The notes beneath the pieces were generated by a model. That model worked only from the letters and a program-made list of their open reading frames with translations, did no database searches and was not told where the DNA came from. Positions 1 to 64,000 of a stretch of DNA of 64,000 nt are shown here, in pieces (within the stretch, counting starts at the first letter, position 1; every line of letters starts with the position of its first letter). The stretch is taken from assembly GCA_963762865.1 (NCBI GenBank), contig CAVXNC010000018.1, forward strand, positions 75,506-139,505, in the 5' to 3' direction. A program made the position numbers and the translations under genes. This DNA comes from an uncultured Actinomycetota bacterium. GTDB lineage: Bacteria; Actinomycetota; Actinomycetes; JACCUZ01.

Positions 1-1584
1 CTCATCGCCGGCTGGCAGCCGAACATGCTGGCTTACCTCGGCGACGTCTACGAGCGCGGCTCCGCATACGAGTACGACAACTGGTACTCCACGCCCAACG
101 GCTACGGCCGCTTCCGCGACATCACCAACCCGGTCATCGGCAACCACGAGTACAAGACGACGGGCGCCGCCGGGTTCTTCGACTACTGGGGCCGCAACAC
201 GCCCCACTACTACAGCTACGACGTGGCGGGCTGGCACATCGTGGCCTTCGACACCAACGGCGCCTACAACCAGCTGAAGCCAGGGACCAGGCAGTACGAG
301 TGGCTCAAGTCCGACCTGGGCGCAAACCGGGCGCGCTGCACGATCGCCTACATGCACCACCCGCGGTGGTCGATCTCCGGGCACAAGGGCAAGGCCGGGC
401 TCGCAGCGGTCTGGGCGCTGCTGGCCGACCGTCGGGTGACGCTCGCGGTCACCGGCCACACCCACGCGTACGAGCGCTGGTTGCCCCTCGACCGCACCGG
501 CGTGCCGGACGACCGCGGGGTCACCCAGCTGATCGCCGGGGCCGGCGGGCACGAGGCTGTCCCGCCGCTCTACGCCGACTCGCGGGCGGTGTCCGCGGTC
601 GCCGAGTCGGGTGCCCTGCGCCTCGACCTCGGGACCGACGGGGCCGACTACGCCTACGTCACCTCGACCGGCGAGGTCCGCGACTCGGGCTTCGTCGGCT
701 GCAAGAGCACCGGCGACACCTTCCCGCCGAGCAAGCCCTCCGGTGTGACGGCCCGCGCGACGTCGGCGACGACCGCCGACCTGAGCTGGCGACCGTCGAC
801 CGACGCGTTCGCCGTCGGCGGCTACACGGTCCGCCGAAACGGCCGGGTCGTCGCAACCCTCGGTGCCGGCCAGACGTCGTTCACCGACAGCGGCCTGGTC
901 AGCGGCGCGACGTACATCTGGAGCGTGGACTCGTTCGACCCGTCGGAGAACTACTCGGCGCAGACACCGGTGTCGCTGACGATGCCGTCGCCGGCGCGGC
1001 CCAAGGTCTCGAGCCGGACGCTGCTCGGGCAGCTGGCCAAGGCCAAGGAGAAGCCGAGGGGTTACAAGCGGACCAGCTTCGGTGGCTGGGCCGACGCCGA
1101 CGGCGACCGGTGCAGCACGCGCGCCGAGGTCCTGGTCGCCGAGGCGAGACGGCCACCACTGATGACCGAGTCCTGCGGGCTGACCGGTGGCAAGTGGTAC
1201 TCCACGTGGAACGGCGTCGCCCGCTCGAAGCTCTCACTCGTCGGCATCGGGTCCGCCGTCCCGCTCGCCGAGGCCTGGCAGTCCGGTGCCCGACGCTGGT
1301 CGCTGTCGACACGGCGCGCGCTGACCAACGACCTCGGCTACCGCGAGACGCTGACGGTGGCGACCAACGCCGTGCTGTCGTCGCGCGGCAGTGCTGAGCC
1401 GCAGAGCTGGCTGCCCCCACGCAGGGCGGCGCGCTGCGACTACGTCGCCGACTGGGTCGCGGTGAAGTGGCGCTGGCGGCTGTCGGTCGACCCGCGGGAG
1501 CGGCGGTTCCTGGTGAGCCGGCTGAAGTCCTGTGGCTGGCCGACGGTGGCCAAGCCCCCGCGGGCATCCATCGCTCTTCGCTGA
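1..1584 (+). CDS. Metallophosphoesterase (calcineurin-like) fused to a fibronectin type III domain and a C-terminal DUF1524/HNH-like (GmrSD C-terminal) domain. The 5' end is cut by the window edge.
   Basis: The ORF is open from position 1. GNHEY and GHTHAYER phosphoesterase motifs are present. An FN3-like stretch (TADLSWRPSTDAFAVGGYTVRRNG) follows. The C-terminus matches the DUF1524 pattern (WADADGDRCSTR...VPLAEAWQSGA...WLPP...C.YV). Confidence 0.75.
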   Translation, partial: LIAGWQPNMLAYLGDVYERGSAYEYDNWYSTPNGYGRFRDITNPVIGNHEYKTTGAAGFFDYWGRNTPHYYSYDVAGWHIVAFDTNGAYNQLKPGTRQYEWLKSDLGANRARCTIAYMHHPRWSISGHKGKAGLAAVWALLADRRVTLAVTGHTHAYERWLPLDRTGVPDDRGVTQLIAGAGGHEAVPPLYADSRAVSAVAESGALRLDLGTDGADYAYVTSTGEVRDSGFVGCKSTGDTFPPSKPSGVTARATSATTADLSWRPSTDAFAVGGYTVRRNGRVVATLGAGQTSFTDSGLVSGATYIWSVDSFDPSENYSAQTPVSLTMPSPARPKVSSRTLLGQLAKAKEKPRGYKRTSFGGWADADGDRCSTRAEVLVAEARRPPLMTESCGLTGGKWYSTWNGVARSKLSLVGIGSAVPLAEAWQSGARRWSLSTRRALTNDLGYRETLTVATNAVLSSRGSAEPQSWLPPRRAARCDYVADWVAVKWRWRLSVDPRERRFLVSRLKSCGWPTVAKPPRASIALR

Positions 1585-1677
1585 CAGGCCACAGCAACCG
1601 CACAGCGTTCGTCCAGGAAGACCCGGCAGGGTCGGGTCACCGACGACGCACCGACGCGAGGAGCGCTGCCATGCCGC

Positions 1678-2565
1678 ACGTACGGACCGGGCACGACGAG
1701 CTCGAGGACCACGACAAGGGCCTCTCGCACGACCTGCCGACCCTGGTCAGCCGGCGGCGCGCGCTCGGGATCCTCGGCGGGCTCGGCCTGGCCGCCACGG
1801 TCGCCGGGTGCAGCGGCGACGACGCGACGACGACCGGCTCGTCGGGTGGCTCCAGCTCGTCGGCCGCAGCCCCGCCCGACGGCGGGACCGCCCGCGGGTG
1901 GGCCCGGTGGTGGCGACTCGGCCGTCGACGTGGGCGAGGGCGAGATCCCCGAGGAGACCGCGGGGCCCTTCCCCGGTGACGGCTCCAACGGGGTCAACGT
2001 GCTGACCGAGAGCGGCATCGTGCGCAGCGACATCACCACGAGCTTCGGGTCCTCGACCACGGTCGCCGAGGGCGTACCGCTGACCGTTCGACTGCGCGTC
2101 CTCGACGTCTCCGACGGTGGGTCGGCCGGCGGGCTGGCCGGTGCCGCGGTCTACCTGTGGCACTGCGACCGCGAGGGCCGCTACTCGCTCTACTCCGACG
2201 GCGTCACGGAAGAGAACTACCTGCGCGGCGTGCAGGAGGCCGACGGCGACGGCTACGTCACCTTCACCAGCATCTACCCGGCCGCCTACTCGGGCCGGTG
2301 GCCGCACATCCACTTCGAGGTCTATCCGGGCATCGACGACGCGACGAGCGCGAGCAACAAGCTGCGCACCACCCAGCTCGCCCTGCCCGAGGACGTCAGC
2401 CGCAGGGTCTACGCGACCGACGGCTACGGCACGAGCACCGCCAACCTCGACCAGACGTCGCTGGACCGCGACATGGTCTTCAGCGACGGCTACTCGCTGC
2501 AGATGGCCAAGGTGACCGGCTCGGTCGACAGCGGCCTGACCGCCACCCTCAACGTCCCCGTCTGA
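1678..2565 (+). CDS. Tat-signal lipoprotein of the intradiol ring-cleavage dioxygenase-like family, carrying an apparent frameshift.
   Basis: Frame 0 (from 1678) encodes a twin-arginine signal and lipobox (SRRRALGILGGLGLAATVAGCSGDD) and stops at 1979. The dioxygenase domain (WHCDREGRY, WPHIHFEVYPG) lies in the +1 frame as ORF 1846..2565 with no signal peptide of its own. Full-length homologs carry both parts in one frame. Confidence 0.6.
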   Translation, partial: TYGPGTTSSRTTTRASRTTCRPWSAGGARSGSSAGSAWPPRSPGAAATTRRRPARRVAPARRPQPRPTAGPPAGGPGGGDSAVDVGEGEIPEETAGPFPGDGSNGVNVLTESGIVRSDITTSFGSSTTVAEGVPLTVRLRVLDVSDGGSAGGLAGAAVYLWHCDREGRYSLYSDGVTEENYLRGVQEADGDGYVTFTSIYPAAYSGRWPHIHFEVYPGIDDATSASNKLRTTQLALPEDVSRRVYATDGYGTSTANLDQTSLDRDMVFSDGYSLQMAKVTGSVDSGLTATLNVPV

Positions 2566-2582
2566 CGTCGGCGGTATGACTG

Positions 2583-3128
2583 TCAGAGGCGATAAGTCGT
2601 CTGGCCATGCGCGTCGCCGAAGGCGATCACCTTCGCTGGCTCGACCCGGTATACATGCGCCCCGCCTGTGGTGCTGCCACCGGAGTCGCTGACCTCTACG
2701 AACTCCTCCCCGCGGACCTCAAAGTGCCAGTCCTCCCCATACTTGGCAAGCCAGGCGTCCGCCAGCAATTGCAAGGTCTCGGCGTCGGTAACCCGAACCG
2801 CCGTGCCCTCAACCACGACGTCCTTACCGCTGTTCCACCCGGTCGCACCCGTGTTGCCGGTGGTCACCGCGACATGCGGGTTCTCGTCGAGGTTGCGGTG
2901 CTTCTGCTCCTCCGCACCCGTGCAGAAGGCGAACCCGCCAGCGTGCCAGACGCCGACCAGGGGCACAGCGTGTGGGCGCCCGTCCACCCGGACCGTGACG
3001 ATCCAGTAGAGCTGCGCTTCCGTGAGGAGCCGCTCGATCTCACCCCACGGTGGTGCGGTGGCCGACGCGTCGCCATACCTCGGATCGATCTGCCCTTCGG
3101 TCATGGCTTCATCCCTTCCTGCCGTCAT
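2583..3128 (-). CDS. Pyridoxamine 5'-phosphate oxidase family / PPOX class F420-dependent protein.
   Basis: A 181-aa ORF with a split-barrel PNPOx-like sequence (YWIVTVRVDGRPHAVPLVGVW..FCTG). The start is uncertain; an alternative Met lies at 3104. Confidence 0.65.
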   Translation of the reverse strand: MTAGRDEAMTEGQIDPRYGDASATAPPWGEIERLLTEAQLYWIVTVRVDGRPHAVPLVGVWHAGGFAFCTGAEEQKHRNLDENPHVAVTTGNTGATGWNSGKDVVVEGTAVRVTDAETLQLLADAWLAKYGEDWHFEVRGEEFVEVSDSGGSTTGGAHVYRVEPAKVIAFGDAHGQTTYRL

Positions 3129-3550
3129 GCCCCCTATCGACTCGACCCGGGACCACTATTCATCGGCTGGGTACATCTTGGCGGTCTACACGTCAGGCTC
3201 CTGAGCGTCCCGCCCATCGGAGCACGGGTGAACTTGTCATGTCCTGCGGCGTGCGCCCGCCTGGTAGCGACGTCTCGTCACCGACCAACGCGGGTCGACG
3301 TTGGTCGCACCCGCGTTCGCAATGGAAGCAGTACCGGCCGAGCCATCACTCCGGAGTTGGCACTACTCGACAGCTCGAGGTCGGACTGGCCGCCGGCTCC
3401 GTCGACCGGTGAGCGGTGCAACTGGGCGGGAGATGACGGCCGATGCCATCACCCTGTGCCTCGCGATAGGTGGATCAGCGCAGAGAAAAGACCAGCGGAC
3501 GGAACGTGTCGCGCCGGACCGGGGAGGACTGTGGCCCATACCTTGCTTGC

Positions 3551-4189
3551 ATGGCAGACATCCTCCTTGGCCTCCTGGCGATAATCGCCGGCGGCGCCAT
3601 GCTCTTCGCGGGCCAGTTCGTGCTCCGGCTCGTGATCCCGATCTGGGGCTTCTTTGCCGGGTTCGCCTTCGGCGCCGGACTCGTCGCCGGCCTCGCCGAC
3701 GAGCGGTTCCTCGGGACCGTGCTCGGCTGGGTGTTGGGCCTGGTCTTCGCTGTGGTGTTTGCGGTCCTCGCCTACCTCTACTACTACGTCGCGATCATCC
3801 TCGCGATGGCGGCGTTCGGCTTCGCGATCGGCTCAGGCCTGGTCGTCGCCCTCGGCGTCGACTGGAACTGGGTGGCCGTGCTGGTGGGCACGGTCGTCGG
3901 CGCCATCCTCGGCCTTTTGTCGATCTTCGTCGACATGCCGGCGATCGTGCTCGTCGTGTTCAGCTCGTTTGCAGGCGCGGTCGGTGTGGTCGGTGGCCTG
4001 ATGCTGCTGGTGGGCTCGCTGAACTCCGCCGACTTCACAAGGGGCGACTTCACCGACACCGTCGAGAACGGCTGGGCCTGGTCACTGGTCCTGCTGGTGC
4101 TGGCGATCGTCGGGATCCTCATCCAGGCCCTGCAGAGGGCCGTGCTGCGCCGCACCATCCACGAAACCTGGTACGCCGAGAGCCCCTGA
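3551..4189 (+). CDS. Polytopic integral membrane protein (DUF4203-like).
   Basis: Highly hydrophobic with about six predicted TM helices. The start is set at the ATG at 3551 (MADILLGLLAIIAGG); the upstream part of ORF 3470.. is non-hydrophobic. Confidence 0.6.
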   Translation: MADILLGLLAIIAGGAMLFAGQFVLRLVIPIWGFFAGFAFGAGLVAGLADERFLGTVLGWVLGLVFAVVFAVLAYLYYYVAIILAMAAFGFAIGSGLVVALGVDWNWVAVLVGTVVGAILGLLSIFVDMPAIVLVVFSSFAGAVGVVGGLMLLVGSLNSADFTRGDFTDTVENGWAWSLVLLVLAIVGILIQALQRAVLRRTIHETWYAESP

Positions 4190-4255
4190 CGCGGAACCGA
4201 TCGCGACGAATACTTCGGCACGGGTGGACGAGGCACGCCGGTGATCACGTAGGGG

Positions 4256-5600
4256 TCATTCGAGCGGGGGGTCGGTGCCTCGGGCGTAGGTCTTGCCCAG
4301 CGGGCTGGTCCAGGCCTTGGTGTGGGTGAGGGGGTCGTAGGTCAGCTTCCAGCGACCGTGGGTCTTGGCGTTGTGATGCTGGCGGCACAGCGGGCCGAGA
4401 TTGATCGTGATGGTCTTGCCGTTGGGCAAGCCGTAGCGGATCACGTGGTCGCAGTCGCACTCCTGAGCTCGGCGGTGGCAGCCGGGGAATCCGCAGGTGC
4501 GGTCGCGGGCGGCGAGGAAGGCGAGCATCTTCTCGGACGGCCGGTAGGTGTCGGCGCCGCGGTCGATGACCTGACGGGTGCCGGGGTCGATGGTCCAGCG
4601 AACCCAGTCACGGTCGGCAGCCATCGCGCGCGCCATGGGGCCAGGGACAGACCCGTAGCCAGGGATCACCCCCGGGTTGTTCGCCAGGCCCAAGGCGGTG
4701 GGCAGGTCCACCACGACTGCGGCAACCTGCTTCCCGCCGCACGAGCACTTCGGCAGGTGGCGTCCCGGCTTGCCAACAGCCTCAGGCGTCGCCGGATCGG
4801 CGAGTGCCCAGGATCGCGTCACGGACGACGTCCACCCGCAGCGCGTCGAGGCCGATCTCGTCGAGACCGGCGGCTGCCCTGACCGCCTTCACCGCGGTCG
4901 CGCGGGCGGTCGCGGCGGACCACATGTCGTGCTCGACATCGGCCGGCACCGGGAACCACCACGACTGCATCGAGTCCGGCTGAGTCAGCCGCTCGATCCG
5001 CCGCTCGCCCTGTGCCTTCTCGGCGCGCGCCGCGGCGACCGCCGGGTCGACCCGCACCACGGCGTCAGCGACCGCCCGGCGCGTCTCGGCCGCGGTCTGC
5101 TGCGGCATCCGGTCCAGCACCCGGGCCTCCACCGCCCGCGCCACCCCGTCAGGAAGACCGGCCACCCCGTCGGCGACATTGGCCGCCTGCCGCCAGCCGA
5201 TCTCACCGGAGCAGAGCTTCCGCAAGGTCCCGGGCAGCCGGTCGCGCAGCTCGACCGCGATCCGGGTCCGCTCGTCGGCGGTCACCGGCGCCAGCCGCAG
5301 TGCCGCTGCGACCTCGTGCCGGGCGTCCTCCGGGGCCAACCCCAGGTCTGTCGTGGCATCCACGACCGCGGCCAGCGCGAGCTGCTTGCAACCGGCGACC
5401 ATCGCCTCCAGCCGCTCCCAGACCCGCAGCAGGTCGACGCGGGCGTCCCCGTCCAGCCCTGCAGCGTCGTACGGAAGGCGGGTGGTCACCGCCTCCGCCA
5501 GCTGCACCGCACCGACCAGCGACACCTCACCCTCCAGGGCCCGCTCCAGCAGCGCCGGGCCGAACCCGAACTCCACCGCCTCGACGGCCGTCGCTGTCAT
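4256..5600 (-). pseudogene. DUF222 domain + HNH endonuclease (REP13E12-like) gene split by a frameshift.
   Basis: The N-terminal DUF222 part is ORF 5600..4782 (272 aa). The C-terminal HNH part is ORF 4822..4256 (188 aa; CGFPGCHRRAQECDCDHVIRYG...HHNAKTH), in a different frame. The two overlap by 41 nt and together have the length of a typical DUF222-HNH protein. Confidence 0.6.
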
Positions 5601-5643
5601 GCCTCGAACGTAGAGAGGGGGTTGGACAAAACCCCCTTGAGCC

Positions 5644-6402
5644 TCAGGCCGAGACCGCGCCCGACCTCAAGGCCGGACGCCGACCTCCTCGAGGCGGGTG
5701 AGCATCTCGGCCGGGTCGGCGTAGACGCGGTAGGCGCCGGCGCGTTCGAGCTCCTCGCGGCCGTAGCCACCGGAGAGCAGGCCGATGCCGAGGGCGCCGG
5801 CGCGCTGGGCGGCGAGCAGGTCCCACACACTGTCGCCGACCACGAAGGAGTTGCCCGGAGCGACGCCGAGCAGCTTGGCGGCGGCGAGGAACAGGTGCGG
5901 GTCCGGCTTGGCCCGCTCCACCAGGTCGCGGGTGACGACCGGCACGTCGGCAGGCAGGCCGAACATCTCGATCGCGGTGGCAGCCGTCCGGCGCGCGCCG
6001 CTGGTCGCGATCGCGAAGGGCACGCCTCGGTCGTGCAGGTGGTGCAGCAGCTCGCGGGCGCCGGGCAGCGGGCACGACCGAGTCCGCGCGGGCCAGGTAG
6101 GCGCGGGCGTGCCCGTCCTTGAGGCGCTGCAGGGCATCGGCGTCCAGCGGTACGCCCGTCTCGCGCTGCAGCGCGTCGAGGAAGAGCCCGCCGCTCATGC
6201 CGATGCGCCGGTGGATGCGCCACACCGACAGGGGGATCCCCAGCTCGGCCAACGCCTCCTGCCACGCCGTCACGTGCTGGTAGACCGAGTCGACCAGCGT
6301 GCCGTCCAGGTCGAAGAGCAGCGCCGGCTGCGGCACCTCCAGATCATCGAGGGCCCCTGGGCCGCTCCCGTCAGCCACCGTCATCGCCGCCTCCTCAGCC
6401 AC
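5644..6402 (-). CDS. HAD-family hydrolase (beta-phosphoglucomutase-like) with an apparent frameshift near 6061-6085.
   Basis: The N-terminal HAD motif I (LLFDLDGTLVDS) is in the frame of ORF 6402..5644. The C-terminal motifs (VPFAIATSG...KPDPHLF...VVGDSVWDLLAA) are in the frame of ORF 6137..5667. Confidence 0.6.
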   Translation of the reverse strand: MAEEAAMTVADGSGPGALDDLEVPQPALLFDLDGTLVDSVYQHVTAWQEALAELGIPLSVWRIHRRIGMSGGLFLDALQRETGVPLDADALQRLKDGHARAYLARADSVVPAARRPRAAAPPARPRRALRDRDQRRAPDGCHRDRDVRPACRRAGRHPRPGGAGQAGPAPVPRRRQAARRRSGQLLRGRRQCVGPARRPARRRPRHRPALRWLRPRGARTRRRLPRLRRPGRDAHPPRGGRRPALRSGAVSA

Positions 6403-7201
6403 CGGCCGCGAGCTCGCGGCCGCGGTCGCGGGCCGCCTCGAGCGCGGCGAGCATCGCGGCCCGCACGCCGTGGTTCTCCATCTCGCGGATCGCGTTGATC
6501 GTCGTTCCCGCGGGCGACGTCACCTGCTCGCGCAGCGTCGACGGCCGCTCCCCCGAGTCGCGCAGCATGACCGCCGAGCCGATCGCGGTCTGCACGATCA
6601 GGTCGTGCGCCACCTGCCGGGGCAGGCCGAGCAGGATCCCGGCGTCGGTCATCGCCTCGACCAGGTAGAAGAAGTACGCCGGACCGGAGCCCGAGAGGGC
6701 AGTCACCGCGTCCTGCTGCGACTCGGGGACCCGGATGGTCCGGCCGACGGGGGCGAAGATGGACTCGGTGCGTGCGAGGTGCGCCTCCTGCGCGTGGCTC
6801 CCGGCCGAGATGGCACTCATCGCCTCGTCGACGAGCACCGGGGTGTTGGACATGACGCGCACGACCGGTGTGCCGTCGGCGAGCCGCTCCTCGATGAACG
6901 CCGTGGTCGTGCCGGCTGCTGCCGTGACGACCAGCCGGTCGGCAGGGACGTGCGGACCGAGCTCGTCGAGAAGGGCTCCCATGTCCTGCGGCTTCACGGT
7001 CAGGATCAGCGTCTCGGCCCAGCGCGCGGCCTCCGCGTTGCCGAGCACCTCGACGGCGTACCGCTCGCGCAGGCTCGCGGCCCGCTCCTCGCGGCGCGCG
7101 GTGACGACGACGTCGGCGGGGGCCGTCCCGCTGCGCAACATCCCCGACAGCAGCGCCTCGCCCATCTTGCCGGTGCCGAGCACCGCGACCCGCTGCGCCA
7201 T
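6395..7201 (-). CDS. proC: Pyrroline-5-carboxylate reductase.
   Basis: 268 aa with a Rossmann N-terminus (VAVLGTGKMGEAL) and the ProC signature (SPAGTT). Confidence 0.9.
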   Translation of the reverse strand: MAQRVAVLGTGKMGEALLSGMLRSGTAPADVVVTARREERAASLRERYAVEVLGNAEAARWAETLILTVKPQDMGALLDELGPHVPADRLVVTAAAGTTTAFIEERLADGTPVVRVMSNTPVLVDEAMSAISAGSHAQEAHLARTESIFAPVGRTIRVPESQQDAVTALSGSGPAYFFYLVEAMTDAGILLGLPRQVAHDLIVQTAIGSAVMLRDSGERPSTLREQVTSPAGTTINAIREMENHGVRAAMLAALEAARDRGRELAAGG

Positions 7202-7208
7202 GTCGGAC

Positions 7209-8138
7209 CTACCCCTTGGTGGCGACGGCTCTGAGGAAGAAGGACAGGTTGGCCGGCTTCTCGGCCATCCGGCGCACGAGGTAGCCGTACCACTCGTCGC
7301 CGTAGGGGACGTAGACGCGCATCCTCTGCCCCTGGCGCGCCAGGCGCTCCTGCTCGTGCGGCCGGATGCCGAAGAGCATCTGGAACTCGAAGCTGTCCTT
7401 CGCGCGACCGGTGCGCCGAGCGAGCTCCTCGGTGATGGCCACGAGCCGCGGGTCGTGCGTGGCGACCATCGGGTAGCCAGGACCCTCCATCAGCACGCGC
7501 AGTGCGCGGACGTAGGCGCGGTCGACGTCCGACCGGCCCTGGAACGCGACCGACTCTGGCTCCCTGTAGGCGCCCTTGCACAGCCGGACCCGCGAGCCCT
7601 CGTAAGCCAGGTCGCGGCAGTCGGCCTCGGTCCGTCGCAGGTAGGCCTGCAGGACAGCGCCGGTCTCCGGGAAGTCGACGCGCAGGTCGCGCAGGATGCC
7701 CAGCGTCGAGTCGGTGGTGGTGTGGTCCTCCATGTCCAGCGTCACCGTGGTGCCGGCGGCGCGGGCGGCCTCGCAGATCGCGAAGGCGTTGTCGAGCGCG
7801 ACCTTCTCGCCGTCACCCGGTAGGGCCTGGCCGACAGCCGACAGCTTGACCGACACCTCGGACGAGCCGGTGAGCCCGCCGTCGGCGAGCAGCTTGAGCA
7901 GCCGGAGGTAGGCCTCGCGGGTCGCGTCGGCCTGCTCGCGGAGCAGCGTGTCCTCGCCGAGGTGGTCGAGCGAGGCCAGCAGGTTGCGACCGGCCAGTGC
8001 CCGGACCGCGGTGACCGCCTCCTCGGCAGAGGTGCCCGCCACGAACCGGGCGACGACCGAACGGGACACGGGGGCGGTCTCCACCAGGTGGCGGATCCGG
8101 CCGCTCCGCGACATCGACAGCAGGACTCGCCGCAGCAA
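7209..8138 (-). CDS. Proline dehydrogenase (monofunctional PutA-like).
   Basis: 309 aa with a proline dehydrogenase TIM-barrel sequence (ATHD..FEFQMLFGIR). Adjacent to proC. Confidence 0.85.
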   Translation of the reverse strand: MLRRVLLSMSRSGRIRHLVETAPVSRSVVARFVAGTSAEEAVTAVRALAGRNLLASLDHLGEDTLLREQADATREAYLRLLKLLADGGLTGSSEVSVKLSAVGQALPGDGEKVALDNAFAICEAARAAGTTVTLDMEDHTTTDSTLGILRDLRVDFPETGAVLQAYLRRTEADCRDLAYEGSRVRLCKGAYREPESVAFQGRSDVDRAYVRALRVLMEGPGYPMVATHDPRLVAITEELARRTGRAKDSFEFQMLFGIRPHEQERLARQGQRMRVYVPYGDEWYGYLVRRMAEKPANLSFFLRAVATKG

Positions 8139-8325
8139 CTCAAGACCTCCTCAGGCGGCGGGCGACCTCGTCGTCGCACGCCGGGTCAGGCTAACGCCAG
8201 GGCGTGGGCCGCCCGTCACGGCCGTGTCACCTGCAGGTTTCGTGCCAGCCGCGGCGGGCAATTCCCCCTCCGGTTCGTCCACCGGCCGCCCCGACCGGTG
8301 CGCATCGACGTAGCGGGAGGCCGCC

Positions 8326-9903
8326 GTGAGCGGAGTTGAGACCGGCACCATCAAGACCAACATCCCGGCCCGGTTGGACCGGTTGCCCTGGGCGAGGTGG
8401 CACTGGCTCGTCGTCATCGGACTCGGCACGGTCTGGATCCTCGACGGCCTCGAGGTCACCATCGTCGGCTCCATCGCCGGCCGGCTGACCGAGAAGGGCA
8501 GCGGCCTGGAGCTCACGGAGAGCCAGATCGGCATCGCGGCCGGCGTCTACGTGGCCGGTGCCTGCCTGGGCGCGCTGTTCTTCGGCTACCTGACCGACCG
8601 GCTCGGCCGCAAGAAGCTCTTCATGGTCACCCTGGCCGTCTACCTGGCCGCCACGGTGCTCACCGCCTTCTCGATGAACCCGATGTGGTTCTTCGTGTGC
8701 CGCTTCTTCACCGGCGCCGGTATCGGCGGTGAGTACGCCGCCATCAACTCGGCCATCGACGAGCTCATCCCCGCGCGGGTCCGGGGCCGCGTCGACCTCA
8801 TCATCAACGGCTCCTTCTGGCTGGGCACTGCCCTCGGTGCCGCCCTTTCTGTGTTCCTGCTCAACGAGGACTACTTCGCCAAGGACCTCGGCTGGCGCAT
8901 CGCGTTCGGGCTCGGCGCCGTCCTCGGGATCGGCATCCTCTTCGTCCGCAAGTTCGTCCCGGAGAGCCCGCGCTGGCTGTTCATCCACGGCAAGGAGAAG
9001 GGCGCCGAGCGCATCGTCCGCGACATCGAGAGCCAGGTCGAGGACTCCACCGACGAGCGGCTGCCCAGGGCCGAGGACAGCGACGACTACCTCACCGTGC
9101 GGCAGCGCAAGACGATCGGCTTCGGCGAGATCGCCAAGACGGCCTGGAAGCTCTACCCGAAGCGCTTCGTGCTGGGGCTCTCGCTCTTCATCGGCCAGGC
9201 GTTCCTCTACAACGCGGTGTTCTTCACCTTCGCGCTCGTGCTCACCGACATCGTGAAGGTCGACACCGCGAAGGCACCGTGGTACCTCATCCCGCTCGCC
9301 ATCGGGAACTTCGCCGGCCCGCTGCTGCTGGGCCACCTGTTCGACACCGTCGGGCGGCGCATCATGATCTCCTCGACGTACATCCTGTCTGGCCTGGTCC
9401 TGATCCTGACCGGGGTCCTCTTCCACAACGGCTCGCTGTCGGCGAACACTCTCACCCTCATGTGGTGCATCGTCTTCTTCTTCGCCTCGGCCGGCGCCAG
9501 TGCTGCCTACCTCACCGTCTCGGAGATCTTCCCGATGGAGACCCGGGCCATGGCGATCGCGTTCTTCTACGCGGTCGGCACCGGCCTGGGAGGCATCATC
9601 GGCCCGATCCTGTTCGGCAAGTTCATCGAGCAGGGCAAGGACCAGGTGATCAACGGCTACTACATCGGCGCCGGCCTCATGATCGCCGCCGGGTTGGTGG
9701 CTGTGTTCCTCGCCGTCAACGCCGAGAAGCAGCCGCTGGAGGACATCGCCGAGCCGCTCACCGCCCAGGACGCCGAGCAGGGCGACGCGGGGCACCCGGA
9801 CGGGGACCGGCAGATCGACCTGCGCGGCCGCGACCGGGACCGCTCCGACGAGGAGTACGCCGGCTCGTCACCCGTGGGCAGCTCGCTGCGGCGCTACCAC
9901 TGA
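8326..9903 (+). CDS. MFS transporter (metabolite:H+ symporter type).
   Basis: 525 aa with 12 TM-like segments and MFS motifs (GRKKLF, sugar-transporter-like signature). Confidence 0.85.
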
Positions 9904-9916
9904 CCGGCGGGCGCAG

Positions 9917-10651
9917 CTAGGGCGTCCGACGGCGCAGGGTCGCAGCACCGAGACCCAGCGCCAGCAGGATCGCCAGCACGACGACGGAGAGGTCGGCCCA
10001 GGCACCCGGGTCGACCTCTTCGCTCGTCGTGAGGGAGCGCATGGCGTCGACCGCGTAGGACAGCGGCAGCACGTTGGAGACCCACCGGAGCGCGGTGTCC
10101 ATCGTGTCGCGCTGCACCAGCAGCCCGCACAGGAGGAACTGCGGCAGGACGAATGCGGGCATGAACTGCACGGCCTGGAACTCGGTGGACGCGAAGGCGC
10201 TGACGAAGAGGCCGAGTGCCATGCCGAGGACAGCGACGAGCACCGCGACGACCAGCAGGAACCACACGGGTCCCTCGATGTCCAGGTCGAGGGCGTACAC
10301 CGAGAGCGCCGTCGCCACGCTGGCCTGCACGATGGCGACGAGACCGAAGGCCAGCCCGTAGCCGAGCAGCAGGTCGAGCTTGCCGATCGGCATCGTGAGC
10401 AGCCGTTCGAGGGTCCCCGACGTGCGCTCCCGCAAGGTGGCGACCGACGTGACGAGGAACATCACGACGAAGGGAAAGACACCGAGCAGGGGGGCACCGA
10501 TCGAGTCGAAGGTGCTCGTCCCGTTGAAGACCCAGGCGAGCAGCCCGACGAGCACGCTGGGCACCACGACCAGCATCGCGAGGGTGCGGTGGTCGTGGCG
10601 CAGCTGCGCCAGGACCCGGCCGGTGGTGGCCAGTGTGATGCGGGCGTTCAT
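9917..10651 (-). CDS. ABC-2 type transporter permease.
   Basis: Hydrophobic ORF. The internal ATG (MNARITL) overlaps the stop of the upstream ATPase by 4 nt (ATGA); the 5' part of the long ORF is an out-of-frame overlap. Confidence 0.8.
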   Translation of the reverse strand: MNARITLATTGRVLAQLRHDHRTLAMLVVVPSVLVGLLAWVFNGTSTFDSIGAPLLGVFPFVVMFLVTSVATLRERTSGTLERLLTMPIGKLDLLLGYGLAFGLVAIVQASVATALSVYALDLDIEGPVWFLLVVAVLVAVLGMALGLFVSAFASTEFQAVQFMPAFVLPQFLLCGLLVQRDTMDTALRWVSNVLPLSYAVDAMRSLTTSEEVDPGAWADLSVVVLAILLALGLGAATLRRRTP

Positions 10652-11442
10652 GCCGGGCTCCTCTCGGACGGGCGCTCCGCCGACTGTCCGGCAGCCCGGT
10701 CCGCGGCGGCCCGGACCAGGTCGAGGAACGCCGCCTCCATGTCGGCCGCGCCGGTCCTGTCGAGCAGCGCCTGCGGGGTGTCGTCGGCGAGCAGTCCGCC
10801 CTCGCGCATCAGCAGCAGCCGCTCGCACCGGGTCGCCTCGTCCATGACGTGGCTGCTGACCAGCAAGGTGCGGCCGGCTGCGGCGAGGGAGGTGAAGAGG
10901 CCCCACAGGTCCTCGCGCAGCACGGGGTCGAGCCCGACGGTGGGCTCGTCGAGCACCAGCAGCTCGGGCGTGCCCAGCAGCGCGGCGGCGAGCGAGACCC
11001 TGGCCTCCTGTCCGCCGGACAGCCGGCCGGTGACGGCATCAGCGTGGGTGCCGAGCCCGACCTCGTCGACGACGCGGTCGACGTCCGTCGACGGCGCGCC
11101 GAGGACAGCGGCGAAGTAGCGCAGGTTCTCGCGCACCGTGAGGTCTGCGTAGACGGACGGCGCCTGGGTGACGTAGCCGACCGAGCGGCGCAGCTCCTTC
11201 GACCCTGCCGGCCGGCCGAGCACCTCGACCGTGCCGCTCTCGATCACCTGCACGCCGACGACCGAGCGCATCACGGTGCTCTTGCCGCAGCCGCTGGGGC
11301 CCAGCAGGCCGGTCACGCTGCCCACCGGCACCTCGAAGGACAGCCCGTCGAGCACCGTGCGCCCGCCGCGCACCACGCGCAGGTCACGGACGGAGACAGC
11401 CGACACAGCCGGCGCCGGCAGGTCGTCCGACAGGTTATTCAT
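10648..11442 (-). CDS. ABC transporter ATP-binding protein.
   Basis: Walker A (GPSGCGKST), signature (LSGGQ) and Walker B (LLVLDEP) are present. The start is uncertain and is set at MNNLSDD. Confidence 0.85.
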   Translation of the reverse strand: MNNLSDDLPAPAVSAVSVRDLRVVRGGRTVLDGLSFEVPVGSVTGLLGPSGCGKSTVMRSVVGVQVIESGTVEVLGRPAGSKELRRSVGYVTQAPSVYADLTVRENLRYFAAVLGAPSTDVDRVVDEVGLGTHADAVTGRLSGGQEARVSLAAALLGTPELLVLDEPTVGLDPVLREDLWGLFTSLAAAGRTLLVSSHVMDEATRCERLLLMREGGLLADDTPQALLDRTGAADMEAAFLDLVRAAADRAAGQSAERPSERSPA

Positions 11443-12079
11443 CACCCAATGAATATGCACCGGCGTCCCGGCCGCCGTCAACCCTGACGTCGGGCGTGAG
11501 GTAGCGCTGCAGGGTCGGGGCCACCAGGGCGACCACGTCGTCCTCGGGGGCCGAGGCGAGCGGCTCGATCAGCACCACGTGACGGAGAATCACGACGCCG
11601 ACCATCTGGGCGGCCGCCACCTGGACCCGCAGCGGGTCGATGGGGCCGATGGCCGCCGCGAGCCGGCCGAGCAGGGCGCTGCCGACGAACTCACGCATCA
11701 TCGCCGCCCCCTGCTCACCCGTCATCGCGGACCGCAGCATGCCGAGCATCGGGGCCCGGAAGTCCGGATGAGACCAGACGCCGAGGAAGGTCCGGACCAG
11801 CCGCTCGCCCAGCTCGTCCCTCGGCCCGTCGAGGATCTGCGGCACGAGCTCGGCCGGCGTGAAGGGCAGCTCCATCGCGGCGACGAAGACCTGCTCCTTG
11901 GTGCCGAAGTAGTGGTGGACGAGGGCCGGGTCGACCTCGGCGGACCGGGCTATCCCTCGCACACTGGCCGCGGCGTACCCCTTGCCGGCGAACTCCTCCC
12001 TCGCGGCCGCGAGGATCAGCGCCCGCCGGTCGCCGCCGTCGGCCGGTCGCCCCGGACCGCGTCGCGCCGTGTCCGCCAT
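11435..12079 (-). CDS. TetR family transcriptional regulator.
   Basis: An N-terminal HTH (RRALILAAAREEFAGKGYAAASVRGIARSAEVDPALVHHYF) sits upstream of the ABC ATPase/permease pair in the same orientation. Confidence 0.85.
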   Translation of the reverse strand: MADTARRGPGRPADGGDRRALILAAAREEFAGKGYAAASVRGIARSAEVDPALVHHYFGTKEQVFVAAMELPFTPAELVPQILDGPRDELGERLVRTFLGVWSHPDFRAPMLGMLRSAMTGEQGAAMMREFVGSALLGRLAAAIGPIDPLRVQVAAAQMVGVVILRHVVLIEPLASAPEDDVVALVAPTLQRYLTPDVRVDGGRDAGAYSLGDE

Positions 12080-12132
12080 TACTCGCTCACCACGTCGCCA
12101 TGATGCCTGCCGGTGTCCCTCGGTGCGTCCGT

Positions 12133-12173
12133 TACGGATCCGTCGCCGACCGGTCCGGGTCGCAACCGGTTGC
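12133..12173. promoter_or_regulatory. Candidate TetR operator palindromes in the 5' region of the tetR-ABC operon.
   Basis: Perfect palindromes acggatccgt (12133-12142) and gcaaccggttgc (12162-12173), between the tetR start and the upstream gene. Confidence 0.35.
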
Positions 12174-12216
12174 AGCGGCCTTGTTCCGGAAGGGACCCAC
12201 CACGACGCCGCGAGGC

Positions 12217-12963
12217 TAGTTGCGGGCGAAGACGGCGTACGTCACGAAGGGCTCGTCCATGACGCCTGAGGGGTGCACGGGACTGAGCTCGGCGAGCTCG
12301 GCCTCCACCACCTCGGCGGCGCCCTCGGGGTCCCAGCGCGAAGACGTAGGACTTCGTCATCAGGTTGCGGCCGTAGTCCGCCATCGTCACCTGGCGCGAC
12401 CACGGGATCTCGACGGTCGCGACCTTGCGGTTCCACGGCTCACCGGCCAGCAGGTCGGCCGTCCACGAGTCGGCGGCATGCGGAGGAACGCCGCAGGCGG
12501 CGAAGACCCGGCGGTCGTGCTCGTGCAGCCACTGGACGCTCTGGTCGTGCTGGTTCCACCACAGCGCGAGCACCGCACCGGGCTTGAGGACGCGGAACGC
12601 CTCGGCCACCGACCGGTCGGCGTCGGTCCAGTGGAAGGACTGGGCGTAGGACACCAGGTCGAACTGGCCGTCGGCCAGTGGCAGCGCGTTGCCGTCGCCC
12701 ACGACGGCCTGCACCCGCGAGGTGGAGCGCGCCCTCAGCACCCGCAGCGCGTCGATCCCCGGCTCGACGGCGGTGACCGTCGCGCCGCGGCCCGCGAGCG
12801 CGCGCGACGAGATCCCGGTGCCGGCGCCGACGTCGCACACCGACGACCACAGCAGCGGCTGGCCCATGGCCGACTCGAGGGCGTCGAAGAGCTGGGCAGG
12901 GTAGTCCGGCCGGTAGGCGTCGTAGTCCGCCGCGACCGCGTCGAAGAGCCGGCGCTCGGTCAC
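12217..12963 (-). CDS. Class I SAM-dependent methyltransferase with an apparent frameshift near 12330-12356.
   Basis: SAM motif I (VCDVGAGTG) and LKPGAVLAL are in the main frame. The C-terminal 38 codons (WDPEGAAEVVEAELAELSPVHPSGVMDEPFVTYAVFARN) read naturally only in the neighbouring frame. The in-frame continuation is Arg-rich wrong-frame text. Confidence 0.6.
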
Positions 12964-12994
12964 GGCCGCGCCGCAGCGATCGGCGCGTACGCCG

Positions 12995-13819
12995 TCATGG
13001 AGCCGTGCCCGCCTCATGGGCGCTGGCGAGGTTGAGCCGCGCGAAGGCCAGGCCCTCGGCGAGGTCGGCCTCGCGCTCGTCCCGGTTGACCGCTCGACGG
13101 GTGTTGATCTCGAGGACCACCGAACCGTCGAAGCCGGTGCGCGCGAGCCGCTCCAGCACGTCGGCGCAGGGCTGGTTGCCCCGGCCGGGCACCAGGTGCT
13201 CGTCCTTGTTGGACCCGGATCCGTCAGCGAGGTGGAGGTGCGAGAGCCGGTCCCCCAACGCGTCCAGCACCCGCACCGCGTCCGAGGCGGAGACAGCGGT
13301 GTGGGACAGGTCGAGCGTGACGTCGGGGACGTCCATCTCGAGCAGGTCCCAGTGCGGCAGGTAGGCGACCACCTCCCGGTTGCGCGCCTTCCACGGGAAC
13401 ATGTTCTCCACCGCGAAGCGCACGTCGGTCTCGCTCTGCATCCGCGCGATGCCCTCGACGAACCCGCGCGCGTAGTCCCGCTGCCACCGGAAGGGCGGGT
13501 GCACGACGACGGTCGGCGCACCGACGCGCTCGGCCGCCTCTCGTGCCCGGACCAGCTTGGTCCACGGGTCGGTCGACCACACCCGCTGCGTGAGCAGCAG
13601 GCACGGCGCGTGGATCGCGAGCACCGGCACGCCGTAGCGCTCGGACAGGCCGCGAAGCGCGTCCGGGTCCTGGCTCACCGGGTCGGTCCAGACCATCACC
13701 TCCACGCCGTCGAAGCCGAGCGCGGCGGCCATCTCGAACGCGGTGGTGCAGGTCTCCGGGTAGCACGAGGCGGTGGACAGGGCGACCTTCGCGCCGGGCA
13801 CCCTGACCGTGCGGCTCAT
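12995..13819 (-). CDS. Sugar phosphate isomerase/epimerase (xylose isomerase-like TIM barrel).
   Basis: 274 aa with an AP endonuclease 2 / TIM-barrel-like sequence. Confidence 0.8.
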
Positions 13820-13853
13820 GTCGTCAGCCTATGTCCGCCCGACGGGACGTAAG

Positions 13854-14612
13854 GTGGGCCACGTGCCCGAGGTACCCCTTGACTTCCCCCGCGCGTGGGT
13901 CGAGTTCCCGAACCCCGACGACGCCGAGCAGAGCTTCCGCTGCGACCTGACCTGGCTGACGTCCAGCTGGACATGCATCTTCGGCAACGGGTGTCAGGGC
14001 ATCTACGCCGACCAGCCCGAGGGTGTCGGCTGCTGCACCCTCGGAGCGCACTTCTCGGACAAGGACGACGAGAAGCGGGTCAAAGGCTTCGTCAAGCAGC
14101 TCACCCCGGAGACCTGGCAGCACTACGACCCCAAGAAGTGGACCGAGAAGGACGAGGACGGTGCGCGCAAGACCCGGGTCGTCGACGGCGCGTGCATCTT
14201 CGCCAACCGTCCCGGCTTCGAGGGCGGCGAGGGCTGCGCGCTGCACGGGCTGGCGCTCCGTACCGGCCGGCACTTCCTCGAGACCAAGCCCGACGTCTGC
14301 TGGCAGCTACCGATCCGCCGCACCTACGAGCACGTCGAGCGGGCCGACGGCACCGAGGTGCTGACGACGGTCATCGCGGAGTACGACCGGCGCGGCTGGG
14401 GCCCCGGCGGTCACGACCTCGACTGGTACTGCAGCGGCAACACCGAGGCGCACGTCGGCGCCGAGCCGGTCTACGTCTCGATGCGCGCCGAGCTGGTCGA
14501 GCTGATGGGGCAGAAGGGCTACGACGAGCTGTCCAGGCTGGCGGAGGAGCACCTCTCGTCGCGCCGCCGCTTCGCGCTGCACCCGGCCGACCCGAAGACC
14601 CGCCGCCGCTAG
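13854..14612 (+). CDS. Conserved hypothetical protein (Cys-rich, Lys/Asp-rich).
   Basis: Protein-like composition that is atypical for wrong-frame high-GC text. Several CxxC-like cysteines. The start is uncertain (GTG ~13854, or ATG 13818 overlapping the divergent start). Confidence 0.55.
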
Positions 14613-14650
14613 GACGGGACGCGGCGGCCCCGTCGCCCTACGATCCCGCC

Positions 14651-15361
14651 ATGAGCGGCGACAACCCCCTCGGCACCGTCCTGGCCGTCTGGGCCCACCC
14701 GGACGACGAGTCCTACCTGTGCGCCGGGCTGATGGCCCGCGCGGTGCGGGCCGGTGACCGCGTCGTCTGCATCACCGCGACACGCGGCGAGCTCGGCTCG
14801 CCCGACGAGGAGAAGTGGCCGCCCGGCGCGCCGCTCGCCGCCGTGCGCACCGCCGAGATGGAGGCGGCCCTGGCTGTCCTGGGGATCACCGAGCACCACT
14901 GGCTGGACTACCCGGACGGCGGCTGTGCGCAGGTCGACCAGGACGAGGCCGTCCGCCGGGTCGCTGAAGTCATGGCCGAGGTACGGCCCGACACGGTGCT
15001 GACCTTCGGCCCCGACGGGATGACCGGCCACGACGACCACCAGGCCGCCTGCCGCTGGGCGACTGCGGCCTTCGGCCAGGTGGGCCGGCCGGGCGCCCTG
15101 CTCGCGTACGCCACGAAGACCCCCGACTGGAACGCCCGCTTCGTCGCGTCGCTCGACGAGCAGAACGTCTTCATGGGGTTCACACCGCCGGCCACGCCGG
15201 TCGAGGAGCTCGTCATCCACGAGGAGCTGGCCGGGGACCTGTTGGACGCCAAGGTCCGCGCGCTGATGTCGATGCCCAGCCAGGTGATGCCGTTGATCGA
15301 CGCCGTGGGACCGGACACCTACCGCGAGGCGATGGCCCTGGAGGCGTTCCGCCGGCCCTGA
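14651..15361 (+). CDS. PIG-L family deacetylase (LmbE-like; MshB / mycothiol-conjugate amidase family).
   Basis: An HPDDE motif near the N-terminus (VWAHPDDESYLCAG) and HxxH. The start is an ATG at 14651. Confidence 0.8.
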   Translation: MSGDNPLGTVLAVWAHPDDESYLCAGLMARAVRAGDRVVCITATRGELGSPDEEKWPPGAPLAAVRTAEMEAALAVLGITEHHWLDYPDGGCAQVDQDEAVRRVAEVMAEVRPDTVLTFGPDGMTGHDDHQAACRWATAAFGQVGRPGALLAYATKTPDWNARFVASLDEQNVFMGFTPPATPVEELVIHEELAGDLLDAKVRALMSMPSQVMPLIDAVGPDTYREAMALEAFRRP

Positions 15362-15444
15362 GCGGGAGCCGGCCGGCGCGACGCCCGAGCGGGTCCGCCC
15401 GCTCCTGCAGGGTTTCGTCCGTGGTCCGACCTACGCTCGCCGAC

Positions 15445-16854
15445 ATGAGCCGCACCGCCGTCCGCGAGCGTCCCGCCTACCGCTGCGCCGAGTGCGGGTG
15501 GGCGACCACGAAGTGGGTCGGGCGGTGCGGGGAGTGCCAGGCCTGGGGGACGGTCACCGACATGTCCGCCCCGGTCGTACGCACGACGGCGCCCGGTCCG
15601 GTCAGCAACCCCGCCCTCCCGATCGGCGAGGTCAGCGTCGAGGCGGCCAGGGCGGTGCCCACCGGGGTCGACGAGCTCGACCGGGTGCTCGGCGGCGGGC
15701 TGGTGCCGGGCTCGGTCGTGCTGCTCGCCGGCGAGCCGGGGGTGGGCAAGTCGACGCTGCTGCTCGACGTGGCCGCGCGGGTCGCCGAGCGCGGCCGGGC
15801 GCTCTACGTCACCGGCGAGGAGTCGGCCGCCCAGGTCCGGCTCCGCGCCGACCGGATCGGCGCGGTGCGCGACGACCTGATGCTCGCCGCCGAGACCGAC
15901 CTGGCCGCCGTGCTCGGCCACATCGACGCCGTGCAACCCACCGTCCTGGTCGTCGACTCGGTGCAGACCATCGCGAGCGCCGAGATCGACGGCTCACCCG
16001 GCAACGTCAGCCAGGTCCGGGAGGTGGCGGCCGCGTTGATCCGGGTCGCCAAGGACCGCAACATCGCGACGGTGCTCGTCGGCCACGTCACCAAGGACGG
16101 CTCGGTGGCCGGCCCGCGGATCCTCGAGCACCTCGTCGACGTGGTGCTGCAGTTCGAGGGCGAGCGGCACTCCCGGCTGCGGATGGTACGCGGCATCAAG
16201 AACCGGCACGGCGCCTCCGACGAGGTGGGCTGCTTCGACCTCTCCGACGAGGGCATCGAGGGACTCGCCGACCCGAGCGGGCTCTTCCTGTCCCAGCGCC
16301 GCGAGGCGGTGGCCGGCACCTGCGTGACGGTCACCATCGAGGGGAAGCGACCGTTGGTGGCCGAGGTGCAGGCGCTGCTCGCGCCGTCGCACCTGTCCTC
16401 ACCACGCCGGACCACCAGCGGTCTCGACAGCGGCCGGCTGGCGATGGTGCTCGCCGTCCTGCAGCGACGCGGCGGCGAGAAGATCCGGATGTCGTCGACC
16501 GCCGCAAGTGACGTCTACGCCTCCACCGTCGGCGGGGTCAGGCTCACCGAGCCGGCCACCGACCTGGCGGTCGCGCTGGCGGTCGCGGGTGCCGCGCAGA
16601 ACGACCCGCTGGCCACCGGCCTGGTCGCCATCGGGGAGGTCGGCCTGGCCGGCGAGATCCGCCGGGTCACCGGCACGGCGCGCCGGCTGGCCGAGGCCGC
16701 GCGGCTCGGGTTCACCCACGCGATGGTGCCCCCGGACCCCGGCCGGGTCCCCGACGGCATCGAGGTCATCGAGGTCACCGACCTGGCGATGGCCCTGCGC
16801 GTCGCCTTTCCCGGAGCGGACGTGGTCCCGTTCGCGAACCGCCGAGCACGCTGA
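15445..16854 (+). CDS. radA: DNA repair protein RadA (Sms).
   Basis: Zinc ribbon (CAECGW..CGEC), Walker A (GEPGVGKST), the KNRHG motif and a Lon-protease-like C-terminal domain. Confidence 0.9.
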   Translation: MSRTAVRERPAYRCAECGWATTKWVGRCGECQAWGTVTDMSAPVVRTTAPGPVSNPALPIGEVSVEAARAVPTGVDELDRVLGGGLVPGSVVLLAGEPGVGKSTLLLDVAARVAERGRALYVTGEESAAQVRLRADRIGAVRDDLMLAAETDLAAVLGHIDAVQPTVLVVDSVQTIASAEIDGSPGNVSQVREVAAALIRVAKDRNIATVLVGHVTKDGSVAGPRILEHLVDVVLQFEGERHSRLRMVRGIKNRHGASDEVGCFDLSDEGIEGLADPSGLFLSQRREAVAGTCVTVTIEGKRPLVAEVQALLAPSHLSSPRRTTSGLDSGRLAMVLAVLQRRGGEKIRMSSTAASDVYASTVGGVRLTEPATDLAVALAVAGAAQNDPLATGLVAIGEVGLAGEIRRVTGTARRLAEAARLGFTHAMVPPDPGRVPDGIEVIEVTDLAMALRVAFPGADVVPFANRRAR

Positions 16855-16949
16855 AGCGTCACCATCTCGTAACCCGCGCGTTGGCTCCGGCCGGGCATCC
16901 GGCACGGATAGACTCCCTCGCGATCAGAGCCCACGAGCAGGAGCGGTGA

Positions 16950-18035
16950 GTGCCAGGCACCGAACGGTCCGACGACCCGCTGCGCACGACGCTCGCAGCG
17001 GTCGCCCCCGGCACCACGCTGCGTGACGGCCTGGAGCGGATCCTGCGCGGCGGCACGGGGGCGCTCATCGTCCTCGGCTACGACAAGGTCGTCGAGGAGC
17101 TGTGCACCGGCGGCTTCGTGCTCGACGTCGAGTTCAGCGCCACCCGGCTGCGCGAGCTGGCCAAGATGGACGGCGCGATCGTCGTCGACCGCGACTGCAC
17201 GCGCATCGTGCGCGCGGCCGTCCAGATGGTCCCCGACCCGGCGATCCCCACCGACGAGTCCGGCACCCGGCACCGCACCGCCGACCGGGTCAACAAGCAG
17301 ACCGACCTGCCGGTCATCTCCGTCAGCCAGTCGATGAGCATCATCGCGATCTACGTCGACGGCCAGCGCTACGTCCTCGAGGCCTCCACGCAGATCCTGT
17401 CCCGCGCCAACCAGGCGCTGGCCACCCTGGAGCGCTACAAGCTCCGCCTCGACGAGGTCTCCGGCACGCTGTCCGCCCTCGAGATCGAGGACCTCGTCAC
17501 CGTCCGCGACGTCGCCGCGGTCGCCCAGCGCCTCGAGATGGTGCGGCGCATCGCCGGCGAGATCGAGTCGTACGTCGTCGAGCTCGGCACCGACGGCCGC
17601 CTGCTCACGCTGCAGCTCGACGAGCTGATCGCCGGGGTCGAGCCCGACCGCGAGCTGATCGCCCGCGACTACCTGCCGGCGGCCACCGGACGGAAGTCGC
17701 GCACCGTCGCCGACGTGATGGCCGACCTGGACCTGCTCGACTCCCTCGAGCTGCTCGACCACGCGGCTGTCGCGCGGGCCCTGGGCTACGCGGGCGGGGA
17801 GGGCCTCGACGCGGCCGTCAGCCCGCGCGGCTACCGGCTGCTCGCCCGGGTGCCGCGACTGCCCGGCACCGTGGTCGACCGGCTGGTCGAGCACTTCGGC
17901 AGCCTGCAGAAGCTGCTCGCCGCCAGCATCGACGACCTGCAGACGGTTGACGGCGTCGGCGAGTCGCGCGCCCGGTCGATCCGCGAGGGCCTCTCGCGAC
18001 TGGCCGAGTCGTCGATCCTCGAGCGCTACGTCTGA
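16950..18035 (+). CDS. disA: DNA integrity scanning protein DisA (diadenylate cyclase).
   Basis: A DAC domain (DGAIVVD...RHRTA) plus a C-terminal HhH. In the conserved radA-disA arrangement. Confidence 0.9.
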
Positions 18036-18059
18036 CCGGCGACCCTTCTGACGAAACGG

Positions 18060-18534
18060 CTACCGGCCGGCGAGCCAACCGCGAAGCACCGTGACGACCA
18101 GGTCGTGGTCCTCGAGCTGGGGCAGCCCAGAGACTGCGACCACTCCGACCGGGCCGACACCACGGACCAGCAGCGGGAACGCACCGCCGTGCGCGGCGTA
18201 GTCCGCGCTCGGCACGGCGTACTTGTCCTCGAGGGTGGTCCCCTGGTCCCGGCAGAGCTGCCCGACGTGCAGCGAGCTGCGCCCGAAGCGGCGCACCACG
18301 TTGCCCTTGCGCCGGATCCACTCGTCGTTGTCCGCGACCGTGCCGGGCAGGGCCGCGTGGAAGAGCTGCCGCCCGGCCAGCTCGATGTCGATGACCACGC
18401 CGGCACCGCGGCGGCGCGCCTCCTCGACCAGCGCGACCCCGAAGGCCCACGCCACGTCCTCGTCGAAGCCGTCGTGCTGCAGCTCGGCCTCCTGGGCCAC
18501 CAGCTCGGCCACCGTCGGCCAGTCCTCGCTCATG
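18060..18534 (-). CDS. DUF336 / GlcG-like heme-binding family protein.
   Basis: A ~158-aa ORF starting MSEDWPTVAEL. Overlaps the upstream methyltransferase stop by ~4 nt. Confidence 0.65.
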
Positions 18535-19372
18535 ACAGGCAGCGTGCCACGGCGCTCCCCACCACGACGGTCGCGTCGTGCTCCTCCGACGTCACCACCG
18601 TGGCGGTCAGACCCGCTGACCGCAGCACGCCGGCCGCCGCCTCGGCCTGGCGGGCGCTCGCCTCGGTGAGCAGGTGGCCACCCGGTGCCAGCCACCGGGA
18701 CGCTTCCGCGGAAACGCGGCGCAGCACGTCGAGGCCGTCCGGCCCGCCGTCCAGGGTGGCGACCGGCTCGTGCAGCCGGGCCTCGGCGGGCATCAGGTCG
18801 AGCTCCGCAGTCGGCACGTAGGGCACGTTGGCCAGCAGCACGTCGACCACGCCTCTCAGCCCTGCGGGCAACGGCTCGAAGAGATCTCCCTCGAGCACCT
18901 GACCGCCCAGCGGCTGCACGTTGCGCCGGGCGCACGCCACCGCCACCGGGTCGACGTCGGCGGCGTGCAGCTCGGCGCTGCCCAGCATCGTCGCCAGCGC
19001 GACTCCAAGCGCACCGCTGCCGCAGCACAGGTCGACGACCACGGTCCGACGCCGAACCGCGTCGGCGCCGGCACCGGCGGGCCCGCCTGCTGGCGCGGAC
19101 CGGACGAGCTCGGCAGCGTGCTCGACCAGGAACTCGGTGCGGGGCCGCGGCCGGAAGACGCCCGGGTCGACCTGGATGCGCAGCCCGCAGAACTCGGCCC
19201 ACCCCAGCACGTGCTCGAGCGGCTCCCCGCCAACCCGGCGGTCGACCATCGTGGTCAGCTCGGCCGGCGAGCCCGCCGTCTCCTCCAGAAGTGCCGCCTC
19301 GTCCTCGGCGAACACGCAGCCGGCGGCGCGCAGCCGCGCGACGAGAGCCGAATCGGGCACGCGGCCGAGCAT
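18530..19372 (-). CDS. HemK/PrmC-like protein N5-glutamine methyltransferase family protein.
   Basis: SAM-binding motifs (VVDLCCGSGALG) and an NVPYVP (NPPY-like) motif typical of N5-glutamine methyltransferases. Confidence 0.7.
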   Translation of the reverse strand: MLGRVPDSALVARLRAAGCVFAEDEAALLEETAGSPAELTTMVDRRVGGEPLEHVLGWAEFCGLRIQVDPGVFRPRPRTEFLVEHAAELVRSAPAGGPAGAGADAVRRRTVVVDLCCGSGALGVALATMLGSAELHAADVDPVAVACARRNVQPLGGQVLEGDLFEPLPAGLRGVVDVLLANVPYVPTAELDLMPAEARLHEPVATLDGGPDGLDVLRRVSAEASRWLAPGGHLLTEASARQAEAAAGVLRSAGLTATVVTSEEHDATVVVGSAVARCLS

Positions 19373-19441
19373 CGCAGGTGAGCCGGGTCGCCACCGGTCA
19401 GGACTGCAGATCGACCTCAGTGCGGGCGCGCACGTCAGCCG

Positions 19442-19852
19442 TCAGGCGGGCACCAGACCGGCGAGGGCCGTCAAGGACACGACGAAGACGGGGGTCTTGG
19501 CGGCGTCCCGGCGCACCTCGAGGACGTACGCCGGCAGGCCCAGGCCGCGCTGGCCCTCGGCCGGCACCAGGTCGTTGTCCGCCAGGACGGCGACCACCTT
19601 GTCCACGGCCAGTCCCAGGACACCCTCGGCGACCTGCAGGACGAGGACGTCGCCCGGCACCGTCGGGTCGCCGCTGCCGCTGCGCAGGTCGACGACCGGC
19701 ACCGGCTGACCGCGCAGCACGAGGAGGCCGGTCACCGGAGCACGAGCCCCGGCCAGCGGTTCGATGCCGTTGGCCCGCACGACCTCGCGGACCTCGTCGA
19801 GCCGACCGGCCAGGACGCGTCCGTCCATGGCGAAGCTCACGTAGCCGTTCAC
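19442..19852 (-). CDS. cheW: Chemotaxis coupling protein CheW-like.
   Basis: A ~137-aa CheW-domain sequence. The GTG start overlaps the cheR stop (GTGA). Confidence 0.7.
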   Translation of the reverse strand: MNGYVSFAMDGRVLAGRLDEVREVVRANGIEPLAGARAPVTGLLVLRGQPVPVVDLRSGSGDPTVPGDVLVLQVAEGVLGLAVDKVVAVLADNDLVPAEGQRGLGLPAYVLEVRRDAAKTPVFVVSLTALAGLVPA

Positions 19853-21345
19853 CGGACACCTCCCGGGGAGGACGAGACCGTCTCGCCGTCGACCCGCTGC
19901 TCGGACTGCTCTGCCAGCAGCAGGCACAGCCCTGCGAGCTCGGCCACGTCGCGGCCGTCCAGGACGCCGACGACGGCGCTGCCGGTCTGCTTGGCCAGGG
20001 CGGCCGCGGCCGCCCGGTAGGACACGGCCGCGGCACCGTGCTGGCCGAGTCGCGCCAGGGCCCCGGCGAGCAGGAAGTGGGCATGCCCGGCGGTGGGGTC
20101 CAGGTAGACGGCCTTGCGCAGCGGGTCGACGGCACCGGCGTCCTGGCCGAGCGTCGACCGGGCCTGACCGAGCACCACGTAGGCGGCCGGCAGCAGCGGA
20201 TCGGTCTCGAGGGCCGCCTGCGCGTGGCTGGCCGCCGAGGCGTAGTCACCGTCCCGGAGCGCCACCAGCGCGGCGTCCAGCTCGGGGCCGCCGCGCGAGC
20301 CGGCGAGCGGCCGGGAGCGGGGCGGGGGCGCCGAGGACGCAGCGATGTCCCGCGGAGCAGTCGACGCGGAGTCGGCCACGCCTGCCCCGGCGGGGGGTCC
20401 CAGCCGGCCACCGGACAGCGCCAGGGCAGGCGCTGCGGGACGGCCGCGCCGCACCGCCCGGGAGCCCGGCACGTGCACTCGTCGCGTCTGGTGTGAGCGG
20501 CGGTAGACGAACGCCTCGCCGACCGGGACCAGGGTGAAGGCGTCGCTGACCTGCCACAGCGTCTCCGAGTGGCCCAGGAGCAGGTAGCCACCCTCGGCAA
20601 GCACGTCGTGGAAGCGGCCCATGAGCAGCCTGGTGGTGTCCCGGCCGAAGTAGATCGTGACGTTGCGGCAGACGACCAGGTCGACCTCTCCCGGCGCGAA
20701 GGGCACGGGGTCGGTCACCAAGTTGTGCATCCGCAGCTCGACCAGCTGGCGCACCTCGTCCCGAACCGCCAGCGCGCCGCCGGGCACCGGCTCGAGCCAG
20801 CGGTCACGCACCATCGTCGGCAGCGAGTCGACGGTCCGGCCGGCGTAGGTCGCCCGCTCCGCCGCACGCAGCGCGTCGGCGGACACGTCGGTGCCGAGGA
20901 TCCGCGCCGGCGCCCGGCCGGCGTTGCCACCGGCACCCCCGGGCGAGAGGTCCAGCAGCAGCATGGCAAGGGTGTAGGGCTCCTCGCCGGTCGAGCAGCC
21001 CGCGCTCCAGATCGTCAGCGGTCGCTCCCGGCCGGCGGCCCGGCGCAGCAGCTCCGGCAGCACCCGCCGGCGGAGCACCTCCATCTGCGGCGCGTTGCGG
21101 AAGAAGTGCGTCTCCTGCACGGTCACGGCGTCGAGCAGCCGCTGCCGCTCGACATCGCCATCGGCCCGCTCGAGGCCGGCCAGATAGGCCTCGACGCTCG
21201 ACGCGCCACTGGACCGGAGCCGCTCGGCCACGACGGCGGACAGGCCCCCGCGGCGCCCGGCGTCGAACTCCAGGCCGGCGGCGCCGCGCAGGTAGTCACG
21301 GACAGCGGCGAACTCGGCATCGCCCAGCACGCCCGGGCCACTCAT
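19849..21345 (-). CDS. cheR: Chemotaxis protein methyltransferase CheR fused to C-terminal TPR repeats.
   Basis: A CheR SAM-methyltransferase domain (RIWSAGCSTGEEPYTLAML...VCRNVTIYF) followed by a TPR-like Ala/Leu-rich C-terminus. The start ATG overlaps the cheB stop by 4 nt. Confidence 0.8.
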   Translation of the reverse strand: MSGPGVLGDAEFAAVRDYLRGAAGLEFDAGRRGGLSAVVAERLRSSGASSVEAYLAGLERADGDVERQRLLDAVTVQETHFFRNAPQMEVLRRRVLPELLRRAAGRERPLTIWSAGCSTGEEPYTLAMLLLDLSPGGAGGNAGRAPARILGTDVSADALRAAERATYAGRTVDSLPTMVRDRWLEPVPGGALAVRDEVRQLVELRMHNLVTDPVPFAPGEVDLVVCRNVTIYFGRDTTRLLMGRFHDVLAEGGYLLLGHSETLWQVSDAFTLVPVGEAFVYRRSHQTRRVHVPGSRAVRRGRPAAPALALSGGRLGPPAGAGVADSASTAPRDIAASSAPPPRSRPLAGSRGGPELDAALVALRDGDYASAASHAQAALETDPLLPAAYVVLGQARSTLGQDAGAVDPLRKAVYLDPTAGHAHFLLAGALARLGQHGAAAVSYRAAAAALAKQTGSAVVGVLDGRDVAELAGLCLLLAEQSEQRVDGETVSSSPGGVR

Positions 21346-22550
21346 GTCGCCACCCGCTCGGGCTCGACGGACTCGGCCAGCACGACGCCGATCTGCGACA
21401 GCGGCAGCTCGACCTCCACCGCGCCAAGTGCCTGGGCGGCAGCCGGCATGCCCCACACGACGCTGGTCGGCTCGTCCTGGGCGATGGTGAGGGCGCCGGA
21501 CGCGCGCAGCTGGCGCAGCCCCTCGGCGCCGTCGCGGCCCATCCCGGTCAGCAGGACGCCGACGGTCTGCGGTCCGCACACGGCGGCAGCGCTTGCGAAG
21601 GCCGCGTCGACGCCGGGCACGTGGAACTGCCCCACCGGCGGTGTTCGCAGCTCGACCCGCAGCCCGGGACGCAGCAACGTGTTCACCCCGGCGGGGGCGA
21701 CGTGCACGACGCCGGGACGGAGCCGACGGCCGTGCTGGGCCATCTCGACCGGAAGGGCGGACAGCCCGTTGAGCCAGTCGGCCAGGCCCTCGACGAAGCC
21801 GTCGGCCATGTGCTGCACGACGAGCACCGGCACCGACAGGTCCGACGGCAGGTCGGCGAGGATCGTCGCGAGCGCCGGCGGGCCACCGGTCGACGCGCCG
21901 ACCACGATCAGCCGGCGCGGCCCGGTGAAGACGTCGGCGGCCCGGGTCGCCGGCCGGTCCGCGACGCGGTGGTGCGCGGCTGCCGCGGCGGGATCGGCGG
22001 ACGCGGCGGGATCGGCGGACGCGGGGGGCAAAGGCGAGTGGCTGGCCACGGGCAGGACGGGCAGCGCGCCGGCGGCGTCCTCCGGCCCGGCCGAGAGGCC
22101 GCGGGCGCGCAGCCGGCTGCGTGGGTGGGTGATCACCCGCACCCGGCTGGCCACCTGGAGGTGCCGGCGCAGCGCAGTGGCGTACTGCGGGGAGCTGGGC
22201 AGGGCGTCGAGGGCACCGACCACGTCGACGGCACCGGCCGCCAGCGCCGCCTGGGAGTGCTCGACCAGGCTGCCGCACACCACGACCGGTGTCGGCCGGG
22301 TGCCCATGATCCGCTCGATCGCCTCGATGCCGCCGTCGGCGGGGTGCAGGTCGACCAGGACCGCGCCGGGCTGGTGCTCGACGACGGCCGCCTCCGCGTC
22401 CTCGGCGGTCCAGACCTCGGCCGCGATCGAGAACCCGGGACCGGCGAGCAGGCCGCGCAGGGCACGCGTGCGCGCCCGGCTGTCCCCCACGACCACGACG
22501 ACCAGGGTGGTGCCGCTGGGTGCCGCCGGCCGGGCTCCGGTCGTCGACAT
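21342..22550 (-). CDS. cheB: Protein-glutamate methylesterase/deamidase CheB (receiver + methylesterase domains).
   Basis: An N-terminal REC-like domain and a C-terminal CheB methylesterase fold (RLIVVGASTGGP...VVQHM...LLTGMGRDG). Confidence 0.8.
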   Translation of the reverse strand: MSTTGARPAAPSGTTLVVVVVGDSRARTRALRGLLAGPGFSIAAEVWTAEDAEAAVVEHQPGAVLVDLHPADGGIEAIERIMGTRPTPVVVCGSLVEHSQAALAAGAVDVVGALDALPSSPQYATALRRHLQVASRVRVITHPRSRLRARGLSAGPEDAAGALPVLPVASHSPLPPASADPAASADPAAAAAHHRVADRPATRAADVFTGPRRLIVVGASTGGPPALATILADLPSDLSVPVLVVQHMADGFVEGLADWLNGLSALPVEMAQHGRRLRPGVVHVAPAGVNTLLRPGLRVELRTPPVGQFHVPGVDAAFASAAAVCGPQTVGVLLTGMGRDGAEGLRQLRASGALTIAQDEPTSVVWGMPAAAQALGAVEVELPLSQIGVVLAESVEPERVAT

Positions 22551-22663
22551 CAGGCGGGCCACCTCTTCCGGGTCTCGGGGCGGGAAACGCCTCGTGCGGA
22601 AGGTCGTCAGATCGGGCCACGCACTTGAGCCGCGCGGCCCCACGGGTGAGGATCGCCACCGAC

Positions 22664-23566
22664 ATGACCGCCGCCGCGCAGAGCCCCCCGACGCCGCCCG
22701 CTGGCGAGCTGCACGGGCCGGTCCTGGGCTGGTACGCCGCCCACGCCCGCACCCTGCCCTGGCGGGTCCCCGGGACCAGCCCGTGGGCGGTCCTGGTCAG
22801 CGAGGTGATGCTCCAGCAGACCCCCGTCGGGCGGGTCGAGCCGGTCTACCGGGAGTGGCTGGCGCGCTGGCCCACCCCGGCCGCGCTCGCCGCCGACCCG
22901 GCCGGCGAGGCCGTGCGGGCCTGGGGCCGCCTCGGCTACCCCCGGCGTGCCCTGCGGCTGCACGCCGCCGCGACCGAGATCGTGGCCCGCCACGACGGCG
23001 AGCTGCCGACGACGTACGGCGAACTGCTCGCTCTCCCGGGCGTCGGCGGCTACACCGCGGCCGCGGTGATGTCCTTCGCCTACGGCAGCCGGCACGCGGT
23101 GCTCGACACCAACGTGCGCCGGGTGCTCGCCAGGGCAGTCAGCGGCCGGGCCGAGCCGGCACCCTCGCTGACGGCTGCCGAGCAGCGGCTGGCCGAGTCG
23201 CTGCTGCCGGCCGAGCCGTCCGTCGCCGCCCGCTGGGCGGTCGCCGTGATGGAGCTCGGCGCCCTGGTGTGCACCGCGCGGGCGCCGGCGTGCGACCGCT
23301 GCCCGCTCGCCGCGCGGTGCGCGTGGCTGGCGGCCGGACGCCCGGCCCACGACGGGCCGCCACGGCGACGGCAGGCCTTCGAGGGCACCGACCGCCAGGC
23401 GCGCGGCCGGCTGATGGCCGTGCTGCGCGAGGCACCCGGGCCGGTCCCACCGACCCGCCTCGACGCAGCCTGGCCGGAGCCGGTGCAACGGGACCGCGCG
23501 CTGGCCGGTCTGCTCGCCGACGGGCTGGTCGACGAGGTGGCCGGCGGCTACGCGCTGCCCGGCTGA
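22664..23566 (+). CDS. mutY: A/G-specific adenine DNA glycosylase MutY.
   Basis: HhH-GPD (LPGVGGYTAAAV) and 4Fe-4S cluster cysteines (C..C..C..C), as in the MutY/Nth family. Confidence 0.85.
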   Translation: MTAAAQSPPTPPAGELHGPVLGWYAAHARTLPWRVPGTSPWAVLVSEVMLQQTPVGRVEPVYREWLARWPTPAALAADPAGEAVRAWGRLGYPRRALRLHAAATEIVARHDGELPTTYGELLALPGVGGYTAAAVMSFAYGSRHAVLDTNVRRVLARAVSGRAEPAPSLTAAEQRLAESLLPAEPSVAARWAVAVMELGALVCTARAPACDRCPLAARCAWLAAGRPAHDGPPRRRQAFEGTDRQARGRLMAVLREAPGPVPPTRLDAAWPEPVQRDRALAGLLADGLVDEVAGGYALPG

Positions 23567-23631
23567 GCGACGGTCCCGCGTACGTGATGGCCTCGCGGGA
23601 CTCCACCGCGGGCGCGTAGGCTCCCGCGACT

Positions 23632-24441
23632 GTGCCCACCGCCGCGCTCGCCCCTGCCGCGGCCCTGGCGGGGGCGGGCTTCCGCCGCTGGTCGACCTAC
23701 CGGCAGGCCGCGGTGGCCGGGGTGTTCGTCAACACGGTCTTCGGCGTCATCAGGCTCTCGATCCTGCTGGGCGTCGCCGAGTCCGCGGGCGGCGAGGTGG
23801 CGGGCTACGACGCGGCGTCGCTGTCGACCTACACCTGGGTCGCCCAGGCGATGATCGCGGTGGTGATGATCTTCACCTGGACCGAGCTGGCCGACCGGGT
23901 GCGCACGGGTGACGTCGCCGTCGACCTGGCCCGGCCGGTCGACCTGCAGCTCGCCTGGCTGGCCCAGGACCTGGGCCGCGCCGGGTGGGCGCTGATATCG
24001 CGCGGCATCCTGCCGATCGCCTTCGGGGCGGCCGTCTACGGCATCTACGTCTCCGGTGACGTCACCGCGCTCCTGCTCTTCCCGGTGTCCATGCTGCTGG
24101 CCGTCGTGGTCTCCTTCGCCTGCCGGTTCATCCTCAACCTCAGCGCCTTCTGGCTGATGGAGATCCGCGGCCTGGTGTTGCTCTACGTTCTCGTGTCCGG
24201 CCTGCTGGCCGGCCACCTGATCCCGGTGCAGCTGTTCCCCGACTGGCTGCGCCACATCGCCTACGCGACCCCCTTCCCGGCCCTCGTGCAGACCCCGATC
24301 GACCTGGTCACCGGGCAGGCCACCGGCGCCCGCGCCGTCGGCCTCGTCGGCGCGCAGGTGGCCTGGGCAGTGGTGATGCTGCTCGTCGGCCGCGTCGTCC
24401 TCGCCCGGGCGACCCGCAAGCTGGTGGTGCAGGGTGGCTGA
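23632..24441 (+). CDS. ABC-2 family transporter permease.
   Basis: Hydrophobic 6-TM-like ORF with a GTG start. First gene of a permease-permease-ATPase operon. Confidence 0.75.
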   Translation: MPTAALAPAAALAGAGFRRWSTYRQAAVAGVFVNTVFGVIRLSILLGVAESAGGEVAGYDAASLSTYTWVAQAMIAVVMIFTWTELADRVRTGDVAVDLARPVDLQLAWLAQDLGRAGWALISRGILPIAFGAAVYGIYVSGDVTALLLFPVSMLLAVVVSFACRFILNLSAFWLMEIRGLVLLYVLVSGLLAGHLIPVQLFPDWLRHIAYATPFPALVQTPIDLVTGQATGARAVGLVGAQVAWAVVMLLVGRVVLARATRKLVVQGG

Positions 24442-25243
24442 CACGACCGTCCCGGCCGCCTACCGGTCCCTCGTTCGCTCCCGGGTGGCCGCGCAGGCGT
24501 CCTACCGCACCTCCTTCTCCGTCGAGGTGCTGTCGCAGGTCTTCATCGTCCTGGTGGAGTTCGTCGAGGTGCTCGTCGTCTTCCACCAGGTCGACTCGCT
24601 GGGCGGCTTCGACTTCGCCGAGGTCGCCCTGATGTACGGCATCGCGGTGTCGGCCTTCGGAATCGCCGACCTCGTCGTCGGCCACCTCGACGAGCTGCCG
24701 AGATACGTCCGCACCGGCACCTTCGACGCCTTCCTCCTGCGGCCGCTGTCGCCCCTCGGCCAGCTGGTCACCAGCGACTTCTCGCTGCGCCGCCTCGGCC
24801 GGGTCGGGACCGGGATCGCCGTTCTCGTGGTCGCCCTCGCGGCGGCCGACATCGAGTGGACGCCGGCGCGCGCACTGCTCGTCGTCATCACCCCGCTCGC
24901 CGGTGCCGTCATCTTCAGCGCCGTGTTCCTGGCTACTTCAACGATCGGCTTCTACGTCGTCGAGGGCACGGAGTTCGCCAGCGCCTTCACCTACGGCGGC
25001 AACTACCTGTCGTCCTTCCCCTTCACGGTCTTCGGCACCGTCGTGCGGCGGTTCTTCACCTTCGCGGTCCCCGTCGCCTTCGTGGCCTACCTGCCGGCGC
25101 TCGCGCTCCTCGGACGGCCCGACCCGCTCGGCCTGCCGGGCTGGTTGTCGTGGTCGGCGGCCCCAGTGGCGGCGGTCGCGTGGGTCGCCGCCCTCGCGTT
25201 CTGGCGCACCGGTGTCCGGCACTACGTGGGGGCGGGCTCGTGA
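24434..25243 (+). CDS. ABC-2 family transporter permease (second subunit).
   Basis: Hydrophobic ORF with a GTG start, overlapping the previous stop. Confidence 0.75.
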   Translation: MADTTVPAAYRSLVRSRVAAQASYRTSFSVEVLSQVFIVLVEFVEVLVVFHQVDSLGGFDFAEVALMYGIAVSAFGIADLVVGHLDELPRYVRTGTFDAFLLRPLSPLGQLVTSDFSLRRLGRVGTGIAVLVVALAAADIEWTPARALLVVITPLAGAVIFSAVFLATSTIGFYVVEGTEFASAFTYGGNYLSSFPFTVFGTVVRRFFTFAVPVAFVAYLPALALLGRPDPLGLPGWLSWSAAPVAAVAWVAALAFWRTGVRHYVGAGS

Positions 25244-26202
25244 TCGTCGACGTGCAGGACCTTCGTCGGGACTTCGTCGTACGCCGCAAGGCCGGCCGGG
25301 TCCGGCGCAGCCGGCACACGGTGTCGGCCGTCGACGGCGTGACGTTCGGCATCCAGCCGGGCGAGTGCGTCGGCTACATCGGCGCCAACGGCGCCGGCAA
25401 GTCGACCACCATCAAGATGCTCACCGGCATCCTGGTCCCGACCGCCGGGCACGTCCGGGTCTGCGGGCTCGAGCCGACCCGGGAGCGGGCCAGGCTGGCG
25501 CACCGGATCGGTGCGGTCTTCGGCCAGCGCAGCCAGCTGTGGTGGGACCTGCCGCTCCAGGAGTCCTTCCGGCTGCTCGGCTCCATCCACCGGTTGCCGG
25601 CCGCCGCATGGCGGCCTCGTTTCGAGGAGTGCGTCGAGCTCCTCGACATGGATCCGTTCCTGGAGACGCCGGTGCGCCAGCTCTCCCTCGGCCAGCGGAT
25701 GCGGGGCGAGGTGACGGCTGCCCTGCTGCACTCCCCCGACCTGCTCGTGCTCGACGAACCGACCATCGGGCTCGACCTGCTCAGCAAGGAGGCGCTGCGC
25801 GCCTTCTTGATCCGGGAACGCCGGGAGCGCGGCACCACCATCCTGCTGACCACCCACGACCTGCCCGACATCGAGCGTCTCTGCGACCGGCTGCTGGTCG
25901 TCGACCACGGCCACCTGGTCTTCGACGGCTCCCTGCCCACGCTCGTCAGCCGAGTGGGTGCCGAGCGGGTCCTCGTGGTCGACCTGGTCGAGCCCGGCCC
26001 GCCGCTCGACGACGTGCCGGGCACGGTGCTGCGGTCGGTCGAAGCAGAGGGGCTGCGCCAGCACCTGGCCTTCCGACCGGACCGAACGACCGCTGCCGAG
26101 GTGGTCGCCGCGGTCAGCGCGCGCGTGCCGCTGCGCGACCTGACCGTGACGGAGCCCGACATCGAGGACGTCGTCCGCCGGATCTACCAGTCCACGACCT
26201 GA
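25240..26202 (+). CDS. ABC transporter ATP-binding protein.
   Basis: Walker A (GANGAGKST), LSLGQ signature and Walker B (LLVLDEP). The GTG start overlaps the permease stop (GTGA). Confidence 0.85.
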   Translation: MIVDVQDLRRDFVVRRKAGRVRRSRHTVSAVDGVTFGIQPGECVGYIGANGAGKSTTIKMLTGILVPTAGHVRVCGLEPTRERARLAHRIGAVFGQRSQLWWDLPLQESFRLLGSIHRLPAAAWRPRFEECVELLDMDPFLETPVRQLSLGQRMRGEVTAALLHSPDLLVLDEPTIGLDLLSKEALRAFLIRERRERGTTILLTTHDLPDIERLCDRLLVVDHGHLVFDGSLPTLVSRVGAERVLVVDLVEPGPPLDDVPGTVLRSVEAEGLRQHLAFRPDRTTAAEVVAAVSARVPLRDLTVTEPDIEDVVRRIYQSTT

Positions 26203-26207
26203 CGCCC

Positions 26208-27876
26208 TCAGTCCTCCACCGGGTGGTACCTCTCCAGCTGGTCGTCGACCCTCGTGCTCGCCTGCCCGGCGCTGGCCCGGTAGCCGGTCACGACCGGGAG
26301 GAAGGCCTCGCGCGCGAGGGACTGCAGCCGGAGGTCGGTCCTGGCGCGGACGGTCGCGGTGCGTGGCACGTCGCGGAGCAGCGCGATCTCACCGAAGAGG
26401 TCGCCCCTGCCCAGGGTGGCGATGACCCGGCCGTCCCCCAGGACCTCCGCCTCGCCCTGCTCGACGACGAAGCAGTGCGACCCGCCCTCGCCCTGCCGGA
26501 ACACCGTCGCCCCGGCCGGCAGCTCGACCGGCACGAGCGCGATCGCCAGCTCCTCGACGGCCGGCAGCGGCAGCGCGGCGAGCATCTCGACCGAGCGAAG
26601 CAGCTCGACCTCCTGGTCCCGCACCCCCATCGACAGGTCCAGCCGGCGCAGGCTCATCCAGGTCGCCACCACCAGCGCCGGGCTGACCAGCCCGATCACG
26701 ACGAGGGCACCCCGGAGCCCCACCAGCGCGATGACGACCGGTGTCAGGGCCGCCCCGGCCCCCAGGAAGAGGGCGCCGACGCCTTCCATGGCGCCGAAGA
26801 CGCGGCGCAGCCATGCCAGTAGGGGTGAGCCGGGCCACCAGCGTGAAGAGCCCGACGTCGACCAGCGCGTTGCCGACCCCGATGAGGAGCAGGAGGGCGA
26901 TGGCCACCGCCTGCACCGGGATCAACCCCACCAGAGCCATGGGCAGCCCCCACAGGGCCACGCCGACGCCGAACCAGCGGGCCAGCCGCTGGTTGCCGAC
27001 GAGCAGCGAGGCCCCCAGCGACCCGACGACCGCGCCGGCGCCGACGGCGGTGTTGAGGGCGCCGACCCCGGACTCGCCCATGTCGAGCAGGTCGATCGCG
27101 ACCACGACGGAGAACACCGCCAGGGCACCGCGCATCAGGATCTGCACCTGGGCGAGCAGCACCAGCACCGCGAGATGACGGCTCCCGCCGATCGTCCGCA
27201 GCCCGGCGACCAGGTCCGCGACGACGCTGGTCGCAGCCGCACCCGACCGCCGGGTCTGCTCCTCGGGTGCGACCCGGGCCATCAGCCCGGCCGACCAGAG
27301 GGAGGCCGCCGCACACGCCACGAAGACGGCTGCCGGGCCGCTGGTGGCGAGCAGGAGAGCTGCCAGGGCGGGGCCCAGCAGGGTCGACAGCGAGTCGATC
27401 ATGCCGCGGACGACGTTGGCTCCGGCCAGCTCCGAGGGCGTACGGCACAGCGAGGGCATCAGCGCCGAGTGCACCGGCCGGAAGACGACGGCCGCAGCCG
27501 TCGACACGACCGCGAGGGCATAGACCCAGACGACAGGTGCGTCCGCGGCGGCGAGCAGCGCGATCAGTCCCGCGGAGATCCCGCGGACCGCCGCGACCCA
27601 GGCGAGGAGGACCTCCCGGCGCCACCTGTCCGCGTAGACCGTCGCGAGGGGCACCACGACGAGCGCGGGCAGCATCCGCAGCAGCGAGACCAGGCCGACC
27701 GCCGTCGCGCCGCCGTGGTCGTAGGCCAGGACGCCCAGCGCGACGGTGAAGGCCCATTCCGCGGTCCACGCGCCCGCGAAGCCCAGCTGCGCCCGGCGCA
27801 GGTTGGGGTTGGCCCAGGTCGCGGCGAATGCACCGCCTGCTGCCCGCACGCGCCCGCGGAGCCCGGTGCCGGCCAC
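26208..27876 (-). CDS. MFS transporter fused to a C-terminal cyclic nucleotide-binding (cNMP) domain, with an apparent frameshift near 26790-26870.
   Basis: An MFS N-terminal half occupies the frame of ORF 27876... The last TM helices plus the cNMP-binding domain (FGEIALL..RTATVRA) occupy ORF 26789..26208, in another frame. Confidence 0.65.
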
Positions 27877-27998
27877 CGCCGCACCGTACTGCCGGAGGGG
27901 GGTACCGCGCCGGGTGACGGCGAAGGGCCCGCCCGGATCTCTCCGGGCGGGCCCGTCTGCGGTCGTACGACCGACCGGCTGGTGTGGCCGGCGACCGG

Positions 27999-30500
<2,502 letters not shown>

Positions 30501-30680
30501 TTTCTGCGCTCCTCACGAGAGCGGTCGGGCAGGTGGTGCGACCGACCCCTGTCGAGGGCCGGTCACCTGTCCCTTCGCATGCTAGACCTGCACGCTTACC
30601 GATCTGTTGGTAGTTCCGTAGCTGTGGCTCTGTCGTTCCCGTTGCGTAGTACTCGGCTGCAACTCCCCGGGACCTGACGG

Positions 30681-31376
30681 ATGTTCCGTGAGCGGTCCGT
30701 GCCCGCTACGCCGCCAGCGAACGCCTCCCAGGGCCGGACGTCACCCGCGTGGGTGCATGATCGGTTCGTGCCCGAGATGCCGCCGGCGGACGTACGCCGC
30801 CTGGAGCCCGCAGAGCGCGACGCCGCGCTGACCAGCACCGTCGCGGCCTTTGCGACCGATCCCCTCCTCCGGTGGGTGTGGCCTTCGGACGACCGCTACG
30901 CGGCCTGCGCGCCGGGCTTCTTCGGACTGCTGCTGGACCTGCGGCGGGCAGGCGGCGAGGTCTGGGCCGCCCACGGGGGTGCAGCGGTCGCCATGTGGGA
31001 CCCGCCCGGCGGCCTGTACGCCCGCCCGGAGCCGGACCCCTGGCCGGCGCTCCAGGAGGCTTTCACCCAGCAGGAGCGGGACCGCTGGGCGGTCTACGAC
31101 CAGCGGGTGGGCGATCGCGCGACCGCGCCGCACTGGTACCTCGGGGTGCTCGCCACCGACCCGGCCCGGCGGGGCCGGGGGCTGGCCGCGGCCGTGGTGG
31201 CGCCGGTGCTCGCGGCCTGCGACCGCACCGGGGTCGAGGCCTGGCTGGAGACGGCCGCCGCTGCGAACGTCGCCTACTACCGCCGGTTCGGCTTCGAGGT
31301 AGCGCGCGAGGTCGACCTCCCCGACGGCGGGCCGCAGTGCTGGCTGCTCCGCCGCGAGCCCCGGTCGGTGGCCTGA
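30681..31376 (+). CDS. GNAT family N-acetyltransferase.
   Basis: An acetyl-CoA motif (RRGRGLAAAVV), a GNAT fold and C-terminal YYRRFGFE. The start is uncertain (30681-30780). Confidence 0.7.
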   Translation: MFRERSVPATPPANASQGRTSPAWVHDRFVPEMPPADVRRLEPAERDAALTSTVAAFATDPLLRWVWPSDDRYAACAPGFFGLLLDLRRAGGEVWAAHGGAAVAMWDPPGGLYARPEPDPWPALQEAFTQQERDRWAVYDQRVGDRATAPHWYLGVLATDPARRGRGLAAAVVAPVLAACDRTGVEAWLETAAAANVAYYRRFGFEVAREVDLPDGGPQCWLLRREPRSVA

Positions 31377-32068
31377 TGGCCGGGGAGGTGGGCGCCGGCG
31401 CGGTGGGTGCCCGTGAGGTTCTCGTGGTGGTGGCCGCCGGGCCGGGACTAGGACGCTCTGTCGCCCTGCGCTTCGCCCGCGAGGGCGCCGCCGTGGGGCT
31501 GGTGGCCCGCTCCACGGACTCCGCCACCGCGCTCGCCGACGAGCTGGCAGCCGCGGGCGCCGCGGCGGTCGCCACGGCTGCAGCAGACGTGGGCGATGAA
31601 CAGGCGCTGCGGGCCGCGCTGGGCGACCTGGCGCGCGAGCTCGGGCCGGCCACGGCACTGGTCTACAACGGCTCCGCCTACGTCCAGGGCTCCGGACTGA
31701 CGCTCGCCCCGGCGGACCTGCGCCTGGCCGTCGACGTCGGCGTGACCGGGGCGATGGTCGCCGCGCAGGAGGTAGCGCCCGCGATGCGAGCGGCAGGCCG
31801 TGGCACCGTGCTGCTCACCGGCAGCGTCGCCGCCGACCGCGCATCGACCAGCGCCACCGCGGTCGGGGTCGCCAAGGCGGCCCTGCGAAACCTCGCGCTG
31901 TCGCTGCACAAGGAGCTCGAGCCCGACGGCGTACGGGCAACGACGGTCACCATCGACGGCGTCCTGCAGGGACCGAAGGCCCTCGACCTCGACGAGATCG
32001 CCGACCTCTACTGGCGGCTGCACACCCAGCCGGACGCGCCGCCCGCCGTCGTCGTGCACCCCGGCTGA
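31376..32068 (+). CDS. SDR family oxidoreductase.
   Basis: A Rossmann N-terminus (VVVAAGPGLGRSVA) and an SDR-like sequence. The ATG overlaps the GNAT stop by 1 nt (TGATG). Confidence 0.75.
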   Translation: MAGEVGAGAVGAREVLVVVAAGPGLGRSVALRFAREGAAVGLVARSTDSATALADELAAAGAAAVATAAADVGDEQALRAALGDLARELGPATALVYNGSAYVQGSGLTLAPADLRLAVDVGVTGAMVAAQEVAPAMRAAGRGTVLLTGSVAADRASTSATAVGVAKAALRNLALSLHKELEPDGVRATTVTIDGVLQGPKALDLDEIADLYWRLHTQPDAPPAVVVHPG

Positions 32069-32188
32069 CCGCGGCCGGGCAGCCGGGCGACACCGTCCGA
32101 GCGAACCCGCGAGCCGCCAGGGCCGTCGTCCTTCTGTCGGACGTAGTCCTCGCGAGATGAGCGGGGCCCGACACAGGGGCAGGGGGAA

Positions 32189-32701
32189 GTGATGGACCAC
32201 CGCATGCTGGTTCGAGGGTGGCGGGTCGCAGTCGTCGGTCTCGTCGCCGTGACACTGCTCATCAGCTGGCCGATGAGTCCGGGCGCGTCTGCCGGGGTGC
32301 GGACGCCTAGCGCGACGGCGATCGGCAACACCTACGGCGGACTGTCGGCTCAGCAGCAGCCGCTGATCGTCGACATGACGTCGACCCGACGCAAGGTCGT
32401 GCGCACGGTGATGAACCTCGAGATGACCTGCACGTCGGGCGCCTCGTTCTGGTTCACCGACAGCTACAACGACCTTCCGGTGTCGCGACGCGGGACGTTC
32501 CGGACGTCTTTCGGCCCGGTCACCGAGCGCAACGACGACGGGACGACGTCCGACTTCCAGGGCCGCATCGCCGGCAGCCTCAACGACGCCAGGACCCGGC
32601 TCAACGGCGTCTGGCGGATCGTCATCACCGACCACGACGCAACCGGCGCGTTGACCGACACCTGCGACTCCGGCCTCGTGAGCTGGAAGGCCAAGCAGTA
32701 G
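32189..32701 (+). CDS. Secreted hypothetical protein (signal peptide).
   Basis: An N-terminal signal peptide (RGWRVAVVGLVAVTLLISWPMSPGASA). No recognisable domain. Confidence 0.55.
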   Translation: MMDHRMLVRGWRVAVVGLVAVTLLISWPMSPGASAGVRTPSATAIGNTYGGLSAQQQPLIVDMTSTRRKVVRTVMNLEMTCTSGASFWFTDSYNDLPVSRRGTFRTSFGPVTERNDDGTTSDFQGRIAGSLNDARTRLNGVWRIVITDHDATGALTDTCDSGLVSWKAKQ

Positions 32702-32714
32702 CCGGCAGACCGCG

Positions 32715-32766
32715 CCCGCGCGCGGGTGGGTCTCGACCCGCCCGCGCGCAGGTGGGTCTCAACCCC
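32715..32766. repeat. Two tandem ~26-bp GC-rich units, each containing the palindrome cccgcgcgcggg-like core.
   Basis: cccgcgcgcgggtgggtctcgaccc / cccgcgcgcaggtgggtctcaacccc, directly downstream of the secreted-protein ORF stop. Possible terminator hairpins. Confidence 0.6.
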
Positions 32767-32786
32767 ACCCGGCGGCGGCACACCTA

Positions 32787-32880
32787 GGGTCGACGCCTGG
32801 CTGGAGACGGCCGCCGCTGCGAACGTCACCTATTGGCGGCTGCACACCCCGGACGCCCCGCCCGTCGTCGTCGTCCACCC
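32787..32880. repeat. Diverged chimeric ghost copy joining the GNAT 3' segment (31231-31272) to the SDR 3' end (32021-32066).
   Basis: It encodes VDAWLETAAAANV-TY-WRLHTPDAPPVVVVHP. Compare the GNAT ...VEAWLETAAAANVAYY... and the SDR ...LYWRLHTQPDAPPAVVVHPG. Confidence 0.7.
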
Positions 32881-32884
32881 AAGC

Positions 32885-33859
32885 TCAGTAGCGCAGCTCC
32901 GACAGGTAGCGGTAGCCCACGGTTGCGGTCTGCAGGGGCGTGACGTCGGGCTGGTCGTTCTCCACGATGTACTCGGTCACGGTGTTCGCCTCGAAGATCG
33001 CACCGAAGTCGATGAAGCCGGTGCCAGGGTCGGCGAACGCGTTGCCCGCGTAGGGGTCCAGGCCGGGTTCGCGGTCCTTGACGTGGTACTGCAGGACCCG
33101 CTGAGGCGCCGACGAGATCACCTCGACCGCCCACTGCTCGGCCGTCGCCTCCGTCGCCTGTCCGCTCTGCAGGCCGCCGGTCACCACCCAGAAGAGATCG
33201 GCCTCGAGGTGGACCAGTGCCGGGTCGAGACGGCCGGTCAGGATCTCCCAGGGCAGCTGCCCGTTGTCGAGCACCCGGCTGAACTCGTGCGCGTGGTTGT
33301 GGTAGCCGTAGCGCAGCCCGGCGGCCCGGGCCACGGCGGCCTCGGCGTTCATCTGGTCGGCCAGCCGCTGCCAGTCGGCGGCAACCGCGGAATCGAAGTA
33401 CGGCATGACCATGAAGCGCTGACCGAGGGTGACGGCGTTGCCGACCTTCTCCTCCAGAGCGGCCGCCGAATCGCTGACACCGTCGTGGCTCGAGGACGCC
33501 GCGATCCCGATGCTGTCGAGGAATTCCCGCAGCTCGGCGGCGGTCCGTCCGTAGTAGCCCGCGAGCTCGACCCGCGGGTAGCCGATGTCCGCCAGCGCCC
33601 GCAGGGTGCCGTCGAAGTCGCTCTCCAGGACGGTGCGCAGGGTGTAGAGCTGGATGCTGATCGCCCCGCCCGGCACGCGGTTCCGGCCCGCCGGCCGGGC
33701 GACCGCCTGGGCCGGCCCTGCCGCCGCTCCGAGCCCGCCGGCGCCGAGCACGCTCGCCGCCGCGGCCGCCAGTGCACCGCGCAGCACGCTGCGGCGGTCC
33801 AGGCCACGCTCCTCGAGCGACCTCTCGAGTGCCGCCTGCCCATCAAACCCGAAGCACAT
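32885..33859 (-). CDS. Tat-exported sugar phosphate isomerase/epimerase (xylose isomerase-like TIM barrel).
   Basis: A twin-arginine signal (DRRSVLRGALAAAAASVLGAGG) and a TIM-barrel AP-endonuclease-2-like body. Confidence 0.8.
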   Translation of the reverse strand: MCFGFDGQAALERSLEERGLDRRSVLRGALAAAAASVLGAGGLGAAAGPAQAVARPAGRNRVPGGAISIQLYTLRTVLESDFDGTLRALADIGYPRVELAGYYGRTAAELREFLDSIGIAASSSHDGVSDSAAALEEKVGNAVTLGQRFMVMPYFDSAVAADWQRLADQMNAEAAVARAAGLRYGYHNHAHEFSRVLDNGQLPWEILTGRLDPALVHLEADLFWVVTGGLQSGQATEATAEQWAVEVISSAPQRVLQYHVKDREPGLDPYAGNAFADPGTGFIDFGAIFEANTVTEYIVENDQPDVTPLQTATVGYRYLSELRY

Positions 33860-33927
33860 CGTCGGACTCCCGTCTCGTCGAGGACCGCTCCCGGGCCGGA
33901 TCCCGGTGCGACGGACGCAACGTATGT

Positions 33928-33936
33928 CTGTGACAG
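33928..33936. promoter_or_regulatory. Candidate GntR/FadR-type operator half-palindrome (ctgtgacag) in the divergent lutA promoter region.
   Basis: A t.GT...AC.a-like inverted repeat inside the AT-richer 175-bp intergenic region upstream of lutABC. Confidence 0.25.
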
Positions 33937-34033
33937 GCCAGCACGGAACCCCCTTTTACCGACAAATATCGAAAGTCCCTAGATTGCCGGACAAAGCCGC
34001 CGGTTTACGCTCGCGAGACGGAGGTGTCCTGAC

Positions 34034-34801
34034 ATGCGCATCGCGCTGTTCGTCACCTGCCTGGCCGACGGGCTCTTCCCGCAGGTCGGCAAGGCCACGG
34101 TGACGCTGCTCGAGCGGCTCGGTCACGAGGTGGTCTTCCCCGAGGCGCAGACCTGCTGCGGGCAGATGCACGTCAACACCGGCTACCAGCGGGAGGCGCT
34201 CCCGCTAGTCCGGCACCACGTCGAGGTCTTCGAGCAGTACGACGCCAAAGCCCCGGTCGACGCGATCGTCGCGCCGTCGGGCTCCTGCGTCGGGTCCGTC
34301 CGCCACCAGCACGCGATGCTGGCGCGCCGGGCCGGCGACGGCGAGCTCGGCGACCGGGCCGAGGCACTGGCCGGCCGGACGTACGAGCTCTCGGAGCTGC
34401 TCGTCGACGTCCTCGGCGTCGACGACGTCGGCGCGCACTTCCCGCACCGGGTCACCTACCACCCCACCTGTCACTCGCTGCGGCTGCTGCGGGTCGACGA
34501 CAAGCCGCTGCGCCTGCTGCGAAACGTGCGCGGGCTCGACCTGGTCGAGCTGCCCGACGCCGACCAGTGCTGCGGCTTCGGGGGCACCTTCTCGGTCAAG
34601 AACGCCGACACCTCGACCGCCATGCTGGCCGACAAGATGCGCAACGTGCTCGGCACCGGCGCGGAGGCGGTCACCGCCGGGGACGCGTCCTGCCTGATGC
34701 ACATCGGCGGCGGCCTGTCGCGCCTTCGCACCGGTACCCGGACGCTGCATCTCGCCGAGATCCTGGCCTCGACCGAGGAGCACCCGGCGGTGGCGCTGTG
34801 A
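34034..34801 (+). CDS. lutA: L-lactate utilization protein LutA ((Fe-S)-binding, CCG domains).
   Basis: Two cysteine-rich CCG motifs (CCGQ...CCGFGG). First gene of lutABC. Confidence 0.85.
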   Translation: MRIALFVTCLADGLFPQVGKATVTLLERLGHEVVFPEAQTCCGQMHVNTGYQREALPLVRHHVEVFEQYDAKAPVDAIVAPSGSCVGSVRHQHAMLARRAGDGELGDRAEALAGRTYELSELLVDVLGVDDVGAHFPHRVTYHPTCHSLRLLRVDDKPLRLLRNVRGLDLVELPDADQCCGFGGTFSVKNADTSTAMLADKMRNVLGTGAEAVTAGDASCLMHIGGGLSRLRTGTRTLHLAEILASTEEHPAVAL

Positions 34802-36325
34802 CCGAGAGCCGCACCTTCCTCGGGATGCCCTCGGTCCACGCACCGCGGGGGGTCGGCCAGCTGCGCGCCGAGATCCCGTTCCCCACCGCCGCTCGCACCG
34901 CGCTCGCCGACACCCAGCTGCGCCGCAACATCGGCCACGCCACCCGGACCATCCGGGCCAAGCGCGCCCGCGTGGTCAGCGAGGTGCCGGACTGGGAGGA
35001 GCTGCGGCTCGCCGGCCAGCAGCTCAAGGCCGCCACCATGGCCCGCCTCGACGAGCACCTCGAGCGGCTGGAGCACGAGGTCACCGAGCGCGGCGGCACC
35101 GTCCACTGGGCCCGGGACGCCAACGAGGCCAACGCGATCGTCACCCGCCTGGTGCAGGCAACGGGCGAGCGCGAGGTGGTCAAGGTCAAGTCGATGGTCA
35201 CCCAGGAGATCGGGCTCAACGAGGCGCTCGAGGCGGCCGGCATCGCGGCGTACGAGACCGATCTCGCCGAGCTCATCGTCCAGCTCGGTCACGACAAGCC
35301 GTCGCACATCCTGGTGCCCGCGATCCACCGCAACCGCGCGGAGATCCGGGAGATCTTCCGCCGCGAGATGGGCTCGTGGGGCCTGGCCGCGCCGGACGAC
35401 CTGACCGACGACCCTCGGCGGCTCGCGATGGCAGCCCGGGCGCACCTGCGGCAGAAGTTCCTGACCGCCAAGGTCGGCATCAGCGGCGCCAACTTCGGGG
35501 TCGCCGACACCGGCACGCTGGTCGTCGTCGAGTCCGAGGGCAACGGCCGGATGTGCCTGACCCTGCCGGAGACGCTCATAACCGTGATGGGCATCGAGAA
35601 GGTGGTGCCGACGTGGCGCGACCTCGAGGTCTTCCTGCAGCTGCTGCCACGGTCGTCGACCGGCGAGCGGATGAACCCCTACACGTCGGCGTGGACGGGG
35701 ATCTCCGCGTCGAACGGCATCGTCGACGGACCTCGTCAGTTCCACCTCGTGCTGCTGGACAACGGGCGCACGGCGACCCTCGCCGACGACGTCGGTCGCG
35801 AGGCGCTGCACTGCATCAAGTGCAGCGCCTGCATGAACGTCTGCCCGGTCTACGAGCGCACCGGCGGGCACGCCTACGGGTCGGTCTATCCCGGCCCGAT
35901 CGGCGCGGTGCTGTCGCCGCAGCTGACCGGCGTCGAGGACAACGCGTCGCTGCCCTACGCCTCGTCGCTGTGCGGTGCGTGCTTCGACGCCTGTCCGGTG
36001 CGCATCGACATCCCGTCGATCCTGGTCCACCTGCGCGGCCAGCACGTCGAGGAGCGGCGAGCGGCGTCGCGGGTCCCGTCGGCCGAGCAGGTCGCCATGG
36101 CCGCCGCGTCGTGGGTGATGTCGGACCCGAAGCGCTTCGCCGCGGCGGAGCGGGCCTCCCGGGCGGGCCGCGTGCTCGCCCGCCGCGGGTCCGCGCGGCC
36201 GGATCCGTTCGCTCCCGCCGCCGCTGTCGGCCTGGACGTCGTCGCGCGACGCACCGGCACCACCGCAGGAGACCTTCCGCGAGTGGTGGGCACGCACCCG
36301 CGCCCCCTCAGGCGGCGGGTCGTGA
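34798..36325 (+). CDS. lutB: L-lactate utilization iron-sulfur protein LutB, with an apparent C-terminal frameshift ~36240-36268.
   Basis: Two 4Fe-4S ferredoxin motifs (CIKCSACMNVCP, CGACFDACP). The conserved C-terminus ETFREWWARTR plus the TGA stop at 36323-36325 read in the +1 frame. In the given frame the ORF runs on into lutC. Confidence 0.8.
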
Positions 36326-36972
36326 CCGGCTCAGGTGCCGACGGCGCAGCGCGGGCCGAGGTGCTCCGCCGGATCCGCACGGCCAACGCCCGCGCCGGCG
36401 TGCGGGAGGTGCCGGCCGTCGAGCGCACCTACCGTGCATCCGGCGAGCACCCGCCCGGCTCCCCCGACGTGCTCGACCTCTTCGAGCACCGGCTGGTCGA
36501 CTACAAGGCCTCGGTCACCCGCACCACGGGAGCCGACCTGCGCGACGCCGTCATCGCCACACTGGCCGGCCTGTCTCTCGATCCCGGCCCCGTCCTGCTG
36601 CCGCCTGGCCTGCCCGCCGAGTGGGCGCCGGAGGGCGTACGCGACTCGGGTGACCTCACTGCCGCCGACCTGGACGGGATGGCGGCGGTCGTGACGGCCT
36701 GCACCGTCGGCTGCGCCGAGACCGGCACCATCGTCCTCGACGGGTCGCCGGACCAGGGCCGGCGCGCGATCACGCTGGTCCCTGACGTGCACGTGTGCGT
36801 CGTGCGCGGCGACCAGGTCGTGCACTCCGTCCCGGAGATGCTCGCCCGCGTCGACGGCACCCGCGCCGTCACTCTCGTGAGCGGGCCGTCCGCGACCAGC
36901 GACATCGAGCTGGACCGGGTGGAGGGTGTCCACGGACCGCGCACCCTCGCCGTGATCCTGGTGACCGGCTGA
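36322..36972 (+). CDS. lutC: L-lactate utilization protein LutC.
   Basis: The GTG start overlaps the frame-corrected lutB stop (GTGA). LUD-domain sequence. Confidence 0.75.
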   Translation: MTGSGADGAARAEVLRRIRTANARAGVREVPAVERTYRASGEHPPGSPDVLDLFEHRLVDYKASVTRTTGADLRDAVIATLAGLSLDPGPVLLPPGLPAEWAPEGVRDSGDLTAADLDGMAAVVTACTVGCAETGTIVLDGSPDQGRRAITLVPDVHVCVVRGDQVVHSVPEMLARVDGTRAVTLVSGPSATSDIELDRVEGVHGPRTLAVILVTG

Positions 36973-37040
36973 CTCCACAGTCCGGCTGGGTCCCACATCC
37001 TGCTGCCGATTGTGTCCAAGGTCAGCCGTACCGTCCCGTC

Positions 37041-38795
37041 ATGGACGACGACCCCGAGCCGACAGGCACCACGACCACCCAGGCACCCACCACCGACGCC
37101 GGGGCCACCACCTCGCGCTTCAGTGAGGTTCCGACCGACGCACTGGCGGACCGTCTCTCCCGCTGGGCGTCGAGCCTGGCCGCGGCGGAGTGCGAGTTCC
37201 TCGACCTGCTGGCTGAGTTCGACGCGCGCCAGGCGTGGGGCGAGTCCGGGATGCGATCCACGGCTCACTGGCTGTCGTGGCGGCTCGGGCTGCGCCTGGG
37301 TGTCGCGCGGGAGAAGGTGCGAGTGGCCCGGGCCCTGCAGCGGCTGCCACTGGTCCACGACGAGTTCGCGGCCGGCACGTTGTCCTACTGCAAGGTGCGC
37401 GCGCTGAGCAGGGTCGCCACCGACGCGACCGAGGCGGAGCTGGTCCACATCGCCCGCGGCGCGACCGGGGCGCAGCTCGAGACCGTCGTGCGGCAGTGGC
37501 GGCGGACCCTGATCGGCGACACAACGGCGTCCTCGCACATCCGTCGCGGTCTCCGGAAGCGGATCGAGGACGACGGGTCCTACGTCGTCACCGTCCGGCT
37601 GTCCCCGGTCGAGGGACCGGTCTTCGCGAAGGCAATCGCCCTCGCCCGCACCTCCGTCCTGGACGAGGCCGGCCAGGTCGTCGAGACCCCGGAGGAGGCC
37701 GCGCTGGCTGACGCGCTCGCCGAGGACTCTCCCTGGGAGCGCTCCGAAGCCGACGCCTTCGTGCTGATCGCCTCGTCGTTCCTGGCCCACGGACCATCCG
37801 GCGAGGCCGGCGACCGGCACCTCGTCCTGGTCCACGCCGACATCGACACGCTCGCCGAGGCGTGTCGCAGCGCAGCGGACGCTGGTGGCCCGGCGGACGC
37901 GGGTGGAGCCGCTGGCGAGCCGTCCAGCAACGGTTCCGCGGAAACGTCGTCGCCAGCGGAAGACTCCCCCGATCGAGACACCGACGAGCGATCCCGAAGC
38001 GTCTCCGCGGAAACGTCCGGGCTCACGCAGCCCGGCTTTGCCGCCCACGAGCCGATCGCTGCGAGCGGGTCCGTGCACCAGGAGTCCTACGCCCGCCGGC
38101 CGGCTACCTGCGTCACCGAGGACGGTCAGCCGATCTCGGCCAGCACCGTGCTGCGCATGCTGTGCGACTCACCGGCCCAGTTGCTCGTCACCGCGCGCGA
38201 CGGCCGACCACTCGACCTCGGCCGGACCAGCCGCAACGCCGACCGTCGCCAGCGCCGCGCCATACGTGTTCGCGACGGCGGCTTCTGCCGGTTCCCCGGC
38301 TGCTCCCAGCGCCACCGCCTCATCCCGCACCACACCCGGTGGTGGAGCCGCGGCGGGCGGACCGATCTCGACCTCCTGGTCAGCGTGTGTCCCACGCACC
38401 ACCTGGCGGTCCACGAGCTGGGCTACGACGTCACCGCTCTCGGCGGTGGCCGCTTCGCCTGGTACCGGCCGGACGGCCAGGAGATCAGCGCGGCACCGAC
38501 GCTCGGCGACGAGGTGGCGACGTCGCCCGGCTCGGTCGTTGGGCCGGCGGCTGCGGCGGGCGACTCGTCGCGGTCCGGCGGGCAGCGGATCGTGCCGATG
38601 TGGGGCGGCGAGCGGATCGACCTCGACCACCTGCTCGGCGGGATGGCCGCCAACCTGCTCAACGACGCCGGCCACCGTCTCACCGACATCCCCTACTCCG
38701 CACTCGACCAGACCCTGCGGACGGCAGCCGGATGGCCGGCCGCACAGCCCGGCCACCGACCATTCGACGGTCCGCGGGACGCGAACGCCGCCTGA
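37041..38795 (+). CDS. DUF222 domain-containing HNH endonuclease (REP13E12-like).
   Basis: DUF222 N-terminal region and a C-terminal HNH motif (CRFPGCSQRHRLIPHHTRWW...CPTHH). An intact paralog-type relative of the pseudogene at 4256-5600. Confidence 0.8.
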   Translation: MDDDPEPTGTTTTQAPTTDAGATTSRFSEVPTDALADRLSRWASSLAAAECEFLDLLAEFDARQAWGESGMRSTAHWLSWRLGLRLGVAREKVRVARALQRLPLVHDEFAAGTLSYCKVRALSRVATDATEAELVHIARGATGAQLETVVRQWRRTLIGDTTASSHIRRGLRKRIEDDGSYVVTVRLSPVEGPVFAKAIALARTSVLDEAGQVVETPEEAALADALAEDSPWERSEADAFVLIASSFLAHGPSGEAGDRHLVLVHADIDTLAEACRSAADAGGPADAGGAAGEPSSNGSAETSSPAEDSPDRDTDERSRSVSAETSGLTQPGFAAHEPIAASGSVHQESYARRPATCVTEDGQPISASTVLRMLCDSPAQLLVTARDGRPLDLGRTSRNADRRQRRAIRVRDGGFCRFPGCSQRHRLIPHHTRWWSRGGRTDLDLLVSVCPTHHLAVHELGYDVTALGGGRFAWYRPDGQEISAAPTLGDEVATSPGSVVGPAAAAGDSSRSGGQRIVPMWGGERIDLDHLLGGMAANLLNDAGHRLTDIPYSALDQTLRTAAGWPAAQPGHRPFDGPRDANAA

Positions 38796-38831
38796 CCCCG
38801 CTGCTGCCGTGAGACGGCGGCGCACCTAGAT

Positions 38832-39497
38832 GTGTTCGAGAACCCGCTCGTCACGGGCGACAGCTTCGGGTTCGGTCACCGCCCCGACGCCGACCACGCG
38901 GCTGCCGTGCTCGACATGGTGACCGCGGTCCACGGCGCACCCGCCCGGGTCATGGACCTCGCGCCGGTTGACGACTTCGCCATCCCGCACCGGGACCAGG
39001 TCGAGGCGGCTCTGAACGGTGAGGCCGTCGACGGCGCTGCGGGACCGTACGCCCTCGAGACGGCCCGCCTCGTCACCCGGCACGGCCCCGCGATCCGGGC
39101 GGCACTGCACCGCTACGACGAGCTCGTCTCAGCGGCACTGTCGGCGCGCGGCCGCGCCGTCCTCACCCATGGCGAGCCGCACCCCGGCAACACGATGCGC
39201 ACCGGCGCCGGATGGGTCCTCATCGACTGGGACACCGCCCGCGTCGCACCGCCCGAGCGCGACCTGTGGAGCCTGGACCCGGGGGACGGGTCGGTCCACG
39301 CGGCCTACACCGCAGGCACCGGGACGGAGCTGCGGCCCCGGCTGCTGGAGCTCTACCGCAGGCGGTGGGACCTGGCGGACGTCGCGGTGGACGTCGCCAG
39401 GTTCCGCCGCCGCCACGTCGGCAGCGCTGAGGACTCGAAGTCCTTCGAGATCCTCGGCGCGCAGCTGGCCGGCCTCGCCGGGCTCGACGACCGCTAG
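38832..39497 (+). CDS. Phosphotransferase (APH/choline-kinase-like) family protein, N-terminally truncated.
   Basis: The catalytic-loop region is present (HGEPHPGNTMRTGAGWVLIDWDTARVAPPERDLWSL) but the N-terminal ATP-binding lobe is missing. The frame opens immediately after the HNH gene stop. Confidence 0.55.
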   Translation: MFENPLVTGDSFGFGHRPDADHAAAVLDMVTAVHGAPARVMDLAPVDDFAIPHRDQVEAALNGEAVDGAAGPYALETARLVTRHGPAIRAALHRYDELVSAALSARGRAVLTHGEPHPGNTMRTGAGWVLIDWDTARVAPPERDLWSLDPGDGSVHAAYTAGTGTELRPRLLELYRRRWDLADVAVDVARFRRRHVGSAEDSKSFEILGAQLAGLAGLDDR

Positions 39498-39826
39498 GCG
39501 CCGGGCATCGGCAGCAGCTCGAACACCTCGACCTGGAACCGACCCTTGCCCTCGGCCAGGAACGGGTGCTTGTCGGCGAGGGCCGCCGCTGCGTCGAGCG
39601 AGTCTGCCTCGACGACCGAGTAGCCGTTCTGGTCGCTGGGCGTGCCCTTGGTGCCGTCGTCGACCACGGCCGTGCCCGCACCGATCGGCTGGCCCGGGTC
39701 GACCAGCGCGGCACCGACGCGGTCCATCCACGCGCCCCACGCCGCCAGCTGCTCGGCGCCCTGCTCCGGCGTGAAGTCCTCCATCGGGGTCGCCGGGCCG
39801 CGGTAGAGGAACAAGTACTTCGCCAT
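39494..39826 (-). CDS. YciI-like (DGPF/YCII-related) domain protein.
   Basis: A ~110-aa ORF beginning MAKYLFLYRGP. Confidence 0.65.
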   Translation of the reverse strand: MAKYLFLYRGPATPMEDFTPEQGAEQLAAWGAWMDRVGAALVDPGQPIGAGTAVVDDGTKGTPSDQNGYSVVEADSLDAAAALADKHPFLAEGKGRFQVEVFELLPMPGA

Positions 39827-40041
39827 CTCGGTCTCCTTCCACGCGAGCGCGCCGTCCGCGCCCGTCACCCTTCCGACGACCGGCAAGGCGCCGGATCGAC
39901 AACCTCGCCCCAGACTCTGCGCCACACCTGCGCACCCGGGAAGCCCTCGGAGCGTGCGAGCACGGACATCTCTCGCGGGATCACGGTCAGGACCAGCACG
40001 TCGTACGCCCGACCACGGCCCGGCAGGCCAGACTCGGGGTC

Positions 40042-40395
40042 ATGGACCTGCGATGGGACGCCGTGACCGTTGACTGCCGCGACCCCCACGAGCTGGCGAG
40101 GTTCTGGTGCGCGCTGCTCGGGGTGGAGGTCCGGGGCACCTGGGAGCAGTACGTCGGACTGACGCCGACTGCACCGGGGCTCCCGAGGCTGGTGTTCCAG
40201 AGGACGTCGGATCCTCGCCCGGCGAAGAACACGTTGCACCTGGACCTGCACGTGCCGGCGGACGACCTGCCCGGCGCCGTCGAGCGGGCCATGTCGCTCG
40301 GGGCGTCGATGGTGCACCAGCACGACGAGGACGCGGTGAGCTGGCGGACCCTGGCCGACCCGGAGGGCAACGTCTTCTGCCTGGTGGCCGACTGA
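40042..40395 (+). CDS. VOC (glyoxalase/bleomycin resistance) family protein.
   Basis: 117 aa with a glyoxalase-like fold (ELARFWCALLGVEV...EGNVFCLV). Confidence 0.75.
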   Translation: MDLRWDAVTVDCRDPHELARFWCALLGVEVRGTWEQYVGLTPTAPGLPRLVFQRTSDPRPAKNTLHLDLHVPADDLPGAVERAMSLGASMVHQHDEDAVSWRTLADPEGNVFCLVAD

Positions 40396-40446
40396 CCGGG
40401 TTGGGGCAGCCGGTCCCGGGCCAGCCAGCCGTCGCGCCCCCAGCGG

Positions 40447-40733
40447 GCTCAGTGCGCCTTGTCGTAGGCCTCGATGATGGTCGCCGGGATGCGGCCGCGC
40501 TCGTTGACCTTGTGGCCGTTGGACCGGGCCCACTCGCGGATCTCGGCGGTGCGGTTGTCGCCGCCACGACGCGCCCGGCCTCGACTGCTGCCACGCCCGC
40601 CCGAGGAGCGGCCACCGACCCGACGGGCCTGCCCGACGTACTGCCCGAAGGCGTCCCGCATCTTCCCGGCGTTCTTGGCGCTCAGGTCGATCTCGTAGGA
40701 GACGCCGTCGAGGGAGAAGGACACGGTCTCGTC
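40447..40733. repeat. 287-bp direct repeat, copy A (lsr2 3' segment).
   Basis: Near-identical (2 mismatches) to 41321-41607. Confidence 0.85.
40449..40733 (-). pseudogene. Truncated duplicate of the lsr2 3' portion (C-terminal ~95 codons).
   Basis: A 287-bp direct repeat of lsr2 codons 18-112 (two mismatches versus 41321-41607). The N-terminal dimerisation strand is replaced by unrelated Arg-rich sequence. Confidence 0.55.
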
Positions 40734-40807
40734 GCTGATCCTGTGGTGGCTGTTGCGTAAGGTGTGGGACTGGTGAGACCTTCTAGATCTCGAACGCGGC
40801 GCTGCTA

Positions 40808-41035
40808 GTGTGGCTCGCCCCAGTAGTCGGGCTCGGCAACGTCCCGGCCGCAGTCGGTGGCTCAAGCGCGGCTGCCGCAGTAGTGCGGCAAGTAGGTCTG
40901 GACGATATGGCGCCGGTGACCACGAGACTGGCGATCCCGCTGACGCCGGTGATCGTGGCGGCACTCCTCCTGGTGGTCGCCGACACCGTTCGTACGGGGA
41001 CGCGGATGCGCGCCGACCTCGAAGGCCTGGTGTGA
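40808..41035 (+). CDS. Possible small membrane protein (fragment of a DUF2975-like partner?); low confidence.
   Basis: A hydrophobic C-terminal stretch (MAPVTTRLAIPLTPVIVAALLLVVADTV) immediately upstream of the XRE HTH gene. Confidence 0.3.
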   Translation: MWLAPVVGLGNVPAAVGGSSAAAAVVRQVGLDDMAPVTTRLAIPLTPVIVAALLLVVADTVRTGTRMRADLEGLV

Positions 41036-41074
41036 GAGGCCGAGTCTCTGCGCGACCAGGCCCCGGGGGGTCTG

Positions 41075-41296
41075 ATGCCCGTCGAGGATCCGCAGTGCGT
41101 CGATTGCCATCTCGACGAGCTGCTCGAGCATCGCGACATGACGCTGATCGAGCTGGCCGACCGCGTCGGCGTCACGGTGGTCAACCTGAGCGTGCTCAAG
41201 AACGACCGGGCGAAGGCGGTGCGCTTCTCTACCCTCACGGCGCTGTGCGACGTCCTCAGCTGCCAGCCCGGCGACATCTTCAGCGTGGAGGACTGA
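41075..41296 (+). CDS. XRE-family helix-turn-helix transcriptional regulator (small Cro/C1-type).
   Basis: 73 aa with the HTH LIELADRVGVTVVNLSVLKNDRAKAVRFSTLTALCDVLSCQPGDIF, typical of the short HTH family usually paired with a DUF2975 membrane protein. Confidence 0.7.
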   Translation: MPVEDPQCVDCHLDELLEHRDMTLIELADRVGVTVVNLSVLKNDRAKAVRFSTLTALCDVLSCQPGDIFSVED

Positions 41297-41320
41297 CGGA
41301 GCTCTAGCGCCGGTGCAGCC

Positions 41321-41607
41321 GCTCAGTGCGCCTTGTCGTAGGCCTCGATGATGGTCGCCGGGATGCGGCCGCGCTCGTTGACCTTGTGGCCGTTGGACCG
41401 GGCCCACTCGCGGATCTCGGCGGTGCGGTTGTCGCCGCCACGACGCGCCCGGCCACGACTGCTGCCACGCCCGCCCGAGGAGCGGCCACCGACCCGGCGG
41501 GCCTGCCCGACGTACTGCCCGAAGGCGTCCCGCATCTTCCCGGCGTTCTTGGCGCTCAGGTCGATCTCGTAGGAGACGCCGTCGAGGGAGAAGGACACGG
41601 TCTCGTC
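41321..41607. repeat. 287-bp direct repeat, copy B (within intact lsr2).
   Basis: Near-identical to 40447-40733, offset 874 bp. Confidence 0.85.
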
Positions 41608-41661
41608 CGCCGTTCCCCCGTCGATGTCGTCGACCAGCAGGACGGTGACTTTCTGCGCCAT
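41323..41661 (-). CDS. lsr2: Nucleoid-associated protein Lsr2.
   Basis: 112 aa ([16 protein letters not shown]...[16 protein letters not shown]). Canonical Lsr2 with an RGR AT-hook. AT-rich upstream region. Confidence 0.9.
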
Positions 41662-41785
41662 ATCCGTTGTGCTCCATCAGCCGGAGGAATTCGTCGGCGC
41701 GACAATATCGCTATTCCGACAAGAAATGCACGTCGGATGGCAGAGCCGCCCGGAATTCCGGTGGCCACGCGGCCTGTCCAGGCTG

Positions 41786-41902
41786 CTATTCCGCCTCGCG
41801 GTGGTCCTCTTCAGAATCCGCCCGCTTCTTCACCGCGATGACGATGGCGACGAATGCGGCACCGACGACTACCGGCGGCAACAGGGCGGCGAGGACGTCC
41901 AT
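41786..41902 (-). CDS. Possible 38-aa single-TM membrane peptide translationally coupled to lysS; low confidence.
   Basis: The ATG overlaps the lysS TGA (TGATG). Sequence [38 protein letters not shown]. Confidence 0.3.
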
Positions 41903-43386
41903 CAGCCGGATTCCGGACGGAGCAGCGGAAATGCAATCGTCTCGCGGATCGACTTTCCGGTGAGAAGCATGATCAGCCGGTCGATTCCCAGGCCCATTCC
42001 GCCCTGGGGCGGCATCCCGAACTCCATGGCCCGCAGGAAGTCCTCGTCCAGCTGCATTGCCTCCTGGTCGCCGCCAGCAGCCTTCAGTGACTGCTCCTCG
42101 AGCCGACGGCGCTGCTCGACCGGGTCGTTGAGCTCGGAGTAGGCCGGGGCCAGCTCGACGCCGTTGACGATCAGGTCCCAGGCCTCCACCAGCCCGGGCA
42201 CCGACCGGTGCGGCTTGGCGAGCGGCTTGACCTCGGCCGGGTAGTCGGTGACGAAGGTCGGCCGCCGCAGGTCGTGCTCCACGAGCTGCTCGTAGAGCTC
42301 GACGACGATCTCCGCCGCGTGCCACGACTGCTGCAGCGCGACGTCGTGCCGGTCGGCGATCTTGCGCAGCGCGTCGACCGGGGTCTGCAGGTCGACCTGC
42401 TCGCCGACCGCGCGGGACACCGCCTCGAGGATCGGCAGCCGTTCCCAGCCGTCGGCCAGGTCGATCTGACCGCCAGCTCCGTCGGGCACGACCGTCGTCC
42501 CGAGCAACGCCTGTGCGGCGTCGAGCACGATCTCGCGGGTGAGCTCGGCCATCGAGTCGTAGTCGCCGTAGGCCTGGTAGACCTCGAGCATCGTGAACTC
42601 GGGGCTGTGGGTGCTGTCGACGCCCTCGTTGCGGAAGTTGCGGCCGATCTCGTAGACCCGGTCGAGCCCGCCGACGACCAGCCGCTTGAGGTAGAGCTCG
42701 ATGGCGATCCGCAGGTACATCTGCTGGTCGAAGGCGTTGAGGTGCGTGGCGAACGGCCGGGCCGCCGCGCCGCCGTGCAGCGGCTGCAGCATCGGCGTCT
42801 CCACCTCGAGGAAGCCGTGCCGGTCGAGCGTCGCGCGGACCGAGCGAAGCACCGTCGCCCGGGCCCGGATCATGTCGCGCGACTCGGCGTTGACGGCCAG
42901 GTCGACGTAGCGCAGCCGGACGCGCGCCTCCGGGTCCTGCAGTCCCTTGTGCTTGTCAGGCAGCGGCCGTAGCGCCTTGGCGACCATGGTCCAGCTGTCG
43001 GCGAGCACCGAGAGCTCACCGCGCTTGCTGGAGATGACCTCGCCCTCGACCCCAACGTGGTCTCCGAGGTCGACGTCACCCTTCCAGTGCGCCAGCTGCT
43101 CCTCGCCGACCTTGTCGAGCGAGATCATCACCTGCACCTCGCCGGTGCCGTCGCGCAGCGTGGCGAAGCAGAGCTTGCCCCCGACGCGGGAGAGGACGAC
43201 CCGGCCGACGACGGCCGCGCGCTCGCCGGAGTGCTGGTCGACCTCGAGGTCGGCGTGCTCCGCGCGCAGGTCCGCGATGGTCGTCGTCCTCGCGACCGTC
43301 ACCGGGTAGGGCTCGACACCGCGCTCGCGCATCCGGTCGAGCTTCTCCCGGCGGACCCGCATCTGCTCGGGCAGCTCGTCGCTCAC
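41902..43386 (-). CDS. lysS: Lysine--tRNA ligase (class II).
   Basis: 494 aa with class II aaRS motifs and an OB anticodon-binding N-terminus. Confidence 0.95.
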
Positions 43387-43417
43387 CCGGCAAGGCTACC
43401 CAGCCCCCTCCCGCCGG

Positions 43418-43477
43418 TTGACTGGCGCGTTGCGGCTGTCCGTCGCGGCACAGAACCGCCGCAACGCGCCAGTCGAC
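43418..43477. repeat. ~60-bp palindromic repeat element, copy 1 (hairpin-forming).
   Basis: ttgactggcgcgttgcggc...gccgcaacgcgccagtcgac, with a 17-19 bp perfect stem. Lies between the lysS start and the marR stop. Confidence 0.8.
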
Positions 43478-43495
43478 GGCCGGATGCTCTTCCGG

Positions 43496-43939
43496 TCAGC
43501 GGAACGGGTCGCTGACCTCCCGGAGCCTGGCGAGGGCTCGGCGCAGCTGTGACATGCCGCGGACCCCCAGGTGCTCGGTCCACTCCGCCTCGACTGCCTC
43601 GACCGCGGCGGCGGCCACCGGCGCCGCCGCCCTGCCCCGGCGCCCGATCCGCACCAGCCGGGCGCGCGCGTCGGTCGGGTCGGGCACCCGTTCGACGTAG
43701 CCGGCGCTCTCGAGCTGGTCCACGAGGAAGCCAGCGGTCTGCTTGGTCACCTGCGCTGCCGCGGCCAGCTCCGACAGGCGGGTGCCGCCCGGACCGATCC
43801 GCTGGAAGACCCGCGCCTGCGCCAGGGTGATGTCGTCGAAGCCTGCATCGGCCACCGCCTCCAGCACCCGCGACTCCATCGCGCGGTAGGAGACGAAGAG
43901 CAGCACCCCGACGTTCGGCTCGTCGTCCGTCGTCGCCAT
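43496..43939 (-). CDS. MarR family transcriptional regulator.
   Basis: A winged-HTH MarR sequence (LTLAQARVFQRI...RLSELAAAAQVTKQTAGFLVDQLESAGYVERVPDPTDARA). Confidence 0.8.
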   Translation of the reverse strand: MATTDDEPNVGVLLFVSYRAMESRVLEAVADAGFDDITLAQARVFQRIGPGGTRLSELAAAAQVTKQTAGFLVDQLESAGYVERVPDPTDARARLVRIGRRGRAAAPVAAAAVEAVEAEWTEHLGVRGMSQLRRALARLREVSDPFR

Positions 43940-44013
43940 GGCCCTCCTTGACAGCAATCCGGTCGAGCACTATTGATAGTCAGATAATCTTACTACTTTG
44001 GTACGAGGTCAGC
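43940..44013. promoter_or_regulatory. AT-rich divergent promoter/operator region between marR and the DinB-superfamily gene.
   Basis: A 74-bp spacer (cttgacagcaatcc...ctattgatagtcagataatcttactactttgg) with a -35-like TTGACA. Much lower GC than the surroundings. Confidence 0.4.
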
Positions 44014-44679
44014 GTGGGCCGTCCGCAGGCATGGCAGGTCATCAGCCGCGAACGCGCGCGCCTCGCCGACCTGCTCGACAGCCTCACGCCGGCGGAGTGG
44101 GAACACCCCTCGCTGTGCGCCGGGTGGACGGTCAAGCACACGGCCGCCCACGTGATCTCCTCGCCGCAGGCCACACCATGGGACGTCGGCGTCGCTCTGC
44201 TGCGGGCCCGAGGAAGCTTCGACAGGTGCATCGACGAGCAGGCCCGGAGATGGGCGGACCGGCCGACCGAGCAGATCGTCGCCGACTACCGCCGCCTCGA
44301 CGGGTCCCAGCGCCACCCGATCGGCACGACGTACTACGAGCCGCTGCTCGACGTGCTGGTGCACAGCCAGGACATCGCGATCCCGCTGCAGCGCGACCAC
44401 GACATGCCGGTCGACGCCGCGCGCGCCGCGGCCGACCGCGTGTGGCGACGCGCGTTTCCCTTCCGTGCGCGCAGCCGCCTGGCCGGTCTGCGGCTCAGGG
44501 CGACCGACACGGACTGGGCGGTGGGCGAGCGAGCGGCAGCGGGCGGACTGGGGGGACCGGTCGTCGAGGGCACCATGGCGGACCTGCTACTGCTGCTGAC
44601 CGGGCGCCCGGTGGTGCTGCCCCGTCTCACCGGTCCGGGCGTCGAGCTGCTGCGGGAGCGCGTCCGACCCACCCGTTGA
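44014..44679 (+). CDS. DinB-superfamily protein (mycothiol-dependent maleylpyruvate isomerase N-terminal domain, TIGR03083-like).
   Basis: The GTG start is divergent from marR. Contains the conserved WTVKHTAAHV motif. Confidence 0.7.
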   Translation: MGRPQAWQVISRERARLADLLDSLTPAEWEHPSLCAGWTVKHTAAHVISSPQATPWDVGVALLRARGSFDRCIDEQARRWADRPTEQIVADYRRLDGSQRHPIGTTYYEPLLDVLVHSQDIAIPLQRDHDMPVDAARAAADRVWRRAFPFRARSRLAGLRLRATDTDWAVGERAAAGGLGGPVVEGTMADLLLLLTGRPVVLPRLTGPGVELLRERVRPTR

Positions 44680-44736
44680 CTGGCGCGTTGCGGCTGTCCT
44701 GTCGCGGTACAGAACCGCCGCAACGCGCCAGTCGAC
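44676..44736. repeat. ~60-bp palindromic repeat element, copy 2.
   Basis: Same stem arms as copy 1 with a slightly diverged loop. Spans the stop codon of the DinB-superfamily gene and lies before the coaX 3' end. Confidence 0.8.
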
Positions 44737-44770
44737 GAACGGGTGGGACGGCGGGTCGGTCGGCCGGACG

Positions 44771-45571
44771 CTAGGGGCGGTTGCGCTCGAAGACCAGCCG
44801 GAGCCCGACCAGCGTCAGCCACGGCTCGTGCAGGTCGATGACGCCGGACTCGTCGAGCACCATCGTGGCCAGCCCGCCGGTGGCGATGACCGTGACGTCC
44901 CCCGGGTCACCGTCGGGGCCGACGATCTCGGCGGACATCCGGGTCACGACACCGTCCACCTGACCGGCGAAGCCGTAGAGGATGCCCGCCTGCAGCGCCT
45001 CGACCGTGTTGCGCCCGATGACCGACCGGGGCCGGGCGAGCTCCACCCGGCGCAGCTGCGCGCCCCGGGCGCCCAGCGCCTCCACCGAGATCTCGATGCC
45101 GGGCGCGATGGCGCCGCCGAGGTACTCCCCCTTCGCCGACACCGCGTCGAAGGTGGTCGCGGTCCCGAAGTCGACCACGATGCACGGGCCGCCGACCAGG
45201 TCGACCGCCGCCAGCGCGTTGACGACACGGTCGGTGCCGACCTCCTTCGGGTTGTCGGTGAGAACCGGGACACCGGTGCGCACGCCAGGCTCGACGACGA
45301 CGGCCGGCACGCCGGCGTAGTAGCGCTGGCACATGTCGCGCATCTCGTGCAGCACCGACGGCACGGTCGAGCACAGCGAGATGCCGTCCACGACCGCGAC
45401 ACCGGGACCGGACGGCGCGTGGTTCTGGGCCAGCAGCCCGTGCAGCACGACCGCGATCTCGTCAGCGGTGCGGTGCGACTCGGTCGCGATCCGCCAGTGC
45501 TCGACGAGGTCCGTGCCGTCGAAGAGGCCGAGCACCGTGTGCGTGTTGCCGACGTCGATCGCGAGCAGCAT
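44771..45571 (-). CDS. coaX: Type III pantothenate kinase.
   Basis: Starts MLLAIDVGNTHTV, with the ATG overlapping the nadC stop (ATGA). An ASKHA-fold sequence. Confidence 0.85.
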   Translation of the reverse strand: MLLAIDVGNTHTVLGLFDGTDLVEHWRIATESHRTADEIAVVLHGLLAQNHAPSGPGVAVVDGISLCSTVPSVLHEMRDMCQRYYAGVPAVVVEPGVRTGVPVLTDNPKEVGTDRVVNALAAVDLVGGPCIVVDFGTATTFDAVSAKGEYLGGAIAPGIEISVEALGARGAQLRRVELARPRSVIGRNTVEALQAGILYGFAGQVDGVVTRMSAEIVGPDGDPGDVTVIATGGLATMVLDESGVIDLHEPWLTLVGLRLVFERNRP

Positions 45572-46500
45572 CAGGGCCCCTCCCTCAGGTCGCAGGCGAT
45601 GTCCAGGATCGGGGCCGAGTGGGTGAGCGCGCCGACCGCGAGGTAGTCGACGCCGGTCTCGGCGACCTCGCGGGCGTTGTCCAGCCGCAGCCCGCCGCTG
45701 GCCTCGAGCCGCGCCCGGCCGGCGACCAGCTCGACCGCTCGGCGCATCTGCTCGACCGGCATGTTGTCCAGCAGCACGAGGTCCGCACCGGCCTCGACCG
45801 CCTCGATGACGTCCTCGACCGAGTCGCCCTCCACCTCCACCGGCACCTCGGGGAAGGCAGCCCGCACCGCGCGGAACGCCTCGGCGACGCCGCCCGCCGC
45901 GACCACGTGGTTGTCCTTGACCATCGCCGCGTCCGAGAGGGACATCCGGTGGTTGACGCCACCGCCGCACCGGACGGCGTACTTCTCCAGCACCCGCAGC
46001 CCCGGAGTCGTCTTGCGGGTGTCGCGCACCGCCGCACCGGTGCCGTCGACCGCGTCGACCCACCGCCTGGTCAGGGTGGCGATGCCTGAGAGGCGGCAGA
46101 GCAGGTTGAGGGCGGTGCGCTCCCCGGTGAGCAGCCCGCGCGTCGCGCCGGTCAGCGACATCAGCACGTCTCCGCGGCGGACCTGCGCACCGTCCTCGAC
46201 GAGCCAGCGGGTCAGGACGGCGTCATCGGTCGTCACGTCGAAGACAGCGGCCGCGACCGCGAGCCCGGCTACGACCCCGTCGGCGCGCGCGACGAGGTCC
46301 GCGGTCGACTCCTGGTCGAAGGGCACGGTGGCCACGCTGGTCACGTCGACGCCGCCGTCGAGGTCCTCCTCGAGGGCGCGGGTGACGACGTCGAGGACGT
46401 ACGTCGCGTCAAGCCCGGCAGTCACCAGCCGGGCGGCCGTGTCGTCGGACAGGCTCGCCGGTGTCCCCGGCCCGTTCGCACTGGGTCCAGCCGCAGTCAT
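45571..46500 (-). CDS. nadC: Nicotinate-nucleotide pyrophosphorylase (carboxylating).
   Basis: A quinolinate phosphoribosyltransferase sequence. The start ATG overlaps the nadB stop (ATGA). Confidence 0.9.
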   Translation of the reverse strand: MTAAGPSANGPGTPASLSDDTAARLVTAGLDATYVLDVVTRALEEDLDGGVDVTSVATVPFDQESTADLVARADGVVAGLAVAAAVFDVTTDDAVLTRWLVEDGAQVRRGDVLMSLTGATRGLLTGERTALNLLCRLSGIATLTRRWVDAVDGTGAAVRDTRKTTPGLRVLEKYAVRCGGGVNHRMSLSDAAMVKDNHVVAAGGVAEAFRAVRAAFPEVPVEVEGDSVEDVIEAVEAGADLVLLDNMPVEQMRRAVELVAGRARLEASGGLRLDNAREVAETGVDYLAVGALTHSAPILDIACDLREGP

Positions 46501-48215
46501 CAGTCGTGCTCCTCCACACCCATCGAGATCGTGCCGTCGACGAGGCGGGTGACCAGGTGGGCCCGCCAGTGCTCGTCGTCCAGCGTCGGGAAGTCCTGGC
46601 GCCAGTGGCTGCCGCGGGTCTCCTCGCGCTCCAGTGCGGTCCCGGCCAGCGCGCTGGCGACCAGGTGCAGGTTGGTCGCCTCCCACGCCTCGGTGCACGG
46701 CTCGGCGCTGGTGCGCAGCCGGAGCTCCATCAGCTCGGCCATCGAGGTGCGGACGCTCTCCCGGTCGCGCAGCACACCGACGCCCTGCGACATCGTCCGT
46801 GCGACGTCGCCGCGCACCGACGGGTCGAGAAGACCGGGCGTCGGCGCGACGTCCTCGCCGCGCACCTGGACGGTGAGCGGCATGTCGACCGGCTCCGCCT
46901 GCGGTGGTAGCTCGGTGCCGAGGTGCTCGGCGATCCGGCGGCCGAAGACCAGACCCTCGAGCAGCGAGTTGGAGGCCAGCCGGTTGGCGCCGTGGACGCC
47001 GGTGCAGGCGACCTCACCGCAGGCGTAGAGGCCGGGCACGCTGGTGCGACCCTGCAGGTCGGTACGGACGCCACCGGAGGCGTAGTGACAGGCAGGGGCG
47101 ACCGGGATCAGGTCGTTGACCGGGTCGATTCCATGCTCCCGGCAGCTCGCGAGGATGGTCGGGAAGCGCACCCGCCAGGTGTCCTCGCCGAAGTCACGCG
47201 CGTCGAGCCAGACGTGCTCGGCACCGGTCTCGCGCATCCGCGTCATGATCGCCTTGGCCACGACATCTCGTGGGGCCAGGTCGGCCTGCGGGTGCAGCCC
47301 CTGCATGAAGGCGACGCCCGCATCGTCGCGCAGCACGGCGCCTTCGCCACGTACCGCCTCGGACACCAGCGGCTGCTGGCCCTGCGACCCCTCGCCGAGC
47401 CACAGCACGGTGGGGTGGAACTGCACGAACTCCAGGTCCGTCACGACCGCGCCCGCGCGCAGCGCGACGGCGACACCGTCGCCGGTCGACACCGACGGGT
47501 TGGTGGTCGAGGAGAAGACCTGCCCGAGGCCGCCGGTCGCGAGCACCACGGCTCGCGCCCGCACCGCACCGACGCCGTCGCGCTGTCCCTGGCCGATGAC
47601 GTGCAGGGTGAGGCCGGCGATCCGGCCGTCGGCGGCGCGCAGCAGGTCGAGCACCAGAGCGTGCTCGAGGACCTCGATGCCCTCCTCGGCGTGCAGCGCG
47701 GCGATCAGGGCGCGCTCGATCTCGAGCCCGGTCGCGTCGCCGCCGGCGTGGGCGATCCGGTTGCGGTGGTGTCCGCCCTCGCGGGTCAGCGCGATGTCGC
47801 CACCGGACGTTCGGTCGAACTTGGTGCCGATCTCGATGAGCTCCCGCACCCGGGCGGGTCCCTCCTCGACGAGCACCCGCACCGCGGCCTCGTCGCAGAG
47901 CCCGACGCCGGCGACGAGGGTGTCCTCGAGGTGCTGCTCCGGGGTGTCGCCGTCGCCGAGGGCCGCCGCGATCCCGCCCTGCGCCCAGCGCGTCGACCCC
48001 GCGTCGAGGTAGGTCTTGGTGACGAGCAGCACCGTGCCCCCGGTTGTCGCCCGGGCCGACAGCGCAGTCGTCAGGCCGGCGATGCCTGAGCCGACAACGA
48101 CGACGTCGACCTGCGTCGACCAGCCGGGCTCGGGCGCGAGCAGCCGGTGCCGCAGCGGCAACCGCCCGCCGATGACCTCGCCGCCCACATCACCGGCGTC
48201 GCCCGCATCAGGCAT
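46500..48215 (-). CDS. nadB: L-aspartate oxidase.
   Basis: An FAD-binding N-terminus ([11 protein letters not shown]) and the succinate dehydrogenase/fumarate reductase flavoprotein family fold. Confidence 0.9.
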
Positions 48216-49074
48216 TGCCGGCCGCCGGTCCGCCGAGTGTGACGAGCACGTTGTCGATCAGGCGGGTCGTGCCGACCTTGGCCGCGACCGCGAGCAGCGC
48301 CTCCCCCGCGAAGCTGTCGGTGACCTCGCGCAGGTCGTGCGGGTCGACGAGGGCGAGGTAGTCGACGCTGATGCCCGGCTGCTCGGCGAGCACCTTGTCG
48401 GCCGCCGCGCGCACGCCGTCCGGGCCGTCGCCGGCGGCCGCGGCGCCGGCGTGCAGCGCGCGCGACAGCGTCAGCGCCGCCTCGCGGTCCTCGTCGGTCA
48501 GGTAGGTGTTGCGGCTGGAGATCGCCAGCCCGTCGGGGTCACGCACGGTCGGCACCGCGACCACCTCGACCGGGAAGTCCAGGTCCTGCGCCATCCGCCG
48601 GATCAGCTGCAGCTGCTGGGCGTCCTTCTGCCCGAAGTACGCGACGTCGGGCGACGTCAGGTGCAGCAGCTTGGCGACGACGGTCAGCACGCCGTCGAAG
48701 TGCCCGGGACGTGAGGCACCTTCGAGTACGTCGCCGAGCGGCCCGGCCTGGACCCGCACCTGGGGCTGGTCGCCCAGCGGGTAGACCTCCGCCACGGACG
48801 GGGCGAACACCAGGTCGACGTCCTCGGCAGCACACAGCTCGACGTCGGACTCGAGCGTCTTGGGGTAGCGCGTGAGGTCCTCCCCCGGCGCGAACTGCAG
48901 CGGGTTGAGGAAGACGGTGACGACGATGACCGCGCAGCGGCGGCGGGCGACGCGGATGAGCTCGCGGTGACCGTCGTGCAAGGCCCCCATCGTCATCACG
49001 ACACCGACCTCGCCCGGCCTGTTGGCCAGGGCACCCCGCAGCTCGGCCCTGGTGTGCACCAGTCGGGTGGTCAT
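48208..49074 (-). CDS. panC: Pantoate--beta-alanine ligase.
   Basis: HIGH-like motif (MGALHDGH) and a PanC fold. Overlaps the nadB start by 8 nt. Confidence 0.9.
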
Positions 49075-49940
49075 CGGTCGGCAGCTCCTTCGGCGAGCAC
49101 GTCGAGCAGGGCCTCGGCCGCGGCGGGTCGCAGCAGGCCGGCGGCCAGCGCCCGGTCGGCGGTGAGTCGAGCCATCGCGAGGTAGGCGCCGGCGGAGTGC
49201 GGCGACACCTCGCGAAGCACGGCGAGGTGGGCCGCGACGGTGCCGGCGTCACCGCGGGCGACCGGACCGGTCAGCGCGGAGTCGCCGCTGCGCAGCGCGT
49301 TGTCGAGGGCGGCGCCGAGCAAGGGGGCGAGCAGCCGCTCGGGCTCGGCGACGCCGCAGCGACGCAGCTGGTCGACCGACTCGTTGACCAGCGTGCTCAG
49401 GTGGTTGGCGCCGCCGGCGAGAGCCGCGTGGTAGAGCACCCGCTGGTCCTCGGCGACCCACTGCGGGTCGCCTCCCATCTCCAGCACCAGCGCGTCGGCG
49501 ATCGGCCGCAGCGGTTCGGGGGCGGTCACCCCGAAGCAGGCGCCGGCCAGCCGCACCAGGTCCTCCGGCCGGCCGGTGAAGGTCATGGCCGGGTGCAGGG
49601 CGAGCGGGAGGCCGCCGGCCCGGGTGGCCGACTCGAGCACCGTGACGCCGTACCGCCCGCTGGTGTGCACCACCAGCTGACCGGGCCGGACCGCACCGGC
49701 GGCCACCAATCCCTCCACGAGGTCGGGCAGCGCGTCGTCGGGCACGGTGAGCAGCGCGAGCTCGGCAGCGGCGAGCACCTCTTGCGGCGGCAGCACCTCG
49801 GCGGCGGGCAGCAGGTCGGCGGCCCGGCGGCGGGACGCGTCGGAGACGGCCGAGACCGCGACCACCCGGTGGCCCGCCCTCTGCAGCGCAGCGCCCAGCA
49901 CCGAGCCGACCCGGCCGGCGCCGACGATGCCGACAGCGAG
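49071..49940 (-). CDS. Rossmann-like DUF2520 domain protein (Rv3603c-like).
   Basis: GxGxxG ([10 protein letters not shown]) and a C-terminal DUF2520-like region. Conserved neighbour of panC in actinobacteria. The start is uncertain. Confidence 0.6.
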
Positions 49941-50112
49941 CCGGGCCGGTCGCGACGAGACGTCGGCCGGGTCGGCGGCGGTCACCGGGCAGTCACAGCG
50001 CAGGTCACAAGAGGTGTTCCAGTCCTCGCGGGGGTACCGGACGCGGCCCAGGGTACGGCGTAGCGTCCGGACGACAGCCACGAGGGCACGGACGACGAGG
50101 AGGTCAGCGGGC

Positions 50113-50838
50113 ATGCTCGAAGCCGGCTTCTGGGGGCTGGTGGGTGGACTCGCCCTGGTCCTCGGCGCCGTGGCGGGCGTGGTGCGCGACGTCCCGGCCA
50201 GGGTCATCGGTGCGGTGATGGCCTTCGGGGCCGGGGTGCTGATCAGCGCGCTGGCCTTCGAGCTGACCGCCGAGGCCTTCGACGCGTCGGGGGGGCGCGA
50301 GGTCGTGCTCGGTCTGCTCGGCGGGGCGCTGACCTTCTACCTCGGCGACCGGATGCTCGACAGCCGCGGCGGTGCGGACCGCAAGATGTCCGGCGGTCAG
50401 CAGGCCGGCTCGGCCGCGCAGGGCCTGGTCCTCGGTGCCCTGCTGGACGGGATACCGGAGTCGGTCGCGATCGGGGTGTCGCTGGTCGACGGGGGCACGG
50501 TGGGTATCGCGATCGTTGCCGCCGTCTTCCTGTCCAACGTCCCCGAGGGCATGTCGGCGGCCACCGGCCTGGTGAAGGCCGGCCGGTCCCGCCGGTGGGT
50601 GCTGACCCTGTGGGCGGTCGTCGCGGTCGTCTCCGGTCTGGCCTCGCTGCTCGGCTACGTCGTCCTCGGTGACGCCAGCCCGTCGGTCGTAGCGATCATC
50701 CAGGCCTTCGCCGCGGGCGCGATCCTCACCATGCTGGCCGACACGATGATGCCGGAGGCCTACGCGAACCGCGGCCGCTCGGTCGGCCTCATCACGACCA
50801 TCGGCTTCGTGCTGGCCTTCCTGCTGAGCCAGGCATGA
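50113..50838 (+). CDS. ZIP family metal cation transporter.
   Basis: A 241-aa hydrophobic protein with a ZupT-like sequence (GIPESVAIG, HNVPEG-like SNVPEG). Confidence 0.8.
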   Translation: MLEAGFWGLVGGLALVLGAVAGVVRDVPARVIGAVMAFGAGVLISALAFELTAEAFDASGGREVVLGLLGGALTFYLGDRMLDSRGGADRKMSGGQQAGSAAQGLVLGALLDGIPESVAIGVSLVDGGTVGIAIVAAVFLSNVPEGMSAATGLVKAGRSRRWVLTLWAVVAVVSGLASLLGYVVLGDASPSVVAIIQAFAAGAILTMLADTMMPEAYANRGRSVGLITTIGFVLAFLLSQA

Positions 50839-51800
50839 GCGGCTGGGCCACCTGGCGGGCGGCCACCGAGCGCGCGCTCTACGGGGCCGACGGGTTCTAC
50901 CGACGTGAGGGTCCGGGGCCGGCCGGCCACTTCCGCACCTCGGTGAACGCGTCCCCGCTCTTCGCGGCGGCGCTGCAGGAGCTGGCGCGCTCGCGCCGGC
51001 TGACGACGGTCGTCGACGTCGGGGCCGGCCGCGGCGAGCTGCTCACTGCCCTGCACGAGATCGACCCGGCGCTGCACCTGCACGGCGTCGAGGTCGCCAC
51101 CCGGCCCGCCGGCCTGCCCGACGACATCGGCTGGTCGTCGTCGCCGGCCGAGACGCTGTCGGCGGCCTCCGACGTGCTCGTCGTCGCGAACGAGTGGCTC
51201 GACAACGTGCCGCTCGACATCGTCGAGCTCACCGCCGAGGGCCTGCGCGTCGTCGAGGTGTCGGTGGAGGGCCGCGAGCGGCTGGGCGGCCCCGCGTCGC
51301 CGGAGGACGCCCGGTGGGTGGCCGACTGGTGGCCACTGACCGAGCTCGGGTCGCGCGCCGAGGTGGGTCGCAGCCGCGACGAGGCATGGGCCACGGTCGT
51401 CTCGTCGGTACGCCGCGGAGTGGCCGTGGCTGTCGACTACGCGCACGACCGAGCCGAGCGACCGAAGGGCGGCTCGCTGACGGCGTACCGCAACGGGAGA
51501 GCGGTCCCACCCGTGCCGGACGGGACGTGCGACCTCACCGCGCACGTCGCCCTGGACGCGTGCGCGGCCGCGGGCGAGGCGGCCGGTGCGACGGCGACGG
51601 TGCTGACGACTCAGACCGACGCGCTGCGCGGGCTGGGCGTCGACGGTGCGCGGCCGACCCGGGAGATGGCGGCGGCCGACCCGGCGGGCTACCTGCGGGC
51701 GCTGGCCCGGGCCGGGGAGGTGGCCGAGCTCACCGACCCGGCGGGCCTCGGCGGCTTCGGCTGGCTCATCCAGACCGTAGGCCCACCTGCCGTCGGCTAG
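50835..51800 (+). CDS. SAM-dependent methyltransferase, MidA/NDUFAF7-like (DUF185).
   Basis: A DUF185 sequence (VVDVGAGRGEL...ANEWLDNVP). Overlaps the ZIP stop by 4 nt. Confidence 0.75.
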   Translation: MSGWATWRAATERALYGADGFYRREGPGPAGHFRTSVNASPLFAAALQELARSRRLTTVVDVGAGRGELLTALHEIDPALHLHGVEVATRPAGLPDDIGWSSSPAETLSAASDVLVVANEWLDNVPLDIVELTAEGLRVVEVSVEGRERLGGPASPEDARWVADWWPLTELGSRAEVGRSRDEAWATVVSSVRRGVAVAVDYAHDRAERPKGGSLTAYRNGRAVPPVPDGTCDLTAHVALDACAAAGEAAGATATVLTTQTDALRGLGVDGARPTREMAAADPAGYLRALARAGEVAELTDPAGLGGFGWLIQTVGPPAVG

Positions 51801-52061
51801 TGCCGTTCTTCGGTGTTGAGCCTCCGGGCGCCGGCTGCTACCAGGGCAGCCGGCGACCGGAGGGAGTCCTGAGGTCGAGCGCCACCGGTGCCGCCTTCGT
51901 CCCGCGGCGCTGCACACGCAGGGTGCGGCGGCTTCGCGGGGCGACGGTGCCGGTCACGGCGCTGATGGCCATGACCCAATCTCGGTGTCTCGCGCGCTGC
52001 CCAGTAGGGGTCGAAGCGCCATTTCTTGTGGTCAGTTCGTACCAGTCGGCTGCACCGGCGC

Positions 52062-53294
52062 TCAGCCGCGGACCGGCACCGCCGAGTAGCCGCGCAGGAC
52101 GAAGGTCGGTCGGCGCACCGGCTTCCCGGCCTGCTCGATCCGCGGGAAGCGGTCCAGCAGCGTCGGGAGCGCGATCTGCAGCTCCATCCGGGCCAGCGGG
52201 GCGCCCAGGCAGTGGTGCAGCCCCGCGCCGAAGGAGATGTGGTGGTTGGGCCGCCGGCCGATGTCGAGCCGGTCGGGGTCGTCGAAGGCGGCCGGGTCGC
52301 GGTTGGCCGCGCCGAGCAGCGCCGCGATGCGGGTGCCGGCTGCGACCGGTGCGCCGCCGACGGCCACGTCGTCCTGGGCGGTGCGCTCGAAGAGCTGCAG
52401 CGGCGAGTCGAAGCGGAGCAGCTCCTCCACCGCGGAGTCCACCAGCGAGCGGTCGGCCTGCAGCCGCTCGAGCTGGTCGGGATTCGCGAGCAGGGCCACG
52501 ATGCCGTTGCCGAACCCGTTGACCGACGCCTCGTGGCCGGCGTTGAGCAGCAGGATCGCCGAGGCGACCAGCTCCTCGCCGGTGAGCCGCTCGCCGGCCT
52601 CCTCCTCGGCCGCCAGGTGGCTGACCAGGTCGTCGCGCGGGTGCGTCCGGCGCTCGTCGGCGAGCGCGCGCATGTAGTCACCGAAGGCCGCCGCCGCCTC
52701 GATGGCGGCACCCTCGGCGTCGGGCGTGCGGCCGTACTCGTACATCGCGACGATCGCCTGTGACCACGGACGCAGCAGGTGGCGGTCCTCCTCCGGTACG
52801 CCCAGCAGCTCGGCGACGATGGCGACCGGCAGAGGCTCGGCGTAGTCGGCGATCAGGTCGAAGCCGTCCGGGTCGACCCGGTCGAGCAGCTCGGCAGTCA
52901 TCCGCTCCACCCGCGGACGGAGCCGCTCGACGTGGCCCCGGCCGAAGGACTTGGCGACCAGCGATCGCAGCCGGGTGTGCACCGGCGGCTCGTTCTCCAT
53001 CATCTGGTTGCGGTGCAGTGCGTTGAACGTCTCGAAGCGGTCGGTCGGCTGCCGGTCGGTCCACAGCCGGCCGAGGCGCCGGTCGCGCAGCACCTGGTTG
53101 GCGTGCTCGTAGGACAGTGCGAGCCACTGCCCGGTCGGCTGGTGCCAGAGCACCGGCGACGCGGCACGCAGCTCGGCCAGCGCCGGGTAGGGGTCCTCGA
53201 GGAAGCCCGGGCCGCCGAGGTCGAGGGGCTCCGGCGCGGACGGGAGGCCGTGACCCGTCACGTCGGCAGCGTCGGAGGAGACGCCGTGTCCCAC
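52062..53294 (-). CDS. Cytochrome P450.
   Basis: Heme-binding loop (FGAGLHHCLGAPLA), ExxR and a PERF-like region. The N-terminal start is uncertain (GTG ~53294). Confidence 0.8.
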   Translation of the reverse strand: MGHGVSSDAADVTGHGLPSAPEPLDLGGPGFLEDPYPALAELRAASPVLWHQPTGQWLALSYEHANQVLRDRRLGRLWTDRQPTDRFETFNALHRNQMMENEPPVHTRLRSLVAKSFGRGHVERLRPRVERMTAELLDRVDPDGFDLIADYAEPLPVAIVAELLGVPEEDRHLLRPWSQAIVAMYEYGRTPDAEGAAIEAAAAFGDYMRALADERRTHPRDDLVSHLAAEEEAGERLTGEELVASAILLLNAGHEASVNGFGNGIVALLANPDQLERLQADRSLVDSAVEELLRFDSPLQLFERTAQDDVAVGGAPVAAGTRIAALLGAANRDPAAFDDPDRLDIGRRPNHHISFGAGLHHCLGAPLARMELQIALPTLLDRFPRIEQAGKPVRRPTFVLRGYSAVPVRG

Positions 53295-53364
53295 GACCTC
53301 GTCGTCGACGTCGCGGTAACCGGTCTCTCCGCGCCGGCGGGCGGGGCGCCGGCTCACAGGGACC

Positions 53365-54729
53365 TCACAGGGCCACGGTAGGCCCGTCCGGGCTGGTCGG
53401 GGGCTGCATCCAGCGATCCGGCCGGGCCGCCGCCCGCGACTCCCGGGCACGGGTCACCTCGGCGTCGAGCAGCTCGCGCGCGCCGCGCTGGTCGCGATGC
53501 GCCGCCGTGACCTGGACCGGTCCCGGCGTGGTGTCGACGTGCAGGGTGGCCAGCCCCAGCCGGCGCTGCAGGACAGCCTGGCTGATCCGCACGCTTTGCA
53601 CCTTTTCGTGCGGCACCAGGTCGGTCTCGCGACGCCACCGGCCGCGACGTACGACCAGGAAGTGCTCGTCGGCGCCGACCGACAGCGACCGCCACTGCCA
53701 GGGGTCGAGGAACCGCGCCTGGCGGGGCACGCCGCTCATCGCGATCGCGGGCAGGTCGAGCCCTGGCAGTGCGAGCGCCACCAGCCGGGCGGCCTCGTCC
53801 CCGGTGGCGACCGGGGCGAGCAGCGAGGCCTTCTGCTGGCCCTCCCCGACGTAGCCCGCGACGTTGGCCTCCACCCGCACCCAGCCGCGGGACCGCCAGA
53901 GCAGCGGCTCGACCACCCGCACGGCCTGGATGCGCCCCGGCGGCACCGTCTGCGCGCGGGTCTCGAGCAGGCCGCGGCGCAGCCGCAGGCCGTCCGGGGA
54001 GTCGGCCACCGTGAAGTCGAACTGCCCGGCGACCCCGTTGATGGCAGCGGGCACGGCGACCAGCAGGAAGGGCACCGCCAGCCCGAGCGCGGCCGGCTCG
54101 CCGCTGACGGCGGACATGGCCACCAGGGAGGCGCCGACGACGAGCGTCCAGAAGGTGACCGCCGACCGCAGCTGCGACTCGACCAGCCGGCCCAGCGGCA
54201 CGGTCAGCAGCACCCGCTCGGGGGCGACCGGCGCCTGCGGCTGGTCGTGCTCGAGGCCGGCTGCGCGCGCCAGGAGCTCGGCGCGCAGCTGCTGCGCGGC
54301 CGGCTCGGAGAGGTAGGCCAGCGGCGCCTCCGAGGACGACCCGCCCGCCACCTCCAGCCGCAGCTCCGCCAGCCCGAGTGCCCGGGCCACCAGGGGGCGG
54401 ACGACGTCGACGGCCTGCAGCCGGTCCAGACGCACCTGCCGCGACCGGCGGAAGAACACTCCGGTCTCCAGCCGCAGGTCGTCCTGGCTGATCCGGTAGT
54501 GCGTGCGCCGCCAGGACAGGAAGCCGTAGGCGACGCCGATCGGGACGCTCGCCGCGATCACCGAGGCGACCCAGAGGGGTGGTACGCCGCCGTAGGCCTG
54601 CTGCAGCGCGATCGCGACCACCGCGGCGAAGACCTTCCAGCCCCGCAGCACCGGCGTGAGGGGGTGCAGGCGCCGGAACTCGGCCGGCGGGCGGGCCGGC
54701 GGCCCGGCAGGCGACGTGTCAGCAGCCAC
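53365..54729 (-). CDS. PH domain-containing membrane protein (YdbT-like, triple bPH_2).
   Basis: 454 aa with TM segments plus three bacterial PH-like repeats. The GTG start abuts the ydbS-like stop. Confidence 0.75.
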
Positions 54730-55215
54730 TCAGATGCCTGCCGCGGTGGCCTCGCCGCGGGCGGCCAGCCGGTCGCGCAGCCGGGCGGCCTCGGCGGGGA
54801 CCAGCCCCGGGATCGTGGCGTCGGTGGCGGCCGCGGCGGTGTGCAGCTGCACGGTGGCCAGCCCGAACCGCCGGTCCAGCGGCCCGGCGGTGACGTCGAC
54901 GAACTGCATCCGTCCGTAGGGCACGACCACCAGCTGGCGGCGCAGCACGCCGCGCGTCACCAGCAGGTCGTCGGCGCGCTCGGCATAGCCCCAGGACCGC
55001 ACGGTGCGCCCGACCACGAGCCACGACCAGCCGAGGACCGCGATGCCGACCACCGCGGCGAGCAGCCCGGCCCAGACGTGCACCAGCCAGAGCGCGGCCA
55101 CCGCCAGCCCGGTCAGCGGGACCCAGCCGAGGACCAGGCCGAGCCGGCGAACCGTCGCCAGCCGGGGCGAGACCCGCACCCAGGGCTCGCCGGGCGGGTC
55201 GAAGGGCTCGGTCAC
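54730..55215 (-). CDS. PH domain-containing membrane protein (YdbS-like).
   Basis: A ~161-aa protein with two TM helices plus a bPH_2 domain. GTG start. Confidence 0.65.
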
Positions 55216-55318
55216 GCCGCCGACGCTAACCGACCCGGGTCGGCTCCGTACCGCCCCGCCGCCCCGCCGGCGCCATGGTGGCGGGGTGGTGGCGAGGTGG
55301 TGGCAGACTCGGCCGGCA

Positions 55319-56502
55319 TGAGCGCGGGTGGGCCGGTCGAGCGGATCGTCGGTGTCGGCGCCGGGGCCGCTGAGGTCGCCGACGTCGAGCGCGGCCGCCT
55401 GGCCACCCAGGACATGGTGCTCAACATCGGCCCGCAGCACCCCTCCACGCACGGGGTCCTGCGGCTGCGGCTCACCCTGGACGGCGAGCGCATCCTGGCC
55501 GCGGAGCCGATCGTCGGCTACATGCACCGCGGCGCCGAGAAGCTCTTCGAGGTGCGCGACTACCGGCAGATCATCGTGCTGGCCAACCGGCACGACTGGC
55601 TCTCGGCCTTCGCCAACGAGCTCGGCGTGGTCCTGGCGGCCGAGCGGCTGCTGGGGATGGAGGTCCCGGTCCGCGCGGTCTGGGCCCGCACCCTGCTCGC
55701 CGAGCTGAACCGGGTGCTCAACCACCTGATGTTCCTCGGCTCGTACCCGCTCGAGGTCGGCGCGATCACGCCGATCTTCTACGCCTTCCGGGAGCGGGAG
55801 ACCATCCAGGCGGTCATGGAGGAGGTGTCCGGCGGCCGGATGCACTTCATGTTCAACCGGGTCGGCGGCCTCAAGGAGGAGCTGCCGGCCGGCTGGACCG
55901 GCCGGGCCCGCACCGCGGTGCACGAGGTGCGCCGCCGCCTGCCCGACATCGAGAACCTGATCCTGGGCAACGAGATCTTCCGGGCGCGGACGAGGGGTGT
56001 CGGCGTGCTGGACCCGGCCCTCGTCCGGGCGTACGGCGTCAGCGGACCCATCGCGCGCGGCTCCGGCGTGGAGCTGGACCTGCGCCGGGACGAGCCCTAC
56101 CTGGCCTACGGCGAGCTGGACGTGCCGGTCGTGACCCGCACCGAGGGCGACTGCCTGGCGCGCTTCCAGGTGCTGCACGAGCAGGCGAAGGTGTCGCTCG
56201 ACCTCGCGGATGCGTGCCTCGACCGGCTGGCCACGCTGCCGCCGGGGCCGGTGACCACCAAGCTGCCCAAGGTGCTCAAGGTGCCGGAGGGCTCGACCTA
56301 CGCGTGGACCGAGAACCCGCTCGGCATCAACGGCTACTACCTGGTGTCACGCGGTGAGAAGACGCCGTGGCGGCTCAAGCTGCGGTCGGCATCGTTCAAC
56401 AACATCCAGGTGCTGACCGAGCTGCTGCCCGGGACCCTGGTCGCCGACATGGTGGCGATCCTCGGCTCGATGTTCTTCGTCGTCGGTGACATCGACAAAT
56501 AG
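55319..56502 (+). CDS. NADH-quinone oxidoreductase subunit D homolog (standalone NuoD/49-kDa family).
   Basis: The NuoD N-terminus ([19 protein letters not shown]) and C-terminus ([17 protein letters not shown]). No other nuo genes are adjacent. Confidence 0.8.
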
Positions 56503-56527
56503 CGTCGTCGGTGACATCGACAAATAG
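56478..56527. repeat. Perfect 25-bp tandem duplication (x2) covering the last 8 codons and the stop of the nuoD-like gene.
   Basis: cgtcgtcggtgacatcgacaaatag repeated twice, head to tail. Confidence 0.9.
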
Positions 56528-56529
56528 CG

Positions 56530-57150
56530 TCAGGCGATGCGGCGGGCGCCCTGCTCCGCGGGCACGAAGGCCGGCTGACCGGCGGACGCCGCGGCCGGGT
56601 CGACCGGATCCGCGGCCCGGTCGGTGCCCGGGTCGAGCAGCCCGCGCTCGGGCAGGTCGGCCAGGACGATCTCGGTGCGGGCGGTGTCCTGGCTGCGGTC
56701 GGGGCTGGCCAGGGCGGCGGCCATCTCGCGGGTCAGCGACCGGCCGGCGCTGCGGGCCAGCGCCAGGCGGACCAGCGGCAGCTCGAGGGTGGCCGGCGGG
56801 CCGGCGGGCGGCATGGCTGCCGGTCCCTGGACGGGGGCGGCGGCGAGCTCGCGGGTGACGGCCAGCTCGGCCGCCAGGGACTCGGCACGGGCCTCGGCCC
56901 GGGCGACCGCGTCCCGCATCTCGGCCACGGTCACCCGCAGGGCGATGACCTCGGCCGACAGGGCCGCGACCTGCGCGCGGCGGGTGGAGCGGACCAGGCG
57001 GGACATGGTGGCGGTCGTCCCGGCAGCGGCCGCCACCAGGGGACGGCGCAGGGCGGTGCGGACCGACCGGCCCCAGACGGCGAGCCGCCGGGGTCTACGG
57101 TGCCGTCCGCGGACCCGTGCTGCCTGCCGTTCCGCCTGGTCACGTCCCAT
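56530..57150 (-). CDS. Hypothetical protein (coiled-coil then Pro/Ala-rich); low confidence.
   Basis: An ORF convergent with the nuoD-like gene. Protein-like in its first half only. Confidence 0.35.
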   Translation of the reverse strand: MGRDQAERQAARVRGRHRRPRRLAVWGRSVRTALRRPLVAAAAGTTATMSRLVRSTRRAQVAALSAEVIALRVTVAEMRDAVARAEARAESLAAELAVTRELAAAPVQGPAAMPPAGPPATLELPLVRLALARSAGRSLTREMAAALASPDRSQDTARTEIVLADLPERGLLDPGTDRAADPVDPAAASAGQPAFVPAEQGARRIA

Positions 57151-57235
57151 GCCAGCGGACGGTACGCGGGCTGGGACCTCAGATGGTGGCAACACGCCCA
57201 TACGCATCACATGTCACGCCAATAACAGGAGTCAC

Positions 57236-57871
57236 ATGAGCCTCACGCTGCTCGACTGGCGGCGCCGGGTCGCCGCGCTCTACGCCGCGGTCCGGGCGGA
57301 GCCCGACGCCGCCGCCGGCCACGAGCTCTGGCGGGCGGGCCGGGACGGTCTGCTGGCCCACCACCCGCAGTCGCCGCTCCCGGTCGACGAGCGGGCCGAC
57401 TTCCCTGGTGCCCGGGTGGCGCCGTACGACCCGGCCCTGCGCTTCGAGCTCGACCTCGACCCCGACGTCGAGCCGCACCGCCTCGAGGTGCCTACCGCCA
57501 CCGACGGCGTGGTGCCCTTCGAGCGCTTCGCGGTCGTGCACCTGCCGGCCGACGGGCCGGCGCCGGGCGACCTGGACGTCTGGTGGCTGGACTCCTACGG
57601 CGGCGGGGTGTTCCTGCCGGTGAAGGACGGGCTGGCCGGGACGGACACCTATGGCGCCGGCCGCTACCTGCTGGACACGGTGAAGGGTGCCGACCTGGGC
57701 GGCGACGTCGACCTGGCGACCGGCCGCGGGACGCTTGTCGTGGACCTGAACTTCGCCTACAACCCGTCGTGCGCCTACGACTCGGCGTGGGTCTGCCCGC
57801 TGGCCCCGCCCGGGAACAGGCTCGCCGCCCCGGTGAGGGGCGGCGAGCTGTACCCGGTGCGGGTGGGTTGA
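57236..57871 (+). CDS. DUF1684 domain-containing protein.
   Basis: A 211-aa sequence matching the DUF1684 family (PFERFAVVHLP...YLLDTVKGADLGGDVD...NFAYNPSCAYD). Confidence 0.7.
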   Translation: MSLTLLDWRRRVAALYAAVRAEPDAAAGHELWRAGRDGLLAHHPQSPLPVDERADFPGARVAPYDPALRFELDLDPDVEPHRLEVPTATDGVVPFERFAVVHLPADGPAPGDLDVWWLDSYGGGVFLPVKDGLAGTDTYGAGRYLLDTVKGADLGGDVDLATGRGTLVVDLNFAYNPSCAYDSAWVCPLAPPGNRLAAPVRGGELYPVRVG

Positions 57872-57891
57872 ACGAGGGCCGAGCGGGGCGA

Positions 57892-58899
57892 CTACCCGGC
57901 CAGCGCGGCGTCGGAGGAGAAGACCAGTCCGACCGAGATCTTGCCCTGCTGGAGGGCGGTCTTGGTGAGCGGACCCCCGGCGTCCAGCGCCGAGAAGTCG
58001 TCGATCGCCAGGCCGTAGGTGTCCTCGAGACCCGGCTGGCAGAACGGGCGCTCCGGGCACTCCGGCGGGCCGCCGAGGACGATGCCCGAGCCGCACGTCT
58101 CGGCCAGGTCGGAGAGCGTCTCGACGCCGTGCTCGTCGGCGAAGGCGGTGGTGACGGCGAAGGCGTTCTGGTCCTGCGCCGCGGCCGGCTCACCGAAGAC
58201 CAGGCCGACCTTCTCGCCCAGCCCCTTGAGACCTTCGACGGTCGCGTCCAGGTCGCTGCTCGCGATCGGCTCGGCCGTGGCGCCGTTCTCGGCCTTGTTG
58301 ATGAACTCGGTCAGTGTGCCGACGTACTCCGGCACGACGTCGACGTCGCCCTTCTCCAGGGCCGGCTCGATGACCTCGCGGTTGCTCAGCTGGCGGACGC
58401 TGGCGTCGAAGCCGGCCGCGTTCAGAACCTCGGCGTAGATGTTGGCGAGCGTCGCGTTCTCGGAGAAGTTGGCGTGGGCGACGGTGACCTTGCCGGACCC
58501 TCCGGAGAGGCCGTCGGCCAGGCCCTCGTCCTGCACGAACTGCTTGGCGACGTTGGGCGAGGTCTCGCGGTCGACGTCGGTCGACTTGTTCAGCGCAATC
58601 AGCTTGTCGGTGTCGAGCGCGGCCGACACCGCGTCGAGTGCCGCGAGCATCGCGTCGGAGGACGACTCGGCGTTGACCGCCGGGATGATGTTGTCGACGG
58701 TCTGCAGGCCCTGGTCGTCGTCGAGCACCACGAGCTCGTCGCCGGCCACGGGGGCGCAGTCCTCGGCACCGGCGGCGCTGTTGGAGGTCGTGGTCTTGGC
58801 CTTGGTCCCCGAGGAACCGCTGTCGCCGCAGCCGGCCAGGGCCAGGGCGAGGAAGAGGAGTGCGACGAGCCCAGCCCGTCCGTACGTGCGCGTGCGCAT
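57892..58899 (-). CDS. Glycine betaine/osmoprotectant ABC transporter substrate-binding lipoprotein.
   Basis: Lipobox (LALALAGCG) and an OpuAC-type SBP fold. Confidence 0.8.
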   Translation of the reverse strand: MRTRTYGRAGLVALLFLALALAGCGDSGSSGTKAKTTTSNSAAGAEDCAPVAGDELVVLDDDQGLQTVDNIIPAVNAESSSDAMLAALDAVSAALDTDKLIALNKSTDVDRETSPNVAKQFVQDEGLADGLSGGSGKVTVAHANFSENATLANIYAEVLNAAGFDASVRQLSNREVIEPALEKGDVDVVPEYVGTLTEFINKAENGATAEPIASSDLDATVEGLKGLGEKVGLVFGEPAAAQDQNAFAVTTAFADEHGVETLSDLAETCGSGIVLGGPPECPERPFCQPGLEDTYGLAIDDFSALDAGGPLTKTALQQGKISVGLVFSSDAALAG

Positions 58900-59080
58900 G
58901 TGCAGCCCGCCTTCTGTGTCCCGCCGCCGCGGGGGCCGCGCCGGCGCGTGTCTGGCGAGCCGCGATCCCGGCCCGCAGGGACCAGCCTTACCGCCGGGTA
59001 TGACAGTTGCAACTCCTGGCCCGGTCACGGACGGGTCACGAAACGCGCGGCCGCCTCTCGCCGGTCGCAAACCCGCCGGT

Positions 59081-59797
59081 TCAGAGGGCATCGACGGCCG
59101 CAGTGTCCAGCGCTGCCCGCCGGCGCAGCACGCGCGGCCGCTCCCGCCCGGGCGTCACGCTGCGCTGCACGAGGGCCAGCACACCCTCGGTGACCAGCGC
59201 CAGCAAGGCGACCAGGATGCCGCCGGCAAGGATCTGCGGCTGGTCCTGCTGACCGAACCCGTCGGTGATGATCCGCCCGAGCCCGCCACCGCCCACCAGC
59301 GCGGCGAGGGTGGCCGTCGCGACGACCTGGACCGTCGCGGTCCGGAAACCCGCTGCGATCAGCGGCACCGCCAGCGGGAGCTCGACCCTCAGCAGCACGG
59401 ACCGCCCCGACAGGCCCATCCCCCTGGCCGCCTCCACCACGTCGCGGTCGACCTCGCGCACGCCGACGTAGGTGTTGGTGAGCAGCGGCGGGATCGCGAA
59501 GACGGCCAGCGCGATGATCGTGGCGCGGTTGCCGAAGCCGATCGAGGTCGCGGCGAAGATCGTCAGCAGCGCGAGGGTCGGGATGGCCCGCGAGACGTTG
59601 GACACCACCACGGTCAGACCGCCGCCACGGCCGGTGTGCCCCAGAGCCAGGGCGAGCGGCAGCGCGATCACCGAGGCGATCAGCACCGAGAAGCCCGTGA
59701 TGTAGAGGTGCTCGTAGGTGAGATAGGGCACACCGGTCGACCCCTGGTAGTTCAGCGGGTCGTTCAGCCAGACGATCGCGTCGCCCAAGGTGTTCAT
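59081..59797 (-). CDS. Osmoprotectant ABC transporter permease.
   Basis: A BPD-transporter-like permease starting MNTLGD. Coordinates may be off by ±1. Confidence 0.8.
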   Translation of the reverse strand: MNTLGDAIVWLNDPLNYQGSTGVPYLTYEHLYITGFSVLIASVIALPLALALGHTGRGGGLTVVVSNVSRAIPTLALLTIFAATSIGFGNRATIIALAVFAIPPLLTNTYVGVREVDRDVVEAARGMGLSGRSVLLRVELPLAVPLIAAGFRTATVQVVATATLAALVGGGGLGRIITDGFGQQDQPQILAGGILVALLALVTEGVLALVQRSVTPGRERPRVLRRRAALDTAAVDAL

Positions 59798-59826
59798 CGG
59801 CACCGGCACCGCGCCGACCGACGCGC

Positions 59827-60504
59827 TCACGAGCGCCCCGCCGACCACGGTGTCATCAGCCGGGTCGCGCCGGCCAGCAGCACGTCGAACGTGAGGCCAA
59901 GGGCGACCGTGAGCACCGACGCCGTGAGGATCTCCGCTCGGTAGAAGTTGTTCTGGAAGCCCCGCAGGATCAGCCCGCCAAGGCCCCCGTAGCCGACGAC
60001 CACGCCGACGGTGACCAGGGCCACCGTGGACACGGTCGCCACCCGGACGCCGGCCATGATCGTGGGCAGCGCGACCGGCACCTCCACCTGCCAGAGCAGC
60101 CGGGCTCGGCCGTACCCCATGCCCTTCGCCGCCTCCCGCACGTCCTCCGGCACACCTTCCAGCCCGGTGAGGATGTTGCGCACCAGGACCAGGAGGGCGT
60201 ACATCACGAGACCGAACAGCACGGTGCGCCGGTTGGGGCCGAAGGCGTCGAGCGGGACGAGGAACGCGAAGAGTGCGAGGGACGGGATCGTGTAGAGCAC
60301 GCCGCTGAGGCCGAGCACCGGGGCCGCGAGCCGGTGGTAGCGGTGTGCCAGGATCGCCAGCGGGAAGGCCACCAGCAGCCCGATGACAACTGTCTCCACG
60401 GACAGCAGGACGTGGTCGACGAAGGCCTTCTGCAGGTCGGCCGAGTTGTCCTGCACGTAGTCCCAAGAGAACCAAGGGTTGGCTGCCTCGCCGGAGGTCG
60501 ATAC
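59827..60504 (-). CDS. Osmoprotectant ABC transporter permease (second subunit).
   Basis: A hydrophobic permease. The start is uncertain (GTG ~60504, or 60540). Confidence 0.75.
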   Translation of the reverse strand, partial: VSTSGEAANPWFSWDYVQDNSADLQKAFVDHVLLSVETVVIGLLVAFPLAILAHRYHRLAAPVLGLSGVLYTIPSLALFAFLVPLDAFGPNRRTVLFGLVMYALLVLVRNILTGLEGVPEDVREAAKGMGYGRARLLWQVEVPVALPTIMAGVRVATVSTVALVTVGVVVGYGGLGGLILRGFQNNFYRAEILTASVLTVALGLTFDVLLAGATRLMTPWSAGRS

Positions 60505-60563
60505 TGACGGTGCGGCACGCACTCCGGACAGGAAGGGCACGGGTGGACGCTACCCCGGAACCG

Positions 60564-61718
60564 ATGATCCGACTCGAGGGCGTCGGCAAGCGTTACGACG
60601 ACGGCACCGTCGCCGTGCACGAGCTCGACCTCGACGTGCCGGAGGGCGAGCTCGTCGTGCTCGTCGGGCCGTCCGGGTGCGGCAAGTCGACGACGCTGAA
60701 GATGGTCAACCGGCTCATCGAGCCGACCAGCGGGCGCATCCTGCTCGAGGGCGAGGACGTCACGCACACCGACCCGGTAGCCCTACGACGGCGGATGGGC
60801 TACGTCATCCAGCAGACCGGTCTCTTCCCGCACCAGACCGTGGCGACCAACGTCGCGACGGTGCCGCGCCTGCTCGGCTGGGACAAGAAGCGCGTCCAGG
60901 AGCGGACCATGGAGCTCCTGGACCTGGTCGGTCTCGAGCCCGCGCGCTTCGCGAAGCGCTACCCCCACCAGCTCTCCGGCGGTCAGAAGCAGCGCGTCGG
61001 CGTCGCCCGCGCACTCGCCGCCGACCCGCCCGTCCTGCTGATGGACGAGCCCTTCGGCGCCGTCGACCCGATCGTCCGCGACCGGCTGCAGGCGGAGTTC
61101 GTGCGCCTGCAGCGTGCGGTCCGCAAGACCGTCCTCTTCGTCACCCACGACCTCGACGAGGCGGTGCGGGTGGGTGACCGGATCGCCGTCTTCCGCGACG
61201 GCGGACACCTCGAGCAGTACGACGCGCCACCGCGGATCCTCGGCAACCCGGCCACCGAGTTCGTCCGGAAGTTCGTCGGCAGCGACCGCGGCCTCAAGCG
61301 GCTGTCGGTCACCGCGATCGACGTCTCCGACCTCGACCACCCACCGGTCGTGCACCTGCAGGACCGGGTCGCCGCAGCCATCGGAGAGCTGGAGGCCGCT
61401 CGCGCCCGCTGGGCGGTGGTGCTCGACGACCACGACAACCTGCACGGCTGGTTCGCGGCGGACGAGCCCGGCGACGGGACCGTCGCCGACCGCGCGCGCC
61501 GGATGGAGGCCTGGGTGCCGGTCGGGTCGTCACTGAAGGCCGCGTTCTCCGAGATGCTGCAGCACGACGCGGGCTGGGTCGCCGTCCTCGACGGCGACCG
61601 GTACCTCGGCGTCCTGACGCCGGGGACCCTGCACGAGGCGCTGCGCCGGTCGGTCGAGTCCGACCTCAAGGGCGTGGCGCCCGACGACGTCGACCTGGAG
61701 ATCGTGCCGTCGGCGTGA
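60564..61718 (+). CDS. Glycine betaine/proline ABC transporter ATP-binding protein with C-terminal tandem CBS domains.
   Basis: Walker A (GPSGCGKST), LSGGQ and a C-terminal CBS pair. Divergent from the permease/SBP genes. Confidence 0.85.
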   Translation: MIRLEGVGKRYDDGTVAVHELDLDVPEGELVVLVGPSGCGKSTTLKMVNRLIEPTSGRILLEGEDVTHTDPVALRRRMGYVIQQTGLFPHQTVATNVATVPRLLGWDKKRVQERTMELLDLVGLEPARFAKRYPHQLSGGQKQRVGVARALAADPPVLLMDEPFGAVDPIVRDRLQAEFVRLQRAVRKTVLFVTHDLDEAVRVGDRIAVFRDGGHLEQYDAPPRILGNPATEFVRKFVGSDRGLKRLSVTAIDVSDLDHPPVVHLQDRVAAAIGELEAARARWAVVLDDHDNLHGWFAADEPGDGTVADRARRMEAWVPVGSSLKAAFSEMLQHDAGWVAVLDGDRYLGVLTPGTLHEALRRSVESDLKGVAPDDVDLEIVPSA

Positions 61719-61733
61719 CGGCGTGGTGAACGG

Positions 61734-62495
61734 GTGACCGGCACCGTCACCGTCGCGGAGGCGGCGCTGCTGGTGCTTGCCGGCTTTGCCGCCGGGCTCG
61801 TCGGGAGCGTCGCCGGCCTCGCGTCGATGGTCAGCTACCCGGCGCTGCTCGCCGTCGGGCTCTCCCCGGTGGCGGCCAACGTCACCAACACGGTGGGCAT
61901 CACCTTCGCGGGTGTCGGGTCGACGCTCGGATCGCGGCCGGAGCTCGCCGGCCAGGGACGCTCGCTGCGTGTCCTCGGGCCGACCGCTGTCGTCGGCGGC
62001 CTCGCCGGGGCCGCATTGCTGCTCGTCACCCCGGCCGAGGCCTTCGAGAAGCTGGTGCCCGTCCTCATCGCCGGCGCGGCGGTCGCAGTGCTGGTGCGGC
62101 CGCGCGCGCACCTCGACGTCACACCCGGGCGTCGCGACCAGGTCCTGCAGGTCGCCGGCATCCTGCTGGCCTCGGTCTACGGCGGCTACTTCGGTGCAGC
62201 CGCCGGCGTGATGATGCTGGCGGTCCTGACGCTGACCTCGGCGTCGCCCCTGCCGCGCAGCATCGCGCTGAAGAACGTGCTGCTCTTCGCCGCCAACGCC
62301 GTCGCCGCGCTCTGGTTCGTCGTCGCCGGCCCGGTCGAGTGGGCAGCGGCGGTGCCCATCGGTGCCGGCTTCTTCCTCGGCGGCCGGCTCGGCCCGGCGG
62401 TGGTGCGGCGGGCTCCGGCCCGCCCGCTGCGGCTCTTCATCGCGGCCTCCGGCCTGGTCGTCGCCGCCGTGCTGGCCCGCGACGCCTGGTCCTGA
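61734..62495 (+). CDS. Sulfite exporter TauE/SafE family membrane protein.
   Basis: A 253-aa hydrophobic protein with the TauE-like repeat architecture. Confidence 0.8.
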   Translation: MTGTVTVAEAALLVLAGFAAGLVGSVAGLASMVSYPALLAVGLSPVAANVTNTVGITFAGVGSTLGSRPELAGQGRSLRVLGPTAVVGGLAGAALLLVTPAEAFEKLVPVLIAGAAVAVLVRPRAHLDVTPGRRDQVLQVAGILLASVYGGYFGAAAGVMMLAVLTLTSASPLPRSIALKNVLLFAANAVAALWFVVAGPVEWAAAVPIGAGFFLGGRLGPAVVRRAPARPLRLFIAASGLVVAAVLARDAWS

Positions 62496-62534
62496 CGGCC
62501 GGGCACTCGTGACCGGTCGGGGGCGCCGGGTTGA

Positions 62535-63590
62535 ATGAGTGGCGTGGCGACGGCGCGGTGGGTCCTGCACGTCGACCTCGACCAGTTCCTCGCCGCCGCA
62601 GAGATGCTCCGCCGCCCCGAGCTGCGGGGGCTGCCGGTCGTCGTCGGCGGCGATGGCGACCCGACCAAGCGTGGCGTCGTGAGCACCGCGTCGTACGAGG
62701 CACGTGCCCTCGGCGTGCACTCCGGCGTGCCGCTGCGCACGGCCGCCAAACGTGCACCGGACGCCGTCTTCCTCGCGGTCGACAAGCCCTACTACGACGC
62801 GGTGTCGGCCGAGGTGATGACGGCCCTCAAGCAGGTCGAGGCTCAGCGGTACGTCGTCGAGGTGCTCGGCTGGGACGAGGCATTCGTGGCGGCCGACACC
62901 GACGACCCCGAGGCACTGGCGCTGCGGATCCAGCGCGCGGTGCTCGACGCGAGCGGGCTGGACTGCAGTGTCGGCATCGGGCAGAACCCCTTGCAGGCCA
63001 AGCTCGCGACCGACTTCGGCAAGCCGCACGGCGTCTACCGCCTGACGCACGACACCTGGCAGGACGTGATGGGTGCGCTGCCGACGGACGCGCTGTGGGG
63101 CATCGGTCGCAAGACCGCCGCAAAGCTCGCCGCGCTCGGCATCACCACCGTCGACGAGCTCGCGTCCGCCGACACCGAGCGGCTGGCCGGTCACTTCGGC
63201 CCGGCCACCGGGCCGTGGCTCGTCAGGCGAGCCACCGGCCGCGACCCGTCGAAGGTCGTCGACACACCGTGGCAGGCGCGCAGCCGCGGGCGCCAGGTCA
63301 CCTACCAGCAGGACATCGCGGACTGGGACGACGTACGTCGCGAGCTGCTGGCGCTGGTCCCGGTCGTCGTGGCCGACGTCGAGACCGAGGGACGGCCGGC
63401 GACCCGCATCGTGGTGACCGTCCGCTACCCGACGTTCCTCACCCGGTCGCACGGTCGCTCCCTCCCCGAGCCCACCGCCGACCCGGCAGTCATCGAGGCG
63501 GCAGCGCTGGAGGCGTTGGCGATGTTCGACGACCACCGGCCGGTGCGGCTGCTGGGCCTGCGGGCCGAGCTGGCGGTGGCCGGGTCCTGA
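62535..63590 (+). CDS. dinB: DNA polymerase IV.
   Basis: A Y-family polymerase N-terminus (VLHVDLDQFLAAAE...SYEAR) and an HhH motif. Confidence 0.9.
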   Translation: MSGVATARWVLHVDLDQFLAAAEMLRRPELRGLPVVVGGDGDPTKRGVVSTASYEARALGVHSGVPLRTAAKRAPDAVFLAVDKPYYDAVSAEVMTALKQVEAQRYVVEVLGWDEAFVAADTDDPEALALRIQRAVLDASGLDCSVGIGQNPLQAKLATDFGKPHGVYRLTHDTWQDVMGALPTDALWGIGRKTAAKLAALGITTVDELASADTERLAGHFGPATGPWLVRRATGRDPSKVVDTPWQARSRGRQVTYQQDIADWDDVRRELLALVPVVVADVETEGRPATRIVVTVRYPTFLTRSHGRSLPEPTADPAVIEAAALEALAMFDDHRPVRLLGLRAELAVAGS

Positions 63591-63603
63591 GAGCTGGCCG
63601 GCG

Positions 63604-64000
63604 CTAGGACCGGGAAGCGCGGTGCGCCAGCACGACCGCCTGCAGCCGGTCACGGACGCCCAGCTTCATCAGGATCCGCGCGACGTGCGTCTTCACGGTG
63701 CCCTCGCCGATCACCAGCTCCGTCGCGATCTCGCCGTTGGACATTCCCTGCGCCATCAGCGCGAGCACCTCCCGCTCGCGCCCGGTCAGTGCCCGCAGCC
63801 TGCCCTCGGCCGGCGGCAGTCGCCGGGCTGACAGGTCAGCGGCGACCCGGCGGGCCGCCGCGCCGGAGAGCACGGCGTCCCCGACCGCGGCGGCGCGGAC
63901 TGCGGCGACCAACCGCTCGGCGGGCACGTCCTTGAGCAGGTAGCCGCTGGCGCCGTCCGCCAGCGCGGCTCGCACGTGCTCGTCGGTGTCGAACGTGGTG
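63604..64000 (-). CDS. LuxR/NarL-family response regulator; the N-terminus lies beyond the window.
   Basis: A C-terminal LuxR HTH (LTGREREVLALMAQGMSNGEIATELVIGEGTVKTHVARI) preceded by the end of a receiver domain. The ORF is open at the 64000 edge. Confidence 0.75.
   Translation of the reverse strand, partial: TTFDTDEHVRAALADGASGYLLKDVPAERLVAAVRAAAVGDAVLSGAAARRVAADLSARRLPPAEGRLRALTGREREVLALMAQGMSNGEIATELVIGEGTVKTHVARILMKLGVRDRLQAVVLAHRASRS

Follow-up and report, generated by a model that had tools for sequence, protein, structure and literature searches.

A purple-acid-phosphatase-like secreted protein of uncultured Actinomycetota carries a probable pseudo-nuclease domain derived from DUF1524

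The gene at the left end of the window (the whole stretch of 64,000 nucleotides analysed here) encodes a protein whose C-terminal domain belongs to the DUF1524/GmrSD_C nuclease family and is, very probably, a pseudo-nuclease that has been retained in a non-catalytic state. The fuller reading, which we favour with some reserve, is that of a secreted purple acid phosphatase (PAP)-like enzyme fused to a stepwise-inactivated, cationic pseudo-nuclease with a binding or targeting role on a polyanion.

On the forward strand, frame 1 runs open from the first base of the window as far as a TGA stop codon at positions 1582-1584, and the first 189 codons of the gene lie upstream of the window. The missing N-terminus was obtained from protein P0103 (716 aa), whose residues 190-716 are 100% identical to the window protein over 527 aa, and which adds the parts absent from the window (the signal peptide, the N-terminal beta-sandwich and phosphatase motif I). 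The N-terminus of P0103 (MPPRTAALRVLLPVLAVISGLVAPVLGASPASA/AT) was recognised by inspection as a Sec-type signal; the secretion signal is outside the window and is seen only through P0103, and it bears out the description of the protein as secreted in the initial annotation, which had been made from the DNA letters alone. The domain order is signal peptide, N-terminal beta-sandwich, PAP-like metallophosphoesterase, fibronectin type III domain (FN3), and DUF1524/GmrSD_C His-Me-finger domain, and three domains were assigned by Pfam in the window protein (Metallophos, fn3, and GmrSD_C/PF07510). The strings quoted in the initial annotation were all present in frame 1 (Table 1). Note that residue numbers such as G415 and L459 refer to the window fragment, and that D554, D556, D558 and C560 follow the full-length family numbering.

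Table 1. Positions of the gene, its domains and the motifs discussed in the text
Feature	Nucleotides	Residues (window fragment)	Strand	Remark
Secreted multidomain phosphoesterase gene, 3' part	1-1584		+	527 of 716 codons, plus TGA; frame 1 open
PAP-like metallophosphoesterase domain, without motif I	1-699		+	Pfam, phmmer, Foldseek
Motif II, GDVY	40-51		+	phosphatase domain
GNHE	139-150		+	phosphatase domain
MHHP	352-363		+	phosphatase domain
GHTHAYER	454-477		+	phosphatase domain
Fibronectin type III domain	730-990		+	spacer; Pfam, family profile, model
DUF1524/GmrSD_C-derived His-Me-finger domain	976-1581		+	degenerate, polycationic; custom profile, AF2 model
WADADGDRC	1087-1113	363-371	+	conserved DxDxD(G) and first of four conserved Cys; common to live relatives
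LVGIGSAVPLAEAWQSGA	1237-1290	413-430	+	present in translation
G415-I416-G417-S418	1243-1254	415-418	+	replaces canonical D-(I/V)-D-H, end of beta-strand 1
TNAVLSSRGS	1363-1392	455-464	+	present in translation
L459-S-S-R462-G463-S464	1375-1392	459-464	+	replaces canonical N-R-S-K-G-D on the His-Me helix
WLPP		470-473	+	present in translation
CDYV		479-482	+	present in translation

The Metallophos domain was assigned by Pfam to aa 6-157 (E 4.9e-10). In the phmmer alignment with kidney bean PAP, 'iaymHhP' pairs with 'ivlmHsP' and 'GHtHAYER' with 'GHvHAYER'; GNHE, AYMH and GHTH all lie in the window and were aligned to the kidney bean enzyme, and the phosphatase motif residues are near-invariant across the family of proteins with the same architecture (hereafter, the fusion family). 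Motif I (GDGADG) is beyond the window edge and was read in P0103 and in locus L001 only. Motif II is GDVY, with a near-invariant Tyr at D+2, versus D+3 in classical PAPs. With the full-length model, Foldseek gave E 2.8e-15 to 6hwr/1kbp (kidney bean PAP) over ~450 columns and TMt values of 0.65-0.70 to mammalian PAPs, and the model shows the fold of the PAPs, with a metallophosphoesterase core behind an N-terminal beta-sandwich. The structural match and the aligned MHxP and GHxHAYER motifs uphold the earlier naming of a purple-acid-phosphatase-like partner, and the PAP-like binuclear metallophosphoesterase is apparently intact. The FN3 domain was assigned by Pfam to aa 244-311 with 21.5 bits (under the cut-off of 25); the family profile matches the FN3 of chitinase A1 (E 1.3e-15) and that in 8pn5 (E 1.1e-19), and beta-strands are present at residues 436-516 of P0103 in the predicted model.

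For the C-terminal domain, the Pfam score for GmrSD_C/PF07510 (aa 420-500) was 18.5 bits, under the gathering cut-off of 23. Matches to PF07510-bearing 'HNH endonuclease family proteins' were obtained at E 2.6e-57 and below, and a custom profile built from 41 canonical secreted DUF1524 proteins aligned aa 326-522 with 0 gaps (231.6 bits, E 3.9e-73). Judged by the matches to the PF07510 carriers (E about 1e-57) and by the gapless profile alignment, homology to DUF1524/GmrSD_C nucleases is unambiguous despite the sub-threshold Pfam score, and the DUF1524/HNH-like domain had been identified correctly. In the same alignment, canonical 'diDH' is replaced by 'GIGS' and canonical 'sNrsKgd' by 'VLSSRGS' (N to L459, K to R462, D to S464); the Asp-His dyad of PF07510 is G417-S418, the conserved Asp upstream of it is G415, and L459 occupies the place of the metal-binding Asn of the helix (NxxKGD). 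The initial annotation had read the Asp-His pair as Gly-Ser and the downstream N..KGD motif as altered, and both readings held when the catalytic positions of the PF07510-type alignment were marked: no other placement of His, Asp or Asn was found, and there are no shifted candidates because the canonical alignment is gapless. N456 of 'TNAV' was considered as the catalytic Asn and rejected; in the gapless alignment the catalytic position comes three residues further downstream, and N456 is unconserved in the family. The metal-binding Asn is therefore lost too. Among the live relatives (n = 65), D92, D94, H95, N136, K139 and D141 are invariant or near-invariant (D94, H95, N136 and K139 each in 65/65), and these six are among the few canonical-conserved positions altered in the fusion family, in which nearly all scaffold positions are kept. 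The catalytic roles at the D-H and Asn positions were transferred from the literature model of GmrD, in which D113 and N178 are metal ligands and H114 is the general base (PMC4619093), because no solved relative was matched when the PDB was searched by sequence, either with a canonical DUF1524 protein or with the 41-sequence profile. G415-I-G-S418 and L459/R462/G463 are invariant in nine further proteins, members of the same 90% cluster that match the window fragment at 90-97% identity and come from independent metagenomes; on this comparison, the active-site substitutions are not sequencing noise. The scaffold had been called well conserved, and this agrees with the retention of four Cys and the DxDxD motif and with the many positions common with the canonical set; the conservation of D365 and C371 extends to both the fusion set and the canonical set, and D554, D556, D558 and C560 are near-invariant across the fusion family. 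The DxDxDG pattern of the loop suggests Ca2+ binding. The NUC domain of the ENPPs also has a Ca2+ loop of this DxDxDG type, which resembles an EF hand.

The architecture is common to ~50 orthologous clusters, all from uncultured Actinomycetota. In the alignment of the fusion family, the Asn column contains L30/A11/I7 and Asn in 0/56, the Asp column E26/D13/G10, and the His column H31/P12/S8; position 139 is R38/K18 and position 141 is S, G or A. His is kept in 31/56 members and Asp/Glu in 39/56, and the old site may stay partly constrained in other subclades. The NJ tree implies at least 8 independent losses of His, with S, P, Q, N or R as the replacements. By this alignment, the loss of Asn is family-wide, and the subclade of the window protein shows an additional loss of the Asp-His pair; the absence of Asn and the repeated His losses suggest an ancestral inactivation followed by drift. 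The positions conserved specifically in the fusion family carry L, Y, E, R, A, W, P or V, and they do not form a new cluster of His, Asp or Asn. Intact full-length orthologues with one uninterrupted ORF each were found in ~13 MAG species, and the full length of 716 aa is reached by most proteins of the 90% cluster. Frameshifts inside the gene were found in the close relatives L001, L002/L029 and L012; compared with the window, L001 carries an insertion of 2 bp, and L002 is out of frame past GHSHAYERW. The split calls in L001 and L002 (a Metallophos ORF plus a small ORF) were considered as two separate genes, and this was rejected in view of the frameshifts and the single ORF in most loci. The gene neighbourhood consists of DUF3027-MFS-AKR and the proC/Pro_dh housekeeping genes (upstream context read from L001, L082 and L083). 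The synteny DUF3027-MFS-AKR-gene is conserved across orthologues 53-58% identical to the window protein and was counted in support of vertical inheritance. A search for PhoP/PHO-box-like GTTCACC repeats in the DNA upstream of this MFS-AKR-phosphatase cluster gave only one repeat of two units (two copies of TGAACCGGGCGC), in L001, without a conserved equivalent in L082 and L083.

Structure prediction, which the initial annotation had suggested as a check, gave a confident AF2 model of the C-terminal domain (pLDDT 96.5) with a beta-beta-alpha order (beta, 91-95; beta, 128-132; helix, 133-139). Foldseek with this model against PDB returned non-significant matches only, with Cas9 HNH on top (E about 1). 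Within the His-less subclade, dN/dS was 0.17-0.20 for the dead domain, 0.14-0.20 for the phosphatase and 0.16-0.22 for FN3, and columns conserved at >=90% make up 32% of the dead domain and 33% of the phosphatase domain. As judged by these values, the C-terminal domain is under purifying selection and is not decaying. The net charge of the dead domain is +18 in the window protein (family mean, +17.7; range, +9 to +27; pI 11.1), versus -0.6 for the live stand-alone domains and -8 for the phosphatase domain. The initial annotation had proposed a dead nuclease re-used as a binding domain. The dead and retained state is supported by the comparisons above, and 're-used' is justified because the domain has been retained under purifying selection; binding is what the ancestry and the charge suggest.

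We propose that the host of the 716-aa enzyme, predicted to be Sec-secreted, is an uncultured soil Actinomycetota. The metal-binding Asn would have been lost first, in the common ancestor of the entire fusion family, and the Asp-His pair next, in the subclade of the window protein; the fold, two probable disulfides and the DxDxD loop would have been kept, and the surface would have turned strongly cationic. The dead domain would then serve in non-catalytic binding and targeting, by which the phosphatase is held on a phosphate-rich polyanion, with extracellular DNA or RNA as the most plausible candidate from the ancestry, and the PAP-like domain could release phosphate there. The dead domain probably binds a polyanion, because its ancestor was a DNA-binding nuclease and its net charge has shifted to about +18; for nucleic acid as the ligand, we put the chances at slightly under even. 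Our literature search found no canonical secreted DUF1524 protein with an experimental demonstration of DNase activity.

Similar dead DUF1524 domains sit on unrelated secreted enzymes, also in the opposite domain order. Their partners are GH12, SGNH esterase, heparinase II/III, pectate-lyase-like domains, C5-epimerase with CWB2 repeats, B_lectin and PGA_cap, which are mostly polysaccharide-active or cell-wall-related, and several of these dead domains are acidic. Against DNA binding in particular, these partners and charges fit a matrix or cell-wall anchor at least equally well. The dead domain could therefore be an anchor to the cell envelope or matrix (teichoic/teichuronic acids, acidic exopolysaccharide or soil colloids) that keeps the phosphatase near the producer cell, as its fusion partners elsewhere and its basic pI of about 11 would allow; we consider this unlikely, given that the ancestor was a nucleic-acid enzyme, that the partners of the live relatives (LTD, Excalibur) are typical of extracellular nucleases, that the acidity of several dead domains elsewhere speaks against charge-based wall binding as a general property, and that no known wall-binding motif is present. 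Somewhat more doubtful is a purely structural partner, packed on the acidic phosphatase for folding, stability or secretion and having no external ligand: the nuclease-like domain of ENPP aids structural stability (PMC5714182), the charges are opposite (about +18 for the C-terminal domain versus about -8 for the phosphatase), and all domains are co-conserved, but the FN3 spacer separates the two domains, the full-length model, in spite of high pLDDT, has a pTM of only 0.64 and suggests no confident fixed interface, and the dead domains on unrelated enzymes and in the opposite order argue for an autonomous module. That the domain is still a nuclease, through other residues or a different mechanism, is very improbable; there are His-Me nucleases with only one metal ligand from the protein, or with Tyr for His as in PacI (PMC5714182), and E/D-H is kept in other subclades of the fusion family, but Asp, His and Asn are all absent from the window protein, no substitute residues are offered by the gapless alignment or by the fusion-specific conserved positions, and the several separate losses of His point to a relaxation of the constraint on catalysis. 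The frameshifts in the close relatives might suggest that the gene is a pseudogene remnant in decay, or an artefact of assembly or sequencing, but this is effectively refuted by the conservation data, namely the intact ORF in the window, the uninterrupted ORFs of the ~13 species-level MAG loci, the mostly full-length 90% cluster and the low dN/dS, and the frameshifted loci belong to MFD-series MAG assemblies in which neighbour genes are split too.

If the reading as a pseudo-nuclease with a binding role is true, the fusion family would be a clean natural experiment, in which the loss of Asn and then of Asp-His turned a nuclease into a binder, and a specific way in which phosphorus could be scavenged from extracellular DNA (eDNA) in soil would be suggested. 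If the domain binds eDNA or another polyanion, it would be a new targeting module for the secreted enzymes of abundant uncultured soil Actinomycetota. More speculatively, degenerate secreted DUF1524 domains might be an unrecognised class of autonomous, CBM-like modules for extracellular nucleic acids or polyanions, repeatedly exapted from a secreted DNase by soil Actinomycetota to anchor esterases, lyases, glycoside hydrolases and phosphatases (the last at least twice, with both domain orders represented) on eDNA or matrix polyanions. On this view, the PAP fusion would mine phosphate from extracellular nucleic acids and would be the bacterial equivalent, reached by convergence, of ENPP/autotaxin. 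Literature searches for DUF1524 with metallophosphoesterase, secreted nuclease or Streptomyces gave nothing relevant, and no description was found of an inactivated DUF1524/GmrSD_C domain, of its PAP-like fusion, or of the secreted actinobacterial DUF1524 clade. The proteins of the fusion clade, which scores under the Pfam threshold, should not carry the annotation 'HNH endonuclease'.

Fold-keeping pseudo-enzymes used for binding are well known. Dead His-Me fingers are also already documented, in Smad MH1 and in ENPP/autotaxin. The best structure and sequence matches of the N-terminal two-thirds were the plant and mammalian PAPs (1kbp/4dhl kidney bean, 6gja wheat phytase, 3zk4 lupin PPD1, and pig and human TRAP). 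The beta-sandwich plus metallophosphoesterase layout of P0103 is common to the plant PAPs, and GNHE, xxMHxP and GHxHAYER are found in the plant and mammalian enzymes as well; however, identity is only 15-20%, the window protein has GDVY versus their GDxxY, and FN3 and the dead nuclease domain are its additions. The secreted actinobacterial DUF1524 proteins (P0048 of Nonomuraea jabiensis, P0058 of Streptomyces echinatus, and P0005) are homologous over the whole ~190-aa domain (39-53% identity) and share the four Cys, the WxDxDxDGC loop, PLAEAWxSGA, WLPP, the KxRW helix, and signal peptides. Their D-x-D-H and N-x-x-K-G-D are invariant, whereas the window protein has G-I-G-S and L-S-S-R-G-S, and they are near neutral and stand alone or with Excalibur/LTD, whereas the window domain is at about +18 and follows a phosphatase and FN3. 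The type IV restriction enzymes of the GmrSD/BrxU/SspE type (DUF262 plus DUF1524) belong to the same Pfam family, PF07510, and are cytoplasmic, active nucleases in phage defence with an N-terminal DUF262/ParB-like NTPase; the window protein and P0103 have neither this NTPase (no Pfam match to DUF262 in the window protein) nor a cytoplasmic location or defence-island context, being secreted, devoid of the catalytic residues and encoded in a conserved housekeeping neighbourhood. ENPP/autotaxin is built on the same principle, with an extracellular phosphoesterase and, behind it, a dead His-Me finger that aids stability or substrate binding, and the inactive finger is found on the extracellular phosphodiesterases ENPP1-3 (PMC5714182). 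It is not homologous: the catalytic domain of ENPP belongs to the alkaline-phosphatase superfamily and that of the window protein is Metallophos/PAP-like, and the ENPP NUC domain is in His-Me-finger group 21 and DUF1524 in group 3 (PMC5714182). ENPPs are eukaryotic, and their likeness to the bacterial fusion is convergent, an analogy only. Smad MH1 is a eukaryotic intracellular transcription-factor domain of an unrelated His-Me subgroup, but as a His-Me finger that lost catalysis and kept DNA binding (PMC5714182) it is a precedent for the fate proposed here for the C-terminal domain.

Frame 1 of the forward strand is open from base 1 and ends with a TGA at 1582-1584, so the gene starts upstream of the window. 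The absent N-terminus was taken from P0103, a 716-aa full-length version of the protein from a metagenome contig (NCBI/ENA, 179,629 bp), of which the C-terminal 527 residues are 100% identical to the window fragment, and from the orthologous locus L001 (95% identical). The part so supplied contains a beta-sandwich domain, phosphoesterase motif I (VGDGADG) and, at its start, a putative Sec-type signal peptide (MPPRTAALRVLLPVLAVISGLVAPVLGASPASA/AT) assigned by inspection. The peptide strings cited in the initial annotation were all found in place.

Features of the window protein, of its family and of the surrounding loci (canonical, secreted DUF1524 relatives with intact catalytic residues; fusion, proteins with the phosphatase-FN3-degenerate DUF1524 architecture)
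Feature	Location	Strand	Detail
Metallophos	aa 6-157 of 527-aa fragment	+	Pfam, E 4.9e-10
fn3	aa 244-311 of 527-aa fragment	+	Pfam, 21.5 bits, just under cut-off
GmrSD_C/PF07510 (former DUF1524)	aa 420-500 of 527-aa fragment	+	Pfam, 18.5 bits vs cut-off 23
Catalytic-region column	domain position 92		canonical D 62/64; fusion G/R/V
Catalytic-region column	domain position 94		canonical D 65/65; fusion (56) E26/D13/G10
Catalytic-region column	domain position 95		canonical H 65/65; fusion (56) H31/P12/S8
Catalytic-region column	domain position 136		canonical N 65/65; fusion (56) L30/A11/I7, never N
Catalytic-region column	domain position 139		canonical K 65/65; fusion (56) R38/K18
Catalytic-region column	domain position 141		canonical D 60/65; fusion S/G/A
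Conserved synteny	L001 4927-10660; L082 1190-10163; L083 414-10187
Dioxygenase-like gene	window 1647-2565	+	Dioxygenase_C
Its signal peptide	window ~1647-1823	+	SRRRALGILGGLGLAATVAGCSG
Its catalytic part	window 1915-2562	+	different frame from signal peptide
Direct repeat	L001 6105-6130		TGAACCGGGCGC x2
Frameshift	L001 9867-9868		2-bp insertion, FN3 region
Frameshift	L002/L029 ~9512
Frame changes	L012 7465-7760
Second metallophosphoesterase match	L013 4029-4883		43% identity to window protein
Second metallophosphoesterase match	L015 9463-10143		30% identity to window protein

With the C-terminal 199 aa as the query, about 100 proteins were matched (E down to 2.6e-57), nearly all with PF07510 (the 4 closest were without any Pfam call) and, when named at the source, mostly 'HNH endonuclease family protein'. 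A profile built from 41 canonical members was aligned to window aa 326-522 with zero gaps (231.6 bits, E 3.9e-73), leaving therefore no alternative register for the catalytic residues. The alignment puts 'GIGS' under 'diDH' and 'VLSSRGS' under 'sNrsKgd', which bears out the replacement of the catalytic residues proposed in the initial annotation; the N..KGD motif is indeed replaced as proposed, but the Asn of 'TNAV' is not the catalytic one, whose position is occupied by L459. By column-wise comparison of 65 canonical with 56 fusion-type sequences, the six tabulated positions are among the few canonical-conserved ones that differ in the fusion family; the two sets have about 40 scaffold positions in common, four Cys among them. 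In the GmrD model, the Asp and the last Asn serve as metal ligands and the His acts as general base (PMC4619093).

On a neighbour-joining (NJ) tree, the Asn is absent from every fusion-family member, D-H is retained in a basal group, E-H is found in most other members, and the subclade of the window protein carries G-S or A-P; the His was replaced independently at least 8 times (by S, P, Q, N, R). Such a distribution is consistent with inactivation in the family ancestor and, later, relaxed constraint on the catalytic residues left over.

The domain itself was modelled with AlphaFold2 from a 121-sequence alignment (pLDDT 96.5). In this model, the former His lies at the end of strand 91-95 and the former Asn on helix 133-139, directly after strand 128-132; as modelled, this matches the beta-beta-alpha succession of elements in His-Me fingers. 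The fraction of columns conserved at 90% or more was 0.32 in the C-terminal domain vs 0.33 in the phosphatase domain. Within the His-less subclade, dN/dS was 0.17-0.20 for the C-terminal domain, 0.14-0.20 for the phosphatase domain and 0.16-0.22 for FN3; the very close pair of window and L001 gave 0.26, from only 19 differences. Nine other members of the 90% cluster to which the window protein belongs, which come from independent metagenomes and share 90-97% identity with the window fragment, have unchanged degenerate motifs, and most fusion-family loci have a single uninterrupted ORF. At L001, L002/L029 and L012, frameshifts led gene callers to report two ORFs, one annotated 'Metallophos' and a small one without annotation; the frameshifts are probably assembly indel errors, since neighbouring genes (DUF3027, P5CR) are split as well in the same MAG assemblies (MFD series). 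Pseudogene decay of the window protein is essentially excluded.

The PDB matches of the phosphatase partner were purple acid phosphatases (PAPs), at E 5.7e-13 to 3e-10 with the family profile and 1.3e-5 with the single window sequence, with 'AYMHHP' aligned over 'VLMHSP' and 'GHTHAYER' over 'GHVHAYER'. The full-length model (pLDDT 89.8, pTM 0.64) matched the kidney bean, sweet potato and wheat PAPs over the beta-sandwich and the catalytic domain (E ~3e-15) and the mammalian PAPs with TMt 0.65-0.70. Across the fusion family, GD, GNHE, H and GHxH show almost no variation, and the phosphatase domain looks, by prediction, catalytically competent. In classical PAPs, the motif II Tyr is one residue farther from the Asp than in the GDVY of the fusion family, and a Fe-tyrosinate centre is therefore uncertain.

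Over 184 core residues, the C-terminal domain of the fusion family has a mean net charge of +17.7 (range +9 to +27; pI ~11; +18 in the window protein), and canonical stand-alone domains have a mean of -0.6. Lys or Arg was gained specifically in the fusion family at 10 positions, and 3 acidic positions were lost, two of them former active-site Asp. The remaining domains of these proteins are acidic (phosphatase domain ~-8).

A full-length search returned about 50 clusters of the same architecture (roughly 700-750 aa, 43-99% identity). Among GTDB species, about 16 known from MAGs have it in full; they are uncultured Actinomycetota or Actinomycetes, one of them with the label Sporichthyaceae, apart from a single MAG labelled Spirochaetaceae. 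The full-architecture orthologue in the latter (JAJAYQ010000261.1, 56% identity to the query) could be a case of mis-binning or horizontal transfer. The second, more distant metallophosphoesterase matches at two MAG loci, within ~2 kb of the main gene, could be tandem paralogues.

Orthologues 53-58% identical to the window protein share the order DUF2530 ... DUF3027, MFS, aldo/keto reductase, phosphatase gene, a synteny that marks the phosphatase gene as a vertically inherited chromosomal gene, not defence-island cargo. MFS_1, aldo/keto reductase and phosphatase genes are co-directional with gaps of 18-90 bp and could form an operon; DUF3027 is divergent. Downstream, most loci have HAD hydrolase, proC and proline dehydrogenase genes (on the opposite strand in L082, L083 and L002), replaced in the window and L001 by an intradiol-dioxygenase-like gene with a twin-arginine and lipobox signal. 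In the window, a Gly/Ser/Ala/Pro-rich extra stretch separates the two frames of this dioxygenase-like gene; L001 (96% identical) is without this stretch and has one 281-aa ORF, and the split reflects either a true frameshift or misassembly of a low-complexity linker. The direct repeat between DUF3027 and MFS in L001 faintly resembles actinobacterial PHO-box units (reverse complement GGTTCA) and is not conserved in L082 or L083. The 64-kb window yielded neither a tRNA or tmRNA gene nor any Rfam family at the gathering threshold.

Beyond this family, an exhaustive HMMER search gave 6379 representatives at E <= 1e-3, and among the best 150 of these the D-H...N signature was missing in 31 besides the query. 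Degenerate domains lacking D-H and/or the Asn are found in many other secreted multidomain proteins (P0227, P0231, P0232, P0237, P0239, P0243, P0256, P0258, P0259, P0324, P0354, P0358); in P0231 and P0256 the dead domain is N-terminal and precedes Metallophos, the reverse order. Other partners are PGA_cap, GH12, SGNH esterase, B_lectin, Excalibur, LTD, heparinase II/III, a pectate-lyase-like domain, CotH, and CWB2 repeats with C5-epimerase. Given these many architectures, the dead DUF1524 domain is apparently an autonomous accessory module, inactivated and recruited repeatedly. Mean charge was +2.7 in the dead set vs -5.6 in the live set (p = 5e-5), in a set biased toward the basic query.

The window protein is a secreted PAP-like phosphoesterase joined by an FN3 spacer to a folded, selected, polycationic HNH-nuclease descendant without catalytic residues. 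The dead domain would serve as a non-catalytic binder that directs the phosphatase to a polyanion. We infer nucleic acid as the most parsimonious ligand, because the ancestral domain must have been a DNA or RNA binder and because LTD and Excalibur, modules typical of extracellular nucleases, are fused to live relatives; in Smad MH1, DNA binding is retained by a dead His-Me finger (PMC5714182). Anchoring to matrix or cell wall is a serious alternative to nucleic-acid binding, since many fusion partners of degenerate domains act on polysaccharides and some degenerate DUF1524 domains are acidic. A purely structural role, by analogy with ENPP, would be a third possibility, and residual nuclease activity of the window protein is essentially excluded.

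The literature search gave no publication that connects DUF1524 with a metallophosphoesterase, and none that characterises the secreted actinobacterial clade of DUF1524 proteins. The observation would gain in value if the dead module proved to serve the secreted enzymes of soil Actinomycetota generally as an anchor to eDNA or polyanions. It is not a new category, because the ENPPs already provide a case of a pseudo-nuclease serving as an accessory domain on an extracellular phosphoesterase. ENPP1-3/autotaxin are the closest functional precedent for a dead nuclease domain on a phosphoesterase; both of their domains differ in origin from those of the window protein, and the resemblance is therefore convergent.

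Follow-up and report, generated by a model that had tools for sequence, protein, structure and literature searches.

A conserved cheB–cheR-TPR–cheW trio of probable Wsp-like descent in the mutY–disA slot of uncultured Actinomycetes

What do genes for CheB, CheR and CheW do where neither a CheA kinase nor an MCP is found with them? The question is raised by a 64-kb stretch of DNA (the window), in which five minus-strand genes lie between disA and mutY. The initial annotation had described all five as a CheA-less che-like module; the trio of cheB, cheR and cheW, which is conserved and has no CheA or MCP in the window, stands as such, whereas the methyltransferase and DUF336 genes proved to be variable neighbours. 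The features are as follows:

16950-18035, plus strand: disA, right-hand anchor of the slot, convergent with the cassette
18060-18533, minus strand: DUF336/HbpS-like (UPF0303-type) gene (PF03928, NF002696), neighbour outside the cassette
18530-19372, minus strand: PrmC-related methyltransferase gene (TIGR03704), neighbour outside the cassette
19373-19441, minus strand: cheW/methyltransferase gap of 69 nt, boundary of the conserved cassette
19442-19852, minus strand: cheW (PF01584), single-domain coupling protein of 136 aa
19849-21345, minus strand: cheR-TPR, CheR (PF01739) with C-terminal TPR
21342-22550, minus strand: cheB, CheB_methylest (PF01339) with N-terminal pseudo-receiver
22551-22663, no strand: cheB/mutY divergent intergenic region of 113 nt, presumed promoter region of the trio
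22664-23566, plus strand: mutY, left-hand anchor of the slot, divergent from cheB

These coordinates agree with the earlier picture of five co-directional genes, and Pfam and NCBIfam back every domain call made there. The coupled junctions and the gap before the methyltransferase gene are likewise present, the overlaps (ATGA, GTGA and ATGA) being 4 nt each and the gap 69 nt.

The shared orientation, the translational coupling of the methyltransferase and DUF336 genes to each other, and a gap in which no terminator-like site was predicted (its folding was no better than that of shuffled sequences, z = +1.2) would all suit a five-gene circuit in which CheB, CheR-TPR, CheW, the methyltransferase and the DUF336 protein act on one substrate. 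We regard this as hardly credible, since the comparative data contradict it: among about 25 related loci only cheB-cheR-cheW is constant. The other two genes, which had been taken to add a second methyltransferase and a heme protein to the circuit, are missing from most orthologous loci, the methyltransferase gene from all 15 genome loci and the DUF336 gene from 13 of them (the exceptions being L012 and L015; it is also present in L028, L066 and L113). Both occur together in only a few close relatives, where other genes part them from cheW, such as the unrelated gene found there in L113 and L028; genes also fill the position of the 69-nt gap in L003 and L026. After cheW, the contents of this spot vary by locus: empty, GNAT, a small TM protein, a polytopic membrane protein, STAS+GNAT+DUF336, DUF336, DUF222+MT+DUF336, or MT+DUF336. 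Conversely, of 80 close methyltransferase relatives at 57-80% identity, 79 are encoded without a che or DUF336 gene beside them, and no neighbour recurs, the commonest family being found at 7 of the 80 loci. By curated score both proteins are clear family members: the methyltransferase matches TIGR03704 (PrmC_rel_meth) with 378.8 bits (cut-off 248.8) and falls below the cut-off for PrmC TIGR03534 (177.5 vs 199.1), and the DUF336 protein matches PF03928 (HbpS-like) with 97.4 bits and NF002696 with 191 bits (cut-off 146). The methyltransferase, with NVPY where the PrmC type has NPPY, is thus predicted to be PrmC-related and N5-glutamine-type, not PrmC/HemK proper. Neither window protein shows a conserved che linkage, and both genes are probably passengers with no relation to the trio, carried at the variable insertion site that adjoins disA.

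The trio itself is fixed in its slot. The order mutY, cheB-cheR-cheW, disA-radA was found in 14 of 14 actinobacterial loci of the genome scan and on further contigs; among related actinobacterial loci from metagenomes, all those that we read have cheB-cheR(TPR)-cheW in the slot between mutY and disA. In L001-L015, disA is 72-94% identical and always adjoins the variable spot after cheW, and mutY is 63-80% identical; Pfam matches in the relatives (DAC and DisA-linker for disA, HhH-GPD for mutY) confirm both anchors. In the window clade, the mutY-cheB spacers compared measure about 110-190 nt. The 113-nt region of the window yielded no sigma-70-like site in a scan that was not tuned to actinomycetes. 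Every match comes from an uncultured organism, some of the MAGs being labelled Sporichthyaceae, and the host group is best read as an uncultured soil lineage of the class Actinomycetes.

The esterase domain of CheB matches PF01339 with 190 bits, and its Ser-His-Asp catalytic residues are present in 120 of 120 orthologues. The N-terminal receiver gives only a weak match to PF00072 (Response_reg; 27.9 bits, under the 30.2 cut-off), and three of its five signature residues are missing in the window clade: in all 120 orthologues the first acidic position is G or A, the β4 Ser/Thr position is G and the β5 Lys is absent, the β5 K-P being deleted in the alignment to PDB 1A2O. The phospho-acceptor Asp is kept in 120/120 and the second acidic residue in 113/120, so the domain may still be phosphorylated in some non-canonical way or bind a ligand. 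The domain is nevertheless conserved, with a mean identity to the window protein of 84% vs 81% for the esterase domain, and its Cys92, which adjoins the former active site, is almost invariant (118/120). In the AF2 model the receiver fold is kept (pLDDT 92-98 across residues 20-100); Foldseek matched the whole protein to 6YMZ and 1A2O, and the receiver domain to 3T8Y (TM 0.81). Sequence and model together identify CheB as a predicted methylesterase/deamidase with intact catalytic motifs and a folded N-terminal pseudo-receiver.

CheR-TPR matches PF01739 with 170.6 bits, TPR_16/8/17/19 and, weakly, CheR_N, and phmmer aligned it with the CheR structures 5XLX, 5FTW and 1AF7. A methyltransferase domain (residues ~6-285) is followed by a low-complexity linker and a C-terminal TPR segment (~356-455), and the protein is predicted to be a SAM-dependent protein-glutamate O-methyltransferase. 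CheW matches PF01584 with 52.7 bits; its AF2 model (mean pLDDT 87.4) is closest in Foldseek to E. coli and T. maritima CheW (TM ~0.7). At positions aligned to the receptor contacts of these two proteins, listed in PMC13098124, the residues are invariant or conservatively kept. Only 91 cluster representatives among 1.84 billion matched at E<=1e-10, suggesting that this CheW belongs to a small, divergent subfamily.

The origin of the trio is suggested by two groups of relatives. In a sister clade (L115-L118; MAGs labelled Mycobacteriales/Frankiales), the same three genes stand in the same order in the same slot, preceded by an Hpt gene. This gene was found in 4 of 4 contexts read (24.7-30.2 bits, cut-off 24.6), directly upstream of cheB; at three of these loci it shares 4 nt with the start of cheB. 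The CheB receiver there is of the canonical type, with the acidic pair present in 118-120 of 120 sequences, the phospho-acceptor Asp and the Ser in all 120 and the Lys in 118, and a DUF4232-type membrane protein is encoded beside mutY. In contrast, the window clade has none of the three: its Hpt gene is missing, the Hpt and X1 proteins of the sister clade found no match in the window when used as tblastn queries, and the 113-nt cheB/mutY region is too short to hold the Hpt and DUF4232 genes. The closest complete relative that we found is a Wsp-like cluster in an Iamiaceae MAG (L014), MCP-CheW-CheA-REC-CheB-CheR-TPR-CheW-REC-GGDEF, which was located via shared peptide patterns, not by exhaustive search. 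Its CheB and CheR are 37-42% and 31-43% identical to those of the window and orthologues, and the CheR motifs and TPR segment are conserved across the orthologues and in the CheR of L014. hhalign matched the sister-clade Hpt to the P1 domain of the L014 CheA (probability 94%, E = 1e-7), and the His residues of the two coincide in the alignment. In a neighbour-joining tree of CheB with few taxa and without support values, the sister clade takes the sister position to the window clade, and the CheB of L014 is the nearest outgroup among the sampled sequences. On present evidence, these similarities point most readily to Wsp-like descent. CheR-TPR fusions occur predominantly in ACF/Wsp-like clusters, which serve alternative cellular functions (PMC3447774); together with the Wsp-like relative, this favours the earlier view that the locus is not a flagellar chemotaxis operon.

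With real CheA, MCP and histidine kinase queries, tblastn and phmmer detected none of these in the 64 kb, and Pfam scans of the ORFs of at least 300 aa in the window were equally negative, in agreement with what had first been noted. Nor was a receptor or kinase gene seen in the 10 kb on either side of the related loci, and a partner of the trio is therefore one that we purely infer; the lineage may even lack MCPs altogether. We read the gene content, synteny, residue patterns, folds and purifying selection observed at these loci as those of a vertically inherited, Wsp-derived trio that would have lost phospho-control and act on a receptor encoded elsewhere (probability roughly 0.55). Freedom of CheB from phosphoryl input would fit both the degenerate receiver and the loss of the Hpt gene that the sister clade keeps.

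The same reduction, from full cluster to Hpt plus trio to a trio with a degenerate receiver, resembles progressive loss, and the trio might be a remnant of a decayed Wsp-like cluster with no function left; receiver decay is intermediate in L008 and L011, and cheB is broken in L010. We consider such a relic very unlikely. Reading frames are intact in relatives at 45-95% identity, and the trio is under purifying selection: median dN/dS is 0.36 for cheB, 0.49 for cheR and 0.44 for cheW, comparable to mutY (0.35; radA 0.25, disA 0.20), where only relative values are meaningful because dS is saturated (GC3 ~0.93). The invariant CheB triad, the conserved CheR and TPR motifs, and a pseudo-receiver as conserved as the esterase domain also argue against it. 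Split matches in five MAGs (L003, L005, L007, L013 and L015) look like long-read assembly errors, since neighbouring housekeeping genes are split too.

If the trio is functional, it could be a stand-alone three-gene circuit in genomes without CheA or MCP, a reversible Glu-methylation switch whose target is no MCP and whose sensor is the pseudo-receiver or the TPR. The missing kinase and receptor genes, in the window and near any of the ~25 related loci, the lost Hpt gene and degenerate phospho-pocket, the strongly conserved pseudo-receiver including Cys92, the small and divergent CheW family, and the uncultured source of every match all speak for it. We know of no documented CheR or CheB substrates beyond MCP-type coiled coils, however, and bacterial adaptation genes commonly lie apart from cheA and mcp genes. 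CheR keeps its N-terminal receptor-helix domain, though the Pfam match is weak, and CheW retains those residues which in model systems touch the tip of the MCP hairpin (PMC13098124), which argues that an MCP-like partner still exists; we consider a stand-alone circuit unlikely. The partner might instead be a MAC-type or hybrid-kinase receptor encoded elsewhere, not a classical MCP with CheA, and the sister clade would run a relay from HK through REC and Hpt to CheB-REC. A free-standing Hpt beside a canonical REC-CheB suits such a multistep phosphorelay, and the L117 locus has, immediately past mutY, genes for a PAS-GAF-HisKA-HATPase kinase and a single-domain receiver. MAC systems also combine CheB/CheR without separate CheA or MCP with a co-occurring rare CheW class (bioRxiv 10.1101/2022.05.07.491037). 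Yet the kinase and receiver pair occurs in one of the four sister-clade loci, no locus has a MAC-like gene beside the cassette although MAC2 is defined by that association, the window clade is entirely without the Hpt gene, and the resemblance of the Hpt to CheA P1 fits a split CheA as well (PMC6829392); we find this version quite unlikely.

Among known systems, Wsp (ACF class) shares with the window the C-terminal TPR on CheR (Pseudomonas WspC, with WspF as CheB and WspD as CheW), and L014 shares the gene order CheB-CheR-TPR-CheW. Unlike Wsp, the locus and the 64 kb hold no MCP, second CheW, CheA-REC or REC-GGDEF output gene, and the CheB receiver lacks the three signature residues. In the Frz system of Myxococcus xanthus, the CheB protein FrzG has no receiver domain and the CheW protein FrzB does not associate with CheA; they are precedents for a CheB without phospho-regulation and a CheW with a non-CheA role. 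The Frz cluster includes its own receptor FrzCD and CheA FrzE, however, and the window CheB keeps a folded pseudo-receiver, which FrzG is without, while its CheW shows no large deletion. FrzF, too, is a CheR-TPR fusion (PMC3447774). In MAC1/MAC2, which are experimentally uncharacterised, CheB/CheR are tied to methyl-accepting coiled-coil kinases (bioRxiv 10.1101/2022.05.07.491037); such a kinase adjoins the cassette in no locus read, and the sequence affinity of the trio is with the Wsp-like cluster. The free-standing Hpt of the sister clade recalls the split CheA of Rhodobacter sphaeroides, where the His-domain protein CheA3 is phosphorylated by CheA4, the P1/Hpt module being apart from the kinase core (PMC6829392), but the surroundings of the cassette yielded no such core.

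On the preferred reading, the Wsp-derived trio would have been inherited vertically in the mutY–disA slot and derived by stepwise reduction of a Wsp-like ('alternative cellular function') cluster. A full cluster, from MCP to REC-GGDEF as in L014, would have been reduced to a stand-alone P1-like Hpt with canonical-receiver CheB, CheR-TPR and CheW, as in the sister clade; the window clade would then have shed the Hpt, and its CheB receiver would have become a conserved pseudo-receiver. The substrate, whose identity and location we infer, would be a coiled-coil receptor of MCP or MAC type, with CheW docked on the tip of its hairpin. CheR-TPR would methylate Glu residues of this receptor, and CheB would demethylate or deamidate its Glu sites with an activity that is ungated by Asp phosphorylation and may be constitutive or set by a ligand of the pseudo-receiver.

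Five co-directional genes occupy the minus strand of the window from 18060 to 22550, in DNA of ~72–77% G+C with a strong third-position bias, and are flanked by disA and mutY as follows:

16950-18035, disA, convergent with the five-gene block
18060-18533, minus strand, DUF336 protein, 157 aa
18530-19372, minus strand, methyltransferase, 280 aa
19442-19852, minus strand, cheW, 136 aa
19849-21345, minus strand, cheR-TPR, 498 aa
21342-22550, minus strand, cheB, 402 aa
22664-23566, mutY, divergent from the five-gene block, 113 nt between

Adjacent genes in the block overlap by 4 nt (ATGA/GTGA); only cheW and the methyltransferase gene are separated, by 69 nt, in agreement with the arrangement of overlapping genes and a ~70-nt gap described in the initial annotation. 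Folding of this gap was no better than chance, and promoter and terminator scans of the locus, which were not actinomycete-tuned, gave no signal above chance. All domain assignments made earlier from the sequence are backed by Pfam and NCBIfam, and the cheW, cheR and cheB calls hold on HMM analysis. The cheW product contains a CheW domain (PF01584, 52.7 bits) and is predicted with an AF2 pLDDT of 87, with a Foldseek TM of ~0.7 to the E. coli and T. maritima CheW proteins. The cheR product has a CheR domain (PF01739, 170.6 bits; the N-terminal CheR_N is weak, 17.8 bits), scores 130 bits against the P. aeruginosa CheR1 structure 5XLX, and carries a C-terminal TPR domain (TPR_16/8/17/19 matches at residues 356-455), of which residues 364-446 match consensus-TPR structures. 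The CheB methylesterase domain (PF01339, 190 bits) has a TM of 0.86-0.90 to 1CHD and 3SFT, and the receiver match of the same protein, 27.9 bits, lies under the Pfam cut-off of 30.2. The methyltransferase call stands as well, with the correction that the protein is not PrmC proper: it belongs to TIGR03704 ('PrmC-related, substrate unknown'; 378.8 bits, cut-off 248.8), and a PrmC/HemK release-factor methyltransferase was rejected on a TIGR03534 score of 177.5, below 199.1, and on an NVPY instead of an NPPY motif. The product of the last gene is, by curated score, a member of the UPF0303/HbpS-like (DUF336) family (NF002696, 191.1 bits, cut-off 146; PF03928, 97.4 bits).

The initial annotation had read these five genes as one stand-alone methylation circuit. 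A locus scan with the CheR-TPR protein as query (one genome per species, context viewed over ±10 kb) returned 14 actinobacterial MAG loci with the trio cheB–cheR-TPR–cheW, in the order mutY, cheB-cheR-cheW, disA-radA in 14/14; the methyltransferase is present in none of them and DUF336 in only two. Across the related genomes compared, the trio in the disA–mutY interval is constant and the methyltransferase and DUF336 genes are variable. Further contigs revealed a variable insertion spot between cheW and disA:

Content of the spot between cheW and disA
nothing (seven loci)
small TM protein
GNAT
polytopic membrane protein without a Pfam match
STAS, GNAT and DUF336
DUF336 alone
DUF222, methyltransferase and DUF336
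membrane protein, methyltransferase and DUF336
methyltransferase and DUF336 (the window and the orthologous locus L066)

Conversely, methyltransferases 57-80% identical to that of the window are encoded at 80 metagenome loci (L029-L108), with DUF336 and disA nearby at one, L066, and che genes at none. The TIGR03704 methyltransferase has no recurrent neighbor at these loci (the commonest, a GntR-like regulator, occurs at 7/80), and its substrate is not predictable from gene context. Since the methyltransferase and DUF336 genes have no conserved linkage to the che genes, the five genes do not form a unit; the 'circuit' of the former two is an artefact of adjacency, and we regard the original five-gene reading as highly improbable. 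The conserved unit is the trio, and annotation should leave the neighboring PrmC-like methyltransferase and DUF336 genes out of the system.

Several other elements were observed in or near the variable spot. In three of the closest relatives of the window, a polytopic membrane protein is encoded directly 3' of cheW (L003:11775-12941, L026:7785-9308 and L113:8179-9276); these proteins are 42-53% identical to one another and have no Pfam match. We considered them as a hidden receptor and rejected this, as they are not MCP-like and are absent from the window. At L028, an inserted DUF222 (HNH-endonuclease-associated) gene (1223-2917) separates cheW from the methyltransferase gene, and another DUF222 gene lies in the window at 37041-38795; these occurrences fit a contribution of such elements to the variability of the spot. 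The TIGR03704 family itself is widespread, with 540 relatives confirmed in one scan. Elsewhere in the window, a 287-nt direct repeat of 99% identity (40447-40733 and 41321-41607, spaced 874 nt) copies the 3' portion of lsr2 (41323-41661, minus strand) and creates a second, truncated Lsr2-like ORF at 40449-40724; the repeat may stem from a recent duplication or from an error of assembly.

The trio appears to be intact and under selection. Its reading frames are intact among relatives at 45-95% identity, and the split matches found in some long-read MAGs also hit neighboring housekeeping genes and therefore look like assembly errors. The median pairwise dN/dS was 0.36 for cheB, 0.49 for cheR and 0.44 for cheW, compared with 0.35 for mutY, 0.25 for radA and 0.20 for disA by the same measure; these values are used solely relative to the neighboring genes (GC3 ~0.93), because dS is saturated and absolute dN/dS is unreliable. 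Conservation extends to the CheR motifs and the TPR segment, the catalytic Ser, His and Asp of CheB are present in 120/120 orthologues listed, and the CheW positions aligned to the receptor-contact residues of model CheW proteins (PMC13098124) are either invariant or conservatively substituted. Key residue calls in the alignments, which used E. coli CheB and CheW guide sequences, were checked against PDB sequences. This conservation speaks against the trio being a non-functional relic, which we consider improbable. CheR-TPR and the CheB esterase look active and CheW looks receptor-competent, and the three are kept together under selection with no kinase, receptor or Hpt gene at the locus.

We compared the receiver of the window CheB with 11 orthologues, with the Salmonella CheB structure 1A2O and with the best 120 database orthologues listed. 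The first acidic position is G/A, the beta4 Ser/Thr position is Gly following a near-invariant Cys, and the beta5 Lys is missing, each in 120/120 of the orthologues listed; the phospho-acceptor Asp is retained in 120/120 and the second acidic residue in 113/120. With these three residues gone, the window receiver appears to have lost the full signature set for Asp phosphorylation. Still, the domain is predicted with confidence as a receiver fold, and it equals the esterase domain in conservation (mean identity 84% against 81%). By its sequence and predicted fold, the N-terminal domain of CheB is a maintained pseudo-receiver and not debris. The Cys directly before the lost beta4 Ser/Thr, Cys92 (window 22275-22277, minus strand), occurs in 118 of the 120 orthologues listed and might be a redox-sensitive site.

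When the CheB of L011, the most basal in the slot, served as query, a large sister clade (clade B) emerged in MAGs labelled Mycobacteriales or Frankiales. Its CheB receiver is canonical, with the acidic pair in 118-120/120, the Asp in 120/120, the Ser in 120/120 and the Lys in 118/120 of the orthologues listed, and it has a Tyr at the position of Cys92. The order in all four clade B contexts read is mutY, DUF4232-type membrane protein, Hpt, cheB, cheR-TPR, cheW, disA, where the free-standing Hpt genes, encoding 89-137 aa, are as follows:

L115:9735-10004, Hpt gene
L116:3940-4254, Hpt gene
L117:9643-9972, Hpt gene
L118:9591-10004, Hpt gene

The Hpt gene lies directly upstream of cheB and has a 4-nt overlap with the cheB start in three of the four loci. 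All four proteins pass the Pfam cut-off, share an invariant His within an RDAH motif, and align with the P1 domain of the CheA from L014, an Iamiaceae MAG locus, with an hhalign probability of 94% and the phosphorylatable His in register. It looks as if only the phosphotransfer domain of a CheA had survived in the clade B Hpt protein. The Hpt gene is absent from clade A, the clade of the window, and tblastn of the window found none; the mutY-cheB spacers compared in clade A are about 110-190 nt. Three loci appear intermediate: L011 has no Hpt and carries Thr in place of the receiver Lys, L008 lacks Hpt and has a degenerate receiver, and cheB is broken in L010. The TM-anchored, DUF4232-type extracytoplasmic protein encoded between mutY and the Hpt gene was considered as a mini-receptor and rejected; it may be the ancestral occupant of the slot. 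At one of the four clade B loci, the Hpt-cheB-cheR-cheW cassette adjoins the gene of a PAS-GAF-HisKA-HATPase kinase and, after it, that of a single-domain receiver (L117:5984-7279 and 7514-7870, between clpC and mutY); the kinase may be the phosphodonor of a four-step relay, or its position may be coincidental.

The origin of the trio is suggested by L014, which came from the same locus scan and is a complete Wsp-like cluster in the order MCP (HAMP+MCPsignal), CheW, CheA with a C-terminal receiver, CheB, CheR-TPR, CheW and REC-GGDEF. The CheB-CheR-TPR-CheW order is common to L014 and the window, whereas neither the CheA-REC hybrid kinase nor the REC-GGDEF output occurs in the window or in any clade A or clade B locus read. 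In a small neighbor-joining tree, the L014 CheB is the nearest outgroup to the trio CheB. CheR-TPR fusions have been linked to ACF/Wsp-type clusters before (PMC3447774), in line with this likeness. The simplest history is a stepwise reduction from a Wsp-like cluster to Hpt plus trio, and then to a trio with a pseudo-receiver. Judged by these comparisons, the trio is a kinase-less and apparently phospho-dead descendant of an ACF/Wsp-type system and not a new kind of system; we found no description of the cassette in the searchable literature. All trio members are from uncultured soil organisms, according to record names (forest soil, farmland soil, Danish MAG series). An SsgA-family gene ~10 kb from the cassette in L110 (20002-20396) suggests a sporulating or morphologically complex actinomycete lineage.

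As the initial annotation had stated, CheA and MCP are absent from the 64 kb: tblastn and phmmer with real CheA (that of L014), MCP and histidine kinase queries, and a Pfam scan of every ORF ≥300 aa, found no CheA, histidine kinase or MCP in the window, where the sole phmmer match to MCP was 16.5 bits in an antisense frame. Neither CheA nor MCP was found within ±10 kb of ~25 related loci. Because adaptation genes are commonly encoded apart from cheA and mcp genes, the 64-kb result argues only weakly for genome-wide absence. A role in anti-phage defence was rejected, as PADLOC gave just generic methyltransferase-fold mad2 matches (61 bits for the PrmC-like methyltransferase, 19.6 bits for CheR). 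At the window end, a NarL/LuxR-type response regulator is cut and just its C-terminal part (GerE domain; 63604-63999, minus strand) is left; its partner kinase, if any, would lie outside the window, and nothing ties the regulator to the che genes.

We propose that CheW, perhaps with the TPR domain, would tether both enzymes to an MCP-type coiled-coil receptor encoded elsewhere, which would be methylated by CheR and demethylated or deamidated by CheB. CheB would no longer be switched by phosphorylation, and would be either constitutive or governed by something else via the pseudo-receiver. To our knowledge, CheR and CheB are documented solely on chemoreceptor-type coiled coils, under CheA feedback. 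A stand-alone switch acting on a non-MCP substrate is a less expected alternative that we hold to be unlikely. Its more specific form is doubtful to a greater degree: trio carriers would lack CheA and MCP genome-wide, and the cassette would have been recruited as an autonomous, reversible switch that methylates glutamates of a target other than a chemoreceptor, with the conserved pseudo-receiver, whose near-invariant Cys lies beside the former phosphorylation site, as a redox or ligand sensor replacing phosphorylation. If that were true, the constant disA/radA position would raise the possibility of a link to c-di-AMP or DNA-damage signalling. A MAC-type or hybrid kinase as the partner seems similarly doubtful; the PAS-GAF kinase and lone receiver adjoining the slot in L117 speak for it, and no histidine kinase adjoins the cassette in the window as in a MAC2-type system, where separate CheB and CheR go with a methyl-accepting coiled-coil histidine kinase, the L117 kinase being the only one nearby and of an ordinary type.

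The window locus and clade B look like a preserved record of the stepwise dismantling of a Wsp-like pathway, in which the kinase appears to have become a free-standing P1/Hpt protein and then to have gone; selection has kept CheR, CheB, CheW and a conserved, apparently phospho-dead receiver. This reductive series and the conserved pseudo-receiver are the parts that deserve specialist attention. If a receptor exists elsewhere in these genomes, the trio would be a naturally occurring instance in which receptor adaptation runs apart from kinase feedback; if no receptor exists, it would be the first case of CheR/CheB chemistry re-used on a different substrate.

Follow-up and report, generated by a model that had tools for sequence, protein, structure and literature searches.

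The lsr2 locus and its direct repeat

The window, by which we mean the whole 64-kb stretch of DNA that was analysed, carries an intact lsr2 gene on the minus strand (41323..41661), whose open reading frame translates into a protein of 112 aa. This protein matched the Pfam family Lsr2 (PF11774) with 100.2 bits over profile positions 1-58 of 58, representing a full-length N-terminal dimerisation/oligomerisation domain, as well as Lsr2_DNA-bd (PF23359) with 66.3 bits over positions 3-37 of 37, and its translation contains the stretch NERGRIP, in which the RGR motif is present. The gene lies in the conserved actinobacterial context, with lysS (41902..43386, minus strand) as the conserved adjoining neighbour upstream and clpC nearby; in the window the gene for a ClpC-type ATPase is found at 27999-30500, and ~10.8 kb of variable DNA lies between it and lsr2. 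An ORF encoding a 38-aa protein with a single TM segment is located between lysS and lsr2 (41786..41902, minus strand) and belongs to the conserved ancestral backbone, being called as a gene in the relatives L082 and L084-L087, with 87-100% identity in tblastn. On the other side, a Glyoxalase_6 gene (40042..40395, plus strand; Pfam, 107.6 bits), which stands beside lsr2 in relatives, is the ancestral convergent neighbour of lsr2. The native spacer between these two convergent genes (40396..40448) is conserved in alignments with relatives, and it now lies 3' of a truncated lsr2 copy, not of the intact gene. A GC-rich hairpin in this spacer folded no better than shuffled sequences (z = -0.14).

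A repeat search of the 64-kb window revealed a direct repeat of 287 nt with copies at 40447-40733 (A1) and 41321-41607 (A2), both read on the minus strand as lsr2, with a start-to-start spacing of 874; besides this family, no second repeat of at least 100 nt was found in the window. When the copies were compared base by base, 285 of the 287 positions were identical, the differences being two substitutions (T at 40581 vs A at 41455, and A at 40623 vs G at 41497) with no indels, and identity dropped off sharply at either end of the repeat. Both mismatches are synonymous, since the translations are identical from D19 to H112. The original prediction, made from the letters of this DNA, had placed a 287-bp direct repeat of 99% identity at these positions and had assigned the downstream copy to an intact lsr2, and on both points it was borne out. 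It had further equated the repeat with lsr2 codons 18-112, of which the end at codon 112 stands, whereas the start is codon 19 and the stop codon plus 2 nt are also included.

Copy A2 constitutes the 3' 287 bp of the intact gene, which has retained its native 5' region and no longer has its native 3' flank. Copy A1, a 5'-truncated lsr2 remnant with its stop codon at 40449-40451, remains attached to that native 3' flank. It is missing codons 1-18 and any start codon at the junction, and it retains positions 18-58 of 58 of the Pfam Lsr2 profile together with the complete Lsr2_DNA-bd domain. The upstream copy had been described as lacking the N-terminal dimerisation segment and being fused to unrelated sequence; the truncation and the fusion are correct, but only Pfam positions 1-17 of 58 are lost, not the whole domain.

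The segment between the repeat copies

The two copies enclose a segment of 587 bp (40734..41320; segment B), which no relative contains and which occurs once in the window. It had been characterised as lower in GC, and it is, but mildly so (67.1% vs 72.6% for the window), and the regulator gene that it carries has a GC3 of 0.92, equal to that of host genes. This gene (41075..41296, plus strand) is intact and encodes a 73-aa XRE-type HTH_26 regulator (PF13443, 68.7 bits against a cut-off of 22, profile positions 1-61 of 63), and it converges on lsr2 across a gap of 26 nt. Ahead of it lies the remnant of a gene for a DUF2975-like membrane protein (40735..41035, plus strand), comprising the C-terminal half of a protein of ~203 aa from residue ~104 onwards; the homology sets in at 40735, a single base in from the junction. 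Damage to the remnant consists of a +1 frameshift at ~40765-40771 and an in-frame TAG at 40784-40786. In its raw form it gave no match to PF11188, and after repair it scored 22.5 bits over positions 37-127 of 130, below the cut-off of 27 bits; two of its homologues (d171 and d88) scored above the cut-off, with 30.3 and 31.3 bits. In tblastn, the remnant matched the DUF2975 proteins encoded next to the best HTH homologues with E = 3e-19 to 4e-19, which, along with the HTH_26 score, supports the predicted pairing of an XRE-family HTH gene with a truncated DUF2975 partner.

Between the DUF2975 stop and the HTH start, a stretch of ~39 nt (41024..41062, plus strand) was predicted to fold into a strong hairpin (-36.9 kcal/mol, z = -3.43, with 0 of 200 shuffles as good). 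This stretch is missing at homologous loci, where, as seen in the L090 sequence, the DUF2975 and HTH genes overlap. Neither segment B nor the spacers gave an Rfam match, segment B had no tRNA match, no tRNA or tmRNA gene was found in the window, and a terminator consensus was not found in the insert or the spacers.

The best non-self homologues of the HTH protein are 82-84% identical to it, and its 90% cluster has one member, from one contig. At the five loci examined for four of the best homologues (L088-L090, L171 and L172), the HTH gene is not beside lsr2. The top homologue in a database of 5.8 billion proteins, P0124 (82%), is encoded at L090, where the gene immediately upstream is a glyoxalase homologue with 77% amino acid identity to that of the window, and therefore the DUF2975-HTH pair occurs at the same variable spot in a related lineage. 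This HTH gene was found near lsr2 in none of 80 genome loci (distant context), and a degenerate pattern describing an HTH 3' end that converges on an lsr2 3' end had 0 matches in a metagenome collection. Neither the insert, with its DUF2975 remnant and HTH gene only, nor the neighbouring glyoxalase and lsr2 genes include a transposase, integrase or recombinase gene. Terminal inverted repeats were not found at the insert ends, the duplication being 287 bp, and phage and plasmid collections contained no match to the insert; only lsr2 itself was matched, at 66-75% identity among the matches listed.

Ancestral order in relatives and origin of the rearrangement

The comparison set consisted of ten metagenome contigs from ten different samples with 82-98% nucleotide identity to the window (about 95-98% for L081-L087, 92-94% for L091 and 82-89% for L092). 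Comparing the lsr2 locus with that of close relatives had been proposed as a check in the original prediction; when it was run, all ten contigs were found to have one lsr2 only, with the native spacer after it, and the arrangement described here was found in the genome of the window only. In the nine contigs long enough to include it (L081-L084, L086, L087 and L091-L093), the glyoxalase gene comes directly next; L085 ends in the spacer. The BLAST alignments of the relatives to the window were split in two, one piece extending to 40733 and the other from 41321 (the right-hand breakpoint falling at 41316 in two contigs and at ~41270 for L091), with homology extending to the left of 40733 across the spacer and into the glyoxalase gene, and to the right of 41321. 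Because homology breaks at 40733 and 41321, the window represents the derived state, an 874-bp insertion-duplication, and the ancestral order is lysS, 38-aa ORF and lsr2, the last convergent with the glyoxalase gene across a spacer of ~53 nt. Counted against L081, the nearest relative, each copy shows 4 substitutions and a GGC indel; A1 and A2 are each other's closest relatives, and the event is therefore recent and lineage-specific. A scan of species-representative genomes with Lsr2 found none closer than 76% amino acid identity, and exact matching of the lsr2 and HTH proteins of the window pointed to no recorded contig.

We consider it likely that the locus is a real, recent and lineage-specific structural variant, in which one illegitimate-recombination event with fragment capture produced the 874-bp insertion-duplication and left a non-functional lsr2 remnant. 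It is an ordinary strain-specific rearrangement scar. During this event, a 587-bp fragment would have been cut from a DUF2975-HTH_26 operon, reaching from about DUF2975 codon 104 to 24 nt past the HTH stop, and 287 bp of lsr2, from codon 19 to 2 nt past the stop, would have been copied to either side of the captured fragment. The routes that we favour are staggered-break fill-in with fragment capture and replicative template switching, either of which would make both junctions de novo; given the five HTH-homologue loci, none of them beside lsr2, and the metagenome pattern search with its 0 matches, both junctions are probably new. As the donor of the 587 bp was not found and the best homologue is only 84% identical, it is from the topology alone that we infer the mechanism. 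As a consequence, lsr2 survives intact with its own promoter and 5' region and has lost its native 3' flank; the duplication is what let DNA land inside lsr2 without destroying the gene. The variant would be unstable, in that RecA-mediated recombination between the 287-bp direct repeats would excise the insert, leaving precisely the ancestral locus. The locus thus offers a clean, datable insertion-duplication beside an important nucleoid gene, and the ancestral state is on record from ten relatives. Within the lineage of the window, the lsr2-clpC interval is a hot spot of such events, and the relevance of the case lies mainly in annotation and in the interpretation of genome scars.

That the repeat ends 2 nt beyond the lsr2 stop is mildly coincidental if breaks fall at random, and fits better with a donor in which the HTH gene already lay beside lsr2. 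An unlikely alternative is recombination between haplotypes, in which a very close donor carried DUF2975-HTH immediately downstream of lsr2 and a donor fragment (the DUF2975 3' half, HTH and lsr2) entered a genome of the ancestral order, either through a homologous crossover in or to the right of lsr2 combined with an illegitimate join at codon 18/19, or through circularisation and a single Campbell-type crossover within the 287 bp. The repeat end would then be the homology boundary between the haplotypes, the A-B-A topology, with lsr2 intact in one copy and 5'-truncated in the other, is precisely what single-crossover integration of a circle with the 3' part of a gene yields, and the position of the pair in L090, directly downstream of a glyoxalase homologue, is in keeping with such a donor. 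However, the pattern search, the 80 genome loci and the five HTH-homologue loci yielded no contig in which HTH converges on lsr2, the order is ancestral in ten of ten relatives, and, with A1 and A2 more alike than either is to any relative, the donor would have to stand nearer to the recipient than every strain sampled.

It is quite improbable that the contig was mis-joined via the conserved lsr2 3' region or a chimeric read, so that the arrangement exists in no cell. All of the closest genomes are MAGs, and the closest sequences come from metagenome contigs. A MAG with co-occurring strains is thus a plausible source; lsr2 is highly conserved among those strains, and no second genome has the arrangement. 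On the other hand, the copies differ at two positions and were therefore assembled as distinct sequences, and to pass through the repeat twice an assembly needs reads that carry the junction between lsr2 codon 19 and mid-DUF2975, which no mixture of the known haplotypes would supply. The spacer is, in addition, unique sequence with host-like codon usage, and genes elsewhere are in good order, lysS for example being intact.

There is very little to recommend the reverse polarity, in which the window preserves the older state and the relatives with a single lsr2 arose, possibly many times, by recombination between the 287-bp repeats while gene conversion kept the copies alike. Deletion between direct repeats does give exactly the single-copy order of the relatives, and the DUF2975 remnant is decayed, with its frameshift and stop codon. 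Yet the single-copy order is found even at 82-89% identity (L092 and L093), the window nests among strains at 96-98%, and an unstable 287-bp repeat would have to last across this whole depth in one lineage only.

Further candidates were rejected. A distant horizontal donor, considered on account of the lower GC, was rejected because of the host-like GC3 (0.92) of the HTH gene, and a tandem duplication of an A+B unit because B is present once only. A mobile element or prophage remnant was rejected since neither a recombinase or inverted repeat nor a tRNA gene was found, and phage and plasmid collections had no match to the insert. Nor was a homeologous crossover convincing: the 3' ends of the glyoxalase and HTH genes, which both lie immediately ahead of a repeat copy, share a similarity of 31 nt, but an equally good score was reached by 4.6% of random 100-mers of genomic sequence.

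The truncated copy and comparison with known systems

On the source contig of 179,629 bp, a public gene caller had predicted a 91-aa ORF within the truncated copy (protein P0121; 40449..40724, minus strand) that begins with a GTG at V22. Upstream of this ORF, the 20 nt ACAGGATCAGCGACGAGACC include no good Shine-Dalgarno sequence; a properly spaced one is likewise missing ahead of each of the four in-frame starts (40964, 40865, 40724 and 40661). A scan found no consensus promoter for the truncated copy, which is weak evidence in high-GC actinobacteria, where leaderless promoters and promoters deviating from the sigma-70 consensus are common. No database protein spans the truncated-copy junction, and the extra lsr2 copy is absent from all ten contigs of the relatives. 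The copy looks like a non-functional remnant, and from these signals we infer that it is not expressed; at most, it would be transcribed by read-through from lsr2, and the 91-aa ORF is probably untranslated. In all likelihood P0121 is a pseudogene fragment and has no place in a count of Lsr2 paralogues.

For the copy to be functional, read-through from lsr2, whose native 3' flank is gone, would have to transcribe it by crossing the insert and translation would have to start at the GTG at 40724, giving a 91-aa Lsr2 that caps Lsr2 filaments or competes with them, which we regard as very unlikely. This protein would have lost the N-terminal oligomerisation strand and the Asp-Asp loop and would have kept the beta-beta-alpha dimer core and the DNA-binding domain. 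Consistent with function, the frame is open with 0 amino acid changes relative to the intact gene, the public caller predicted a 91-aa protein from it, and there is no obvious terminator between the two lsr2 copies. In Lsr2, an extended N-terminal strand links dimers into chains and D28-R45 forms the dimer salt bridge (PMC3374832); the truncated copy retains the equivalents of D28 and R45 and has lost the chain-linking strand. Against function, with only two changes in 287 bp the fact that both are synonymous has no statistical weight; neither a usable ribosome-binding site nor a usable promoter was found, and the variant is present in one genome only. Moreover, the published dominant-negative Lsr2 needs intact oligomerisation together with dead DNA binding, as in R86A, which does not bind DNA and is able to oligomerise, whereas dimerisation-defective mutants were inert and not dominant negative (PMC2367712). 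The suggestion that the duplication generates a meaningful dominant-negative or DNA-binding-only Lsr2 fragment hence found no support, in view of the missing start, ribosome-binding-site and promoter signals, the occurrence in one genome only, and R86A being the opposite type of variant. Equally doubtful is a role for the 91-aa Lsr2 as a natural chain-terminating modulator, which would pair with full-length Lsr2 and bind DNA without extending the filament and for which recombination between the repeats would serve as the off-switch. Should the fragment be expressed after all, which is improbable, the xenogeneic silencer Lsr2 would have a natural modulator.

The insert resembles known pairs of DUF2975 and HTH_26/XRE genes in gene order and family assignments, and its homologues show the overlap type of coupling; it differs from them in that its DUF2975 gene is halved and pseudogenised and a 39-nt hairpin precedes the HTH gene. 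H-NST, a truncated member of the H-NS family, is a silencer antagonist. As with this protein and Lsr2 R86A, a partial silencer such as the window's fragment could in principle interfere with the full-length protein, but these antagonists keep the oligomerisation part without DNA binding, whereas the fragment is the reverse and has no expression signals.

With regard to the rearrangement, integrative elements at gene 3' ends (classically those of tRNA and tmRNA genes) likewise leave a displaced 3' end on the downstream flank, a gene completed by the insert-side copy and a repeat that ends just past the gene; the window's insert, in contrast, has no integrase, excisionase or element-sized cargo and consists of a gene fragment and one small regulator only. 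Campbell-type insertion-duplication, in which a non-replicating circle bearing the 3' part of a gene integrates, produces the same series of intact copy, insert and 5'-truncated copy, with repeats that correspond to the cloned homology and with reversal by recombination between them, but the window contains no vector-like or replicon sequence, the circle would be only 874 bp, and no donor with HTH-lsr2 linkage was found. The duplication of 287 bp is also far longer than the target-site duplications of transposons. In staggered-break fill-in with fragment capture (NHEJ-type) or in template switching, a target is duplicated around unrelated DNA with arbitrary ends, as is the case here with one end in mid-DUF2975 and the other 24 nt past the HTH stop, and actinobacteria possess Ku and LigD for repair of the NHEJ type.

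The lsr2 repeat and the ancestral locus

A single long repeat was found in the window, consisting of two copies in direct orientation, A1 (40447-40733) and A2 (41321-41607), each 287 nt in length and with their starts 874 nt apart. A base-by-base comparison showed that the copies are identical at 285 of 287 positions, with a sharp loss of match at either end, and that they differ at 40581 (T, versus A at 41455) and 40623 (A, versus G at 41497); since the two copies translate identically, both differences are synonymous. A2 belongs to an intact lsr2 gene (41323..41661, minus strand) encoding a 112-aa protein that matches Pfam Lsr2 with 100.2 bits over profile positions 1-58 of 58 and Lsr2_DNA-bd with 66.3 bits. 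This gene encodes a bona fide Lsr2, and the second copy did not pass as a functional member of the family. The repeat spans lsr2 codons 19-112, the stop codon and 2 nt. A direct repeat of 287 nt is far beyond chance, and the predicted duplication of the lsr2 3' end was borne out at the coordinates claimed, except that the repeat had been assigned to codons 18-112, one codon too early. Among close relatives (L081-L093), the Arg/Gly-rich linker of Lsr2 (window 41380-41480) carries GGC-type 3-nt indels, giving proteins of 110, 112 or 113 aa, a variation that probably reflects slippage in the repetitive linker.

Three of the window's own proteins, the 112-aa Lsr2 (P0001), the HTH protein of the insert (P0123) and a 91-aa protein predicted on the truncated copy (P0121), occur in the public protein collection, all assigned to the same 179,629-bp NCBI/ENA contig. 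The lsr2 site of relatives was compared on ten metagenome contigs from ten separate samples, which were reached through near-identical Lsr2 proteins (L081-L087) or through a glyoxalase-protein scan (L091-L093). All ten showed the gene order lysS, 38-aa ORF and lsr2, followed by a native spacer that led directly to a Glyoxalase_6 gene in the nine contigs reaching far enough (all but L085) and, in the longer ones, on into YCII; none of the ten contained the insert or a second lsr2 piece. Nucleotide identity to the window by BLAST was 95-98% for L081-L087, 92-94% for L091 and 82-89% for L092. The alignments of the relatives to the window always fell into two blocks, one stopping at 40733 and the other at 41321, with the end of the second block lying at 41316 in two contigs and at ~41270 in L091. 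The sequence after A1 aligned with the relatives' native lsr2-glyoxalase spacer, and the sequence after A2 was unrelated to it. Because the relatives are single-copy, their alignments split at the repeat and the native spacer follows A1, the single-copy order is ancestral and the 874-bp insertion-duplication of the window is derived. A1 and A2 are separated by 2 substitutions and no indels, versus 4 substitutions and a GGC indel between the nearest relative, L081, and each copy, and the other relatives are more distant. The copies are thus each other's closest relatives, and the duplication happened after the lineage parted from all the strains sampled, unless a still closer donor took part.

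The last ~30 nt of the glyoxalase and HTH genes are alike (40366-40396, GGCAACGTCTTCTGCCTGGTGGCCGACTGAC, versus 41269-41297, GGCGACATCTTCAGCGTGGAGGACTGAC), and each of these 3' ends sits just before one repeat copy; because of this similarity, the L091 alignment runs ~50 nt into the insert. Equally good scores were obtained for 4.6% of random genomic 100-mers, and the similarity may be due to chance.

Content and source of the 587-bp insert

The 587 bp between the copies (40734-41320) carry an intact HTH_26/XRE gene (41075-41296, plus strand; 73 aa; HTH_26, 68.7 bits), upstream of which, also on the plus strand, lies a remnant of a membrane-protein gene. By tblastn, 40772-41032 aligned with the C-terminal halves of proteins whose genes immediately precede those of the closest HTH homologues (E = 3e-19 to 4e-19); in a different frame, 40735-40764 (LILWWLLRKV) aligned with homologue residues ~104-113 (LLLWRLLRAV), and therefore the membrane-protein homology begins one base inside the junction. 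The coding frame of the remnant is broken twice, by a +1 frameshift near 40765-40771 and by a TAG codon in frame at 40784-40786. Two of its homologues passed the DUF2975 gathering score, and the repaired remnant reached 22.5 bits against a cut-off of 27. Given this homology to the DUF2975 neighbours of HTH homologues, the insert was rightly described as a DUF2975 + HTH pair in truncated form. The HTH and lsr2 stop codons are convergent, with 26 nt between them. The GC content is 67.1% for the insert and 72.6% for the window, the GC3 of the HTH gene (0.92) equals that of lsr2, lysS and the glyoxalase gene, and the insert DNA is compositionally not foreign.

A strong hairpin (41024-41062; -36.9 kcal/mol, z = -3.43, equalled by none of 200 shuffles) sits in a ~39-nt stretch running from the DUF2975 remnant stop codon to the HTH start codon. 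This stretch is missing from the homologous loci L090, L171 and L172, where the DUF2975 and HTH genes overlap, and the hairpin may have been inserted as a small palindromic element, or may act in regulation or termination.

No second copy of the insert was present elsewhere in the window. The 90% cluster of the HTH protein has one member from one contig, and its best non-self homologues are 82-84% identical. The HTH-homologue loci (L088-L090, L171 and L172) showed the usual DUF2975-HTH pair in varied contexts, in none of which lsr2 was beside the pair. The L090 pair comes immediately after a glyoxalase homologue (77% aa identity to that of the window), an arrangement which hints that such a pair can sit at this variable position in a lineage related to this one. 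The metagenome collection gave no match to a degenerate pattern in which the 3' ends of HTH and lsr2 genes converge within 20-50 nt, the phage and plasmid collections yielded matches to lsr2 itself only (66-75% identity among the matches listed), and no tRNA gene, Rfam family, inverted repeat, transposase or integrase was found.

Fate of the copies and neighbouring rearrangements

The intact lsr2 gene has kept its 5' region, but the 3' flank native to it now lies behind the truncated copy. Since no terminator-like feature was found between the two lsr2 copies, read-through from lsr2 across the HTH gene, in antisense, into A1 is plausible. In the truncated copy, in-frame start codons occur at 40964, 40865, 40724 and 40661, but no Shine-Dalgarno sequence at the proper spacing precedes any of these four, and a search for a consensus promoter found none. 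If translated from V22, the product would lack the conserved Asp-Asp loop and the extended N-terminal strand, which joins Lsr2 dimers into chains (PMC3374832), and would retain the beta-beta-alpha core and the DNA-binding domain. The original prediction envisaged a possible dominant-negative fragment, but such behaviour is not expected of this kind of fragment, because the published dominant-negative Lsr2 (R86A) is DNA-binding-dead and oligomerisation-competent, and dimerisation-defective mutants showed no dominant negativity (PMC2367712). It is very unlikely that the fragment is functional; overall, the observation was confirmed and its interpretation partly supported. In the source record, the truncated copy appears as a 91-aa call (P0121) that groups with true Lsr2 proteins; although probably a pseudogene fragment, it is likely to be carried forward into annotations as 'Lsr2 family protein'. 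Recombination between the 287-bp direct repeats should delete the insert and restore the ancestral locus, which fits the variant being young and rare.

The window is longer than contigs L094 and L092 by a ~6.1-kb segment (32702-38841). It encodes an AP_endonuc_2/TIM-barrel protein (32885-33859, minus strand), LutA-like (CCG domain) and LutB-like (LUD + 4Fe-4S) proteins (34034-36972) and a DUF222 protein (36795-38795) of a type to which annotations usually give the name HNH endonuclease. The insertion deletes the first third of an APH phosphotransferase gene, and the ORF at 38832-39497 matches Pfam APH from profile position 94 on only. At ~1.6 kb from the lsr2 event, this segment represents another rearrangement specific to the strain. 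In length, the direct repeat at 31231-31320 and 32787-32876 ranks second in the window, and ~47 nt of the 3' part of a GNAT acetyltransferase gene (30681-31376) recur near-identically 86 bp inside the left edge of the segment; being another short gene-fragment duplicate at an insertion boundary, this suggests the same kind of illegitimate event.

From a ClpC-type ATPase gene (27999-30500) to lsr2 the window spans ~10.8 kb, and the content of this interval varies in relatives. The glyoxalase gene adjoins lsr2 in close relatives, 3.8-5.3 kb of other genes (glycosyltransferase, ABC transporter, MerR, DUF222) separate the two in the loci of more distant relatives (L001-L003), and a GT2/GtrA-like gene lies downstream of the glyoxalase gene in L094 and L098, with no lsr2 within these contigs. 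The lsr2-ClpC interval (30500-41320) looks like a local hot spot for indels. Between lysS and a type III pantothenate kinase gene (44771-46063) lie a MarR-family gene (43496-43957, minus strand) and an MDMPI-family gene (43948-44679, plus strand); in L001-L003, lysS adjoins the kinase gene.

Origin of the insertion-duplication

The product has the topology A-B-A (intact gene, insert, 5'-truncated copy), and we infer that it arose by one of three routes that can yield it. In the first, the overhangs of a staggered break would be filled in and a stray fragment ligated between them, or replicative template switching would give the same product. DNA inserted at codon 18/19 would ruin lsr2 unless the duplication extended at least to the stop codon, so that survivors would be expected to look like this locus. 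The main rival comprises homology-facilitated illegitimate recombination and Campbell-type integration with the HTH gene already linked to lsr2 in the incoming DNA; either would account neatly for a repeat ending 2 nt past the lsr2 stop codon, but both require a donor haplotype, and because no trace of one was found we favour the first route. It is improbable that the repeat arrangement is an assembly artefact: the source is probably a MAG, since its near neighbours are all MAGs or metagenome contigs, but two mismatches distinguish A1 from A2, the sequence of the insert is unique and host-like, and double passage of the repeat needs reads with a new junction, from lsr2 codon 19 to mid-DUF2975, which no mix of known haplotypes could supply.

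The event in the window works like Campbell-type insertion-duplication, or like long target-site duplication with fragment capture. Its likeness to elements that integrate at gene 3' ends is one of topology only, because every defining feature of mobile elements that was tested proved absent. The locus adds one more case to a known kind of rearrangement scar and does not constitute a new system.

Follow-up and report, generated by a model that had tools for sequence, protein, structure and literature searches.

REP sequences are known as stabilisers of mRNA 3′ ends and as substrates for recombination. The REP and BIME elements of enterobacteria have been surveyed (PMC12306157), bacterial MITEs such as Correia/NEMIS, RUP, and Nezha have been reviewed (PMC3184786), and the REPINs of Pseudomonas fluorescens SBW25 are REP doublets that form hairpins and are mobilised by RAYT Y1 transposases (PMC3116915). 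Small palindromic repeats are well studied in proteobacteria and poorly catalogued in high-GC actinomycetes. The DNA analysed here, a stretch of 64 kb that we refer to as the window, comes from an uncultured soil actinomycete lineage with a CoaX protein 84-85% identical to those of Sporichthyaceae MAGs. Two near-identical palindromic copies had been predicted to bracket a marR gene and an MDMPI/DinB-like gene in this window, and both are present. Our analysis supports their assignment to an undescribed family of ~62-bp palindromic intergenic repeats that is REP/REPIN- or MITE-like. The features of the locus are as follows.

41902-43386, minus strand: lysS, class II lysyl-tRNA synthetase, left neighbour of the module (Pfam tRNA-synt_2, 5.7e-86; synteny)
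43393-43398, minus strand: TAGCCT, a -10-like hexamer (TANNNT type) 6 nt before the GTG of lysS
43417-43477, no strand: copy 1 (H1, junction A), 61 nt, between the marR stop and the lysS start
43496-43942, minus strand: gene for a MarR-family regulator, one half of the module (Pfam MarR_2, 5.2e-11; MarR, 2.6e-08)
44014-44679, plus strand: MDMPI_N/DinB-superfamily gene of the TIGR03083 type, the other half of the module (Pfam MDMPI_N, 2.1e-10)
44675-44736, no strand: copy 2 (H2, junction B), 62 nt, between the convergent MDMPI-like gene and coaX
44771-45571, minus strand: coaX, type III pantothenate kinase of 266 aa, right neighbour of the module (Pfam Pan_kinase, 3.1e-74)

The Pfam matches uphold the earlier assignments of lysS, marR, the mycothiol-dependent-isomerase-like gene, and coaX. 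The MDMPI-like gene has a GTG start and a TGA stop, and its mycothiol-dependent maleylpyruvate-isomerase-like product has 898 homologues, one of them (P0001) 100% identical; its C-terminus is colinear with those of homologues. The TAGCCT hexamer sits within GGTAGCCTTGCCGG-GTG, which is conserved at all related loci, and ccggcaaggcta is conserved in all junction-A sequences. By analogy with actinobacterial leaderless promoters, TAGCCT may be the promoter of a leaderless lysS transcript, and copy 1 would then lie just upstream of it. The window also contains a DUF222 gene, for which no link to the palindromic element was detected.

Copy 1 is laid out as GTTGAC-TGGCGCGTTGCGGC-21 nt-GCCGCAACGCGCCA-GTCGAC, and the 61- and 62-nt spans of the two copies include these terminal hexamers. 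The arms lie at 43420-43436 and 43458-43474 in copy 1 and at 44678-44694 and 44717-44733 in copy 2. They are perfect over 17 nt, each of the four matching GACTGGCGCGTTGCGGC or its reverse complement exactly, and nothing else in the 64-kb window matches it even when up to 3 mismatches are allowed. Imperfect palindromy reaches further out, over 43411-43483 for copy 1 and 44661-44750 for copy 2, and the copies are the two longest hairpins of the window. Both fold far better than shuffled sequences: the predicted energies are -56 to -71 kcal/mol, the z-scores -5.4 to -10.4, and none of 200 shuffles was equally stable. Only two differences separate the copies, an indel and a substitution, both within the loop. 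The description of the copies as directly oriented is meaningful despite their palindromic form, since their interiors are 94% identical in the same orientation and 75% identical when one is flipped. Copy 2 does contain the stop codon of the MDMPI-like gene, the TGA at 44677-44679 being part of its terminal GTTGAC, and it lies 34 nt from the coaX stop. As a small correction to the original prediction, copy 1 does not abut marR; 18 nt separate it from the marR stop, and the GTG of lysS follows 30 nt downstream.

The MITE/REP-like family proposed in the original prediction is supported by the presence of this element at many unrelated loci of related genomes and metagenomes. Far from being confined to the two window sites, it has at least 19 further same-arm copies spread over unrelated housekeeping loci of two actinomycete MAGs and 11 soil-metagenome contigs, and additional copies at this same locus in related strains. 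A scan with the 17-mer arm across one genome per species gave at least 8 true hairpins on 8 contigs of the two actinomycete MAGs, both fragmentary and each with at least 4 copies; the single-arm matches listed were mostly chance matches in unrelated phyla. The 11 contigs came from a two-arm pattern search of metagenomes. Several contigs terminate in the element, which breaks metagenome assemblies. Contexts and alignments were examined in a set of 21 copies, two of them from the window itself; the sequence available is 64 kb for the source genome and mostly 1-13-kb fragments for each relative. Nearly all copies are extragenic. Those away from the lysS-coaX locus occur singly, among housekeeping genes (mraZ/mraW/Mur ligases/PBP, ArgJ, CoA ligase, MTHFR) of which none recurs as a partner. 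For about 13 of the 21, a stop codon lies no more than 100 nt upstream, several of these copies being between convergent genes, while at least 2 (L054 and L124) are located between divergent gene starts. No conserved direct repeat flanks the 21 copies, and the 25 Pfam families seen most often in 56 neighbouring ORFs include no transposase, RAYT, related IS, or integrase.

Searches of reference collections did not connect the element with a described family. Rfam gave 0 matches at gathering thresholds in the whole window, and its sub-threshold matches at permissive E-values were to miRNA-precursor models only, which we regard as noise from generic long hairpins. A full-text literature search found neither arm sequence in any paper of the collection covered. 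Two covariance-model matches were rejected, one at 3738-3791 of L134 as a generic hairpin with different arms and one at 26789-26846 of the window as lying within coding sequence. Window matches from a fuzzy outer-stem scan were dismissed, since their rate was that of shuffled sequence (3.6 per 64 kb).

The shared core of the family is a 13-bp inverted terminus, GTYGACTGGCGCG / CGCGCCAGTCRAC, with a fixed outer-to-outer length of 55-56 nt, and the family pattern can be written GACTGGCGCG-N35-36-CGCGCCAGTC. Elements end in GTYGAC/GTCRAC and have perfect stems, with inverted arms of 17-20 nt separated by a spacer of 21-23 nt in all family hairpins, and with differing loops. The interior of ~35 nt differs between subfamilies and also between orthologous copies, and it is usually self-complementary. 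In the outer stem, 93% of positions are paired; since the bases of the 14-nt arms served as the search pattern, their invariance is in part built in. Covariation is seen at pair 10-62 (CG in 16, GC in 3), and 5 of 6 apex pairs have changed on both sides, with apex pairing only modestly above that of shuffled sequence (mean z -0.84). A second type of element scores 28-55 bits with the covariance model and keeps the 55-nt length. Its 10-13-bp termini are identical to those of the main type, while the interiors of the two types are 43-55% identical; several second-type interiors retain a full hairpin despite their unrelated sequence, and two are not structured. Single-arm remnants are found in L133 and L143. 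The palindrome tends to extend outward into flanks that are C-rich on the 5′ side and G-rich on the 3′ side, a score that is invariant to reverse complementation and so gives no copy orientation. Pairing is equally good on both strands, which gives the element the look of a DNA palindrome and not of an RNA specific to one strand; no consistent asymmetry of G-U versus A-C between the strands was seen.

The original prediction held that the module interrupts an otherwise conserved lysS-coaX neighbourhood. This is correct at greater depth: in the outgroup L156 (~85% CoaX identity), coaX directly adjoins lysS. Synteny with the module is found in L132-L137, L140, L143, L151, L153, and L154. Among these, L134-L137 lack the element at both junctions, and L132 has it at one only. 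Junction A is empty in L132, L133, L134, and L137; it holds an orthologous element in L151 and second-type elements in L153 and L154. Junction B elements with the same termini but unrelated interiors are found in L132, L140, L153, and L154. In several lineages, both junctions are occupied. The phylogeny of the module tracks that of the flanking genes, with MDMPI identities of 83/81/77/69% that parallel the clades. This comparison shows the marR/MDMPI module to be ancestral at the lysS-coaX site and to predate the junction-A element. The suggestion that the repeats are scars of a module insertion finds no support, because the module-less alleles are nested within module-bearing strains; the order lysS-marR-MDMPI-coaX is moreover common to two sister clades, element-free strains included. 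The repeats did not bring the module in and appear instead to promote its loss.

In the window genome, the interior of H2 is 94% identical to that of H1 and 89% identical to the junction-A element of L151, and only 43-55% identical to its positional orthologues. Since it resembles H1 and not the elements at its own position elsewhere, sequence similarity suggests that copy 2 was overwritten from the junction-A lineage by gene conversion. Comparison of L139, L144, and L146 with L143, which has an identical CoaX protein at ~2% nucleotide divergence, reveals a clean insertion of ~64 nt, with microhomology of no more than 2 nt. No target-site duplication accompanies this single event. The absence of target duplication and the hairpin form together agree less well with a DDE-type MITE route than with a single-strand route of the HUH/RAYT kind.

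The four module-less contigs (L127, L148, L149, and L150) have the order coaX, one element, lysS. They come from four samples and four independent assemblies, and one of them, L148, is 215 kb long; their agreement led us to reject misassembly as the source of this allele. In trees, L127 and L148-150 are nested inside clade A among module-bearing strains. The left side of the L148 hairpin aligns to H2 and its right side to H1. Its interior shares 86% identity with the coaX-side copy in L151/L139 and its lysS-side flank matches the H1 flank, while the L127 interior is 97% identical to the junction-A copy of L151. The single element of L148 thus looks like a hybrid that joins one copy from the coaX side to one from the lysS side, the outcome expected of repeat-mediated deletion, and recombination between flanking copies seems to have deleted the marR/MDMPI pair in these sister strains. 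The window and L148 are sisters, yet the L148 element is not the expected product of an H1 x H2 crossover in a window-like genome, since its loop type differs, and its coaX-side flank is 7 nt long versus 34 nt in the window. This mismatch calls for at least one extra step, be it conversion, replacement, or the import of an allele. Elevated divergence beside the junction, a sign of an imported allele, was not seen; coaX is the least diverged stretch.

The locus is probably best explained by a dispersed REP/REPIN- or MITE-like family whose copies underwent conversion here and, in sister strains, mediated deletion of the module through crossing-over between flanking copies. In this scheme the element at junction B would be old, and that at junction A would have arrived at the base of the clade of the window. 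In the window genome, gene conversion through the shared termini would have overwritten the junction-B copy with the junction-A copy, and the product would be the two near-identical direct repeats now 1.26 kb apart. Crossing-over between such flanking copies would have deleted the module at least twice, in the L127 lineage and in the L148-150 lineage, each deletion leaving one hybrid element. A putative role of the hairpins at mRNA ends or as insulators is possible alongside this, and the strict conservation of termini and length could reflect host function rather than mobility. A more speculative extension, which we consider quite improbable, is that the termini and fixed length are the substrate mark of a putative actinomycete hairpin-recognising enzyme (a RAYT-like HUH enzyme or a structure-specific recombinase) that would disperse the element, exchange its copies, and make marR/MDMPI a reversibly excisable cassette.

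Several other readings were weighed against the dispersed family. The hairpins might instead be host cis-acting elements under selection, serving as bidirectional terminators (also offered in the original prediction), 3′-end stabilisers, or insulators before the lysS promoter, with their spread secondary. This overlaps partly with the dispersed-family explanation, as E. coli REPs also do such jobs, and it agrees with the frequent placement of copies just after stop codons or between convergent genes, with stems that are very stable on both strands, with the persistence of the junction-B element in both clades (its termini perfect while the interior turned over), and with the location of copy 1 just upstream of the conserved -10-like TAGCCT, if that hexamer is indeed the lysS promoter. 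Neither copy has a T-tract, however, and a terminator scan calls neither; close relatives without the element at these junctions (L134-L137, L143) still function, a terminator needs no conservation of its termini at the sequence level, and both the copies between divergent gene starts and the lack of consistent strand asymmetry speak against it. We think it unlikely that a host function is the primary explanation. The reading as a terminator duplicated purely locally, without any family, has in its favour that the window copies resemble each other more closely than any other two copies do and are the sole ones in 64 kb, but it is refuted by the same-arm copies at unrelated loci and by those at this locus in other strains, and we give it practically no chance.

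If the hairpins were att/attC-like recombination sites, marR/MDMPI would be a mobile cassette that a dedicated recombinase integrates and excises at the palindrome, and the two copies would be its recombinant junctions; direct repeats do bracket a two-gene unit, the alleles alternate between the unit with two sites and no unit with one site, and the single site of L148 is a hybrid of both flanking copies. The module nevertheless occupies the same place in strains that lack a site at one or both junctions, the MDMPI phylogeny follows the flanking genes, and copies elsewhere are single rather than in arrays; the 25 families listed for neighbouring ORFs include no integrase. The stems are perfect, with no extrahelical bases, and end in GTYGAC on both sides rather than in RYYYAAC...GTTRRRY. 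Direct repeats of 55-60 bp also suffice for RecA-type deletion, and we consider the cassette reading highly improbable. Alternatively, the termini could be paired sites, 13-bp half-sites at a fixed distance, for a DNA-binding protein that acts as a dimer or tetramer, for example a global regulator, a nucleoid factor, or a segregation factor, with the interior as a spacer. The retention of the termini and of the 55-56-nt outer length even where interiors cannot be aligned would suit such a protein, although most interiors are significantly self-complementary despite being unrelated, which a spacer would not need to be. A half-site separation of ~30-35 bp is unusual for operators, copies stand after genes as often as before them, and no candidate protein was identified; we consider this reading very unlikely. 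A reading of the hairpins as MarR operators was set aside since copies are dispersed at unrelated loci and the divergent region between marR and the MDMPI-like gene is elsewhere (43943-44013).

On the preferred explanation of a dispersed repeat family, the locus forms a natural series that runs from no element, through one, two different, and two homogenised elements, to a deleted module with one hybrid element. It shows how a regulator/enzyme pair that lies between two essential genes can be lost through such repeats within a species. For annotation, it is a warning that repeats around a gene pair need not mean that the pair was inserted, and the presence/absence polymorphism of marR/MDMPI could serve as a strain marker. 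None of these findings overturns current understanding.

Compared with known systems, the element resembles integron attC sites in being an imperfect palindrome whose ends are conserved and whose centre varies, in bracketing short gene units, and in having alleles with and without the unit. It differs from them in having no RYYYAAC/GTTRRRY cores, extrahelical bases, or cassette arrays, and no integrase in the families listed, and the module differs from an integron cassette in having its own divergent promoter region and being vertically inherited. Unlike an intrinsic terminator, the hairpin is followed by no U-tract, the tails being GACGGCCGG and GACGAACGG, and the scan calls neither copy. 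Likeness to MITEs lies in conserved terminal inverted repeats, variable interiors that define subfamilies, a non-coding intergenic nature, and presence/absence polymorphism between close strains; the absence of a target-site duplication at the clean insertion is a difference, and 62 bp is at the very small end of the MITE range. We know of no parent IS with the same ends. Enterobacterial REP/BIME sequences are likewise GC-rich extragenic palindromes, often found just after stops or between convergent genes, but REPs are imperfect palindromes of 20-40 nt in hundreds of copies with a GTAG-like 5′ tetranucleotide, whereas the element here spans ~62 nt as a near-perfect palindrome and has conserved termini, a hypervariable centre, GTYGAC ends, and no GTAG. 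In comparison with REPINs, the element is shorter (~62 nt) and has no conserved GTAG-type head, and its arm seems at best weakly palindromic, since reading by eye suggests only a possible 3-4-bp mini-stem, GCGC-GTT-GCG, within TGGCGCGTTGCGGC and not even that in second-type arms. Its host belongs to the high-GC actinomycetes, not to the proteobacteria or cyanobacteria, and copy number may be low. The element resembles REPINs in its two inverted conserved arms around a variable spacer, in its single long predicted hairpin, and in being non-coding, extragenic, and dispersed, and the single-arm remnants and the one insertion without target duplication extend this likeness.

The two palindromic copies noted around the marR/DinB-superfamily gene pair are present in the sequence, copy 1 between marR and lysS (junction A) and copy 2 between the MDMPI-like gene and coaX (junction B). 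Coordinates are as follows, with genes assigned by Pfam.

41902-43386, minus strand: lysS
43420-43436 and 43458-43474: copy 1, perfect 17-nt arms GACTGGCGCGTTGCGGC / GCCGCAACGCGCCAGTC; 43417-43477 with terminal hexamers, imperfect palindrome out to 43411-43483
43496-43942, minus strand: MarR-family gene
44014-44679, plus strand: MDMPI_N (DinB-superfamily) gene
44678-44694 and 44717-44733: copy 2, same arms as copy 1; 44675-44736 with terminal hexamers, imperfect palindrome out to 44661-44750
44771-45571, minus strand: coaX
past coaX: nadB

Copy 2 contains the MDMPI stop codon as originally described, the TGA (44677-44679) falling within its GTTGAC terminus. Copies 1 and 2 are the longest two hairpins of the 64-kb window, their four arms are its only arm matches at up to 3 mismatches, and both fold stably (-56 to -71 kcal/mol, z-scores -5.4 to -10.4). 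Within the MDMPI-like CDS, a hairpin that resembles a terminator and has a T-rich stretch behind it (44437-44454, plus strand) is probably a chance match. The encoded protein carries an 8-residue insertion, ERAAAGGL (~44524-44547), absent from 10 of 10 aligned homologues, and is 221 aa long versus 213 aa in those ten.

A 17-mer scan of one genome per species, in which the matches listed were mostly chance single-arm hits, found the full hairpin at no fewer than 8 loci on eight separate contigs of two "Actinomycetes bacterium" MAGs, and a two-arm pattern search added eleven copies on soil metagenome contigs. The same hairpin at these unrelated loci bears out the proposed repeat family, and a purely local duplication is rejected. 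All 21 copies share the pattern cGTCGAC-TGGCGCGTTGCGGC-N21-23-GCCGCAACGCGCCA-GTCGACg with widely varying loops, the invariance of the arms being partly by construction because they formed the search pattern. Copies are intergenic and lie beside housekeeping genes (mraZ/mraW, Mur ligases, a PBP, ArgJ, CoA ligase, MTHFR), with no recurrent partner gene near them and no transposase among the Pfam families listed for neighboring ORFs. No Rfam family matches the element, and full-text search of the searchable literature library did not find the arm sequence. The family is new and uncatalogued, of a known element kind.

Bidirectional terminators were another proposed reading. For about 13 of the 21 copies, a stop codon lies no more than 100 nt upstream; at least 2 sit between divergent gene starts. 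No T-tract follows copy 1 or copy 2, and a terminator scan of the window called neither. The outer stem is 93% paired, with both-side changes at one stem pair (CG in 16, GC in 3) and at 5 of 6 apex pairs, although apex pairing per copy is only modestly above shuffled (mean z -0.84). Pairing is equally good on either strand, and the occasional T-G / C-A asymmetry does not track the direction of transcription, so the palindrome appears to be a property of the DNA itself.

We recovered the locus in related strains through MDMPI-protein and CoaX homologues and their encoding contigs. The gene order lysS-marR-MDMPI-coaX-nadC-nadB-panC is kept in two sister clades that are ~12-14% diverged in coaX. 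L134-L137 have no element at either junction (gaps 14-36 nt), L132 lacks one at junction A, and in the outgroup L156 (1.9-Mb contig, ~85% CoaX identity) coaX is followed directly by lysS. Because the module is shared by both clades, some strains are element-free, and the outgroup joins coaX to lysS, the marR-MDMPI module entered once, before the clades split, and is ancestral; the junction-A element came later. The coaX-lysS gap of L156 (5814-5960, 147 nt) has unrelated palindromes of its own, AGTTGATCACG...CGTGGTCAACT and GACAGTGGC...GCCACTGTC, so hairpins seem to recur at this junction in different lineages. Directly before the lysS GTG, GGTAGCCTTGCCGG (window 43387-43404) is kept in all lineages (L127, L132-L137, L148, L151-L154, L156); here TAGCCT, a -10-like hexamer of the TANNNT type whose distance to the start codon is 6 nt, would as a candidate -10 fit a leaderless lysS transcript.

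Besides L156, the suggested check for relatives with lysS next to coaX and no module found four contigs from four samples (L127, L148 of 215 kb, L149, and L150), each reading coaX, single element, lysS. In both coaX and lysS trees these are nested in the module-bearing clade, and L148-L150 are the closest relatives of the window (coaX 1.0-1.5% apart, ~96-97% identity over 12.8 kb). The L148 hairpin aligns on its left with copy 2 and on its right with copy 1, its lysS-side flank matches that of copy 1, and its interior shares 86% identity with the coaX-side copy of L151/L139; judged by sequence, it is the hybrid expected of a crossover between junction-B and junction-A copies. The L127 element interior is 97% identical to the L151 junction-A copy. 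On the most parsimonious reading, two independent repeat-mediated deletions would have removed the module. The idea that the repeats are scars of module insertion has the direction wrong: their apparent effect is to take the module out, not to bring it in.

The interior of copy 2 is 94% identical to copy 1 and 89% to the L151 junction-A copy, and only 43-55% identical to elements at its own position in other strains. Gene conversion, primed by the termini that both have in common, probably replaced copy 2 with the sequence of copy 1; alternatively, copy 2 may have arisen by re-insertion into the old element. A crossover in a window-like genome would not give the L148 element, which differs in loop type and also in its coaX-side flank; one or more additional conversions or allele exchanges must lie behind it.

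Other strains extend this allelic series. L151 has elements of the first type, that of the window copies, at both junctions, the one at junction A positioned as copy 1 with a similar loop, and the one at junction B differing in its loop and lying 6 nt from the coaX stop. At junction B of L132, L140, L153, and L154, a second type keeps the outer stem GTYGACTGGCGCG ... CGCGCCAGTCRAC, the 55-nt outer length, and the overlap with the MDMPI stop around an unrelated interior; L153 and L154 also have second-type elements at junction A. A covariance model of the first subfamily scores second-type elements at 28-55 bits, and several keep a full-length hairpin despite their different sequence. A single terminus is left in L133 and L143. 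Compared with L143 (identical CoaX protein, ~2% nucleotide divergence), L139, L144, and L146 contain a first-type element as a clean ~64-nt insertion; microhomology there is no more than 2 nt, and the target is not duplicated. In hairpin-less junction-B alleles (L133, L134-136, L143) the stop codon lies within TGAC(T/C)GGCGCG, the element's left terminus; this is either what survives of a very ancient element or a sequence favored as a target. Several metagenome contigs (L138, L141, L142, L145, L147) end in or at the element just after coaX, L141 with a poly-G artifact following its left arm; short-read assembly appears to fail at the palindrome.

Nearby, a 287-nt direct repeat (99% identity, 874 nt apart) occupies window positions 40447-40733 and 41321-41607. 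Its upstream copy makes up the bulk of lsr2 (41323-41661, minus strand). The other copy supplies the 3' portion of a chimeric ORF (40449-40964, minus strand), in which the Lsr2 dimerization and DNA-binding domains are still recognized; L148 has a single lsr2. Also missing from L148 is a ~2.3-kb segment (window ~37027-39293) with a 666-aa DUF222-domain ORF (36795-38795, plus strand). The DUF222 family occurs in mycobacterial REP13E12-type mobile elements, so this segment may be a separate insertion.

Among known systems, the element differs from classical REPs in its length and in the absence of GTAG, from intrinsic terminators in having no U-tract, and from attC sites in its cores and perfect stems, with no arrays and no integrase seen. 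It behaves like a REPIN (PMC3116915) or a small MITE (PMC3184786): its conserved ends are inverted around a variable center, its copies are dispersed outside genes, some remnants keep one arm, and strains differ in whether they have it. Unlike MITEs, it shows no target duplication. Current understanding is not challenged, and the allelic series at this locus is instructive.
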